A DNA stretch of 32,779 nucleotides. It comes from Candidatus Aminicenantes bacterium. Lineage in GTDB: Bacteria > Acidobacteriota > Aminicenantia > UBA2199. The position numbers were made by a program, and so were the translations under genes. The stretch spans positions 1-32,779 of the forward strand of contig JAGLQA010000095.1 of the NCBI GenBank assembly GCA_023137075.1, read 5' to 3'. The notes beneath the pieces were generated by a model. It worked only from the letters and a program-made list of their open reading frames with translations, made no database searches and was not told the DNA's origin. Position 1 is the stretch's first letter; every line of letters begins with the position of its first letter. Below are positions 1 to 32,779 of this stretch, piece by piece.

Positions 1-492
1 CCCCGCAACCTGGGCGACGATATGATTAAAGCCCTGGCCCGGAAAAAAGGTCTCATCCAGATCAATTTTTATTCCGCTTTTTTAGATGAAACATACAAAA
101 AAAGATCCGAGGCAGTGGAACGGAGACTCAAACCGCAAATGGAACAACTGAGAGAAAAACATAAAGATAACCGGAATGCATATTGGAATGCCCTTCTATC
201 CCTGTGGAAAAAACACGGTCCCCCCGCTCCTCCGATTGATGTTCTGATCGACCACATTGATCACATTGTCAAACTTGTAGGCGTCGATAATGTGGGATTG
301 GGTTCCGATTATGACGGGGCCGGAAGTTTTCCGCAAGGATTGGAAGATGTCGGTGGTTTCCCGCTCATCACCTACCACTTGCTTAAAAGAGGTTACCGGG
401 AAGAAGATATAAAAAAAATATTAGGTGGAAATTTCTTGCGCTTTTTTGAAGAGGTCATCGCAGTATCAAAAGCTGCAAAACAAATAAAATAG
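1..492 (+). CDS. Membrane dipeptidase (peptidase family M19), C-terminal part; the 5' end lies outside the window
   Basis: Frame 1 is open from nt 1 (PRNLGDD precedes the first Met at 22). GLGSDYDGAGSFPQGLEDVGGFPLITYHLLKRGYREEDIKKILGGNFLRFF matches the conserved C-terminal block of renal-type dipeptidases. Stop TAG at 490-492. Confidence 0.8.
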   Translation, partial: PRNLGDDMIKALARKKGLIQINFYSAFLDETYKKRSEAVERRLKPQMEQLREKHKDNRNAYWNALLSLWKKHGPPAPPIDVLIDHIDHIVKLVGVDNVGLGSDYDGAGSFPQGLEDVGGFPLITYHLLKRGYREEDIKKILGGNFLRFFEEVIAVSKAAKQIK

Positions 493-552
493 CATAATAA
501 AAACTTTTATTTAAAAACCACAGGTTTTTTTATCAAACCGGCAAAAATCCTT

Positions 553-575
553 GTTCATCCGTGGCACAAACAAAG
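553..575. repeat. Copy A of a 23-nt direct repeat, GTTCATCCGTGGCACAAACAAAG
   Basis: 21/23 identical to 1540-1562 in the same orientation. CTTGATA follows 16 nt downstream, where copy B has CTTGACA 12 nt downstream. Confidence 0.9.
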
Positions 576-648
576 CTCGGATGGCGCAAAACTTGATAAA
601 AAAGTTGACATCACGGCAAATATTATATATCCTATAACTGAGGTCAAA

Positions 649-801
649 ATGAAAAATTTTAAATACATTATTTATAAAGAGGGGAAATATTTTGTCTCGC
701 AATGTCTGAATGTGGATATCTCGAGCTTCGGACAGAGTATAGATAAGGCTGTCAAAAATCTTAAAGAGGCATTGGAATTGTATCACGAAAACATTCTATA
801 A
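649..801 (+). CDS. HicB-like (UPF0150) small antitoxin-type protein, 50 aa (below the ORF-track length cut-off)
   Basis: Hand translation gives MKNFKYIIYKEGKYFVSQCLNVDISSFGQSIDKAVKNLKEALELYHENIL, stop TAA 799-801. GAGG lies 5 nt upstream of the ATG. The pattern (Y-x-A/S-x-C..., G-x-S/T-x-D/E-x-A-x-x-N-L-K-E-A-L-E-L-Y) is typical of the HicB N-terminal domain. Confidence 0.55.
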   Translation: MKNFKYIIYKEGKYFVSQCLNVDISSFGQSIDKAVKNLKEALELYHENIL

Positions 802-825
802 TGTTAAAGCAATGAGGAGGTAATC

Positions 826-1122
826 ATGGAAATTGTTATAAAAGACGAGTTAAAAGAAGTTTTTGATAGTACCGGGGTCACTGATATTGCCGCCTTTATC
901 GAGAACGAGGCTATTATGATGCTGTTGACAAAAGAATCGAAGTATCGCACCGAATACAACGTGTTCAAAGATAAATATAAAAGTGAATTTGAAGAATTTG
1001 ATAGAAAAATTAAGGAATCGGGCAAAGAGGATTTCGAAGTTGAAGATGACCTGATGGATTGGGAATTCGCCTACCACGCTTTAAAAAACATAGAAAATAA
1101 AAAAAGGCTGCTCAGTGTTTAA
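826..1122 (+). CDS. Hypothetical 98-aa acidic protein, probable partner of the downstream TumE-like gene
   Basis: Strong RBS (AGGAGG 7 nt upstream of the ATG). Its stop overlaps the start of the next gene by 8 nt. No domain recognised; it is K/E/D-rich and helical-looking. Confidence 0.6.
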   Translation: MEIVIKDELKEVFDSTGVTDIAAFIENEAIMMLLTKESKYRTEYNVFKDKYKSEFEEFDRKIKESGKEDFEVEDDLMDWEFAYHALKNIENKKRLLSV

Positions 1123-1462
1123 TATTCTACAAAAATATAATGGAATAATAAAAAATATCGAGATAAAAGCCTATGAATTTGACGAGAACCAGTTAAGAAT
1201 AAAGGTAGTACTTCGGTTATCGGATAAATCTAAATTAATCATTAAGGATTACAAATTCAGCAATAACAAGCGAAAATATGCATACCATTGGATGGACAGC
1301 CAGGGGAAATTAAAAATCCGCTGGGACAATGCTCCTCATTGGGAAGCCATCAGCACATTCCCCCACCACAAACATGTCGGCAGCACGGAGAACCTTCTTC
1401 ATTCCACAGAAACGGATATTGATTCGGTCCTCAATTATATCGAAAAAATCATCCTGGCTTAG
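1115..1462 (+). CDS. TumE / DUF6516-family toxin-like protein
   Basis: GTG start overlaps the upstream stop. The motif KYAYHWMDSQGKLKIRWDNAPHWEAISTFPHHKH matches the Y-x-YHW...RWDNAPHH...FPHHKH signature I recall for DUF6516/TumE proteins. Confidence 0.6.
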   Translation: MFNILQKYNGIIKNIEIKAYEFDENQLRIKVVLRLSDKSKLIIKDYKFSNNKRKYAYHWMDSQGKLKIRWDNAPHWEAISTFPHHKHVGSTENLLHSTETDIDSVLNYIEKIILA

Positions 1463-1539
1463 GGAAAACAAATAGATTCGTATGTTAAAAAATTAAGTTG
1501 GATATTGCATGGATTTTTTTGCAATCTGTGTACCGTCGT

Positions 1540-1562
1540 GTTAATCCATGGCACAAACAAAG
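1540..1562. repeat. Copy B of the 23-nt direct repeat, GTTAATCCATGGCACAAACAAAG
   Basis: 21/23 identical to 553-575. It lies just upstream of the putative mutase-operon promoter. Confidence 0.9.
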
Positions 1563-1575
1563 GGTGGTTTGGGGC

Positions 1576-1604
1576 TTGACACCCTGTGCTTTTTTTTATA
1601 AGAT
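1576..1604 (+). promoter_or_regulatory. Putative sigma70-type promoter of the mutase operon
   Basis: TTGACA (1576-1581), 17-nt spacer, TAAGAT (1599-1604), about 20 nt upstream of the ATG at 1627. Confidence 0.35.
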
Positions 1605-1626
1605 ATTTTCTAAGGAACAAAAAAAT

Positions 1627-2040
1627 ATGAATGAGAAACGTTCAAACAAAAAAAAGCTCAAGGTATTAATCGCAAAACCCGGATTGGATGGGCATGACAG
1701 GGGAGCAAAAGTAGTGATTCACACCCTGAAAGATGCCGGGATGGACGTGGTATATACCGGGCTTCATAATACCGTTGACGAAATCGTAAAAACAGCTTCG
1801 GACGAAAAGGTCGATGTGATCGGCATGTCAATCTATTCCGGGGCCCATCTCCCGCTGAGCAAAAAATTGATGGGCCTGCTGAAGGAAAAAGGCCTCGACG
1901 ATAAATTGGTCCTGATCGGCGGAAACATTCCCCAGGGAGATAGCGAAGCCCTGAAAAGCTATGGCGTTAACGGGGTCTTTCCCACCGGCGCTAACTTAGA
2001 AGAGATCGTAAAGTTTATTAAAGAGAGGGTAAAAGACTAA
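1627..2040 (+). CDS. Acyl-CoA (methylmalonyl-CoA-type) mutase small subunit, cobalamin-binding domain
   Basis: KVLIAKPGLDGHDRGAKV carries the DxHxxG B12-binding motif, and SxL and GG motifs follow. The start was moved from the track's 1498 to the ATG at 1627 (MNEKRSNKKKLKVLIAK). The upstream part of the ORF covers the promoter and repeat region. Confidence 0.9.
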   Translation: MNEKRSNKKKLKVLIAKPGLDGHDRGAKVVIHTLKDAGMDVVYTGLHNTVDEIVKTASDEKVDVIGMSIYSGAHLPLSKKLMGLLKEKGLDDKLVLIGGNIPQGDSEALKSYGVNGVFPTGANLEEIVKFIKERVKD

Positions 2041-2042
2041 AA

Positions 2043-3692
2043 ATGAGCAATCCGAAAGCGGACGAAATTAAAGAAGTTGTTCTTGAATCGGGCATCCGGG
2101 TAAAACCCGTGTATGGCCCGGGAGACATAAAAGACATAGATTTTGAGAAAGAAATCGGTCTACCCGGCGAATATCCTTTCACCAGGGGAATCCATCCCCT
2201 GATGTACCGGAAACGCCCCTGGACGATGCGCCAGTATTCCGGGTTTGCCGGCGCCGCTGAAACGAACAAGCGGTTCAAGTGGCTGTTAGGCCAGGGGCAA
2301 ACCGCATTGAACGTTGCTTTTGACCTGCCCAGCCAATTGGGTCTGGATTCGGATGATCCGCGAGCAGAAGGAGAAGTCGGCCGGGTGGGAATGGCGATCG
2401 ATACGCTGAAAGACATGGAAGAAGCCTTTGACGGTATCCCCATCGATAAAATCAGCACATCGCTCACGATCAACCCGGTGGCCTCGATAATGATGGCCAT
2501 GTATTTAGTGGCAGCCGAGAAGCACGGTATCCCTCTAGAACAGGTGAGGGGCACCACGCAAAACGATATTTTAAAAGAGTACATCGGCCGGGGAACCTGG
2601 ATCTTTCCGGTGGAACCGTCGATCAGGCTGATCGGTGACATGGTGGAATTCTGTTCTGAAAATGTTCCCAAATTTAATCCCTTCAGTGTCTGCGGTTACC
2701 ACATCCGGGAATCGGGCGCCACCCCGGCCCAGGAGATGGCCTATGCCTTTGAGATCGCCATTGCCTACATCGAGCATATCCTTGAGCGGGGATTGAAGAT
2801 CGATGCCTTTGCCGGCCGGATTGCCTTTAACTTCGACATTCACGGCAACCTGTGGGAACAGGTGGCCAAATTCAGGGCAGGCCGGAGATTGTGGGCGAAA
2901 ATCATCAAAGAACACTTCGGAGCGACGAATCCCCGCTCCATGACCCTGCGCATGATTGCCGGCGGCGGCGGCGGTGGGTTGACCATCGAAGAGCCGGAGA
3001 ATAATATCGTCAGGGGGGCTTACTATGCTTTAATCTCCGCCCTGAGCGGTACACAAACCATGGCCCTTTGTTCCTATGACGAAGCCTACACCATTCCGTC
3101 TAAAAAAGCCGCATTGATTTCGTTGCGGACCATGCAGATATTGGCGGACGAGATGGGGTTGACGGATACGGCGGATCCCGTAGCCGGTTCCTATTACATC
3201 GAATGGCTGACCAAGGAAATAGAAAAGAAAATCGTCGAGCATATGGAAGAGGTCAAAGAGAAAGGCGGTATGATAAAAGCGGTAGAATCGGGCTATATCC
3301 AGGAACAGGTCTCGTACCAGGCTTATCTGTATGAAAAAAAGATTCAATCCGGTGAGATTACAAAAATTGCCGTCAATAAATATATTTCAAAAGATGAAGA
3401 GAATAGGGAAATCGAGTTTCATCCCTATAATACCGGTGCGGCCGGGGAACAGAAAAAACGGCTGCTGGAAGTAAAGGCCGGCCGGAACAGCGGCAAAGTA
3501 AAAGAAGCTTTGGCTGAGTTGAAGAAAGCCGCGCAAACAAAAGAGAACCTGATGCCCTATATTTTGAAAGCTGTCAGGAGTTATGCCACCCTTGGCGAAA
3601 TGACCGGGATTTTCAGAGATGTATTCGGAGAATTCCGTGAACCACACAGCGTGAGCCCCGCAGAAGCGCCCCTGGTTGCCGAAGGTAAGTAA
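2043..3692 (+). CDS. Acyl-CoA mutase large (catalytic) subunit, methylmalonyl-CoA-mutase-like
   Basis: Contains FTRGIHPLMYRKRPWTMRQYSGF, GTTQNDILKEYIGRGTW and CGYHIRESGAT. The Tyr in LMY and the Arg in IGRG are the residues usually used to separate MCM from isobutyryl-CoA mutase. It starts 2 nt after the small-subunit stop. There is an atypical hexaglycine at aa 307-312 (see findings). Confidence 0.88.
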   Translation: MSNPKADEIKEVVLESGIRVKPVYGPGDIKDIDFEKEIGLPGEYPFTRGIHPLMYRKRPWTMRQYSGFAGAAETNKRFKWLLGQGQTALNVAFDLPSQLGLDSDDPRAEGEVGRVGMAIDTLKDMEEAFDGIPIDKISTSLTINPVASIMMAMYLVAAEKHGIPLEQVRGTTQNDILKEYIGRGTWIFPVEPSIRLIGDMVEFCSENVPKFNPFSVCGYHIRESGATPAQEMAYAFEIAIAYIEHILERGLKIDAFAGRIAFNFDIHGNLWEQVAKFRAGRRLWAKIIKEHFGATNPRSMTLRMIAGGGGGGLTIEEPENNIVRGAYYALISALSGTQTMALCSYDEAYTIPSKKAALISLRTMQILADEMGLTDTADPVAGSYYIEWLTKEIEKKIVEHMEEVKEKGGMIKAVESGYIQEQVSYQAYLYEKKIQSGEITKIAVNKYISKDEENREIEFHPYNTGAAGEQKKRLLEVKAGRNSGKVKEALAELKKAAQTKENLMPYILKAVRSYATLGEMTGIFRDVFGEFREPHSVSPAEAPLVAEGK

Positions 3693-3770
3693 AATGATAA
3701 AAAATCAGATAAAACTAAAAGTTAACGTTTCCCGACCAGGACGAACCGGGAATAAGGAGGATTACAACCA

Positions 3771-5720
3771 ATGAAACCTGGAGAAAAGAAATACCCCCAT
3801 ATTTTCCAACCGGGAAATATCGGAAAAATGGAGGTAAAAAACCGCATTAAGTATGCGTCCACCGAGACAAATTTTAATTATGGTGACGGTTTTGTCGCAG
3901 ACAAGGAAGTGGAATATATGGAAGCCCAGGCTCGAGGCGGAGCCGGCATGGTCACCACACAAGGCGCTTACACGGACCCCCGTGGTGAAGGCCAGGGATA
4001 CGTCGGCATGATGGGCATCTGGGATGACAAGTTCATCCCCGGGTTAAAAAAGATAGCCGACGCGATCCATAAACACGACTCCAAAGGAGTACTGCAGTTG
4101 ATGCACTGCGGCCGGGTGGGCGGCATCAACCTGGAATACACGGTCGGACCATCCGGAGTTAAGCAGCGCATCCCCCGGTTCCGGGAACCCGTGGAAATGA
4201 CGATAGACCAAATCAAAACCGCAATCGCAGAGCATATCCAGGGCGCGCGGCGCTGCATTGAAGCCGGTTTTGACGCGGTGGAAATCTCAGGTATTGTCGG
4301 TTACCTGATATCCAATTTTGTTTCCAGCTATACCAATTTGCGTACCGACGAGTACGGCGGATCGGTAGAAGGAAGAGCCAGGTTTATGACCGATATTGTC
4401 AGCGGTATACGCAAGGAAATCGGTCCCGATTACCCGGTTATCATTCGTCTCTGCGCCGATGAACTCCTCAGTGACCGCGGTGGTAATAAACCCGAAGAAT
4501 CGCTGGAAGTGATTAAGCTGGCCGAAAAAGCCGGCGCGGACTGCTTGTCGGTAACTGCCGGCTGGCAGGAATCATCCATCTCGGTAATTTCCCGGGACTG
4601 CCGCATGGGACAGTGGCTCTATTTAGCAAAACGGGTGCGTGAAGCGCTCAAACCGGAAACAAAAGTCTCGATGGCCTACCGGCTGTTCTTACCCGAATAC
4701 CCGGAAGAGGCCATATCGAAAGGCGAGTTGGACTTCTGGGAAATGTGCCGTCCTATGATGGCCGATCCCTTCCTGCCGAATAAAATCCTGGAAGGCCGGC
4801 AGGACGAGATTATCCCCTGTATGGCCTGCAACCTCTGCCTGGCCAGGCTGTTCCGCGATGCCGAGTTAAACTGCATGGTCCGGCCTTCTTTAGGCCACGA
4901 ATCCGAACCGGAATGGGGTTTTTACGGATTCCCCAAAACAGGGCATCCGAAGAAGGTATGGATCATCGGCGCCGGGATCGCCGGGATGCAAGCAGCCGGA
5001 ATAGCCGCCGAAAAAGGGCACAAGGTAACGGTCACTGAGAAGAGCGACCGGGTAGGCGGCCAGGCAGCCACAGCCGCCAAGGGCCCCCATGGCGACGAAG
5101 AATTCATGCGCCTCACCGACTACCTGAAAAGTTATTGTGACCGGGGTAAGGTAACCTTCCAAACGGAAAAAACCGTCACGGAAGAAGATATTAAAAACAG
5201 CGATGCCGATTACATCATCGTTGCCATCGGGGCCGGCCCGAAGAGCGAGCTTCCCGGGGCAGACGGAAAAAATGTGGTCTCCTGCTTAGATGTGATGGAC
5301 GGTAAAGTCGAATACGGCAAGCGCGTGGCTATCCTCGGTTCCGGTGGAGTCGCCATTTCAACGGCCATGTATCTCATTGAGAAAGGCGATTGTGAGATAT
5401 CCTTAGTCCACACCGGTAAGAAGCCCGGGGCCGATGTGAATCCCAGCTACATCTGGCGTTATATGAAGAAGCTCAAGCAAGGGAATGTCAACCGGATCGC
5501 TTTCGCCACACCAAAAGAAATCACCGGCAAAGGCATTCAGGTTGAAACCCCGGAAGGCGAGCAATTGATCGAAGCCGACACGGTTATACTGGCGGATATG
5601 CACCCGGTAAACACGCTTAGCAAAGCCAAAAAGGGCGTGTACACCATTGGCGACGCCATAATTACCCGGCGAGGTAATTCCGCCATCTTAGACGGTTACA
5701 AGATGGGTATGAGGTTATAG
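3771..5720 (+). CDS. OYE-family FMN oxidoreductase fused to an FAD/NAD(P)-binding domain (2,4-dienoyl-CoA reductase / 2-enoate reductase-like)
   Basis: N-terminal OYE block (LQLMHCGRVGG). Fe-S motif CMACNLCLARLFRDAELNC. Rossmann motifs IIGAGIAGMQAA and ILGSGGVA. RBS AGGAGG upstream. Confidence 0.8.
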   Translation: MKPGEKKYPHIFQPGNIGKMEVKNRIKYASTETNFNYGDGFVADKEVEYMEAQARGGAGMVTTQGAYTDPRGEGQGYVGMMGIWDDKFIPGLKKIADAIHKHDSKGVLQLMHCGRVGGINLEYTVGPSGVKQRIPRFREPVEMTIDQIKTAIAEHIQGARRCIEAGFDAVEISGIVGYLISNFVSSYTNLRTDEYGGSVEGRARFMTDIVSGIRKEIGPDYPVIIRLCADELLSDRGGNKPEESLEVIKLAEKAGADCLSVTAGWQESSISVISRDCRMGQWLYLAKRVREALKPETKVSMAYRLFLPEYPEEAISKGELDFWEMCRPMMADPFLPNKILEGRQDEIIPCMACNLCLARLFRDAELNCMVRPSLGHESEPEWGFYGFPKTGHPKKVWIIGAGIAGMQAAGIAAEKGHKVTVTEKSDRVGGQAATAAKGPHGDEEFMRLTDYLKSYCDRGKVTFQTEKTVTEEDIKNSDADYIIVAIGAGPKSELPGADGKNVVSCLDVMDGKVEYGKRVAILGSGGVAISTAMYLIEKGDCEISLVHTGKKPGADVNPSYIWRYMKKLKQGNVNRIAFATPKEITGKGIQVETPEGEQLIEADTVILADMHPVNTLSKAKKGVYTIGDAIITRRGNSAILDGYKMGMRL

Positions 5721-5731
5721 GAGGATAAAAT

Positions 5732-6028
5732 ATGATACCGAAAGTAGATGTGTTTAAATGCGACGGCTGCGGCGTTTGTGTCAAACGCTGTCCCGCCCAT
5801 ATCATGGGCCTGATAAAAAATAAAGCGGCAATCCTGGTCGATTTGTGCGAGGAGTGCGGTATCTGCGCCGAAGTCTGCCCGCTTCATGCCATACATTTCC
5901 GCCTGCCCAACCGGGCGGTTGAGGATATTCATGAGAGCTATATATCTCCCCGGGTAGACCGGCCTACTCCCGGTAATTGGACGGTAGGCGTGTCGCGTGG
6001 ATATGACGGCGAGGGGCATCCCGAATAG
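5732..6028 (+). CDS. 2x[4Fe-4S] ferredoxin-domain protein with a roughly 40-aa C-terminal tail
   Basis: CDGCGVCVKRCP and CEECGICAEVCP motifs. RBS AGGAGG 6 nt upstream. Confidence 0.8.
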   Translation: MIPKVDVFKCDGCGVCVKRCPAHIMGLIKNKAAILVDLCEECGICAEVCPLHAIHFRLPNRAVEDIHESYISPRVDRPTPGNWTVGVSRGYDGEGHPE

Positions 6029-6098
6029 GTTGGATGCATTGTTCCCAAAAGAGTGAACCTGACGCTTTTAGAAAGCGCCAATAATAGGAGGTTAAAAA

Positions 6099-6515
6099 AT
6101 GAAAGTAAATAGAGTCGATCATATTTGCATTGCGGTAAAAAACTTAGATGAAGCCAGGAAAAAATGGGAGCCCATGTTGGGTAAGGAAAAACCCGATGAT
6201 GAGTATATCGACGAACCGGAAAAAATCAAGGTAGCCCGTTATTATCTCGGTGAAGTGGGTTTTGAATTGATGGAATCCACCACCCCGGACGGCGATGTGG
6301 CAAAATTCATCGAGAAGCGCGGCGAAGGCATCATGCTGCTCTCTTTCAATGTGGACAACACCCGTGAAGCAAAAAAAGAGATGGAGGGCAAGGGATATCC
6401 CTTTATCGGCGGCGCCCGGAAATTCCGCGATTGTGAATTTGCTTTTGTACACCCCAAAGCGACCAACGGTGTGTTGTTGGAATACATCGACGATAAAACC
6501 TCGGGAGCCAGGTAG
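6099..6515 (+). CDS. VOC-superfamily protein, methylmalonyl-CoA-epimerase-like
   Basis: VDHICIAVKNLDEA...GFELMES...GVLLEYID resembles the epimerase beta-alpha-beta-beta-beta modules. However, the GxHH(I/M)A block reads GIMLLSF, so one expected His metal ligand is missing. RBS AGGAGG. Confidence 0.55.
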   Translation: MKVNRVDHICIAVKNLDEARKKWEPMLGKEKPDDEYIDEPEKIKVARYYLGEVGFELMESTTPDGDVAKFIEKRGEGIMLLSFNVDNTREAKKEMEGKGYPFIGGARKFRDCEFAFVHPKATNGVLLEYIDDKTSGAR

Positions 6516-6561
6516 CAGCAAGAGCAAGAAGAGAATAAATAATCATTTCAATATAAAGACT

Positions 6562-6570
6562 TGTTATAAT
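6562..6570 (+). promoter_or_regulatory. Extended -10 element (TGtTATAAT), a possible internal promoter for the oxidoreductase gene
   Basis: Exact TGnTATAAT in the AT-rich 129-nt gap before the ATG at 6645. No convincing -35 element. Confidence 0.35.
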
Positions 6571-6644
6571 CAAGAGAAACAATTTTAGTTACAACGTTTT
6601 TTTTAAAAATTACTTCCGGATAAAATAAAAGGTGATGAAGAATC

Positions 6645-9167
6645 ATGTCGATGTTTAAAAAAATTGTAGAAGCTCCAAAAAACAGTAAATTTATTCTGCA
6701 GGGAAATGCGGCCTTTGCCTTAGGTGTGGTGCATGCCGGTTACCACGCCGCAGACGGCTACCCGGGTACGCCCAGTACAGAAGTTATCGATAAATCACTG
6801 GCCCATGTCCAGGATAGAATCCGGGTGGGCTGGTCGGTCAACGAAGCGGTTGCCGTCGGGGTTGCCGTGGGACGCACAATCGCCGGTTACGATACGGTGG
6901 TCACCATGAAAATTCCCGGTGTGTTCCAGGCGGGAGACGCCATCTCAACTTCGGCTTTCTATACCGCCGCTGCAGGCGCCCTGGTCATCTTTGCCGCCAC
7001 CGATTACGTTCCGTCCAGCACCCAGCATGTGATAGACGTCCGGTACTTCTTGGCCTCGGCCCGACTGCCGGTTCTGGAACCGCGTAACCACCAGGAGATG
7101 TACGAAATCGCCTGGACCGCCGCGGATATCGGCAGGACGTTCAATACACCTGTTGTTGTGCTGGCTTCCGGCATACTGACCCATTCGGAAGGACTGGTGA
7201 TAACAAAAGAACCGAGAACGATTACGCCCAAAGAAACACCGGAAAATTTGCATCAATGGATGTTGATGCCGGCCATTGCCAGGGCAAATTATAATAAGGC
7301 CACCCAGGAACGAATCCCGGCGATTCAAAAATGGATGGAAACGTCAAGCTTAGTCGAGGAGATCCCCGGTGCCGCGGATTGGGGAATCATCGCGAACGGG
7401 GAAAGCAGCATCGTTGTTCGCGAGGCATTGACATCGGTCGATTTGGACCAACAACCGTCTATTCTCACCCTGGCTGCCGCATATCCCATTCCCGGAGAAA
7501 GGATCAAAGCTTTTGCCGATAAAATAAAGGGGAAACTGTTTATCATTGAGGATGGCGATAAATTCCTTCAGGAAAAAATCCGGTTATTGGGTGTCGATAT
7601 TACCGGGAAAGATGAATTCAGTACAATCACAAACTGGTCGCCGGAAGCCGTACTGGAATTTTTGTCGCAGCATATCGACATTCACTATACGGGCAGCGAG
7701 AAAGAGATCGATATAAAGCCTCTCATGAGACCCCCATCCATCTGTCCGGGCTGCCCTTACAAAGCCTTTGCTTTGACCGTCGCTAAATTGAAAAAAAAGA
7801 AACAAATTTTTGCTGCCTTCGGCGACATCGGCTGCTCCACCCTGATATATTTTTTAAATGCCCTGGATACCGTTTGCTGTATGGGAGCGGCAGATTCCAT
7901 GAGACAGGGTTTCGTGATGTCAAAGCCGGAAATGGCTAACCGGACGATCAGTGTGATCGGCGATTCCTGCGAATGCCATTCCGGTTTGGATTCAACCCGA
8001 AACGCGGTGTTTCGAAACGTCCCGGGAGTTAAAATCATTTTAGATAACCGCATCACAGCCATGACCGGCGGCCAACCGGCCCCGAGTTCCGAAAATAATT
8101 TAGAAGGGCAGCCCCATAAGTTCAGTTTGAGAAAGGCAGTGGCAGCGGAAGTCGAACGAACCGTGACGGTTGATTCATACAATCTCAGCCAGGTTGAAAA
8201 AGAGTTAATAACGGCGCTGGAACTGGCGGAAAAAGGGGAATTCTCAGCCTTAATCCTTGAAGGCCCCTGTGTCCGGCAGGTAAAAAATAACAAAAAAACA
8301 CGAAAACTGCGATTTGACTATGACAAATGTAAAAAATGCGGCATGTGCGACATGTGCCCCGGCATCGAAACGGATGAAAAGGGCACACCCCATTTTACCA
8401 ACCGGTGTGTCGATTGCGGTTCCAATACCCAGGTCTGCATGCAGCGCTGCCCCTTCGGGGCAATCGTTCCCCTTGAAGAAGGGGCTCCTTCAGCTTCACT
8501 GGAACCGGAATTTCCGAAAGCGGAAGCAAAGCAGGCGGTTGATATAAAAACAGAAAATCTACCCGGGTCATTACGGCTTGCCATCCGGGGAATCGGCGGC
8601 CAGGGCAACCTGTTCTTCGGAAAAGTGCTCGCAGAGGTTGCCATGAGAACGCCTTATGCGGATACTCATATTGTCAAAGGCGATACCCACGGCATGGCGC
8701 AATTGGGCGGACCGGTTATTTCTACCTTTAGCTGCGGCCAGGTCTTTTCGCCTGTGCTGGCACCCCGTTCGGCCGACCTTTTAGTCGTCATGGAAGTCAG
8801 CGAAGTTTTACGGCCGGGTTTCTTAGATTTGTTAAAACCCGACGGCACGATCATTTTTAATAATTTCACGGCCTTACCGGTCACTGCCCGGAAGGAAGAT
8901 TATCCCGATCTTACAGCGGTTGAAAAAACGCTGGAAGGGTACCGGGTTATCAAAATTGATGCAAATGGAATTGCCTATGATCTGGGCGACCGGGCGGGCA
9001 GAACGGCCAACGTGGTGGTTCTCGGCTTGCTGTCAACCATCGCACCCTTTAATCATATCCCGGAAGAAGTCTGGCTCTCGGCTCTGATGGCCCTATCGCC
9101 GACTGATTTTATAAAATCGGCAAATCTAACGGCCTTTCGTGCCGGCAAAAAACACAGCCTGCAATAA
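6645..9167 (+). CDS. Indolepyruvate/2-oxoacid:ferredoxin oxidoreductase, IorA-IorB fusion
   Basis: N-terminus QGNAAFALGVVHAGYHAADGYPGTPSTEV. CPGCPY and GDIGC (TPP-binding region). A ferredoxin-like Cys cluster (CKKCGMCDMCP...CVDCGSNTQVCMQRCP). After a linker, LAIRGIGGQGNLFFGKVLAEV...GMAQLGGPV is typical of the IorB / POR-gamma domain. RBS AAGGTGAT. Confidence 0.8.
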   Translation: MSMFKKIVEAPKNSKFILQGNAAFALGVVHAGYHAADGYPGTPSTEVIDKSLAHVQDRIRVGWSVNEAVAVGVAVGRTIAGYDTVVTMKIPGVFQAGDAISTSAFYTAAAGALVIFAATDYVPSSTQHVIDVRYFLASARLPVLEPRNHQEMYEIAWTAADIGRTFNTPVVVLASGILTHSEGLVITKEPRTITPKETPENLHQWMLMPAIARANYNKATQERIPAIQKWMETSSLVEEIPGAADWGIIANGESSIVVREALTSVDLDQQPSILTLAAAYPIPGERIKAFADKIKGKLFIIEDGDKFLQEKIRLLGVDITGKDEFSTITNWSPEAVLEFLSQHIDIHYTGSEKEIDIKPLMRPPSICPGCPYKAFALTVAKLKKKKQIFAAFGDIGCSTLIYFLNALDTVCCMGAADSMRQGFVMSKPEMANRTISVIGDSCECHSGLDSTRNAVFRNVPGVKIILDNRITAMTGGQPAPSSENNLEGQPHKFSLRKAVAAEVERTVTVDSYNLSQVEKELITALELAEKGEFSALILEGPCVRQVKNNKKTRKLRFDYDKCKKCGMCDMCPGIETDEKGTPHFTNRCVDCGSNTQVCMQRCPFGAIVPLEEGAPSASLEPEFPKAEAKQAVDIKTENLPGSLRLAIRGIGGQGNLFFGKVLAEVAMRTPYADTHIVKGDTHGMAQLGGPVISTFSCGQVFSPVLAPRSADLLVVMEVSEVLRPGFLDLLKPDGTIIFNNFTALPVTARKEDYPDLTAVEKTLEGYRVIKIDANGIAYDLGDRAGRTANVVVLGLLSTIAPFNHIPEEVWLSALMALSPTDFIKSANLTAFRAGKKHSLQ

Positions 9168-9260
9168 TCAAAGTATGACAATAAATTGCTCCTGATCAAC
9201 GATATATATAATTTCTCATTAATGATGCAAATTATTTACCTGTCCCTAAACAATTTAATT

Positions 9261-10145
9261 TTATTCAACATTTTGCACTTGCTGTTTTATTTTTTCTATC
9301 TCCCGCCTGGTCTCTAAAATGGTATGAAGTACCTCCCGGGAATCGGTTTTCGAGGCGATGGTGTGGGTCTCCCGCTGCATCTCCTGGGCTAAGAAATCGG
9401 CTTCCCGGCCTTTTATCTCCGTCTTCTTATCTTTGAGCATTTCTTTCAATCTCCGGGTGTGGGTTTCTAAACGGTTGATCTCCTCGTTTATACAACTTTT
9501 ATCAGCCAGGATGGCTGCTTCCTGCAAGATTCTCTTCTCATCCATTTCATAATCCAGCAGGATTTTTTCAATCCGCTCTTTGTACTTTAAAAAGAGAGTT
9601 TGCGTGAGGTTCTCGGAATTTTTTTTGAATACTTTAATATTATTTTCAATGGTCTTGATACTGGCGAATAGATCCTTCAATATGTATCGGCCTTCCGTTT
9701 CGCGAGTATGTAAGAATTCTTTAAAAACCTTTTCTATGAAGCGTTTCATTTTATTCCACTCGGCTTCTTCAAAATTATCGGAAACATATTCGAGATGGAA
9801 TATCATGGGAATCTTCAATAAGAAATCGAGAGACAGATCGATACTTTCACCATATCGCTCCCTTATGAGATGTAATTTGTCGAGGATTTCCACCAGTAGA
9901 TTTTCGTTAAACTGAATGTTAAACCTCTTATTCCTGGAATCGAAAAGGTTGAAAATAATTTCCACTTTTCCCCTGGTAATTTTATGTTTTATGATCTCCT
10001 TCAGGAGTTTTTCGGACTTCGGCGTAATGCCCGAACCTTTAAAACTAACATCGAGAAAACGGTGATTTAAAGATTTAAAGGAAATGTATATGGAAATATC
10101 GTCAAATTCTGTCCGACCTTGCGCAAAACCTGTCATACTTTTCAT
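9261..10145 (-). CDS. yicC: YicC-family stress-induced protein
   Basis: N-terminus MKSMTGFAQG...FKSLNHRFLDV and C-terminus REIEKIKQQVQNVE are the hallmark ends of the YicC family. Confidence 0.85.
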   Translation of the reverse strand: MKSMTGFAQGRTEFDDISIYISFKSLNHRFLDVSFKGSGITPKSEKLLKEIIKHKITRGKVEIIFNLFDSRNKRFNIQFNENLLVEILDKLHLIRERYGESIDLSLDFLLKIPMIFHLEYVSDNFEEAEWNKMKRFIEKVFKEFLHTRETEGRYILKDLFASIKTIENNIKVFKKNSENLTQTLFLKYKERIEKILLDYEMDEKRILQEAAILADKSCINEEINRLETHTRRLKEMLKDKKTEIKGREADFLAQEMQRETHTIASKTDSREVLHTILETRREIEKIKQQVQNVE

Positions 10146-10147
10146 GG

Positions 10148-11950
10148 TTACATTATAATATCCATTTCAGGAAATTGCAAATTATAGAGCGAATAATAGA
10201 GTCCCCGCTTCTTCAATAGCCGGCTGTGGCTGCCGCTTTCCTTAATCTCACCTTTGCTTATGACCAGTATTTTATCCGCCTCGATAATTGTAGATAAGCG
10301 GTGGGCAATAACAAAGGTTGTTCGACCTTTCATCACATCAACCATGGCTTCCTGGATGAGTCTCTCGGATTCGGAATCCAACGATGAGGTGGCTTCATCA
10401 AAAATCAACACTTCCGGCTTTTTCAATATGGCCCGGGCAATGGATATCCGCTGCCGCTGCCCGTTGGAAAGAAATACCCCTCTTTCACCGACAACGGTGT
10501 CGTATCCCCGGGGCAGTTGGCCGATAAAATCGGCGGCCCGGGCGATTTCAGCCGATTGTTTGATTTCTTCCAGGGAATAGTTCTTTCTAGCATAGGCAAT
10601 ATTGTTCCGCACCGTGTCGTTAAATAGAAACACATCCTGGGTTACCAGGCCGATGGCATCTCGCAGGGATTTTATCGTGAAATCCCTTATGTCCCGGTTG
10701 TCTATTAATATTCGACCGGCCTCCACTTCATAGAACCGGGTTAAAAGGTTCATTAAGGTTGTTTTACCGGATCCGCTGGCGCCTACTAAAGCGATCATCT
10801 CATCGGGATTAACCGCAAAATTTACCTCTTTAATGACCGGGATATTGCTGCTGTATGAAAAGGAAACTCTTTCAAATTCGATTCTGCCTATAATATCTTT
10901 TATCTCGACAGCATCGGCTTTATCCTTTATCGGGTTTGTATTATTTATAATATAGCGAATACGCTCAAACCCTGCGATTCCCTGCTGGTAATCGTTATTT
11001 GCCTGGGAGAGTCTTTTCAGCGGGTTGTACATTAAAAAAAGGGCGGTCAGGAAGGAGAAAAATTGCCCCGGAGACATACTCCCGGAGGCAATCCGCTGTG
11101 TGCCGAGGGTAATAATAATTGCGGCTACCAACCCGCCGATGATATGCATGATGGGGGCGGCCAGCGAGTAAAGCAGCGCTATTTTCGAATTTATTTTATA
11201 ATGATTTTGGTTTAATTTCGCGAATTTTTCGATCTCGAACTCTTCCATATTATATGCTTTTACGATTTTATTCCCGGTAACGGTTTCGGTCAGAAAGTTT
11301 GAAAGCTCGGCGATGGCCTCCTGGGATTGGAGGCCTCTTTTTTTTACTTTTTTACCGAAGGCAAACATGAGCCCTGCCGCCACCGGAACAATAACAAAGG
11401 AGTAGAGTGACATCTTCCAATCCTGGTAAAACACCACTAATAATAGAGCCACAAGGGTAAAGGCTTCGCGCACATAGACGGCTAAAGTTTCGGAAACCGC
11501 AAATTTGATCTTTTCAATATCATTGGAGATGCGGGATACCAGGTCGCCGGTTTTCGCTTTGGATAGAAAATCGATGGATTGATTGACTAAGTTCCGGTAC
11601 AATCTATCCCGGATATTTCGCACTACTTTTAAGCCCAGGGTTTTCATCAAATAAAGAGAAAAGAACGAAAAGATGGCATTGCCGAGAAAGGATAGGAACA
11701 GCAGTTGGGGCAGGACGAAGCGCATTGCTTCTTTATCGATCCGTAACAGGTTTTTTATTAACTCCGGTATATACCGGGATTTCCCGGTTACCTCACCACC
11801 TCCTGCATTAAACAGTTCATCCATTACCGGTTGAATGATGAGGGGGAAAAGGGCGCTGAAAACAGCGACCATTATCAAGCAAAAAAGAGCCAGGGAAAAT
11901 CTGCGTATAAAGGGCTTTACATGGAACAGCAGGCTTTTTTCATCAATCAT
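10148..11950 (-). CDS. ABC exporter, fused permease/ATPase (MsbA-like)
   Basis: Six-TM N-terminal half. Walker A GASGSGKTT, signature LSNGQRQRISIARA, Walker B VLIFDEATSSLD. Confidence 0.85.
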   Translation of the reverse strand: MIDEKSLLFHVKPFIRRFSLALFCLIMVAVFSALFPLIIQPVMDELFNAGGGEVTGKSRYIPELIKNLLRIDKEAMRFVLPQLLFLSFLGNAIFSFFSLYLMKTLGLKVVRNIRDRLYRNLVNQSIDFLSKAKTGDLVSRISNDIEKIKFAVSETLAVYVREAFTLVALLLVVFYQDWKMSLYSFVIVPVAAGLMFAFGKKVKKRGLQSQEAIAELSNFLTETVTGNKIVKAYNMEEFEIEKFAKLNQNHYKINSKIALLYSLAAPIMHIIGGLVAAIIITLGTQRIASGSMSPGQFFSFLTALFLMYNPLKRLSQANNDYQQGIAGFERIRYIINNTNPIKDKADAVEIKDIIGRIEFERVSFSYSSNIPVIKEVNFAVNPDEMIALVGASGSGKTTLMNLLTRFYEVEAGRILIDNRDIRDFTIKSLRDAIGLVTQDVFLFNDTVRNNIAYARKNYSLEEIKQSAEIARAADFIGQLPRGYDTVVGERGVFLSNGQRQRISIARAILKKPEVLIFDEATSSLDSESERLIQEAMVDVMKGRTTFVIAHRLSTIIEADKILVISKGEIKESGSHSRLLKKRGLYYSLYNLQFPEMDIIM

Positions 11951-11995
11951 GATTGTGTCTTATAATTCCGGTAAAACATTGGTAACAAGCGATTC

Positions 11996-12799
11996 TCAGG
12001 ATTCCGATTCCCCTCTCCTGTCGGGGATACTTTCTACTTCAAAGGTAATGTTTTCTTTCCCTTTTTTTAATTTTCCACCGATATAGAAAAATAAAGGCGA
12101 TATTAAGTATAAGAAACTCACGGCAGGAATAGTATAAGAAGGGAAGTTTACAAAAAATGCAACTATAATTGCCAGAAAAAAGAGGATAATCAGCGCATAC
12201 TTTGATTTTATCTTTTTTACCGTCCGGTATTTCACATTTGAGATCATTAAAAAAGAGATAAGAATGATATAAAGCGCAAATCCGTAGGTGTCTATTTTGT
12301 CCACAAGGGGGTCTTTAAAAAGAAGCACCACGGAACAGATCGAAAGGGCTGCTAAGGGTATGGGTAACCCGATAAAAATATTAGGTGGAAAGGCATTGAC
12401 TTCCTTTAGCACATTGAATCTTGCCAGTCTGATGATACCGGAACTTAGGAAAACAAAACCAATCACTTTGCCCATCTGGGAGTATTCGCTCTGAAAGCCC
12501 CAGATGTAGATCATTACAGCACACACAAATCCAAAGGTTACACCGTCTACCAGGGAATCCAATTGTACGCCGAAATTGGATTCGGTTTTGGTTAAACGCG
12601 CCACCGTACCGTCAAAACCGTCTAAAACGGCACTGCCGATGATTAAATAGACGGCATTTATGAAATTCCCTTTAATAATCTGCATCAGGGCTAAGTAACC
12701 TAAAAAAAGACTGAGAATCGTAAATATGGACGGCAAAAAGGATATATTGATCAACTTTGAAATTTTTACCCGCCTTCGTCGTTTTAATTTATTTTTCAT
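11996..12799 (-). CDS. pssA: CDP-diacylglycerol--serine O-phosphatidyltransferase
   Basis: CDP-alcohol phosphatidyltransferase motif DGFDGTVARLTKTESNFGVQLDSLVDGVTFG. Multi-TM protein of PssA-like size and N-terminus. Confidence 0.8.
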   Translation of the reverse strand: MKNKLKRRRRVKISKLINISFLPSIFTILSLFLGYLALMQIIKGNFINAVYLIIGSAVLDGFDGTVARLTKTESNFGVQLDSLVDGVTFGFVCAVMIYIWGFQSEYSQMGKVIGFVFLSSGIIRLARFNVLKEVNAFPPNIFIGLPIPLAALSICSVVLLFKDPLVDKIDTYGFALYIILISFLMISNVKYRTVKKIKSKYALIILFFLAIIVAFFVNFPSYTIPAVSFLYLISPLFFYIGGKLKKGKENITFEVESIPDRRGESES

Positions 12800-12833
12800 T
12801 TTGTTTGCTGTAATTTTCTTCCTCCCTAAAAAA

Positions 12834-13652
12834 TCAACCTCTTCTTCTTGCTTCCCTGTTGCTTCTGCAGAAGCTCAAATAAGATTGCATATTTCTGTCT
12901 TTCCCGATTATGGTAAGGGTGGTAATGATAGATTCAATAATTGATTTTTCCAATACATCCAGCACAATATAATCGAGCCCCTTCTCGATGGCAAGAGAAA
13001 CAAAATGAGATGAGATTAAATACCTCATCGGCAGTCCCTGGGACAATACCGATAAGTTCGCGATTGTTTTTACCTGGGGAAAGTCGAGTTTAAATAGTTC
13101 GAGAGTATTCAAAAATAATTTTCCGTTCAGGAGATCTTCCTCCAATGGCCTGAGCACCGGGTCTAATAATATATTACTTCTCTTTACTCCCCGGTCTATC
13201 AAATAATCGATGAACATCTGGGCAATGAGCAAGGATTTTTCCGGTGAAAAATCATTGTTGTTGCCCTTTTCTTTCACCAGGGCCACTATCTTGACGTCTT
13301 TACCGTTCATGCTTTGAGTACTATTGAGCAGGCGGTCGATTTTTTCCAGGTCGTACTCGATATTGCCAATCACGACTTCGTTCCGGGCAATCTTTACGAC
13401 CTCTATCAGGGTATCCACGTTCCCGCTGCGAACAAGAACTTTCCCGCCGCAGCCTTCGATAATCTTGACCGCTTCTTTCAGAAAAGGCATCTCGTTGTTC
13501 ATCAGGGAATACGCATTAAGTTCGATAAATTCAGCTCCATCGGCAATCTGGGCAAGAACCTCCCGTTTAACAAATTCAAAATCCATTTTATTCATCTTAT
13601 CCAGGATTTTTTTGTTGTTCGAGTTTAATGTATTACCTATAATCGTTATCAT
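12834..13652 (-). CDS. Divergent pterin-binding (DHPS / methyl-THF methyltransferase-like) TIM-barrel protein
   Basis: The blocks appear in the same order as in pterin-binding domains. They are IIGNTLNS (IGERIN), GAEFIELNA (GADxxDVN), ILLDPVLRP (DPxxxP), ANLSVLSQGLP (GxSNxSFGLP) and AIEKGLDYIVLDV. Several normally invariant residues are replaced. Confidence 0.45.
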   Translation of the reverse strand: MITIIGNTLNSNNKKILDKMNKMDFEFVKREVLAQIADGAEFIELNAYSLMNNEMPFLKEAVKIIEGCGGKVLVRSGNVDTLIEVVKIARNEVVIGNIEYDLEKIDRLLNSTQSMNGKDVKIVALVKEKGNNNDFSPEKSLLIAQMFIDYLIDRGVKRSNILLDPVLRPLEEDLLNGKLFLNTLELFKLDFPQVKTIANLSVLSQGLPMRYLISSHFVSLAIEKGLDYIVLDVLEKSIIESIITTLTIIGKDRNMQSYLSFCRSNREARRRG

Positions 13653-13677
13653 TTTTCTTATTCGTTATAAAATGGAT

Positions 13678-14589
13678 TTAAACAGTAAAAAAATCTTTTA
13701 ATATTGAAATCACATTAAGACCTGCCCTTTCCTGGCCTTCAATAGTTGATGCGCCAAGATGAGGTGCGGGAAAAACTTTCTCATTATCGATTAACTTAAA
13801 ATTCACGGGTGGTTCTTTCTCGTACACATCGATTGCCACTGCCTTTATCTTATCTTCCTGAACTGCTGTTAATAAAGCCGTTTCATCGACCACTCCGCCG
13901 CGCGCGACATTGATCAAGACTACATTTTTTTTCATTTTATCGAATTCACTGCCGGATATTAAATTTTCAGTTGATTCCGTTAAGGGGAGATGTATCGAAA
14001 TAAAATCCGATATCGTCAATAATTCATCGAGGGTAACTTGCCTGACTTCGATATCGGTTTCAATGTCGATAGTGTCGAAATAGACGACTTTCATTCCCAT
14101 GGCAAGTTCTCTTTTTGCCACCTCTCTTCCAATCCTGCCGAAACCGATAATCCCGGCGGTTTTTCCATAAAGTTCCATGCCTTTCGAGAGGATGCCTTTT
14201 TCCCACTTATGCTCCTTCATGCTTTTGTAAGCGGGGCCGATAAATCGGCAAATTCCCAGCATGTGGGCCAGGGTATATTCCGCAACCGTAATCGAGGTGG
14301 CAAAAGGGGTGTTGCGGACTTCAATATTTCGCGATCCGGCATACGCCACATCCACATTATCGAGTCCGATACCGGCCCTGACAATAATCTTCAAATTTTG
14401 AGCGTGTTCAAGGATGTCGGATGTTAACTTTACCGCGCTCCTGACAACAGCTGCATCGTGGTTGCGGATCTCTTCTTTCAATTTATCCGGTTTCAGGGAG
14501 ATTTTTTCTACGATATCAAACTCAGGGATCTCCCTCAGAAGTTCGACGACCCTTAAGTTCAATTTATCTGCCAATAATATTCGTATCAA
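13678..14589 (-). CDS. serA: D-3-phosphoglycerate dehydrogenase-like 2-hydroxyacid dehydrogenase (short form, no ACT domain)
   Basis: VRAGIGLDNVD, NAD motif GIIGFGRIGREVA, and a catalytic-domain end with HLGAST. TTG start (14589-14587) with GGGAGAG upstream. Sits next to serC. Confidence 0.75.
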   Translation of the reverse strand: MIRILLADKLNLRVVELLREIPEFDIVEKISLKPDKLKEEIRNHDAAVVRSAVKLTSDILEHAQNLKIIVRAGIGLDNVDVAYAGSRNIEVRNTPFATSITVAEYTLAHMLGICRFIGPAYKSMKEHKWEKGILSKGMELYGKTAGIIGFGRIGREVAKRELAMGMKVVYFDTIDIETDIEVRQVTLDELLTISDFISIHLPLTESTENLISGSEFDKMKKNVVLINVARGGVVDETALLTAVQEDKIKAVAIDVYEKEPPVNFKLIDNEKVFPAPHLGASTIEGQERAGLNVISILKDFFTV

Positions 14590-14718
14590 TCAAGACTCTC
14601 CCTATCGAAAATTTTCTCAAAACAACAACTCCTTTATAAGCAAATAATCCTCCGGTATAGATTTACAAAGACCTCTATAAGAGTTAAGATTATCAGAATT
14701 TTGCCAATCTGTCAAGAA

Positions 14719-15792
14719 CTATCCGTTCTCTTGCTCGAACTTTTCCATAAATTTAACTAGTTCTTTTACTCCTGTAACAGGCATGGCGTTGTATATGGAA
14801 GCCCTGCAGCCACCGACACTGCGGTGCCCTTTTAAACCGATAAGCCCGGTCGCGGTTGCCTCTTTAATAAATTTACTTGCCAATTCCTCGGAAGTCAACC
14901 TGAATGTGACGTTCATCTTTGAACGGTCTTCAACATTTGCGGTTCCTTTGTACATAGGATAGTTGTCAATGGCTTCATACAGAAGTTTTGCCTTTTCTTT
15001 ATTGGTGGCCTCTATGGCTGAGATTCCGCCGTTCTGTTCGAGCCATTCCATAACCAGTTTGACAATGTAAATCGCAAAACAGGGTGGGGTATTCAAGACG
15101 GATTTCTTTTCCACCTGTACTTTATAACTCAGCATGGATGTGAGGTTGTCCGCACTGTTTTCGACAAGATCATTCCTGATAATGACCAGGGTAACGCCCG
15201 CGGGCCCCATATTCTTTTGCGCGCCGGCATAAATCAGGCCGAACTTTGAAATATCCAATTCCCGGCTGAAAATATCCGAAGACATATCGGCAATTAACGG
15301 CACACTGCCCGTATCCGGGAAGTTCTGCCATTGGATTCCGCCAATCGTTTCATTCGAGATGACATGCAAGTATGCTGCATCGGAAGAGAGGTTGAGGTTT
15401 TTCGGTATGTAAGAAAAATTACTATCTTCGGAGCTGCCGGCGATATTGACCGTTCCGAAGAGTTTGGCTTCTTTAATTGCTTTTTTGGCCCAGGCGCCGG
15501 TATTAACGTAATCGGCTTTTCCGTCTTTAAGCAGGTTCATCGGGATCATACCGAATTGTGTGGTTGCCCCGCCTTGCAGGAACAACACCGAGTAGTTTTC
15601 CGGTACTCCGAGCAAAGCCCGGATTTTGGTTTCCGCAGCCACCATTACCTCATCGAAATCTTTTGAGCGGTGGCTGATTTCCATAATAGAAAGCCCGATG
15701 CCTTTATAATCCAGAAGTTCGTCCTGGGCTTTCTTCATTACTTCATGGGGGAGAATTGCCGGTCCGGCATAAAAATTATACTTTTTTGACAT
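14719..15792 (-). CDS. serC: Phosphoserine aminotransferase
   Basis: YNFYAGPAILPHEV...MEISHRSKDF. The start was moved from the track's 15825 to the ATG at 15792 (MSKKYNF), which has AGGAGG 8 nt upstream and fits the promoter at 15835-15862. Confidence 0.9.
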   Translation of the reverse strand: MSKKYNFYAGPAILPHEVMKKAQDELLDYKGIGLSIMEISHRSKDFDEVMVAAETKIRALLGVPENYSVLFLQGGATTQFGMIPMNLLKDGKADYVNTGAWAKKAIKEAKLFGTVNIAGSSEDSNFSYIPKNLNLSSDAAYLHVISNETIGGIQWQNFPDTGSVPLIADMSSDIFSRELDISKFGLIYAGAQKNMGPAGVTLVIIRNDLVENSADNLTSMLSYKVQVEKKSVLNTPPCFAIYIVKLVMEWLEQNGGISAIEATNKEKAKLLYEAIDNYPMYKGTANVEDRSKMNVTFRLTSEELASKFIKEATATGLIGLKGHRSVGGCRASIYNAMPVTGVKELVKFMEKFEQENG

Positions 15793-15834
15793 GTTATAAG
15801 GTCCTCCTGATTCTAAATTTAACAACTACGCATT

Positions 15835-15862
15835 ATTATACACATATTGCAGTAGGATTCAA
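15835..15862 (-). promoter_or_regulatory. Putative promoter of the serC operon
   Basis: On the minus strand: TTGAAT (15862-15857), 16-nt spacer, TATAAT (15840-15835). Confidence 0.5.
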
Positions 15863-16037
15863 TATCTAAAGCAAAAAAAAATTGCGGGAATTTTTAATTT
15901 TTGTCAGGGATGAGCCCGGGCCTGCCCGCGAATGCCGGCAAATTTGGGCAATTATTCAGTTCAGTAAAATGCGCCCCGCGGCAGTTCATGGTTCGCTTGC
16001 CCGTCCGGGAATTGACCGGCATTTGCCGAATTTGGGG

Positions 16038-16066
16038 TTGACAGGTAGGGCGGATTATGATATTTT
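16038..16066 (+). promoter_or_regulatory. Putative promoter of tRNA-Lys
   Basis: TTGACA (16038-16043), 17-nt spacer whose last three nt (16058-16060) are TGa, then TATTTT (16061-16066). It lies about 20 nt upstream of the tRNA 5' end. Confidence 0.4.
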
Positions 16067-16085
16067 ATGGGCTGTGAGCTGAAAT

Positions 16086-16158
16086 GGTCCCTTAGCTCAA
16101 TTGGCAGAGCAATTGACTCTTAATCAATAGGTTGAAGGTTCGATTCCTTCAGGGATCA
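16086..16158 (+). tRNA. tRNA-Lys (anticodon CTT), 73 nt, no encoded CCA
   Basis: Hand-folded cloverleaf. Acceptor GGTCCCT/AGGGATC (one G-U pair), D stem GCTC/GAGC, anticodon stem ATTGA/TCAAT with loop CTCTTAA, variable loop AGGTT, T stem GAAGG/CCTTC with loop TTCGATT, discriminator A. A T8 run follows. Confidence 0.93.
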
Positions 16159-16319
16159 TTTTTTTTACCCAAAAACCATAATTCCCTGTAATCCCCCATA
16201 TCTTGAAATATCTTACCATCCATAATCTAATCGATTTTCACATAAAAATTTTATTTTCCTTGATTTTTTCCTTTTTTTATGTTACTTATCTTATAGAAGG
16301 AAATAGGAGGCCGAATAAA

Positions 16320-16532
16320 ATGGGTAGCTTCAAAAAGTGGTATCCAAAATTTGCTTTCTTGAATGGATTTGCAAGTTCGCTTGATATTTTTGGAATGAAT
16401 AGTATGAATTGGGAGGAATTGCAATCTATCATTTCTGTAAAAAGGAGAAATGAGGCAATTCATAAATATTTTAGGAATGCCTTAAAAGGAATTGATGAAG
16501 AAATCAAAAAAATTGAAGAAGTCAGAAGATAA
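16320..16532 (+). CDS. Hypothetical 70-aa protein
   Basis: The ATG at 16320 is preceded by AGGAGG (9 nt upstream). The upstream part of the track ORF (from 16203) is low-complexity and has no RBS. It overlaps the next gene by 41 nt. Confidence 0.45.
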   Translation: MGSFKKWYPKFAFLNGFASSLDIFGMNSMNWEELQSIISVKRRNEAIHKYFRNALKGIDEEIKKIEEVRR

Positions 16533-16965
16533 GAAAATTGAGAAAAGTACTACAGAAGACATTGATTTAGAAAAGGATGAATTTTCTCAAATTGGAATTG
16601 AAAGCGTAATTCAAAAAATCAATACTCCGTTTTTACCACCAAACTATTTAGAGAAGTATAATAAAGTTTATACTGGTTTCGCAAAAGAAATATGTGATTC
16701 AACTATTCTAACCATTCAGCATCAAATTGATAGTGAAAAAAAATTTATTGACAAGCAAAATAAAAAAACTCTTAGAGGGCAAGTTTTTGGTGTTCTTGTT
16801 GCTTTAACGAGTATCATTGCGGCGGTTATATGTGTTTTTAAAGGAGCCTTTACTGTCGCTGGAATTCTTGCAGGAGGTTCAGCTGTACCTCATATAATTA
16901 CTCAATTAATCAGTACAAAGAAGCCCGAAAAAAAAGAATCAAATAAGGAAGAAGAAAGTAAATAA
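16492..16965 (+). CDS. DUF2335-like membrane protein
   Basis: FLPPNYLEKYNKVYTGFAKEI...HQIDSEKK...RGQVFGVLVALTSIIAAVICVF...AGILAGG parallels the DUF2335 layout. That layout is LPPPE-L-x-Y, then a helical region, then RGQ-FG and two TM helices. Confidence 0.55.
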   Translation: MMKKSKKLKKSEDKKIEKSTTEDIDLEKDEFSQIGIESVIQKINTPFLPPNYLEKYNKVYTGFAKEICDSTILTIQHQIDSEKKFIDKQNKKTLRGQVFGVLVALTSIIAAVICVFKGAFTVAGILAGGSAVPHIITQLISTKKPEKKESNKEEESK

Positions 16966-17234
16966 AATAGCATTTGCTAACATTTTTAAAAGTGTGATTA
17001 CTTTTTGGACGCAATTAAAAAAATGATTGTAGTCGTTTCCGGGGGTAATAAAAAGGAGCGCTGTCCTGATTCGTTTTCTGACTTAAAAAAAAGGGCGTGC
17101 TCAAATGTTAAATTTTGTTAACTCGTTGGATTTCTGGTTATCCTCTTTTTTAGGGACTCTAAAAAAAGCACACCTAAGAAAGATGGTATTATTGATTTTT
17201 ATACGTGGGAATTGACACATCCCGGAAACCTCTT

Positions 17235-17855
17235 TTAAAATACTTTTTCTCTACGAAAAATAATCATAAACATATCTTTACCGCCAAACAAAGAGGTAGT
17301 ATCAGAATCTACGATCTTATCTAATAACCAACCCTCACTTGCATGTTGATTTAATATTTTTTCAAGAGTATCTGATTTCAAATTGCCTGTTAGAATAGAT
17401 TTTGCCTTTTGTTCTACTATCTTGTATTCATATATCTTCCTTCTTGTGTTTCTCTCATCTTTCTCTAATTCTATTTTACTCTCTCTTATTTCGATTTCTT
17501 TTTTCTTCTCATTTTTACTATCATAATTATCTAAATCAATATCTCTGTCTTGAAGGATTGCTTTTGTAATCTGTATGGTATCCTCAGACCGTTCATCCAG
17601 GTTATTATCTTTTACAATCAAAATTAGCTCTTCATTGCTTTTCTTTTCAAGCTTTTCTCTTTTCTGCTCAAATTCAATTTTGTTATTATAGCATTTATCA
17701 ATATCTACGTTCCTCTCACCAAGGATATTTTTTGCAATCTGTATGGCATCCTCAGACCATTCTTCAAGGTTATTATCTTTTACAATGATAGCTAAATCCT
17801 CATTACTTTTTTCCCCAAAGTTTTCTTTGATACTTTCTGATAGCTCACTACTCAT
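17235..17855 (-). CDS. Hypothetical protein with two N-terminal 39-aa repeats and a C-terminal DUF4177-like domain
   Basis: Start moved to MSSELSES (ATG at 17855, GAGGAGG upstream). The C-terminus YEYKIVEQKA...LEKILNQHASEGWLLDKIV...MFMIIFRREK resembles DUF4177. Confidence 0.6.
   Translation of the reverse strand: MSSELSESIKENFGEKSNEDLAIIVKDNNLEEWSEDAIQIAKNILGERNVDIDKCYNNKIEFEQKREKLEKKSNEELILIVKDNNLDERSEDTIQITKAILQDRDIDLDNYDSKNEKKKEIEIRESKIELEKDERNTRRKIYEYKIVEQKAKSILTGNLKSDTLEKILNQHASEGWLLDKIVDSDTTSLFGGKDMFMIIFRREKVF
17529..17813 (-). repeat. Intragenic tandem duplication (two 117-nt units, 168-nt period)
   Basis: aa 15-53 read EKSNEDLAIIVKDNNLEEWSEDAIQIAKNILGERNVDID. aa 71-109 read KKSNEELILIVKDNNLDERSEDTIQITKAILQDRDIDLD. 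The similarity is also visible at the DNA level. Confidence 0.9.
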
Positions 17856-17996
17856 GTTTCCTCCTCTTTTTTTACAATTATATAATCTCACATTTTAGCG
17901 ATTTTTTCAATCCTTCCAACAATGAATATGCTATTTTTTGTATAAATTGAGACATCCTATTTTTTTAAGACAGTCCGTTATTTAGTCGTGATTTCT

Positions 17997-18166
17997 GTTG
18001 TCAAATTTTGACATATGTTGACAAGTTTTGATTTTTTTAACATGTCACCGTTAAACTTTGATCGAATGTTGTCAAATTTTGATTACGTTTATCAACTTTT
18101 GATTGTAGTATATCAGATTGATGTCAGCCCATATCAAACTTGATTCCAGTGTATCAACCTTTGAAT
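17997..18166. repeat. Array of eight phased iteron-like inverted-repeat sites, consensus (G/A)TCAA-N1-3-TTGA(T/C)
   Basis: The sites are 17997-18012 GTTGTCAAATTTTGAC, 18017-18032 GTTGACAAGTTTTGAT, 18048-18063 CCGTTAAACTTTGATC and 18068-18083 GTTGTCAAATTTTGAT. They continue with 18087-18103 GTTTATCAACTTTTGAT, 18108-18122 GTATATCAGATTGAT, 18130-18144 CATATCAAACTTGAT and 18149-18166 GTGTATCAACCTTTGAAT. The 3' ends are spaced 20, 30, 21, 20, 19, 22 and 21 nt apart. Confidence 0.85.
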
Positions 18167-18194
18167 ACATTTTACTTTTCCGGGTAATAATGTT

Positions 18195-18271
18195 GTACGT
18201 TTTCCGTACTGTACGTTTTGTACTCAAAGTACCTTTTTATAACTCGATGTACTCCAGTAAAATTTTTGTAC
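18195..18271. repeat. GTAC-rich cluster including the direct repeat TGTACGTTTT x2
   Basis: GTAC occurs at 18195, 18206, 18211, 18220, 18229, 18249 and 18268. TGTACGTTTT occurs at 18194-18203 and 18210-18219. Confidence 0.8.
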
Positions 18272-18290
18272 TTTCGCAATCGACCAAACA

Positions 18291-18965
18291 TCAAAACCGG
18301 TTTGCCGCTGCTTTTAAATATTCCATCCTTTTTTTTATATAATCTTTGTCATGCGGTAAAAAATAAATCGAGCTTTCATTTATAGAATTTGCGTATTTTT
18401 CCATAACTATTTTTCGTTTCAATTTTTCATTTATCCATCTTGCTTCTTTCTGTATAAATTTTGCACCCATTCGATTTTGTATTTCTGTCTCATTATAACT
18501 TGTTGGTTCTCCATATTTTATTTTGAAAATGAAGAAAAGCTCCTCGAAGTGATTGGGAGTACAATTGATGAACACAGAATTAAGGAAAAGATTTTTTGAG
18601 TGATCTAATTTTAATCTTACCCGCCATTCTTTTTTGTATTTAGCTCTAAGCTGTTCAAGTCTTTCGGGAGTGTTCTTAAATAAAAAAACAATATCGACAT
18701 AAAAATCAAGGATTAAAAAATTATTTAATGTATATTTCCGCATAGCATACAATTCATCTAATTCCCTTGATGCTCCTTTCTTCCTTTCAGGATTTAAACC
18801 CGTTTTTTCATTAATATATGCTCTAAAACCTTTTAGTACCATGCCCCATTTGATTCCCATAAAACTACCCATTTGTTCCTTTTTTAAATCATCCGATATG
18901 TCTTCTGATAAACAAAGATTGACGCAAAAAAATAATACTACGATAAATAAAAAAAACTTTTTCAT
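18291..18965 (-). CDS. Hypothetical secreted protein (N-terminal signal peptide)
   Basis: MKKFFLFIVVLFFCVNLCLS is signal-like. RBS GGAGGA upstream of the ATG. No recognisable domain. Confidence 0.55.
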   Translation of the reverse strand: MKKFFLFIVVLFFCVNLCLSEDISDDLKKEQMGSFMGIKWGMVLKGFRAYINEKTGLNPERKKGASRELDELYAMRKYTLNNFLILDFYVDIVFLFKNTPERLEQLRAKYKKEWRVRLKLDHSKNLFLNSVFINCTPNHFEELFFIFKIKYGEPTSYNETEIQNRMGAKFIQKEARWINEKLKRKIVMEKYANSINESSIYFLPHDKDYIKKRMEYLKAAANRF

Positions 18966-19139
18966 TTTTCCTCCTTCAAATATTTCGTTAGCATATTTGA
19001 ATCAACATCTAAATTGTACTGGAAATTGGGAAATTGGGGACGGTGGGTGCGAGTGTGCGAATGTTGCTTTGCAATTTTTTAATCCTCATATTTTCTCTTT
19101 TTTATACATATTTCCCTTATTTGATTTCCCGGTCAGACC

Positions 19140-19262
19140 TTAACGACTCCAATTCTCGATCTTAAGATTCTCAACCCTCTTTATTCTTTTATTAATTTTA
19201 GGATATTTGTTTTTTAGCCAATAGATAACAATATCTGAGTCTAAAAGATAATTCTTATCCAT
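19140..19262 (-). pseudogene. vapC: vapC (PIN-domain toxin) remnant, only 40 codons
   Basis: Hand translation gives MDKNYLLDSDIVIYWLKNKYPKINKRIKRVENLKIENWSR*. The YLLDSDIVIYWLK block is the first PIN strand with the catalytic Asp, and the rest of the roughly 130-aa domain is absent. It starts 2 nt after the vapB-like stop. Confidence 0.6.
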
Positions 19263-19264
19263 TT

Positions 19265-19525
19265 TTAAAGGTAGATTTCATCAGAACGGATATTTTTTTC
19301 TCTATCTGACCTGATTTCAGCGATAATCTCATCAGCATCACGATCATCTTGCCATTTGCCGCAGAACCGGCTCAGACTGTGGGGCCGGGGTTCATCGGCA
19401 AAAATAATGATTCTCCTTTTAGTGCTTTTATTCGATCTGACTTTTATCTGTTTCGCTACATCAGGAGGTAATACAAGATGGCCATCCGGCAGTAATTCAG
19501 CTTCACAATTAATGGTTTTCAACAT
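19265..19525 (-). CDS. vapB: AbrB/SpoVT-type antitoxin (VapB-like)
   Basis: N-terminus ELLPDGHLVLPPDVAKQIKV is swapped-hairpin-like. C-terminus FCGKWQDDRDADEIIAEIRSDR is typical of VapB tails. RBS AGGAGG. Sits immediately upstream of the PIN remnant. Confidence 0.6.
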   Translation of the reverse strand: MLKTINCEAELLPDGHLVLPPDVAKQIKVRSNKSTKRRIIIFADEPRPHSLSRFCGKWQDDRDADEIIAEIRSDREKNIRSDEIYL

Positions 19526-19653
19526 AACCTCCTATTTTATGAGCATAATGAGTGCCTTTTCAGGTATCTCTAATACTCAGATATAATCTTATAACAAATC
19601 TTTTATTATTTCAATAAGAAAGTGGATATTGCTACTTTTTGAAGTGTACAACT

Positions 19654-20652
19654 TCATCGGGACTTTAATCCTAAATTCTCTATAATCTCCAGGATCCGTT
19701 TGTGAACCGAAGGAATGGACACAAATATCCCGGTGTTGTTTCTCAAGGTTTTGCCCACGGAAAAATCGAGTTTCTTCCCAAAAATATCACTGACTCTGCC
19801 TCCCGCTTCTTCAACAATAATACTTCCGGCGGCATGGTCCCAGATTTTCTCTTTATAATCAGGCGTTTTTGGATTGGGGATACGCAGGTAAATTTCCGCG
19901 TTGCCGGCAGATACAAATCCGTATTTTACCTGGCTATCCACCTGCACCGGGTCTCTATCCATCTCAAGAATCCTGACGATTTCCAGTTGCAAATCAAGAT
20001 TGCCGTGAGCCGATTCGTAACTCTGGACAAAACGCATCTTCTCCGGCTGCGAGATTGAAGACACCCGTATTTTCTCTGCTTCATTTTTATCTAAATTCAA
20101 TATCCGGGCGCCCTCTCCCCTGACGGCAAAAATCAAGCACCCGAGATCGGGTGAACTGCCTTCGATTCGTAGGTTGGGACATCCCAATATCCCCAACTGT
20201 ACAGTGCCTTTAACAATCAATGCCAGGGCGATGGCATATTGTTCCCCCCGCAAGAACCCCTTTGTCCCGTCAATGGGATCTAAGGTCCAGAAGATTTTAT
20301 CATCCGGGACGCCGCAGCCTAAGTCAATACTCTCGAAAAGATTATCCTCTTTTACGATTTTGTTTATATCATCGTCTCGCTCCAGGTATTGAAGAATTCT
20401 CCGTAGGATGGCTTCATTTTCCGGTTTTTTCAGCACATCGGAATTCTCTTCCGCAACGATTGGCAGCCCGGGGAAGGCGTTTTTCAGGATTCGACAGATA
20501 ACAGCCTGGGATGCAAAGTCGGCAATCGTCACCGGGCTTCTGTCCGCTTTTGTTATGGCATCCTTTTTTGATAGGCTCCGCTGGACCGCGGCAGTTATTC
20601 GCATGGCTTTGATAACCGCTTTTTTACCGATTTCAAGTTCTTTCTCAAGCAT
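19654..20652 (-). CDS. 3'(2'),5'-bisphosphate nucleotidase (HAL2/CysQ type, inositol monophosphatase family)
   Basis: KADRSPVTIADFASQ, WTLDPIDGTKGF and WDHAAGSIIVEEAGG motifs. RBS AGGAG. Confidence 0.8.
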   Translation of the reverse strand: MLEKELEIGKKAVIKAMRITAAVQRSLSKKDAITKADRSPVTIADFASQAVICRILKNAFPGLPIVAEENSDVLKKPENEAILRRILQYLERDDDINKIVKEDNLFESIDLGCGVPDDKIFWTLDPIDGTKGFLRGEQYAIALALIVKGTVQLGILGCPNLRIEGSSPDLGCLIFAVRGEGARILNLDKNEAEKIRVSSISQPEKMRFVQSYESAHGNLDLQLEIVRILEMDRDPVQVDSQVKYGFVSAGNAEIYLRIPNPKTPDYKEKIWDHAAGSIIVEEAGGRVSDIFGKKLDFSVGKTLRNNTGIFVSIPSVHKRILEIIENLGLKSR

Positions 20653-20938
20653 GACTGGCTCCTAAATCACATTTTCGCATGTTTAATAAACCATTAATCC
20701 GAATGGTTTTGTCACTACCACCCATTATATCATGCATCCACCGATACGGCAATTTTTCCTGCCGGTTAGCAGCAATTCTAATTTTGGAGGTCCGGCGCTT
20801 TACTTTTAAGGGTGAATATGATAGAATTCGTCCTCTTTTCCTCCGAGTCAAAGGTGCTAACGCCTCAGGCTATGTCCTTTGACCGATAGGGCTGGACTGG
20901 AAACGATCCTGCCTGCCGTGTTTGCAAAGGAGGCTTAA

Positions 20939-22870
20939 ATGAATAATATAAAAGCAATTTACAAAAGAATTTCACTACTCGCTATCATCCTTTCCTTGAC
21001 CTGCTTTTGCCTGTGGGCAGAAAAAAAAGAAGATAAAAAAGAGCAGGGGAAAGAAGAATTGAAACCCGTCATCGAAGAAATCCAGGTTACCGGAAAAATC
21101 CCGGCCCAGCAGCCTATTTCTACCGTATCATTAATCGGTAAGAAAAAAATCGAAAAAGCAGTTCCTAAAACGCTCAACAATATCGTTAACCAGGCTTCCG
21201 GGGTCTACGTCACCGAGGGATCCAAAAACGAGGCCAGCGTGCAAATCAGGGGGCTGTCCAGCAACCGTATCGCCTTGATGTATGACGGTATCCCCATCTA
21301 TGAACCCTATTTCAACAGCTTTGATCTGAAAAGTTTTACAGCCGCGGGCATCGAGAATGTCAAGATTATTAAGGGCAGCAATTCGGTGCTTTACGGGCCA
21401 AACTCCTTAGGTGGGGTGATTAATATTCTCAGTGAACGGCCGAACCAGCCCTTTCTCTCCCTGAATGCCGACGCATCGGAAAATTCCACCTACTTCCTTT
21501 CCGGTTCCGGCGGCTATACCGTGGATAAGTTTGCTTTTTTCAGCAATATAACCTTAGATCAATCCGGCGGGTTCGATTATCACCGGGAGGGTGAGCGGGT
21601 TAAGCGGGACAACAGCGATTACCACCGCTTCAATATCTCCGGTAAGTTATATTTCTATCCCACGAAAAAAAGCGAATTTATGGCCCAGGTGTTGTACCAT
21701 ACGGCCGATTACGGTATCCCGGCGGCCACGGAATTTTCCAAAGCCCGCTACTGGCGTTTCGAAGACTGGAACCGCTGGCAGGTGAATGTAGGCGGTTTTT
21801 TTTCCTTCCTGCGCAAAGGACTTATCAAGGTACGCAGCTATTACGTGTACCACTATAACGTACTGGATGCTTATAATTCGGACGACTTTGCCGACTTGCA
21901 GTGGATTTCAACCTACAAGAATAATGCAATAGGCGCATTCATGTTAGGTGAATATCCCTTAGGCCGGAACCAGGAATTGAAATTCAGCTTGAATGTCAGC
22001 AGCATCAAGGTGCGGCAGCAGGGAGACACCGGCGAGGAGTGGGAAAGCTACGACCGGGAAATCTATTCCGCTGCCATCGAGGATCATATTACTATTTCCA
22101 GGACATGGAAAATCTCAGGTGGGGCCAGTATCGACTACTTAGTCAAGAATGACGATACCACCGAGACCCGGGTCAATCCCATCTTCGGGATCAAGTATAC
22201 GCCTCAAGATTGGCTGGATTTCCATCTCTCCTTTGCCCGGAAATCCCGGTTCCCCTCCATGAGGTCTCTCTACAGCACCAAATCGGGGAATCCGGAACTG
22301 ACGTCGGAAGTGGGGAACAATTTTGAAATCGGTTTTACTTATATGAAGCGTATAAGATTTGGTGGAGCCCTTTTCTACCATCGCATCTTCGATATGGTCC
22401 AGTCCTACCGCGGTTTAGACGGTTACCGCAACTATCAGAACATCGGCAGTGCCAACATCTACGGCCTGGAATTGGAGCTCGGCAAGCAGGTGGGAGTTTT
22501 TGATTTCAGTTTAAATTATACCTTTCTGAAAGCCGTGGACCAGGATGACGACCTGCCCTTAGATTATACTCCCGAATCCCAGTTCAGCGCTTTCGTAATT
22601 ATCGGTGAAATCAAGGGATTCTCGTTGACCCTGTGGGGCGCGGCAGTATCTTCTTCCCAGGCTAAAATGGGGAAGAATCCGCCCTTCGATATTGTAGAGA
22701 TCCCCGCCTATTCGTTGTTGAATGCCTGCTTAGAAAAGAGATTTGCCGGGATTATCCTGTACCTTAAGGCGGAGAATATTTTTGATAAAGCCTATTTTTC
22801 CGAACCGGGATTTCCCATGAAAGCCGGGATGTTCAGCCTCGGCTGCCGCCTCGACATCGGAAAAAAATAA
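20939..22870 (+). CDS. TonB-dependent outer-membrane receptor
   Basis: Signal peptide. Plug-domain blocks (VQIRGLSSNRIALMYDGIPIYEP, KGSNSVLYGPNSLGGVINI). Long beta-barrel region. RBS AGGAGG. Confidence 0.88.
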   Translation: MNNIKAIYKRISLLAIILSLTCFCLWAEKKEDKKEQGKEELKPVIEEIQVTGKIPAQQPISTVSLIGKKKIEKAVPKTLNNIVNQASGVYVTEGSKNEASVQIRGLSSNRIALMYDGIPIYEPYFNSFDLKSFTAAGIENVKIIKGSNSVLYGPNSLGGVINILSERPNQPFLSLNADASENSTYFLSGSGGYTVDKFAFFSNITLDQSGGFDYHREGERVKRDNSDYHRFNISGKLYFYPTKKSEFMAQVLYHTADYGIPAATEFSKARYWRFEDWNRWQVNVGGFFSFLRKGLIKVRSYYVYHYNVLDAYNSDDFADLQWISTYKNNAIGAFMLGEYPLGRNQELKFSLNVSSIKVRQQGDTGEEWESYDREIYSAAIEDHITISRTWKISGGASIDYLVKNDDTTETRVNPIFGIKYTPQDWLDFHLSFARKSRFPSMRSLYSTKSGNPELTSEVGNNFEIGFTYMKRIRFGGALFYHRIFDMVQSYRGLDGYRNYQNIGSANIYGLELELGKQVGVFDFSLNYTFLKAVDQDDDLPLDYTPESQFSAFVIIGEIKGFSLTLWGAAVSSSQAKMGKNPPFDIVEIPAYSLLNACLEKRFAGIILYLKAENIFDKAYFSEPGFPMKAGMFSLGCRLDIGKK

Positions 22871-22939
22871 CATACGTAAATATTAGAGTGCCTGGAATGA
22901 AAAAAGATTTCCTTTGACAGAAGATTTTTTTATGAACGG

Positions 22940-22968
22940 TTGATTTTTTTAGTAAATACTGCTATCTT
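22940..22968 (+). promoter_or_regulatory. Putative promoter of the UPF0175/PIN-like/611-aa gene set
   Basis: TTGATT (22940-22945), 17-nt spacer, TATCTT (22963-22968), about 17 nt before the ATG at 22985. Confidence 0.3.
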
Positions 22969-22984
22969 AATACCGGAGAAAAAA

Positions 22985-23233
22985 ATGGTAATAACAATAC
23001 CTGAAAAAGTCGAAGAAGCGTTAAGAATTCCGGTTAAAGGAAGAGAAAGAGAACTAAAAAAACTCCTGGCCCTGAAACTATACGAGAAGGGAATTCTCGG
23101 TATGGGAAAAGCAAGAGAATTGATTGGTGTGGGTAGGTCGGATTTTTTCTATATTCTGAAAGAAGAGGGAATTTCTATAAACTTCGATAAAGAGGAGTTG
23201 GAAGAAGATTTAAAGACAATAGAGGGTATGTGA
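22985..23233 (+). CDS. UPF0175-family antitoxin
   Basis: LALKLYEKGILGMGKARELIGVGRSDFFYILKEEGISINFDKEELEEDL is the UPF0175 pattern. Start moved to the ATG at 22985 (GGAG upstream). Confidence 0.75.
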   Translation: MVITIPEKVEEALRIPVKGRERELKKLLALKLYEKGILGMGKARELIGVGRSDFFYILKEEGISINFDKEELEEDLKTIEGM

Positions 23234-23703
23234 AATTGAGTGCCGTATGTGACACCTCTGTTTTGATAGCGCTGGAATCTGTGGAAAAAATTCATCTTTT
23301 GCACGAAATTTTTTCCCACATCCTTATCCCGGAAGAAGTTTTCAATGAATTAGAAATCGAGCAAAGAGGGTTTAAATTAGAACAATGGATTATAGTAAAA
23401 AAAATCACCAATATCGATTTATGCAGCAGCTTATATTTAAACCTTGACTTAGGAGAAAGCGAAGCCATTACCCTGGCTCTTGAAAAGAAGACGGATTTTA
23501 TTTTGTTAGATGATAAAGAAGCAAGGAAAGCGGCAAGAAATTTAGGATTAAAAATAATAGGCACTGTGGGCATGCTTCTCCTTGCGAAAGAAAAGGGATT
23601 ATTATCTGGCTCCGTGATGGATGAAATTCAAAAGATGGAAAATAGAATAAATTTTCGTCTTTCTTCCGACTTAAAAAAGATTATAGAAAATTCAGGTGAG
23701 TAA
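23230..23703 (+). CDS. DUF3368 / COG2405 PIN-like toxin
   Basis: N-terminus VCDTSVLIAL. C-terminus LDLGESEAITLALEKKTDFILLDDKEARKAARNLGLKIIGTVGMLLLAKEKGLL is the DUF3368 signature. The GTG start overlaps the upstream stop (ATGTGA). Confidence 0.75.
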   Translation: MKLSAVCDTSVLIALESVEKIHLLHEIFSHILIPEEVFNELEIEQRGFKLEQWIIVKKITNIDLCSSLYLNLDLGESEAITLALEKKTDFILLDDKEARKAARNLGLKIIGTVGMLLLAKEKGLLSGSVMDEIQKMENRINFRLSSDLKKIIENSGE

Positions 23704-23741
23704 AAATAAATATAAAAAAATACGTTTATTAGGGAAAGACC

Positions 23742-25577
23742 GTGCCGTTTAAGAAAAAGATAAATAAAGAGAAGAAAGAAGAAACCAAAGAGAAAGAAGC
23801 GGTTACGAAAGAATTTAAGCCCAAATACAATAAGCCGAAAATTCTATTAATCGATTTACCTGAGAAGGCCCTTCAAAATGTTCGGTCTGCCGGATTTAAC
23901 ACTCATTCGGGTACGTTTGGTTCACCCTATAAAGTAGAACTAAGCAGCGGATACAAACCTTTAATTGCTGAACCTTCTCTGCCAAACTTTACTGAACAAG
24001 AAATCATCATAATCGACCTTAAACCACCTGAAACACTCAACGAACCGGAAGGGAAAAAAGATGTTCCCCTTGGAGTAGAAAATTGGTGGGTAAAATGCGA
24101 TATTGGTGTGATTGATCCAAGACCAAAATTTATGTTATATGTTCAAAAGCATTTCGACCGTATTTTGGAACATGGTGGATTATTTGTCATTTTTGCTAAA
24201 TCACGTTTAAATCAAGACATAGTATGGGGCAAAAGTGAATATGGTAGACTATCGGTTAACAAAAAACTGAAATACGATAACTGGTCATTTCTTTCGATTC
24301 TTAATCCAGAAAACATTAAGGTCAAAGAAGATTTTGGCGAAGAGATTAGCTTACCAGATTATAGTAATGATCATCCACTTTTTCAGTTTCTTAAACAGGA
24401 AATAAAAAATTGTGAATATGATGCCATTTTTAGGTCATTCCGAGAATCAGATTTCATGTGGCTTCCTATTTTAGAAAGCAAATACGGAGATGATGTTGCC
24501 GGAGTAATTATTCCGAAAGATTCAGAAGGTAATCACCTGAAGGAACGCATTATAATTTTGCCTCAAACAGAAAATAAATCTGAGGTAATACCCACTTTAT
24601 TGAAGGAGGTTCTTCCTGAAATATCTCCCCATCTTTTCCCTCATGTAGAAGGGGCTCGATGGGTGGAAAGAGATGAGTATGAACTTGAGTCAGTGCTCAA
24701 TCTTAAAGGACAAAAAGTAGAAGCACGGAAAAGAGTAGAAAAAGAGATCAAAGAGCTCGACATTAAAATAGCCGAAGAAAGGGGGAAGTTTGGATTTCTC
24801 CATAGGATTATTACCGGATGGAGTGATGAGCTTGTCAGGGATGTTAAAACCTGTCTTGAATTTATCGGATTCGAGCAAGTTCGAGATGTCGATGAGGAAA
24901 TCAAAAATAAAGCTAAAAAAGTGCCAAAACAAGAAGACCTTCAAATTCTTGATGATTCTCCTGCATTATTAATCGAAATAAAGGGATTATCAGGTCTCCC
25001 AAAAGAGATAGAAACTAATCAAGTTGAAAAATATATATCCAGGAGAATGAAAGAGTGGGATAGAACCGATATTCGTGGAGTATCGATAATAAACCATCTG
25101 CGTAACGTTCACGGACTTGAAAGAGAGAATGAAAATGTATTCTCCAAACAGCAGAAAGAAGACGCAGAAGATCGTGATATTACCATTTTAACTACCTGGG
25201 ATTTATTCCTACTAATTAGAGGGATGATCAAATGGAAATGGAACCCGAAAGCCATCCGAGAACTCTTTTATCAAAAAGGCAGAATGCCCAGGGTACCCGC
25301 ACATTATAAACCTATCGGAAGTATAACACATTACTGGGAAAAGCTGGGAGTAATTGAAATAAAAATTTCAAATGATAATATCAATAAAGGTCAACGCATT
25401 GGATATTTCATCAATAGCGTTTATTTAGAGGAAGAGATTCAATCCATGCAGGTTGATCAGCAGGGTGTTGAAGTGGCAACGCAAGGGCAATCGGTTACGA
25501 TTAAAACGAGATACAGTAAAAAAGAATTACCTAAGAAAGCAACCGTATACAAAGTTTTAAATGATTCTGGCTCATAA
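23742..25577 (+). CDS. Orphan 611-aa multidomain protein. Domains are a K/E-rich tail, an unknown alpha/beta-like N-domain, a coiled coil, a PD-(D/E)xK nuclease-like core and an EF-Tu-domain-2-like beta-barrel.
   Basis: Long uninterrupted ORF with a GTG start (GGGAAAG upstream), 38 nt after the PIN-like gene. Nuclease-like motif QED399LQI...LLIE412IK414G. The C-terminus PIGSITHYWEKLGVIEIKISNDNINKGQRIGYFINSVYLEEEIQSMQVDQQGVEVATQGQSVTIKT...TVYKV matches the small translation-elongation-factor-like barrel proteins. Confidence 0.7.
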   Translation: MPFKKKINKEKKEETKEKEAVTKEFKPKYNKPKILLIDLPEKALQNVRSAGFNTHSGTFGSPYKVELSSGYKPLIAEPSLPNFTEQEIIIIDLKPPETLNEPEGKKDVPLGVENWWVKCDIGVIDPRPKFMLYVQKHFDRILEHGGLFVIFAKSRLNQDIVWGKSEYGRLSVNKKLKYDNWSFLSILNPENIKVKEDFGEEISLPDYSNDHPLFQFLKQEIKNCEYDAIFRSFRESDFMWLPILESKYGDDVAGVIIPKDSEGNHLKERIIILPQTENKSEVIPTLLKEVLPEISPHLFPHVEGARWVERDEYELESVLNLKGQKVEARKRVEKEIKELDIKIAEERGKFGFLHRIITGWSDELVRDVKTCLEFIGFEQVRDVDEEIKNKAKKVPKQEDLQILDDSPALLIEIKGLSGLPKEIETNQVEKYISRRMKEWDRTDIRGVSIINHLRNVHGLERENENVFSKQQKEDAEDRDITILTTWDLFLLIRGMIKWKWNPKAIRELFYQKGRMPRVPAHYKPIGSITHYWEKLGVIEIKISNDNINKGQRIGYFINSVYLEEEIQSMQVDQQGVEVATQGQSVTIKTRYSKKELPKKATVYKVLNDSGS

Positions 25578-25622
25578 GTCATAATATTCTGGGTAAATTT
25601 TCTTTAACAGCAGTTATTGAAA

Positions 25623-25850
25623 GTGATGAGTAGTGGGGTTTCATCACGCTTCGCATGACTATTTACCTTCGGTGAGCCCACCACGTGGACAGGGGACGAG
25701 GCCGGGGCTAAACTAAAAAAAATATCGAGTGACGAATAGCGGACACCAAATGTTGTAGGGATATTCAATAATTCCTTATTGCTTGGGTATCCCTTATCGG
25801 TTCCCCGCGCTGCGGGGTTGAAAAAGTTTGATCAAAACTTTTATTTTTCC
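25623..25850 (+). other. Hairpin-rich non-coding segment (possible structured RNA or decayed sequence)
   Basis: GTGATGA/TCATCAC (25623-25647). Palindrome CCACGTGG (25681-25688). AGGGATA/TATCCCT (25757-25794). CCCCGC-gct-GCGGGG (25803-25817). AAAAGTTT/AAACTTTT followed by ATTTTT (25822-25848). No ORF. Confidence 0.3.
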
Positions 25851-25903
25851 TTCATTTTAAGTGTGACGCTACATTTGCGATGTGGGAATTTATCTTTAGG
25901 CAC

Positions 25904-25931
25904 TTGACCCGGGACGTCAACATGGTACAAT
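25904..25931 (+). promoter_or_regulatory. Putative promoter of the methyltransferase gene
   Basis: TTGACC (25904-25909), 16-nt spacer, TACAAT (25926-25931). The ATG at 25944 lies only 12 nt past the -10 element and has no SD. Confidence 0.45.
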
Positions 25932-25943
25932 GATGCCGGTACC

Positions 25944-26708
25944 ATGAGCCCTTTCAACCAGGAAAAAATTCTTTATCAAAAAAAGAGCCGCTATAACGAT
26001 ATCACCGTAACACAAAAAGGGTCCTATGTCACCCTGTACAGCCCGGAAGATATCATCCAGTCGGAAATAAATATCAAACAACCGCTAAAACCCCACCTCG
26101 AATTTAACCGTTACCTGCTCTTCAGCCTCGTTTTTTGCCCGAAACCTTCCGCCATACTGGTTTTGGGTCTCGGCGGCGGCGTGGTGCCTCGGGTATTGAG
26201 TGCGATTTGCCCGGAAGCAATTGTGGATGTGGTGGAAATCGACGCGGAAATGTTAAAGGCAGCGGAGAACTATTTCGGTTTTACCACGTCTTCCCGGCTA
26301 CGCGTGCACCTTGAAGACGCCCGCGCCTTTATTCGCCGCACCCGGAAGGAATACGACCTGATCATCGTAGATACCTACTGTGGCCTCAACCTGCCCCAAT
26401 CCATCGATAATCCCTCATTTTTCAAGGATTGCGGCAACCTGTTGTCAGAAGGGGGCATCCTATCGGTTAACCTGATTCCTTTCGACAAACTTTTCATGGA
26501 GAAACGGTTGGACTGGATCAAACAGGCTCTCACCAATATCTGCCTGATGCGCGGCGTCACCCGGCTCAATGAAGTGGTTTATGCGGGAAGAAGGCCGGTG
26601 GAGAAATCGAACCTTTTACAAAACGCGACTTTTTTAAAAAAAAGACTCCCATCTAATTTAAAAACCAGGCAATTGTGCAAACACTTAGAATGCCGTAGTG
26701 GCGGGTAA
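25944..26708 (+). CDS. Spermidine-synthase-like SAM-dependent methyltransferase-fold protein
   Basis: ILVLGLGGGVVPRVL (SAM motif I), VDVVEIDAEMLKAAENYFGF and YDLIIVD are arranged as in spermine/spermidine synthase family proteins. Confidence 0.7.
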   Translation: MSPFNQEKILYQKKSRYNDITVTQKGSYVTLYSPEDIIQSEINIKQPLKPHLEFNRYLLFSLVFCPKPSAILVLGLGGGVVPRVLSAICPEAIVDVVEIDAEMLKAAENYFGFTTSSRLRVHLEDARAFIRRTRKEYDLIIVDTYCGLNLPQSIDNPSFFKDCGNLLSEGGILSVNLIPFDKLFMEKRLDWIKQALTNICLMRGVTRLNEVVYAGRRPVEKSNLLQNATFLKKRLPSNLKTRQLCKHLECRSGG

Positions 26709-26888
26709 TAGTTAAGTTGGCATATAATATCAGAATCGCAGGCGTGTCGGCTTTCCCCTGAACGGCTTGCGAACTCGGAGCAAGAATGTCTTGCGCAGGG
26801 TGAGACGCTCCCCAAAATGAGCACATTTTTGGGTAAAGTGAAGGGGATGACGACTACAGCCTGCGGAACAAAGCAGGCTGCTTAACTA
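26709..26888. other. Intergenic segment bracketed by an 8-nt inverted repeat, with three internal hairpins
   Basis: TAGTTAAG (26709-26716) pairs with CTTAACTA (26881-26888). Internal stems are GCAAG/CTTGC (26780-26794), CCCAAAA/TTTTGGG (26811-26833) and CAGCCTGC/GCAGGCTG (26857-26880). Confidence 0.3.
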
Positions 26889-26921
26889 TGACATGGCGGT
26901 TGATTGCTCCATTTTTTTTTG

Positions 26922-29318
26922 TTATCGCTGCAGCTCGAGAAGCATCTCCTCGAAGGGTACCGGGTAGGCTGTCAACCAGACCACCGGTTGAAGCTTCGTT
27001 TTCTTTTTCTTATAAGCCATCACATAGACTTCGATATTCTTTCCGATCATATCTTTTGTGACCGGCGCGTAATATGTATAATTTTTATCACGCCGGACTG
27101 TTACATATTCCCAGGTATTGGCAGGATAAGATGGCGCCCGGTCCGGGCAGCCGACCGGTTTGCCGGCGACTTTCAACGCGGCATAGGCGCTTTCGATACC
27201 GTGTTCGCCCTCTAAGGCGATACATATATAACTACCTTTAACCCACTCGTCGATATAGAACCGGGCCTGCCAGGCTTTTACCGGTGTCATCCTCCGCGGA
27301 TGAGCGAACAAATTGGATGCCCGCCACTTTTTCGGGGAAAGTAATTTGCCGTTGAAAAACCCTTCGATCTCCGTAATGCGATCCGGAAAAGCCCGGAAAC
27401 GCAGGTAGCGCACCGGCCCGGGCAATTCGATGACCATACGTTTACCGGCCAGGTAGGTCAGCCGCTTCCAGGATTTCAGGTCGGTGGACACCTCCACATG
27501 ATTCCCCTCATCTTTGAGCAGCGGATGCAGGGAATATTCATCGGGCACATGCAGGACGATGCGTTCTACATCCAGCACCTCACCAAAATCAAGCCGGAGG
27601 CAGCCGTTCTTCACTCGCCGGTCAATCAGGTATTTCCGGGACGGCCAGAAACCGGTGCGCATGTCGCCGTCGAAGAGGTTGCGGTCCCGGACTCCCCGGT
27701 TCACAAAGGTGGGCTGGTTGAAGAAGGCGTCTCGCGCTGCCTGGACGCTGGGAATCCGCGTCGGCCCCGAACGAAATAGGCTGCGTACTTCCAGGGCATT
27801 ATTGTCGGCGGCAAAAACCGTGGCTTCGTACAATGCTTCGGCATCCTCCGGCACCTTACATTCGCTCATATCGGCCGGTTTCCTATGCCAGTGGTTTTTT
27901 AATTTTTCCCCGGGAAATGTTATTTCCAGGGATTTTCCCTTTAATAATTCGCCCACATTCTCCCCGGAAAGGTATGCCTGGGAAAAAAACCTGCCCTCTG
28001 CCCTGAGCTTAATCGAGCTTTTCTGACCGGGGTAACCCAATAATTCGATTTTGAGGAGATCACCCGGTGTATCGCGAATCACCCGGTAGTCGCAGCCCTC
28101 GATACCGGCTTCCTCGCAGGGCTCGACCGAGGCTAAAAGCAAACAGGCCCGGAAGGGCATTACCGTAACCGGCACTTTTGTCCCCGGCGCGAATCTGCCG
28201 ATGATTTTTTCGGTTGGATGAAATTGCCGCAATTCGATAGGGCGGTTCACGAAGAGGCCGATTTTTTTACCCAGGTTGATTTTATACTGCACCGGCTGCC
28301 AGGTCAGGTTTCGCAGGGTAATCAACCGGGTTTTTTCACTGCCCCGGGATACGGCATAGGGGCCGTAGTGCCGCTTCGGCAGCGGCATGCCTTTGACCAG
28401 GATATCTCGATAACGGCGGTGCAGGTTGTAAATCCGGGCCAGTTTGGGAAATTCCTCATCCCGAAGCAGCCAGGGATTGCCGTAAATCTGGGGGGCCAGG
28501 ATGAGGCAGCGGTTAAAGGCCTGCAGTATAAGATCATCCTCCCAAAAGTCTAAGCAGGAAGAGAGGCACACACCATGATCTTCGGTGAGTCGTTTCAACC
28601 CCGGCACCAAACCGCGGGAAATGGCGTCGGCCCGGTGGTGAGGAGCGGTAACGGTGTTGCTGGAGAAGACATCGATGTAGGTTTCTTTTCCCTCCCAGAG
28701 GAAGGTAGTGGCATAAGCCCGGGCTCGCTCCAGCCCGAGGCGGTGGTTGAGCAGGATCAAATCCGGGCTGTACTTGCGGCATAGAGTCATCATGCGGATG
28801 AAAGCATCTTCTTTTTCCGGTCGCAGTGGGCCGCACACGGCATCGAATTTAAACAGGGCGAAGTCAAAATCCCGGCACAGGCTCACCATCTGGGCAATGC
28901 GCGCTTGCTCTTCTTCCGGCGTATCGCCGAAGCCATCCGGCCCTCCCCAGATACCGAGCCGCGTCCCCATGCACCCGGCCTCCCGGTAAACCGGGGTGAA
29001 ATCATCAGGAAATTGTTCGCGGAAACGCTGCGAATCCCTTCGGCCGTAGAACCGTTTGCCGTCGATGGCGCCGGCGTCAAAGGCGTAAATATCCAGCACC
29101 ATTCCGTACTCAGTGTGCAGCCATTTGAAGAATTCCAGGTTGATCAGGGCCTGTTTTTCGGTGGCGCCTTCGTTGGTGTTGTTGATCCAGGAAAAATATT
29201 GCGATCGGGAGGGCGTGTTTTCGTCAGCGCCGGGAAAAACAGGCGGCTTCTCCCCATCAACAAAGCCTGGTATCGCGAATAAAAACATAAAAATAGTAAT
29301 TAAAAAAAAAATTTTCAT
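26922..29318 (-). CDS. Secreted 798-aa protein, possible glycoside-hydrolase-like TIM barrel with a C-terminal discoidin (F5/8 type C)-like domain
   Basis: Signal peptide MKIFFLITIFMFLFAIPGFVDG. An N-terminal region with alternating beta/alpha character and FKFDAV. LRLDFGEVLDVERIVLHV...VEVSTDLKSWKRL looks discoidin-like. The family was not recognised with certainty. Confidence 0.45.
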   Translation of the reverse strand: MKIFFLITIFMFLFAIPGFVDGEKPPVFPGADENTPSRSQYFSWINNTNEGATEKQALINLEFFKWLHTEYGMVLDIYAFDAGAIDGKRFYGRRDSQRFREQFPDDFTPVYREAGCMGTRLGIWGGPDGFGDTPEEEQARIAQMVSLCRDFDFALFKFDAVCGPLRPEKEDAFIRMMTLCRKYSPDLILLNHRLGLERARAYATTFLWEGKETYIDVFSSNTVTAPHHRADAISRGLVPGLKRLTEDHGVCLSSCLDFWEDDLILQAFNRCLILAPQIYGNPWLLRDEEFPKLARIYNLHRRYRDILVKGMPLPKRHYGPYAVSRGSEKTRLITLRNLTWQPVQYKINLGKKIGLFVNRPIELRQFHPTEKIIGRFAPGTKVPVTVMPFRACLLLASVEPCEEAGIEGCDYRVIRDTPGDLLKIELLGYPGQKSSIKLRAEGRFFSQAYLSGENVGELLKGKSLEITFPGEKLKNHWHRKPADMSECKVPEDAEALYEATVFAADNNALEVRSLFRSGPTRIPSVQAARDAFFNQPTFVNRGVRDRNLFDGDMRTGFWPSRKYLIDRRVKNGCLRLDFGEVLDVERIVLHVPDEYSLHPLLKDEGNHVEVSTDLKSWKRLTYLAGKRMVIELPGPVRYLRFRAFPDRITEIEGFFNGKLLSPKKWRASNLFAHPRRMTPVKAWQARFYIDEWVKGSYICIALEGEHGIESAYAALKVAGKPVGCPDRAPSYPANTWEYVTVRRDKNYTYYAPVTKDMIGKNIEVYVMAYKKKKTKLQPVVWLTAYPVPFEEMLLELQR

Positions 29319-29433
29319 CGTCAGGTTACCTGCCGGAAGGAAATCATATCAAAATGAATTATCATTTGCAATACCGGATCATTTGTAAAAATTAATAAAA
29401 TTAACAGAAAACTGGAAAGCATATGGCAAATTC

Positions 29434-29442
29434 TGGTATAAT
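29434..29442 (+). promoter_or_regulatory. Extended -10 element (TGgTATAAT) upstream of the PilZ gene
   Basis: Exact TGnTATAAT ending 14 nt before the ATG at 29457. No SD in between. Confidence 0.4.
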
Positions 29443-29456
29443 CTATATTTCTAAAA

Positions 29457-30398
29457 ATGGAAAAAGAAAGAAGAAAGCATAAACGAATAAATAAGACGAT
29501 GGCTGTTCAAATCGAGGACAGCTACGGCATCGTAATCGATTTATCACAAGGAGGCCTGCGAATAATTCCCGATGCCTTGCCAAAAAAAATCGAAGATATC
29601 CGAATAAGCTTTATTACCGAGGACGGAGAACCAATCGAATTACGGGGAGCGGTTGTCAGAATAGTCGACAGGAAGAAAAAAGAGGGTAAGTATGAGTTGG
29701 GTTTAGCGATTCCGAAAAGTCCGGAAAATTATCGCAAATATATAGAAGCACTGGAAAAAGATGAGAGTCCCAGCGGCATATTCCAGGAAAATGTACGCCA
29801 GGACCTGGTTGAGGCAGTTCTTAAAGGGAAAGAAGAAAACCTTTCTATTCCGAAAAGCGAAGCGCCGCCCCCTCCCCCGGCTCCATATGAAGCCGTTGAA
29901 GAGAATAACCTGAACATTCCAATTGAAGAATTATTACAGGAGGAGCCGGAAGCGGATTTCCCGGAAACACCTGGTCCCGCCCCACAAGAGCATACTCCTG
30001 ATGAAACAATCGTGATGCCGGCCAACAGGCTGCCCTATCAAGTACCTCAGACCGCGGACACAGGCACGTCTTCATCCGGTAAAAAAAAGGCGGCCCCGCA
30101 AAGAGTAGAAATTTCCTTTGAAGAATTTTTACAAAAAAACCCACAATTCAATAAACCGGCGGGGCCTTCTTCTCCGGCACAGGTTCCACCAACTGAAGAT
30201 GAAGAGTCTCTTGACAGGGTTTTTAAGGAATCACCGCAGCCGGGTCCTTCTCTTACCAAACCTGAACAAGAAATCGATCCATCTCTTAACGGAATATTCA
30301 AGGAAAACACACAACCACATCCAATCCCGAAAACCGACAAAGAACAGGAGGAAGATATGTCACTTGATAAAATATTCAAAGAACAGGACAAAAGCTGA
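29457..30398 (+). CDS. PilZ-domain protein with a long Pro/Glu-rich disordered tail
   Basis: RRKHKR (RRxxxR) and DLSQGG (DxSxxG) c-di-GMP-binding motifs at the N-terminus. The C-terminal roughly 200 aa are low-complexity and carry SL(D/N)xxFKE three times. Confidence 0.7.
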   Translation: MEKERRKHKRINKTMAVQIEDSYGIVIDLSQGGLRIIPDALPKKIEDIRISFITEDGEPIELRGAVVRIVDRKKKEGKYELGLAIPKSPENYRKYIEALEKDESPSGIFQENVRQDLVEAVLKGKEENLSIPKSEAPPPPPAPYEAVEENNLNIPIEELLQEEPEADFPETPGPAPQEHTPDETIVMPANRLPYQVPQTADTGTSSSGKKKAAPQRVEISFEEFLQKNPQFNKPAGPSSPAQVPPTEDEESLDRVFKESPQPGPSLTKPEQEIDPSLNGIFKENTQPHPIPKTDKEQEEDMSLDKIFKEQDKS

Positions 30399-30408
30399 AA
30401 CGTGGAAT

Positions 30409-31272
30409 ATGGATTTCAAAGATAAATTAATGCTGCAAATCATAGAGCTGGCTCTATCTGAAGATAAAATCTCGGCAGACATTACTACGAATTCACTGAT
30501 CGAATATGACAACCAGGTAAGTGCTTATGCAGCGGCAAAGGAAGCAGGCGTCATTTCGGGTATACCGGTGTTTATCGAGACCTTCAAAAAAGTTGATCCG
30601 GCCACCCAAATTCAAATTCTTAAAAATGATGGAGATGAAGTAAAAAAAGGAGATATCGTCCTTGAAATCCTGGGCAAAGAAAGCTCGATTTTAAAAGCCG
30701 AACGAACGGCCTTGAATTTTTTACAGAGGTTGAGCGGCATATCAACCCTGACCAAAAAGTATGTGGACAAATTAAAACCTTACAATATCACTTTATTGGA
30801 TACCCGAAAAACCACACCGGGCATGAGATATTTAGAGAAAAAAGCAGTCCGGGACGGCGGTGGTTCCAATCACCGGTTAAACCTGGAAGAAATGGCCATG
30901 GTAAAAGATAACCATATCCGAATGGCAGGAACCATTTCAAAGGCCGTTAAAAAGATAAGGGAAAAATTTCCGCAAAAAAAACTCGAAGTGGAAGTAAAAG
31001 ATCTATCCGAATTGAACGAAGCCCTGTCTCTCCAGGTTGATCTTATCATGCTGGACAATTTCGATCCCGGCTTATTGAAAGAGGCGGTAAAGATAAAAAA
31101 AAAGTCCCCCGGTCACGTTAAATTTGAAATATCGGGAAATGTAACCTTAGAAAATATCGAAGAAAAAGCTATTCCGGGAATCGATTTCATATCGGTCGGC
31201 GCATTAACCCATTCCGTTAAATCCCTGGATTTAAGTTTAGAAATAAGAGGAGAAAATGAAAGAATTTTATGA
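30409..31272 (+). CDS. nadC: Nicotinate-nucleotide pyrophosphorylase (carboxylating)
   Basis: LDTRKTTPGMRYLEKKAVRDGGGSNHRLNL and the C-terminus ISVGALTHS. Start moved to the ATG at 30409 (MDFKDKL). The track's longer ORF overlaps the PilZ gene in another frame. Confidence 0.9.
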   Translation: MDFKDKLMLQIIELALSEDKISADITTNSLIEYDNQVSAYAAAKEAGVISGIPVFIETFKKVDPATQIQILKNDGDEVKKGDIVLEILGKESSILKAERTALNFLQRLSGISTLTKKYVDKLKPYNITLLDTRKTTPGMRYLEKKAVRDGGGSNHRLNLEEMAMVKDNHIRMAGTISKAVKKIREKFPQKKLEVEVKDLSELNEALSLQVDLIMLDNFDPGLLKEAVKIKKKSPGHVKFEISGNVTLENIEEKAIPGIDFISVGALTHSVKSLDLSLEIRGENERIL

Positions 31273-32779
31273 AACGGATGTTTTGATTATAGGCGGAGGA
31301 ATCGCCGGAGCCACCGCGGCCCTGATATTGACAGAGCAAGGGATAAATACCACGTTAATCTCCAAAGGCAAAGACTATAAGGCAACCAACACGAATTTAG
31401 CCCAGGGCGGTATTGCTGTCTTAGGAGAGGATGAAACCCCCGGGGATTTTATCGATGATATTATCAAAGGGGGGGACGGTATCAATTACACGGGAGCGGT
31501 GGAACAACTGGTTCAGAACTCAGGTAAATTGGTAAAGGAAATATTAATCAATAAAATAAACGTTCCCTTTTCAATGAATCATGGGGATTACGACCTGGCG
31601 CGGGAAGGCGCTCATTCAAACCGGCGCATCCTGAATGTCAAGGATATGACCGGAAAAGCAATCCAGGAAAGTTTTTACAACTACTTGAAAAATCAGCCGA
31701 ATTTGAAGATCCTCTTCAAACACACGGCCATCGACCTGTTAACCTTCCCCCACCACTCCGTGAACCCGGCCAGGACATACGAAGAACCCAAGGCCATCGG
31801 CGCATATATCCTGAACCAGGTGACCCGAAAAGTGATTCGTGTGTTTGCCAAGAAAGTTATATTGGCCACCGGTGGCTTCAGCAGTATTTTCCTGCACTCC
31901 ACCAATCCGGAGTCCGCAATCGGAGACGGGATTGCCATGGCCAACCGCGCGGGTGCCAGGCTGGCTAATTTGGAATATGTCCAGTTTCACCCTACATCCC
32001 TTTTCCATAAGGAAGCGGACAGTTTCTTGATTTCCGAAGCGGTAAGAGGCGAAGGGGCAAAATTGATGAACAGGAAAGGTGAATATTTCATGAAGGAATA
32101 TGCCGTCTTAGGTGACCTGGCCCCCCGGGATGAGGTTTCCCGGGCCATTTACGCCGAGATGATTAAGCACGGCGACGATTTTGTGCTGCTCGACCTGGCT
32201 TCTTTTGCCAAAATTAATATAGAAGAGAGGTTCCCCACGATTTATAAAACCTGCCTTAATTACGGCATCGATATTATGAAACGCCCCATTCCCGTTGTGC
32301 CTGCCGCCCATTACGGTATCGGCGGAGTACTCTGTGATCTGAAGGGAAGAACCAGCCTTAAAAACCTCTATGCCATCGGTGAAGTTTCCACTACCGGGGT
32401 TCACGGTGCCAATCGACTGGCTTCCGTTTCGCTGCTTGAGGGGCTGGTCTGGGGAGTCAAAGCCGCGAAGGATATCATCGAAAATATCGATGATGAAAAA
32501 GATCCCTATACGATCGCGGAAGTTCCCGAATGGAAGTACCCCCACCCCCAGGAGGAACTGGACCCGGCACTGGTATGGCAGGACCAGGTTACCATCAAGT
32601 ACATCATGTGGAATTACAGTGGTATCGTGCGAACTGCCAAACGGCTCGAAAGAGCCAAATCGGACCTGGCATATTTAAGACACCGCATCATTAAATTCTA
32701 CCGGAAAACCGAAATCAACAACAAAATAATCGGTTTGCGGGAAAGTGTGCAAACCGCCTTATTAGTGGTTACCTCTGCC
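31256..32779 (+). CDS. nadB: L-aspartate oxidase; the 3' end lies outside the window (not in the ORF track because no stop is reached)
   Basis: Hand translation from the ATG at 31256 gives MKEFYETDVLIIGGGIAGATAAL. Later blocks are GDGIAMANRAGARLANLEYVQFHPT and GEVSTTGVHGANRLASVSLLEGLVWG. Overlaps nadC by 17 nt. The frame stays open to nt 32779. Confidence 0.9.
   Translation, partial: MKEFYETDVLIIGGGIAGATAALILTEQGINTTLISKGKDYKATNTNLAQGGIAVLGEDETPGDFIDDIIKGGDGINYTGAVEQLVQNSGKLVKEILINKINVPFSMNHGDYDLAREGAHSNRRILNVKDMTGKAIQESFYNYLKNQPNLKILFKHTAIDLLTFPHHSVNPARTYEEPKAIGAYILNQVTRKVIRVFAKKVILATGGFSSIFLHSTNPESAIGDGIAMANRAGARLANLEYVQFHPTSLFHKEADSFLISEAVRGEGAKLMNRKGEYFMKEYAVLGDLAPRDEVSRAIYAEMIKHGDDFVLLDLASFAKINIEERFPTIYKTCLNYGIDIMKRPIPVVPAAHYGIGGVLCDLKGRTSLKNLYAIGEVSTTGVHGANRLASVSLLEGLVWGVKAAKDIIENIDDEKDPYTIAEVPEWKYPHPQEELDPALVWQDQVTIKYIMWNYSGIVRTAKRLERAKSDLAYLRHRIIKFYRKTEINNKIIGLRESVQTALLVVTSA

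Follow-up and report, generated by a model that had tools for sequence, protein, structure and literature searches.

Three genes, all on the + strand and reading in one direction, lie between the genes for a TonB-dependent receptor (20939-22870) and a spermidine-synthase-like methyltransferase (25944-26708), as the earlier note on this DNA had described for the 32.8-kb window (the whole stretch that was analyzed). They encode a UPF0175-family antitoxin (22985..23233; 82 aa from ATG), a DUF3368/PIN-like toxin (23230..23703; 157 aa, with a GTG start), and a 611-aa multidomain predicted PD-(D/E)xK nuclease of an unannotated family (23742..25577; hereafter X). The islet is closed by an intergenic region of 366 nt (25578..25943), which has no significant structure in its first 130 nt and holds the methyltransferase gene's own promoter-like site (TTGACC-16-TACAAT with TG, 25904-25931). 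The reported dip in base composition was confirmed, with a G+C content of 0.33-0.39 over 22800-25600 and 0.47-0.52 in the flanks. Other low-G+C stretches of a similar kind are found within the window (e.g., at 16-19 kb), and no hsd genes are present anywhere in it. A search for flanking repeats and att sites around the islet returned nothing beyond one 20-nt, 85% inverted repeat (22779-22798 and 25963-25982), which was rejected as terminal inverted repeats because it lies inside the flanking coding sequences and does not stand out from a dozen other chance pairs. No tRNA gene is found at the islet; the tRNA-Lys gene is 7 kb off. In an empty-site comparison through relatives of the TonB receptor (62-65% identity), synteny was not kept, and the comparison could therefore show neither an insertion nor where it would begin and end.

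For the first two genes, Pfam supports the assignment to a UPF0175/DUF3368-PIN toxin-antitoxin (TA) module. The antitoxin matches PF03683 over its full length (model positions 1-75; E 2.7e-21, 75.5 bits, cut-off 27.9), and the toxin matches PF11848 (30.5 bits, cut-off 27.3). Both genes also match the PADLOC models for PDC-S70 (E 5.7e-6 for the antitoxin and 4.6e-39 for the toxin), and the TA pair is the only part of the islet that PADLOC calls, as had been expected. The antitoxin reading frame is open from the TTG at 22940, the first in-frame TTG and the position given in the earlier note; the ATG at 22985, which has a GGAGA Shine-Dalgarno sequence (22975-22979) 6 nt upstream, is the most likely start. 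The layout is that of a type II TA module, with two small co-directional genes, the antitoxin first, and a 4-nt overlap, and it is the same at loci L123 and L124, those of the two nearest toxin relatives examined. The length of this overlap had been read correctly (the TGA stop is at 23231-23233) and the ATGTGA string is present, but the toxin start is the GTG at 23230, which makes GTGA the overlapping sequence. Residues D8, E40, G75-E76, E78, D94, R99, and G111-T112-x-G114 of the toxin are kept in 22 homologs. PDC-S70 was defined from a two-family cassette and is a phage-defense candidate (Payne et al., 2024, bioRxiv 10.1101/2024.01.29.577857). The pair described here shares with it the families, the models, the small overlapping antitoxin-first genes, and the PIN-type acidic residues; the sole contrast is the presence of X 38 nt downstream, and X lies outside the cassette elsewhere. 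Judged from its sequence, the TA pair is thus an ordinary, conventional type II module, the same cassette as candidate PDC-S70, and its toxin would be a PIN-like RNase.

The 38-nt gap between the toxin stop (ending at 23703) and the GTG start of X at 23742 is as previously noted. This spacer (23704..23741) is AT-rich, contains a AGGGAAAG ribosome-binding-like site, and appears unstructured, since the folding of the spacer region equals that of shuffled sequences (z 0.09). No terminator-like site was found on the + strand over 22600-26100, in agreement with the earlier reading. That reading had also taken an element upstream of the antitoxin gene (TTGATT-17-TATCTT, 22940..22968, + strand) to be the only promoter-like one, which does not hold. 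The element matches the consensus at 8/12 positions, below the scan threshold, and is plausibly a weak promoter, whereas the scan gives other + strand matches within the islet. One of these, at 23621-23648, matches at 9/12 positions and precedes the X start by about 95 nt. Overall, the number of promoter-like sites is not clearly in excess (14, compared with 8.6 +/- 2.8 in shuffles). Therefore, co-transcription of the three genes is plausible, and separate transcription is also possible.

The GTG at 23742 is the sole start codon upstream of the conserved N-terminus of X. The automatic gene call in the record (P0001, 481 aa) leaves out the conserved N-terminal 130 residues; it is about 130 residues too short, and the start is corrected here. 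Searches of X against Pfam, NCBIfam, PADLOC, PHROGs, and PDB (the last by sequence and profile) gave nothing significant, including no PADLOC match at E<=1 and no match to Pfam nuclease models. X has 284 close homologs, and a profile search returned 3022 matches, 687 of them at E<=1e-30, such that the family comprises at least 687 clusters (50% identity; E<=1e-30). Its distribution is patchy, extending over archaea and about 12 bacterial phyla, and the X of the window is nested within a largely archaeal clade of the family tree. The patchy spread, the archaeal-clade nesting, and the low G+C content fit horizontal transfer, and the islet was probably acquired in this way. Among cultured bacteria, Klebsiella, Serratia, Pantoea, and Synechocystis PCC 6714 have distant homologs on their plasmids. 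On one Klebsiella plasmid, such a homolog follows pifC-pifA. The identity of X with PifB was considered and rejected, given that 1016 plasmids carry PifA, whereas only 7 have a full-length X-like gene and none of 5,426 E. coli genomes has an X-like gene; the Klebsiella pifC-pifA-X arrangement is treated as one more defense-island adjacency.

Structure prediction and residue conservation agree with the earlier view that the 611-aa protein is nuclease-like, the function being predicted. The AlphaFold2 model has a mean pLDDT of 85.4 over the full length and 87.8 over residues 25-520; the latter part was re-modelled to expose the other domains, as Foldseek results for full-length X were dominated by the C-terminal barrel. 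The nuclease domain (approximately residues 362-510; 24825..25271) has as its best PDB match the small subunit of R.BspD6I (2p14), and this match is weak (E 0.015, TMt 0.49). Its other PDB fold matches are EcoO109I, Nt.BspD6I, Hjc, HincII, Hef, and bunyaviral cap-snatching endonucleases, and the BFVD matches, likewise weak (from E 1.5e-3), are a restriction endonuclease, Mrr, endonuclease I, and a Holliday junction resolvase. Weak as they are, these matches are consistent with the alpha-beta-beta-beta-alpha-beta core of restriction endonucleases. The catalytic core (24933..24983) reads E398-D399...E412-x-K414-G415 and is followed by a helix with Q427..K430-Y431..R435. Among 257 full-length members with 30-61% identity, D384, D399, E/D412, and G415 are conserved at 100%, E398 at 99.6%, and K414 at 98.8%; after the core, K430 is conserved at 97%, N451 at 99%, and R461 at 100%.

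The N-terminal domain (approximately residues 30-290; 23829..24611) has a flavodoxin-like alpha/beta core with a beta-rich extension, according to alignments and Foldseek, and carries the conserved motifs KPKILLIDL, GFN..GTFGSPY, EQEIIIIDL, IDPRP, and GGLFVIFA. Its Foldseek matches are weak and include the class I glutamine-amidotransferase-like 3fij (E 0.025, TMt 0.44) and PhzE. An active glutamine amidotransferase and a receiver domain were each considered as possible identities; the fold match is weak, and, as inferred from the alignments, a conserved Cys nucleophile is absent from the FA elbow. A connecting helix of 43 residues (residues 316-358 in DSSP on the AlphaFold2 models; 24687..24815) is possibly a coiled coil or oligomerization element. 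In the full-length model, the C-terminal beta-barrel (approximately residues 520-606; 25299..25559) resembles EF-Tu domain 2 and the C-terminal domain of U32 peptidases, with Foldseek matches to EF-Tu, IF2, eIF5B, and aIF2-gamma at E 1e-5 to 7e-8 and to the U32 peptidase C-terminal domain 4he5 at TMt 0.86 (rmsd 1.6). By sequence, its identification as EF-Tu domain 2 was not sustained, as Pfam PF03144 matches some members only below threshold (E 0.002-0.006). Separately, two proteins neighboring X homologs match GTP_EFTU_D2 at E 2e-8; they had been suspected to be X fragments, which they are not.

Type I restriction-modification (R-M) is the top family in both the Pfam and the PADLOC neighbor censuses of X. 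In 14 of the 76 non-redundant loci, hsd genes are co-directional with X, which is embedded in a type I R-M operon or closes it (M-S-X-R or M-S-R-X); the other 62 show no hsd genes in their fetched flanks. The spacing at the 14 loci is stereotyped (hsdR-X, 64-68 nt; X-hsdR, 2-7 nt; hsdS-X, about 80-100 nt), and they are spread over at least six clades of the family tree. Type I R-M genes are expected at well under 1% of genes, and the enrichment was gauged against this general expectation rather than against a matched random-gene control. Single loci place X with Fic, HicAB/RelB, Mrr and PLD, MmeI-like and OLD/AriA-like, DrmC-like PLD, or PifA genes. A co-directional gene is present within 100 nt of X in 31/78 loci, and X frequently comes last, with different partners ahead of it. 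The suggestion that X homologs lie among defense and TA genes thus stood, while adjacency to a UPF0175/DUF3368 pair did not: such a pair was found near X in only 1 of 94 non-redundant loci (L028), where it is about 5 kb away and on the opposite strand, and in 0/7 extra loci. In addition, each of the two nearest relatives of the toxin that were examined (69 and 63% identity) belongs to a stand-alone UPF0175-DUF3368 pair without X. As X often follows varied upstream genes within 100 nt, the 38-nt gap is no specific sign of a partnership, and the TA pair and X are probably not functionally tied; a functional or regulatory tie in this genome, which the short gap and the lack of a terminator would allow, is less likely.

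Compared with known systems, members of the X family take the same places in the operon (between hsdS and hsdR, or directly behind hsdR) as TgvAB/BrxU (GmrSD-like type IV restriction) and the anticodon nucleases PrrC/RloC. TgvAB offers a parallel for a restriction-like nuclease that sits within an R-M operon (PMC11411939), and the X family fits the guilt-by-embedding reasoning of Payne et al. However, X is a single PD-(D/E)xK protein of another architecture: it lacks the DUF262/DUF1524 domains of GmrSD, and with PrrC/RloC, which combine an N-terminal ABC-ATPase-like NTPase domain with a C-terminal anticodon-nuclease domain, it has operon position alone in common, lacking a P-loop/ABC Pfam match and the PrrC nuclease domain. 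The copy in the window, unlike the R-M-linked members of the family, adjoins no R-M genes. The best structural neighbors are the restriction-type enzymes (Mrr/type IV and the type II enzymes R.BspD6I, EcoO109I, and HincII) and archaeal Hjc, with which X shares a D...(D/E)xK motif on a beta-hairpin followed by a helix with conserved Q/K/Y; this likeness does not go beyond the fold (E >= 1e-3, 10-18% identity). The 260-residue N-terminal domain, the 43-residue helix, and the EF-Tu-domain-2-like barrel of X are missing from these enzymes. Shedu (SduA, DUF4263) is a stand-alone, mobile single protein with variable N-terminal sensor domains and a C-terminal PD-(D/E)xK nuclease. X follows the same general plan, one horizontally mobile gene with an N-terminal domain, possibly sensing or inhibitory, ahead of its nuclease, but it gives no match to DUF4263 (Pfam, E<=0.1) or to a Shedu model (PADLOC, E<=1), its nuclease domain lies within the chain instead of at its end, and it has an additional C-terminal barrel.

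The reading that we favor, at a probability of roughly 0.6, is that the islet is small and probably horizontally acquired, and that it consists of two independent mobile modules, the TA pair and X, which are adjacent by chance. X would then be a single-gene predicted nuclease of about 600 aa from a large unnamed family and a candidate anti-phage gene. Its PD-(D/E)xK domain (D399, E412, K414) may carry out Mg2+-dependent cleavage of nucleic acid, with invading DNA as the most likely substrate, much as restriction-type or type IV-like endonucleases do. The flavodoxin/GATase1-like N-terminal domain and the EF-Tu-domain-2-like barrel may serve in recognition of a target or signal and in control, and the long helix may serve in oligomerization. 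Across the family, X would be an accessory gene of defense loci, above all of type I R-M operons, that complements or backs up the R-M enzyme. In this window, it may be expressed by read-through from the TA promoter or from its own weak promoter. The nuclease activity, the substrate, and the defense role are all predictions from motifs, models, and gene neighborhoods.

An unlikely alternative is that X has no role in immunity and is a nuclease of mobile elements or of DNA metabolism (recombination, repair, homing, or plasmid maintenance) that gathers in variable islands together with R-M and TA genes. Some X contexts resemble ordinary metabolism and have no defense genes, integrases are among the neighbors, and family members are found on plasmids with flanking IS elements, on one viral contig, and in one phage record; the Holliday junction resolvases among the fold matches point the same way. 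However, hitch-hiking in islands alone is hard to fit to a co-directional X set between hsdS and hsdR with gaps of 2-7 nt in several clades. Moreover, X has no transposase, integrase, or replication domains by Pfam, and the family is strictly single-copy and sporadic in its spread, like defense genes.

The composite three-gene system proposed in the earlier note fares slightly worse and appears improbable. Under this explanation, X shares a transcript with the UPF0175/PIN module, which controls it, and the three genes act as one unit in this genome: loss of the labile antitoxin, e.g., upon phage-induced shut-off, would derepress the autoregulated TA promoter and bring in X as a second effector. 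The short, unstructured spacer, the lack of a terminator, the low G+C content common to all three genes, the frequent distal position of X in operons, and the fact that both kinds of module are known embedded in defense systems are consistent with it. The distribution of homologs speaks against it, as TA pairs so rarely accompany X, many unrelated genes precede X elsewhere, and type I R-M is the family's recurrent partner; the promoter-like match at 23621-23648 also counts against a single unit.

Less probable again is a role for X as a guard of R-M in the manner of PrrC: a latent nuclease acting on RNA (tRNA) that the type I R-M complex, or a different partner in this window, keeps inactive. 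Once a phage inhibits restriction, X would be triggered; its barrel would bind a translation factor or the acceptor end of an aminoacyl-tRNA, and RNA cleavage by the PD-(D/E)xK domain would result in abortive infection. The order of the prr locus is hsdM-hsdS-prrC-hsdR, which the M-S-X-R order at loci L021, L024, and L073 matches. PrrC is reported to be silenced by its linked type I R-M enzyme (PMC2610378) and is described in the literature as almost exclusively embedded in type I R-M loci. The resemblance of the barrel to EF-Tu domain 2 and the RNA-cutting cap-snatching endonucleases among the fold matches would also suit this role. However, the barrel fold is generic, as the U32 peptidase match illustrates, DNA endonucleases make up most of the fold matches, and X has neither an ABC-ATPase/NTPase domain nor a PADLOC match to PrrC. 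Furthermore, 62 of the 76 loci, the window among them, have no R-M partner in their fetched flanks. Least probable of all is that X represents a new, widespread class of R-M companion effectors, in which a latent PD-(D/E)xK nuclease, through its barrel and pseudo-amidotransferase N-terminal domain, would sense a phage-induced state (inhibition of a partner system, or a translation/tRNA cue), with partners that vary from type I R-M in many genomes to the UPF0175/PIN module in a TA-wired variant here.

With the TA pair and X taken as two independent modules, the value of the locus lies in X, a well-conserved family of at least 687 clusters in archaea and bacteria for which there is no model in Pfam, NCBIfam, or PADLOC and no relative with a solved structure. 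Its strict conservation of the catalytic motif and its repeated building into type I R-M operons are the signature that has lately given validated defense systems by "guilt-by-embedding." X probably escaped such screens, presumably because it is rare in cultured RefSeq genomes. If the predicted role is true, X would be a new single-gene nuclease defense with an unusual architecture (a GATase1-like N-terminal domain, a PD-(D/E)xK domain, and an EF-Tu-domain-2-like barrel), and the family would provide a further case for the cooperation of R-M systems with embedded effectors.

The islet (three low-G+C genes on the + strand) is best read as two independent modules of the defence-island type, namely a PDC-S70-type toxin-antitoxin (TA) pair and X, a 611-aa predicted PD-(D/E)xK nuclease. 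On this reading X stands alone, and the unannotated nuclease family to which it belongs is repeatedly found embedded in type I restriction-modification (R-M) operons.

The three co-directional genes described in the earlier note were found between a TonB-dependent receptor gene (Plug and beta-barrel; 20939-22870) on the left and a spermidine-synthase-like methyltransferase gene (25944-26708) on the right. The first encodes a UPF0175 antitoxin (PF03683, E 2.7e-21), with its likely start at ATG 22985, preceded by a GGAGA site. The second encodes a DUF3368/PIN-like toxin (PF11848, above cut-off) and starts at GTG 23230, which confirms the proposed 4-nt overlap (GTGA). The third is X (23742-25577). 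In the recorded automatic annotation, X (P0001, 481 aa) begins at Met131, so that window positions 23742-24131 are left out; the 130 residues missing from it are conserved in the family and include KPKILLIDL, GTFGSPY and IIIIDL. Upstream of this conserved N-terminus the sole start codon is GTG 23742, which on sequence grounds is the real start of X. The spacer between toxin and X is indeed 38 nt long, lacks a detectable terminator-like site, and is no more stably folded than shuffled sequences. The low G+C content also held up (0.33-0.39 within the islet vs 0.47-0.52 in the flanks), and further low-G+C stretches occur elsewhere in the window. The claim of a single promoter-like element did not: that element scores 8/12, whereas a better match (9/12) lies at 23621-23648, upstream of X. 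Overall, the number of promoter-like matches is about that expected from shuffles. A 20-nt imperfect (85%) inverted repeat (22779-22798 / 25963-25982) brackets the islet with both arms inside the flanking coding sequences; it was rejected because about a dozen chance pairs elsewhere in the region match at least as well.

Several features surround the islet. Directly upstream of the TonB-receptor gene is a molybdenum/tungsten cofactor (Moco) riboswitch (RF01055; 20829-20948, + strand; 69.5 bits vs a gathering score of 36), which suggests that this outer-membrane receptor is under Moco regulation; a substrate related to molybdate or tungstate may be imported through it. Judged by the same receptor, the host appears to be related to Aminicenantes/Acidobacteriota. 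A tRNA-Lys(CTT) gene (16085-16159) is followed by about 3.5 kb with a G+C content of 0.30-0.33 (16085-19600), in which the ORFs are mostly unannotated (157 aa and 224 aa without a Pfam match, and 218 aa with DUF4177). Possibly, a second islet has integrated here, at the tRNA gene. Adjoining the three-gene islet, a high-G+C stretch (0.53-0.60) contains a 798-aa ORF (26922-29318, - strand) that has a signal-peptide-like N-terminus and no Pfam match at E<=1e-4.

The TA pair forms a self-contained cassette of a known type: antitoxin and toxin alike match the PDC-S70 models of PADLOC (toxin E 4.6e-39), and the toxin keeps the PIN-type conserved residues. PDC systems are candidates nominated for embedding in BREX, DISARM or type I R-M (Payne et al., 2024, bioRxiv 10.1101/2024.01.29.577857). 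Two of the closest relatives of the toxin (69% and 63% identity; contigs of 348 kb and 137 kb) also belong to UPF0175-DUF3368 pairs, one amid glycosidase genes and the other beside a HEPN/MNT pair and NACHT genes. An X-like neighbour is absent at both loci, in line with the earlier view that such pairs stand alone. As had been expected, PADLOC recognized only the TA pair; X gave no significant match there, nor in Pfam, NCBIfam, PHROGs and the sequences of the PDB.

All 284 close homologues of X (about 592 aa) are labelled hypothetical. When 1.84 billion cluster representatives were searched with a profile, 3022 matched, 687 of them at E<=1e-30, and the best 150 of the 3022 are mostly full length. 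In one-genome-per-species data, X occurs in only 25 species. Carriers include Methanophagales/ANME-1 and Methanothrix, as well as Caldisericum, Ignavibacteriota, cyanobacteria, Acidobacteriota, Bacteroidota, Planctomycetota, Verrucomicrobiota, Myxococcota, Actinomycetota and Proteobacteria. This distribution is sporadic and of the horizontal-transfer type, and the X of the window is nested in a mostly archaeal clade of the family tree. Homologues are also present on a viral-classed 11.5-kb contig (IMG/VR UViG_3300004463_001041, our locus L125; 37% identity) and on an unannotated 7.5-kb 'Bacteriophage sp.' record (MT837188.1; 25% identity); therefore, the family is occasionally carried by viruses or virus-like elements.

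AlphaFold2 models of X (pLDDT 85.4 for the full length and 87.8 for residues 25-520) contain an N-domain (residues ~30-290; alpha/beta core with a beta-rich extension), a long helix of 43 residues (316-358), an alpha/beta nuclease domain (~362-510) and a C-terminal beta-barrel. The N-domain is weakly similar to class I glutamine-amidotransferase-like proteins (3fij, E 0.025), and no conserved nucleophile was found in it. Structurally, the nuclease domain comes closest to R.BspD6I, EcoO109I, Hjc, HincII, Hef, cap-snatching endonucleases, and viral Mrr or restriction endonucleases (E 1.5e-3 to 0.4). The barrel resembles domain 2 of EF-Tu, IF2 or eIF5B (E down to 7e-8) and also matches the U32 peptidase C-terminal domain (TMt 0.86). 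Among 257 full-length members (30-61% identity), D384, D399, E/D412, G415 and R461 are conserved in 100%, E398 in 99.6%, N451 in 99%, K414 in 98.8% and K430 in 97%. From this motif and the predicted fold, X very probably has nuclease activity of the PD-(D/E)xK type.

The earlier note had proposed that the TA pair and X form a composite system. The antitoxin and toxin of the window were searched against all six-frame ORFs of the X-homologue loci (115 fetched, 94 non-redundant). A UPF0175/DUF3368 pair was present in only one of the 94 (L028), about 5 kb upstream of X and on the opposite strand; one other locus (L066) had a weak PIN match, and none of seven further X loci (0/7) had the pair. A co-directional gene lies within 100 nt upstream of X in 31 of 78 loci, and these upstream genes are heterogeneous. 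Across these loci X is thus not partnered with the TA pair, and the three genes do not recur as a conserved 'system'. The 38-nt terminator-less junction still allows a composite wired to the TA pair and specific to this genome, but conservation gives it no support.

The neighbours of X point to type I R-M. Annotation-free clustering of flanking proteins recovered only HsdS-like (11 loci), HsdR-like (10) and Fic (5) proteins as recurrent. When about 300 nearest neighbours were tallied by Pfam and by PADLOC, the REase, MTase and specificity subunits of type I systems ranked first, followed by SoFic, several PDC candidates, capH, AbiEi, type III MTase and Eco57I-like enzymes; integrases, Nmad3 and 5-hmdU kinase are also listed. 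Locally built HMMs detected hsd genes in 14 of the 76 X loci with usable flanks, all co-directional with X. Type I R-M genes are generally expected to make up far below 1% of genes. The 18% of X loci with hsd genes in operonic register therefore indicates a strong association, relative to this general expectation rather than a matched control. Two layouts recur. In hsdM-hsdS-X-hsdR (L021, L073 and L024; partial in L074, L078 and L098), the hsdS-X gap is 79-212 nt and the X-hsdR gap is 2-7 nt (L021 and L073). In hsdM-hsdS-hsdR-X, the hsdR-X gap is 64-68 nt (L004, L056, L057, L060 and L061) or, more loosely, about 800 nt (L093 and L108). Locus L027 fits neither layout, having hsdR alone about 500 nt downstream of X. 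In the family tree, these hsd-linked loci fall into six or more clades.

Other X loci contain Mrr, PLD and helicase genes (L001), Fic, HTH, RadC and type III R-M-like genes (L002), or RelB-like and HicAB genes (L007); one (L121) has no defence-related neighbour. In L122 (502-7779), genes for an MmeI-like type IIG R-M enzyme and an OLD/AriA/GajA-like ATPase-TOPRIM protein precede X, with a gap of 54 nt, and in L120 (6001-9733) a 650-aa gene with a lamin-tail domain (LTD) and two PLD domains (DrmC-like) overlaps X by 8 nt. Both arrangements could represent alternative multi-gene settings in which the family occurs. Among downstream neighbours of X homologues (alignment A4), two proteins match Pfam GTP_EFTU_D2 (E 2.3e-8) and are not evident translation GTPases; they proved to be distinct from the frameshifted X fragments of L111 and L115.

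A few plasmids, from Klebsiella, Serratia, Pantoea and Synechocystis PCC 6714 (pSYLB, WP_028946592.1), carry distant homologues that are colinear with X and keep the motif (25% identity, E 2e-27). On the conjugative F-type plasmid NZ_CP024642.1 of K. michiganensis (L127:3459-8683), pifC-pifA (PifA E 2e-261) is followed after 257 nt by one such distant homologue (WP_161505307.1, 563 aa), which keeps the nuclease motif; an Abi family gene is located 3 kb further on. Its identity as pifB was rejected, and the placement is regarded as adjacency, because PifA is found on 1016 plasmids vs only seven with a full-length X-like gene, and X-like genes are absent from E. coli (5,426 genomes).

Most likely, X would act as a restriction-type DNA endonuclease, possibly modification-dependent, and complement the R-M system beside it; recognition or control would fall to the N-domain and the C-terminal barrel. 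X might instead be a PrrC-like latent RNase guarding R-M; its place in the operon and its EF-Tu-D2-like barrel hint at this, but it differs from PrrC in its domains. Another alternative is a non-immune nuclease of mobile elements.

Taken together, the TA pair is already known, and what is new is the reading of X, from its sequence and models, as a candidate single-gene defence-island nuclease of the PD-(D/E)xK type, whose architecture has not been described before and which no database model covers. Both TgvAB (PMC11411939) and the HEC/PDC systems of Payne et al. came to light through this genomic signature, embedding in type I R-M operons. Since hundreds of such candidates have already been listed by guilt-by-embedding, the surprise for a specialist is moderate. 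Nevertheless, the family size, spread across archaea and bacteria, strict motif conservation and stereotyped R-M embedding make X a good experimental target.

Follow-up and report, generated by a model that had tools for sequence, protein, structure and literature searches.

Results

Locus and reading frame

The window, that is, the whole stretch of 32,779 nucleotides that was analyzed, contains a complete ORF for a protein of 611 aa, found exactly as an earlier note made from the DNA letters had given it; together with the neighboring features it is listed in Table 1. A Shine–Dalgarno-like AGGGAAAG ends 4 nt upstream of the GTG. The source annotation carries the ORF in a shortened 481-aa form (P0001), but because of the homolog alignments and the 611-aa calls on two contigs (L036 and L037) that are 99.9% identical to the window, we favor the 611-aa form; the source call is truncated and its correction is warranted. 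The short strings quoted in the earlier note lie at the residues it had assigned (KILLIDL, 33–39; IIIIDL, 88–93; GGLFVIFA, 145–152; EDLQI, 398–402; LLIEIKG, 409–415), and its nucleotide arithmetic is right (Asp399–Lys414, 24936–24983; aa 522–606, 25305–25559).

The ORF follows the PDC-S70 toxin–antitoxin pair on the same strand after a gap of 38 nt and shares its low GC content (35%), so that the ORF and the pair form a block of 35–37% GC between flanks of 48–54% GC. In the related strain L035, the flanks of the replaced segment are 97–98.6% identical to the window and the whole ORF (23711–26064) is absent; the junction between window and L035 showed no target-site repeats. The gene is accessory and dispensable. 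The two hairpins in the 366-nt spacer 3' of the ORF are the probable terminator region of the ORF. A downstream CRISPR array or structured RNA was considered and rejected, as the repeat-like hairpin at 25799–25823 is single-copy and an Rfam search of the hairpin region gave no match.

Table 1 Features of the locus (window coordinates; residues are those of the 611-aa protein).
Feature	Position	Strand	Remark
UPF0175 antitoxin (22940–23233) and DUF3368/PIN-like toxin (23230–23703)	22940..23703	+	PADLOC candidate PDC-S70
Segment replaced in related strain L035	23295..26904	.	About 125 nt of gene scraps in its place
ORF, 611 aa, complete, GTG start	23742..25577	+	Belongs to a large unannotated family
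aa 1–28, disordered Lys/Glu-rich tail, unconserved family-wide	23742..23825	+	pLDDT <50, conservation 0.12
aa 29–300, three-layer α/β N-domain	23826..24641	+	Distant GATase1-like fold, no catalytic triad
aa 301–358, invariant RWVERDEYEL segment, then 43-residue helix 316–358	24642..24815	+	Heptad pattern
aa 359–520, PD-(D/E)xK nuclease domain	24816..25301	+	Best conserved part of the protein (conservation 0.55)
Catalytic core D384, E398-D399, E412-x-K414-G415	24891..24983	+	Column counts, 141 diverse members
aa 521–606, translation-factor domain-2-type β-barrel	25302..25559	+	EF-Tu/IF2/eIF5B-like; resembles the C-terminal domain of U32 peptidase too
Two hairpins in the 3' spacer: CCCCGCGCTGCGGGG, then AAAAGTTTGATCAAAACTTTT and a T-run	25799..25860	+	

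Domain architecture

The structure check proposed in the earlier note was run here with AlphaFold2 models of the 611-aa protein (pLDDT 85–86), searched for fold matches with Foldseek, and column conservation was counted over 141 diverse family members. The models gave a nuclease fold and an EF-Tu domain-2-like barrel, and, taken with Foldseek and the family conservation, bear out the four-part architecture claimed before; the inter-domain geometry is unreliable at the pTM obtained (0.53–0.62). The nuclease is permanently fused to three elements, namely, a GATase1-like domain, a heptad-patterned helix, and an EF-Tu-domain-2-type barrel.

The first 28 residues are predicted by AlphaFold2 to be disordered (pLDDT <50), and residues 1–30 include 11 Lys and 6 Glu. 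The Lys/Glu-rich tail reported earlier is thus present in the window protein, but it is a feature of the close subfamily only, the N-terminal tails of the family having a median length of 15 aa, a net charge of about 0, and a conservation of 0.12.

In the N-domain, the conserved residues are Asp38, Gly60, Glu85, Glu87, Asp92, Asp125-Pro-Arg127, Phe151, Trp181, Glu201, Lys247, and Pro274, with Asp38, Asp92, and Phe151 at the C-terminal strand ends of the AlphaFold2 model. Its best fold match, and the sole significant one, is 3fij, a GATase1-like protein (E 2.7e-4 and prob 1.0, although TM is only 0.44 and rmsd 12 Å), in agreement with the initial guess of a flavodoxin- or GATase1-like fold; GMP synthetase 2vxo follows at E 0.04. 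The Cys-His-Glu triad with its nucleophile elbow is absent: no Cys or His column reaches 90% among the 141 members, the best kept being Cys at column 228 (87/141) and His144 (78/141), and the residue after strand 147–151 (Ala152 in the window protein) varies among Ala, Val, Ser, Cys, and Gly. An active glutamine amidotransferase is ruled out by the missing triad, and the lack of a conserved Cys/His nucleophile accords with the earlier remark that the N-domain has no nameable catalytic motif. No recurring Pfam family covers this region among the members scanned, and no sequence family was found for it.

The segment that follows contains Trp307, present in 141/141 members, and Tyr313 (140/141). 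Where a coiled-coil-like stretch had been placed at aa 310–350, heptad periodicity was found in helix 316–358, whose a/d positions are hydrophobic at 0.67–0.70 against a background of 0.39; with weak matches of the region to coiled-coil oligomerization families, the helix is a putative coiled-coil oligomerization element.

For the middle domain, a PD-(D/E)xK fold had been suggested at aa 355–495; Foldseek supports it, with boundaries now at aa 359–520. The secondary-structure order in the AlphaFold2 model (helix 362–375, strands 380–382, 400–402, and 408–415, helix 422–439, strand 444–451) agrees with the α-β-β-β-α-β core, and the fold matches comprise Nt.BspD6I (prob 0.99–1.0), EcoO109I, Hjc, cap-snatching endonucleases, Cdn1, and viral Mrr-type REases. 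Among the 141 members, which are 29–44% identical to the query, Asp384, Glu398, Asp399, Gly415, and Arg461 do not vary, position 412 carries an acid throughout (Glu in 120 and Asp in 21), and Lys414 and Asn451 are each kept in 140; a Gln427-x-x-x-Tyr431 helix motif, Asn451-His452, and Arg461 are conserved on the C-terminal side of the core. Asp399, Glu412, and Lys414 therefore stand as the catalytic motif named in the earlier note, whereas Glu363, proposed there as a further catalytic residue, is ruled out by its conservation (Glu in only 36/141), the other conserved acids being Asp384 and Glu398. By sequence, the domain gave only sub-threshold Pfam matches (HSDR_N_2 in 3/34 members, NucS_C in 1/34); no curated family of the PD-(D/E)xK clan was matched above threshold, and a PDB sequence profile search gave no nuclease match. 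The strictly conserved active site and the fold matches lead us to predict an active enzyme. Judging from the nearest folds only, its substrate would be DNA rather than RNA; cap-snatching RNA endonucleases are among the matches.

The EF-Tu domain-2-like barrel, placed before at aa 522–606, was recovered at aa 521–606. It matches the six-stranded barrel of domain 2 of EF-Tu, IF2, eIF5B, and aIF2-γ (Foldseek prob 1.0, E 1e-5 to 7e-8), and its best 50 PDB matches are all EF-Tu, EF1A, IF2, eIF5B, aIF2-γ, or SelB barrels or the U32 C-terminal domain, the best compact match being the U32-peptidase C-terminal domain (4he5/4he6; TM 0.80–0.87, rmsd 1.5 Å). At the sequence level, Pfam GTP_EFTU_D2 matched 14/74 members at E ≤ 0.5 (best E 9.3e-5), all below the gathering threshold and without a match for the window protein, and a PDB profile search matched eIF5B to the barrel at E 0.013. 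No GTP_EFTU or P-loop GTPase domain was matched in the protein, in which a nuclease, not a GTPase, precedes the barrel.

Family and distribution

The family comprises 284 homologous 90%-clusters, and an exhaustive profile search found at least 691 50%-identity clusters at E ≤ 1e-30, followed by a tail of 3,102 weak matches. The best 150 of the 691 cluster representatives are almost all full-length (550–650 aa, aligned end-to-end; about 8 are evident fragments), and a Klebsiella plasmid member only 25% identical still aligns over 540 columns, barrel included. Members occur in three archaeal groups (Methanophagales/ANME-1, Methanothrix, and Methanobacterium) and about 10 bacterial phyla, with Klebsiella, Salmonella, Yersinia, Serratia, Pectobacterium, Pseudomonas, and Vibrio among the genera; a Klebsiella plasmid copy has the accession WP_016946333.1, and the P. 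atrosepticum copy is ECA1632. The distribution is patchy: of 185,579 species genomes covered by a pattern scan, only 23 carry the family. No relative was found among the viral sequences of IMG/VR, and INPHARED gave one unverified 7.5-kb fecal contig at 25% identity, so that a phage-borne gene was rejected. Complete E. coli genomes contain no near-identical copy of the Klebsiella gene.

Every named copy is annotated "hypothetical". No above-threshold match to the protein came from Pfam, NCBIfam, PADLOC, PHROGs, or PDB (phmmer/hmmsearch), and against these collections the claim of a novel architecture holds. PADLOC-DB v2 (2023; including Shedu, Card1/Can2, Cap4, PD-T4/T7/lambda, Gabija, and Hachiman) gave zero matches for the window protein and the two Klebsiella plasmid homologs that were searched, with none above noise for a Synechocystis homolog. 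Neither an SRA, PUA/EVE/ASCH, YTH, DUF3427, or other modified-base reader domain (by Pfam in 34 + 74 members scanned) nor an ABC-ATPase or PrrC-type nuclease domain (no ATPase motif and no corresponding Pfam match) was detected. In the literature searched, the architecture is not described, there are no papers on ECA1632, and DefensePredictor and other defense papers contain no matching text; a fusion of a nuclease with an EF-Tu-domain-2-type barrel was found neither there nor in the libraries. The gene represents a real, previously undescribed nuclease type, sporadic in bacteria and archaea, and so large an unnamed family, without a Pfam, NCBIfam, or PADLOC model, deserves a profile model.

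Genomic context

All-vs-all BLAST clustering of 261 neighbor ORFs from 26 loci revealed no conserved partner gene, and such a partner was thereby ruled out; the sole large cluster among the 261 consists of generic ABC ATPases, and three Methanothrix loci (L006, L016, and L019) are simply syntenic. A classical restriction–modification (R-M) enzyme or a CBASS/type III effector was rejected as well, no conserved methyltransferase, cyclase, or CRISPR gene being linked.

In about half of the loci, the gene lies in type I or MmeI-like R-M operons, defense/toxin–antitoxin islands, plasmids, or an ICE; in the remaining loci, it lies between housekeeping genes, which are the immediate neighbors in at least six. 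It directly follows hsdR in L002, directly precedes it in L022, and lies 0.5 kb upstream of it in L027, where a TIR-like protein is also encoded nearby; this placement in type I R-M operons occurs in three unrelated lineages, not in the window or most other loci. Elsewhere, again in independent lineages, it comes after MmeI-like enzymes with AbiEii near (L033), after an OLD-like ATPase (L009), or after Fic (L004), and lies beside PLD/Mrr (L001) or RelB/HicAB (L006). On a conjugative Klebsiella plasmid (L039), the gene follows pifC-pifA with an Abi gene near, and Klebsiella IncF plasmids carry members beside pifCA; in P. atrosepticum (L042/43), it is part of ICE cargo. The plasmid copies are IS1-flanked in K. 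pneumoniae, and another is on Synechocystis pSYLB; neither an integrase nor a transposase is a constant neighbor of the gene. The association with defense islands across loci appears moderate. To the function suggested in the earlier note, in which sensing of a translation-related ligand would be coupled to cleavage, this mobile, defense-island-type biology is an addition.

Discussion

On balance, we think it somewhat probable that the protein is a self-contained, autoinhibited, mobile conflict nuclease, likeliest a single-protein DNase of anti-phage or anti-plasmid defense. The sporadic spread of the family, with frequent placement on mobile DNA or beside antiviral genes, makes a new single-gene immune nuclease the likeliest reading. 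In the predicted mechanism, helix 316–358 would dimerize the protein, since PD-(D/E)xK enzymes need two active sites for cutting duplex DNA. The flanking domains would keep the nuclease inactive in uninfected cells, because constitutive activity, with neither an antitoxin nor a methylase to counter it, would kill the cell. Some cue of infection may then free the nuclease; candidates are a protein or ligand bound in a putative acidic crevice formed by conserved residues of the N-domain, and a feature of nucleic acid that the barrel recognizes. The outcome would be restriction of the invader or abortive infection. If the family is a defense system, it would add a single-gene nuclease whose two putative sensor domains, the EF-Tu-domain-2-type barrel and the GATase1-like domain without its triad, are unprecedented in immunity, which would raise the question of the cue that they read. 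The presence of members on Klebsiella IncF plasmids and on the P. atrosepticum ICE makes this hypothesis tractable in standard hosts.

An RNA- or tRNA-targeting abortive-infection nuclease of the PrrC/RloC kind, in which the barrel delivers the nuclease to tRNA or translation-linked RNA once a phage disables the linked R-M system or another guard, is an unlikely reading. The homology of the barrel to those of EF-Tu domain 2 and eIF5B/IF2 speaks for it; in translation factors, a barrel of this type touches tRNA at its acceptor or aminoacyl end. So do the RNA endonucleases among the fold matches and the three unrelated lineages in which the gene is part of, or abuts, a type I R-M operon, a location shared by PrrC, the classic anticodon nuclease. 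However, an R-M system is missing from most loci, the window included, the nuclease domain has its best fold matches among DNA enzymes (Nt.BspD6I, EcoO109I, Hjc, and Mrr-type), and the barrel fold is also found in a non-tRNA setting, the U32 peptidase C-terminal domain being its best compact match.

We give a similarly low likelihood to a selfish cargo nuclease serving plasmids, ICEs, or islands through addiction, competitor exclusion, or homing-endonuclease-like spread. Carriage on an ICE and on plasmids (IS1-flanked in K. pneumoniae; pSYLB in Synechocystis), singleton insertion between housekeeping genes, and linkage to toxin–antitoxin modules are consistent with such a role, whereas the lack of a consistently adjacent integrase or transposase and of target-site repeats at the window/L035 junction argues against it, and a build of 600 aa and several domains, two of them putative sensors, is atypical of homing endonucleases. 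Since plasmid-borne exclusion is itself defense, this explanation also overlaps the defense reading.

Rather doubtful is the idea that the barrel, instead of a generic adaptor, is a co-opted translation-factor sensor. It might bind the 3' aminoacyl/CCA end of tRNA or an amino-acid-like base adduct, making the enzyme a tRNA- or hypermodified-DNA-directed nuclease, or it might act as an EF-Tu decoy that traps phage proteins hijacking or attacking EF-Tu and so switches the nuclease on. If true, this would be a new sensing principle in prokaryotic immunity, paired with a second novel sensor (the triad-less GATase1-like fold), across archaea and bacteria.

There is also a slim chance that the N-domain has an enzymatic activity of its own, as a hydrolase or transferase that depends on metal or phosphate and acts through Asp38, Glu85, Glu87, Asp92, Asp125, Arg127, and Glu201, within a bifunctional protein that, for example, modifies and cleaves nucleic acid or depletes a metabolite. 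These charged residues are 84–96% identical (about 93–100% when Asp/Glu/Asn substitutions are allowed), and Asp38 and Asp92 stand at C-terminal strand ends, the canonical active-site edge in flavodoxin-like folds; against this, the domain shows no catalytic motif of any known family, lacks the GATase triad, and has a weak fold match. Very improbable is a housekeeping role in DNA repair or recombination, as a nuclease of the NucS/EndoMS or RecB/Cas4 group with accessory DNA-binding domains, to which Gln427-x-x-x-Tyr431 after the ExK strand (presumably resembling the RecB/Cas4-type QxxxY motif), the weak NucS_C and HSDR_N_2 matches, and Hjc among the fold matches would point, in view of the extremely patchy distribution, the loss of the gene in the near-identical strain L035, its foreign GC content, and its variable, non-repair neighborhoods.

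The defense nuclease that we favor is worth comparing with known systems. With translation-factor domain-2 barrels and the U32 C-terminal domain, the family barrel has a common fold (TM up to 0.87), and it contains the motif S-x-Q-...-A-x-x-G-x-x-V-G-I typical of domain 2 of EF-Tu/eEF1A, but it has no GTPase domain and scores under the Pfam gathering threshold (GTP_EFTU_D2/D4). Like NucS/EndoMS, the family combines a PD-(D/E)xK domain and a small β-barrel within one protein, predicted to be dimeric as NucS is, with a weak NucS_C match in one member; the domain order is reversed, however, the barrel type differs, and NucS is a conserved repair enzyme, whereas the family gene is accessory. PrrC/RloC are latent nucleases, as is predicted for the family, and passengers of type I R-M operons, as is the family gene in L002, L022, and L027; the family barrel, moreover, is of a class whose members in translation factors bind the ends of tRNA. 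The nuclease fold is unrelated, however, an ABC-ATPase domain is absent from the family, and R-M linkage is not seen for most members.

The CARF/SAVED effectors (Card1/Can2, Cdn1, and Cap4), which act as dimers, as is predicted for the family, likewise join a Rossmann-like α/β domain, a sensor in these effectors and a putative one in the family, to a PD-(D/E)xK effector, and Cdn1 is among the fold matches of the family nuclease domain; in contrast, the family N-domain matches CARF or SAVED neither in sequence nor in fold, and no cyclase, type III CRISPR, or CBASS gene is linked in any family locus examined. Shedu (SduA, DUF4263) probably stays autoinhibited until invader nucleic acid is encountered. 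It is a stand-alone PD-(D/E)xK defense nuclease whose N-terminal domain has a regulatory or sensory role, a design that we propose for the family as well, yet the PADLOC Shedu models gave no match, and the family differs in the fold of its N-domain and in having an additional putative coiled coil and C-terminal barrel.

END nucleases consist of a Type IIS-like nuclease and an inactive EndoIII (PMC12191111). With these and the Type IV modification-dependent REases (PvuRts1I/AbaSI, MspJI, and Mrr), the family shares the absence of a cognate methyltransferase and the occurrence in defense islands beside R-M systems. In place of the SRA, PUA/EVE, YTH, EndoIII, or winged-helix domains of those enzymes, its candidate readers are the EF-Tu-D2-type barrel and the GATase1-like domain, neither of which is, to our knowledge, known as a sensor of DNA modification. 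As in the END and Type IV enzymes, a PD-(D/E)xK domain is united in a single protein with a non-catalytic reader derived from housekeeping machinery, a putative reader in the case of the family.

Gene and family

The 611-codon open reading frame at window 23742-25577 (+), hereafter ORF611, starts with GTG, is preceded by a ribosome-binding-like AGGGAAAG ending 4 nt upstream, and, judged by its homologs, is clearly a genuine gene; all strings and coordinates quoted for it in the earlier note proved correct when re-checked against the window. The source's own gene call (P0001) is 481 aa long, starts at M131, and leaves out the first 130 codons (window 23742-24131), which removes the greater part of the N-domain's first half. 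The 611-aa form is right, because homologs align from about residue 17-29 onward and two contigs that are 99.9% identical (L036 and L037) each carry a 611-aa call.

A word-indexed search retrieved 284 homologous 90%-clusters, nearly all of ~590 aa and aligned end-to-end at 43-61% identity, and an exhaustive HMMER profile search over 1.84 billion cluster representatives yielded 691 representatives at E ≤ 1e-30, 1,227 at ≤ 1e-10, and 3,102 at ≤ 1e-3. Almost all of the best 150 of the 691 have 550-650 aa and cover essentially the whole profile, with ~8 evident fragments (354-520 aa) among them. The ORF611 protein has no match in Pfam, NCBIfam (2026), PADLOC (2023), PHROGs, or PDB sequences, every named homolog is a 'hypothetical protein' except for two evidently spurious JGI labels, and literature searches found no description of the family or its architecture.

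Features of the ORF611 protein (residue numbering of ORF611), its upstream gene pair, and selected homologous loci
Feature or locus	Position	Strand	Basis or context
Disordered tail	residues 1-28		Lys/Glu-rich in ORF611
N-domain	residues 29-300		predicted three-layer alpha/beta plus extra antiparallel sheet
PD-(D/E)xK nuclease domain	residues 359-520		fold and motif
Translation-factor domain-2-type barrel	residues 521-606		fold search
UPF0175 antitoxin and DUF3368/PIN-like toxin	window 22940-23703	+	PADLOC phage-defense candidate PDC-S70, E 5e-39
L001			inside PLD/Mrr/helicase island
L002			30 nt after hsdR; Fic genes nearby
L004			after Fic
L006 (Methanothrix)			overlaps RelB-like gene, adjoins HicAB
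L009			after OLD-like ATPase, itself after MmeI-like enzyme
L022			10 nt before hsdR, after hsdS/DUF4209
L027			0.5 kb upstream of hsdR; DUF4357 and TIR-like gene nearby
L033			after MmeI-like enzymes; AbiEii downstream
L038			IncF plasmid; IS1-flanked
L039 (K. michiganensis conjugative plasmid NZ_CP024642.1)	2459-7683		directly downstream of pifC and pifA-like gene
L042/43 (P. atrosepticum)			ICE cargo, with PLD gene

Domain organization

An AlphaFold2 model built from a 34-sequence alignment has a mean pLDDT of 85 and a pTM of 0.53 (86.5 and 0.62 in a second model, of residues 29-520). By fold and motif, the ORF611 protein belongs to the PD-(D/E)xK superfamily; the order of secondary structures in the nuclease domain is canonical, PDB fold matches include Nt.BspD6I (prob 0.99-1.0), EcoO109I, Hjc resolvases, bunyavirus and arenavirus cap-snatching endonucleases, and Cdn1, and the viral library contributes many matches labeled 'restriction endonuclease' or Mrr-type (prob 0.93-1.0). 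Among 141 diverse members, whose identity to the query is just 29-44%, D384, E398, D399, G415, and R461 are invariant, K414 and N451 are each kept in 140, and position 412 is E in 120 and D in 21. Thus, three of the catalytic residues proposed from the sequence (D399, E412, and K414) hold across the family, whereas the fourth, E363, occurs in only 36 of the 141. The helix after the ExK strand bears Q427-x-x-x-Y431, which we take to resemble the RecB/Cas4-type QxxxY motif. The nuclease domain is the best conserved (0.55 vs 0.41-0.45 elsewhere), and its predicted active site is intact.

The suggestion of an EF-Tu domain-2-like barrel was borne out by a full-length fold search, in which all 50 matches listed were EF-Tu, EF1A, IF2, eIF5B, aIF2-gamma, or SelB barrels or the related U32-peptidase C-terminal domain (translation-factor barrels at E 7e-8 to 4e-5). 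The best compact match is this U32-peptidase domain (4he5/4he6; TM 0.80-0.87, rmsd 1.5 Å over 85 residues). Pfam GTP_EFTU_D2 was the sole recurrent family (9 of 34 and 14 of 74 members), with a best E of 9.3e-5, below gathering, and the family profile reached eIF5B at E 0.013 among PDB sequences; the fold puts the barrel among translation-factor domain-2 modules, and its sequence supports this only at a borderline level.

By sequence, the N-domain defines a new family; its fold gives a weak GATase1-like signal. In a search without the barrel, the sole PDB match below E 1e-3 was 3fij (lin1909; E 2.7e-4, prob 1.0, TM just 0.44), presumably a class-I glutamine-amidotransferase-like protein, and the GMP-synthetase entry 2vxo appeared at E 0.04. 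No Pfam family recurred for residues 29-300 in 34 and 74 members scanned at relaxed thresholds. The GATase triad is absent: the residue after strand 147-151 is A, V, S, C, or G, and all Cys and His columns are conserved below 90%. The conserved charged set comprises D38, E85, E87, D92, D125-P-R127, E201, and K247, alongside G60, F151, W181, and P274. The model and alignment place D38, D92, and F151 where strands 33-37, 88-92, and 147-151 terminate on their C-terminal side, the usual ligand-binding edge in flavodoxin-like folds, and we therefore infer a putative binding or catalytic crevice. The Lys/Glu-rich tail noted earlier is real in ORF611 (17 of 30 residues) but confined to the close subfamily; across the 141 members, N-terminal tails have a median of 15 aa, a net charge of ~0, and a conservation of 0.12.

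Between the N-domain and the nuclease (residues 301-358) lies the invariant segment RWVERDEYEL (W307 in 141/141, Y313 in 140/141), followed by a 43-residue helix whose hydrophobic a/d heptad pattern (0.67 in the best register; family mean 0.70, background 0.39) suggests coiled-coil oligomerization.

The window locus

Flanking genes mark the window as part of an Acidobacteriota-like MAG. ORF611 starts 38 nt downstream of the UPF0175/DUF3368 pair. The low GC contents of antitoxin (35%), toxin (35%), and ORF611 (36.7%), compared with 48-54% in the flanking TonB receptor, SpeE-like, and 798-aa genes, point to one foreign block. In a related strain (L035) with flanks 97-98.6% identical to the window, ~125 nt replace window 23295-26904 and consist of scraps of the toxin (window 23273-23294, 23686-23710) and of the SpeE-like gene (26065-26098, 26307-26393); window 23711-26064, including all of ORF611, is missing. 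This absence is decay by deletion, and ORF611 is thus dispensable. The toxin of L035 is deleted internally, leaving an orphan antitoxin.

The spermidine-synthase-like SAM methyltransferase gene (25944-26708 (+); Spermine_synth, E 1e-10; native GC 48%), lost jointly with the nuclease gene in L035 save for the two scraps, is not a recurrent neighbor in other family loci. Two hairpins lie in the 366-nt spacer downstream of ORF611 (25799-25860 (+)): GGTTCCCCGCGCTGCGGGGTTGAAA, similar to one type I-E-like CRISPR repeat, and then AAAAGTTTGATCAAAACTTTT, with a T-run; since the repeat-like element is single-copy within the window and has no Rfam match, the hairpins are probably terminators.

Elsewhere, the 798-aa protein (26922-29318 (-)), kept in related strains, has a signal-peptide-like N-terminus, MKIFFLITIFMFLFAIPGFVDG, and no Pfam match at E ≤ 1e-5; between its gene and the PilZ gene, L035 carries an extra ~1.75-kb insertion (10733-12482; absent from window ~29387-29392) with a 499-aa gene without Pfam matches. 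A second variable island, probably tRNA-associated, is window 16085-19640, where tRNA-Lys(CTT) (16085-16159) precedes a 30-32% GC block of ORFs without Pfam matches and a DUF4177 protein; L035 has different genes there (DUF6429, HTH_17 excisionase-like). Adjacent ~170-nt direct repeats, 72% identical (17495-17658 and 17654-17826 (-)), are an internal tandem duplication inside the DUF4177 ORF (17235-17891).

Distribution and neighborhoods

A pattern scan in which a single genome stood for each species located 23 family loci, in archaea (Methanophagales/ANME-1, Methanothrix, Methanobacterium) and bacteria (Caldisericum, Ignavibacteriota, Scytonema, Bacillota, Pyrinomonadaceae, Thermoguttaceae/Pirellulales, Bifidobacteriaceae, Deferrimicrobium, Acidovorax). 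By tblastn against plasmids, a 25%-identical branch was found on Synechocystis pSYLB and on Klebsiella, Serratia, and Pantoea plasmids; by hhalign, its 563-aa protein from Klebsiella belongs to the family over its full length (prob 100; 540 columns that take in the barrel and motifs). This Klebsiella-type branch is widespread among Enterobacterales, in Klebsiella, Citrobacter, Serratia, Salmonella, Yersinia, Providencia, Enterobacter, and Pectobacterium (ECA1632), and also occurs in Pseudomonas and Vibrio. IMG/VR contains no relative; the sole match in the phage collection is a putative phage, an unannotated 7.5-kb faecal contig ('UNVERIFIED Bacteriophage sp.', MT837188.1, 4983-6677; 25% identical across 94% of the protein).

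Clustering of 261 neighbor ORFs from 26 loci revealed no conserved partner gene; given such partner-less, varied neighborhoods, the family gene is therefore a self-sufficient singleton. In Methanothrix L006, the 71-aa RelB-like gene (9884-10099) shares 4 nt with the 3' end of the nuclease gene, and HicB/HicA come next; this arrangement may reflect lineage-specific translational coupling to a small antitoxin-like protein. Plasmid locus L039 looks like a compact defense cluster: pifC/pifA is the T7-exclusion module of the F plasmid, the pifA-like product is a 728-aa P-loop NTPase, and an Abi-family gene lies 3 kb beyond the family member. A further 119 neighbors from bulk scans include type I REases and PLD/DrmC-like, Mokosh-like, MADS-like, and PDC-S39 matches. 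At least six loci have housekeeping immediate neighbors (mobA/moeA, leuS, HAD/aminotransferase, radical SAM/ADH, DMT/LysR, radical SAM/methyltransferase), and the defense/mobile association, seen in lineages unrelated to one another, covers, as a raw tally, roughly half of the independent loci.

Predicted mechanism and comparison with known systems

The nuclease is fused each time to the same three other elements and has no obligatory partner, and its gene is accessory and mobile. The protein would dimerize through the 43-residue helix; the flanking domains, as the sole candidates for the role in these loci, would keep the nuclease inactive until it is released by a cue, sensed either by the barrel or through binding in the N-domain crevice. 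We lean toward a stand-alone defense or conflict DNase. With REases, Hjc, and Mrr-type enzymes as its closest fold matches, it more probably cuts DNA than RNA. A PrrC-like RNA or tRNA nuclease seems improbable. A selfish nuclease serving its element is likewise given little weight. That the N-domain is itself enzymatically active, making the protein bifunctional, is somewhat less likely still, and a housekeeping repair nuclease is very unlikely.

The ORF611 protein belongs to a large, wholly unannotated, cross-domain family that is directly testable in Enterobacterales. It would work most like the single-polypeptide sensor-nuclease restriction enzymes, namely Type IV REases and END nucleases (PMC12191111), and like Shedu; however, unlike these restriction enzymes, it carries no known reader domain, and unlike Shedu and other catalogued defense systems, it has no PADLOC (2023) match. 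It differs from CARF/SAVED-nuclease effectors in having neither a CARF nor a SAVED domain, and from PrrC/RloC in having no ATPase. Altogether, the ORF611 protein appears to be a stand-alone defense-type nuclease with unprecedented accessory domains.
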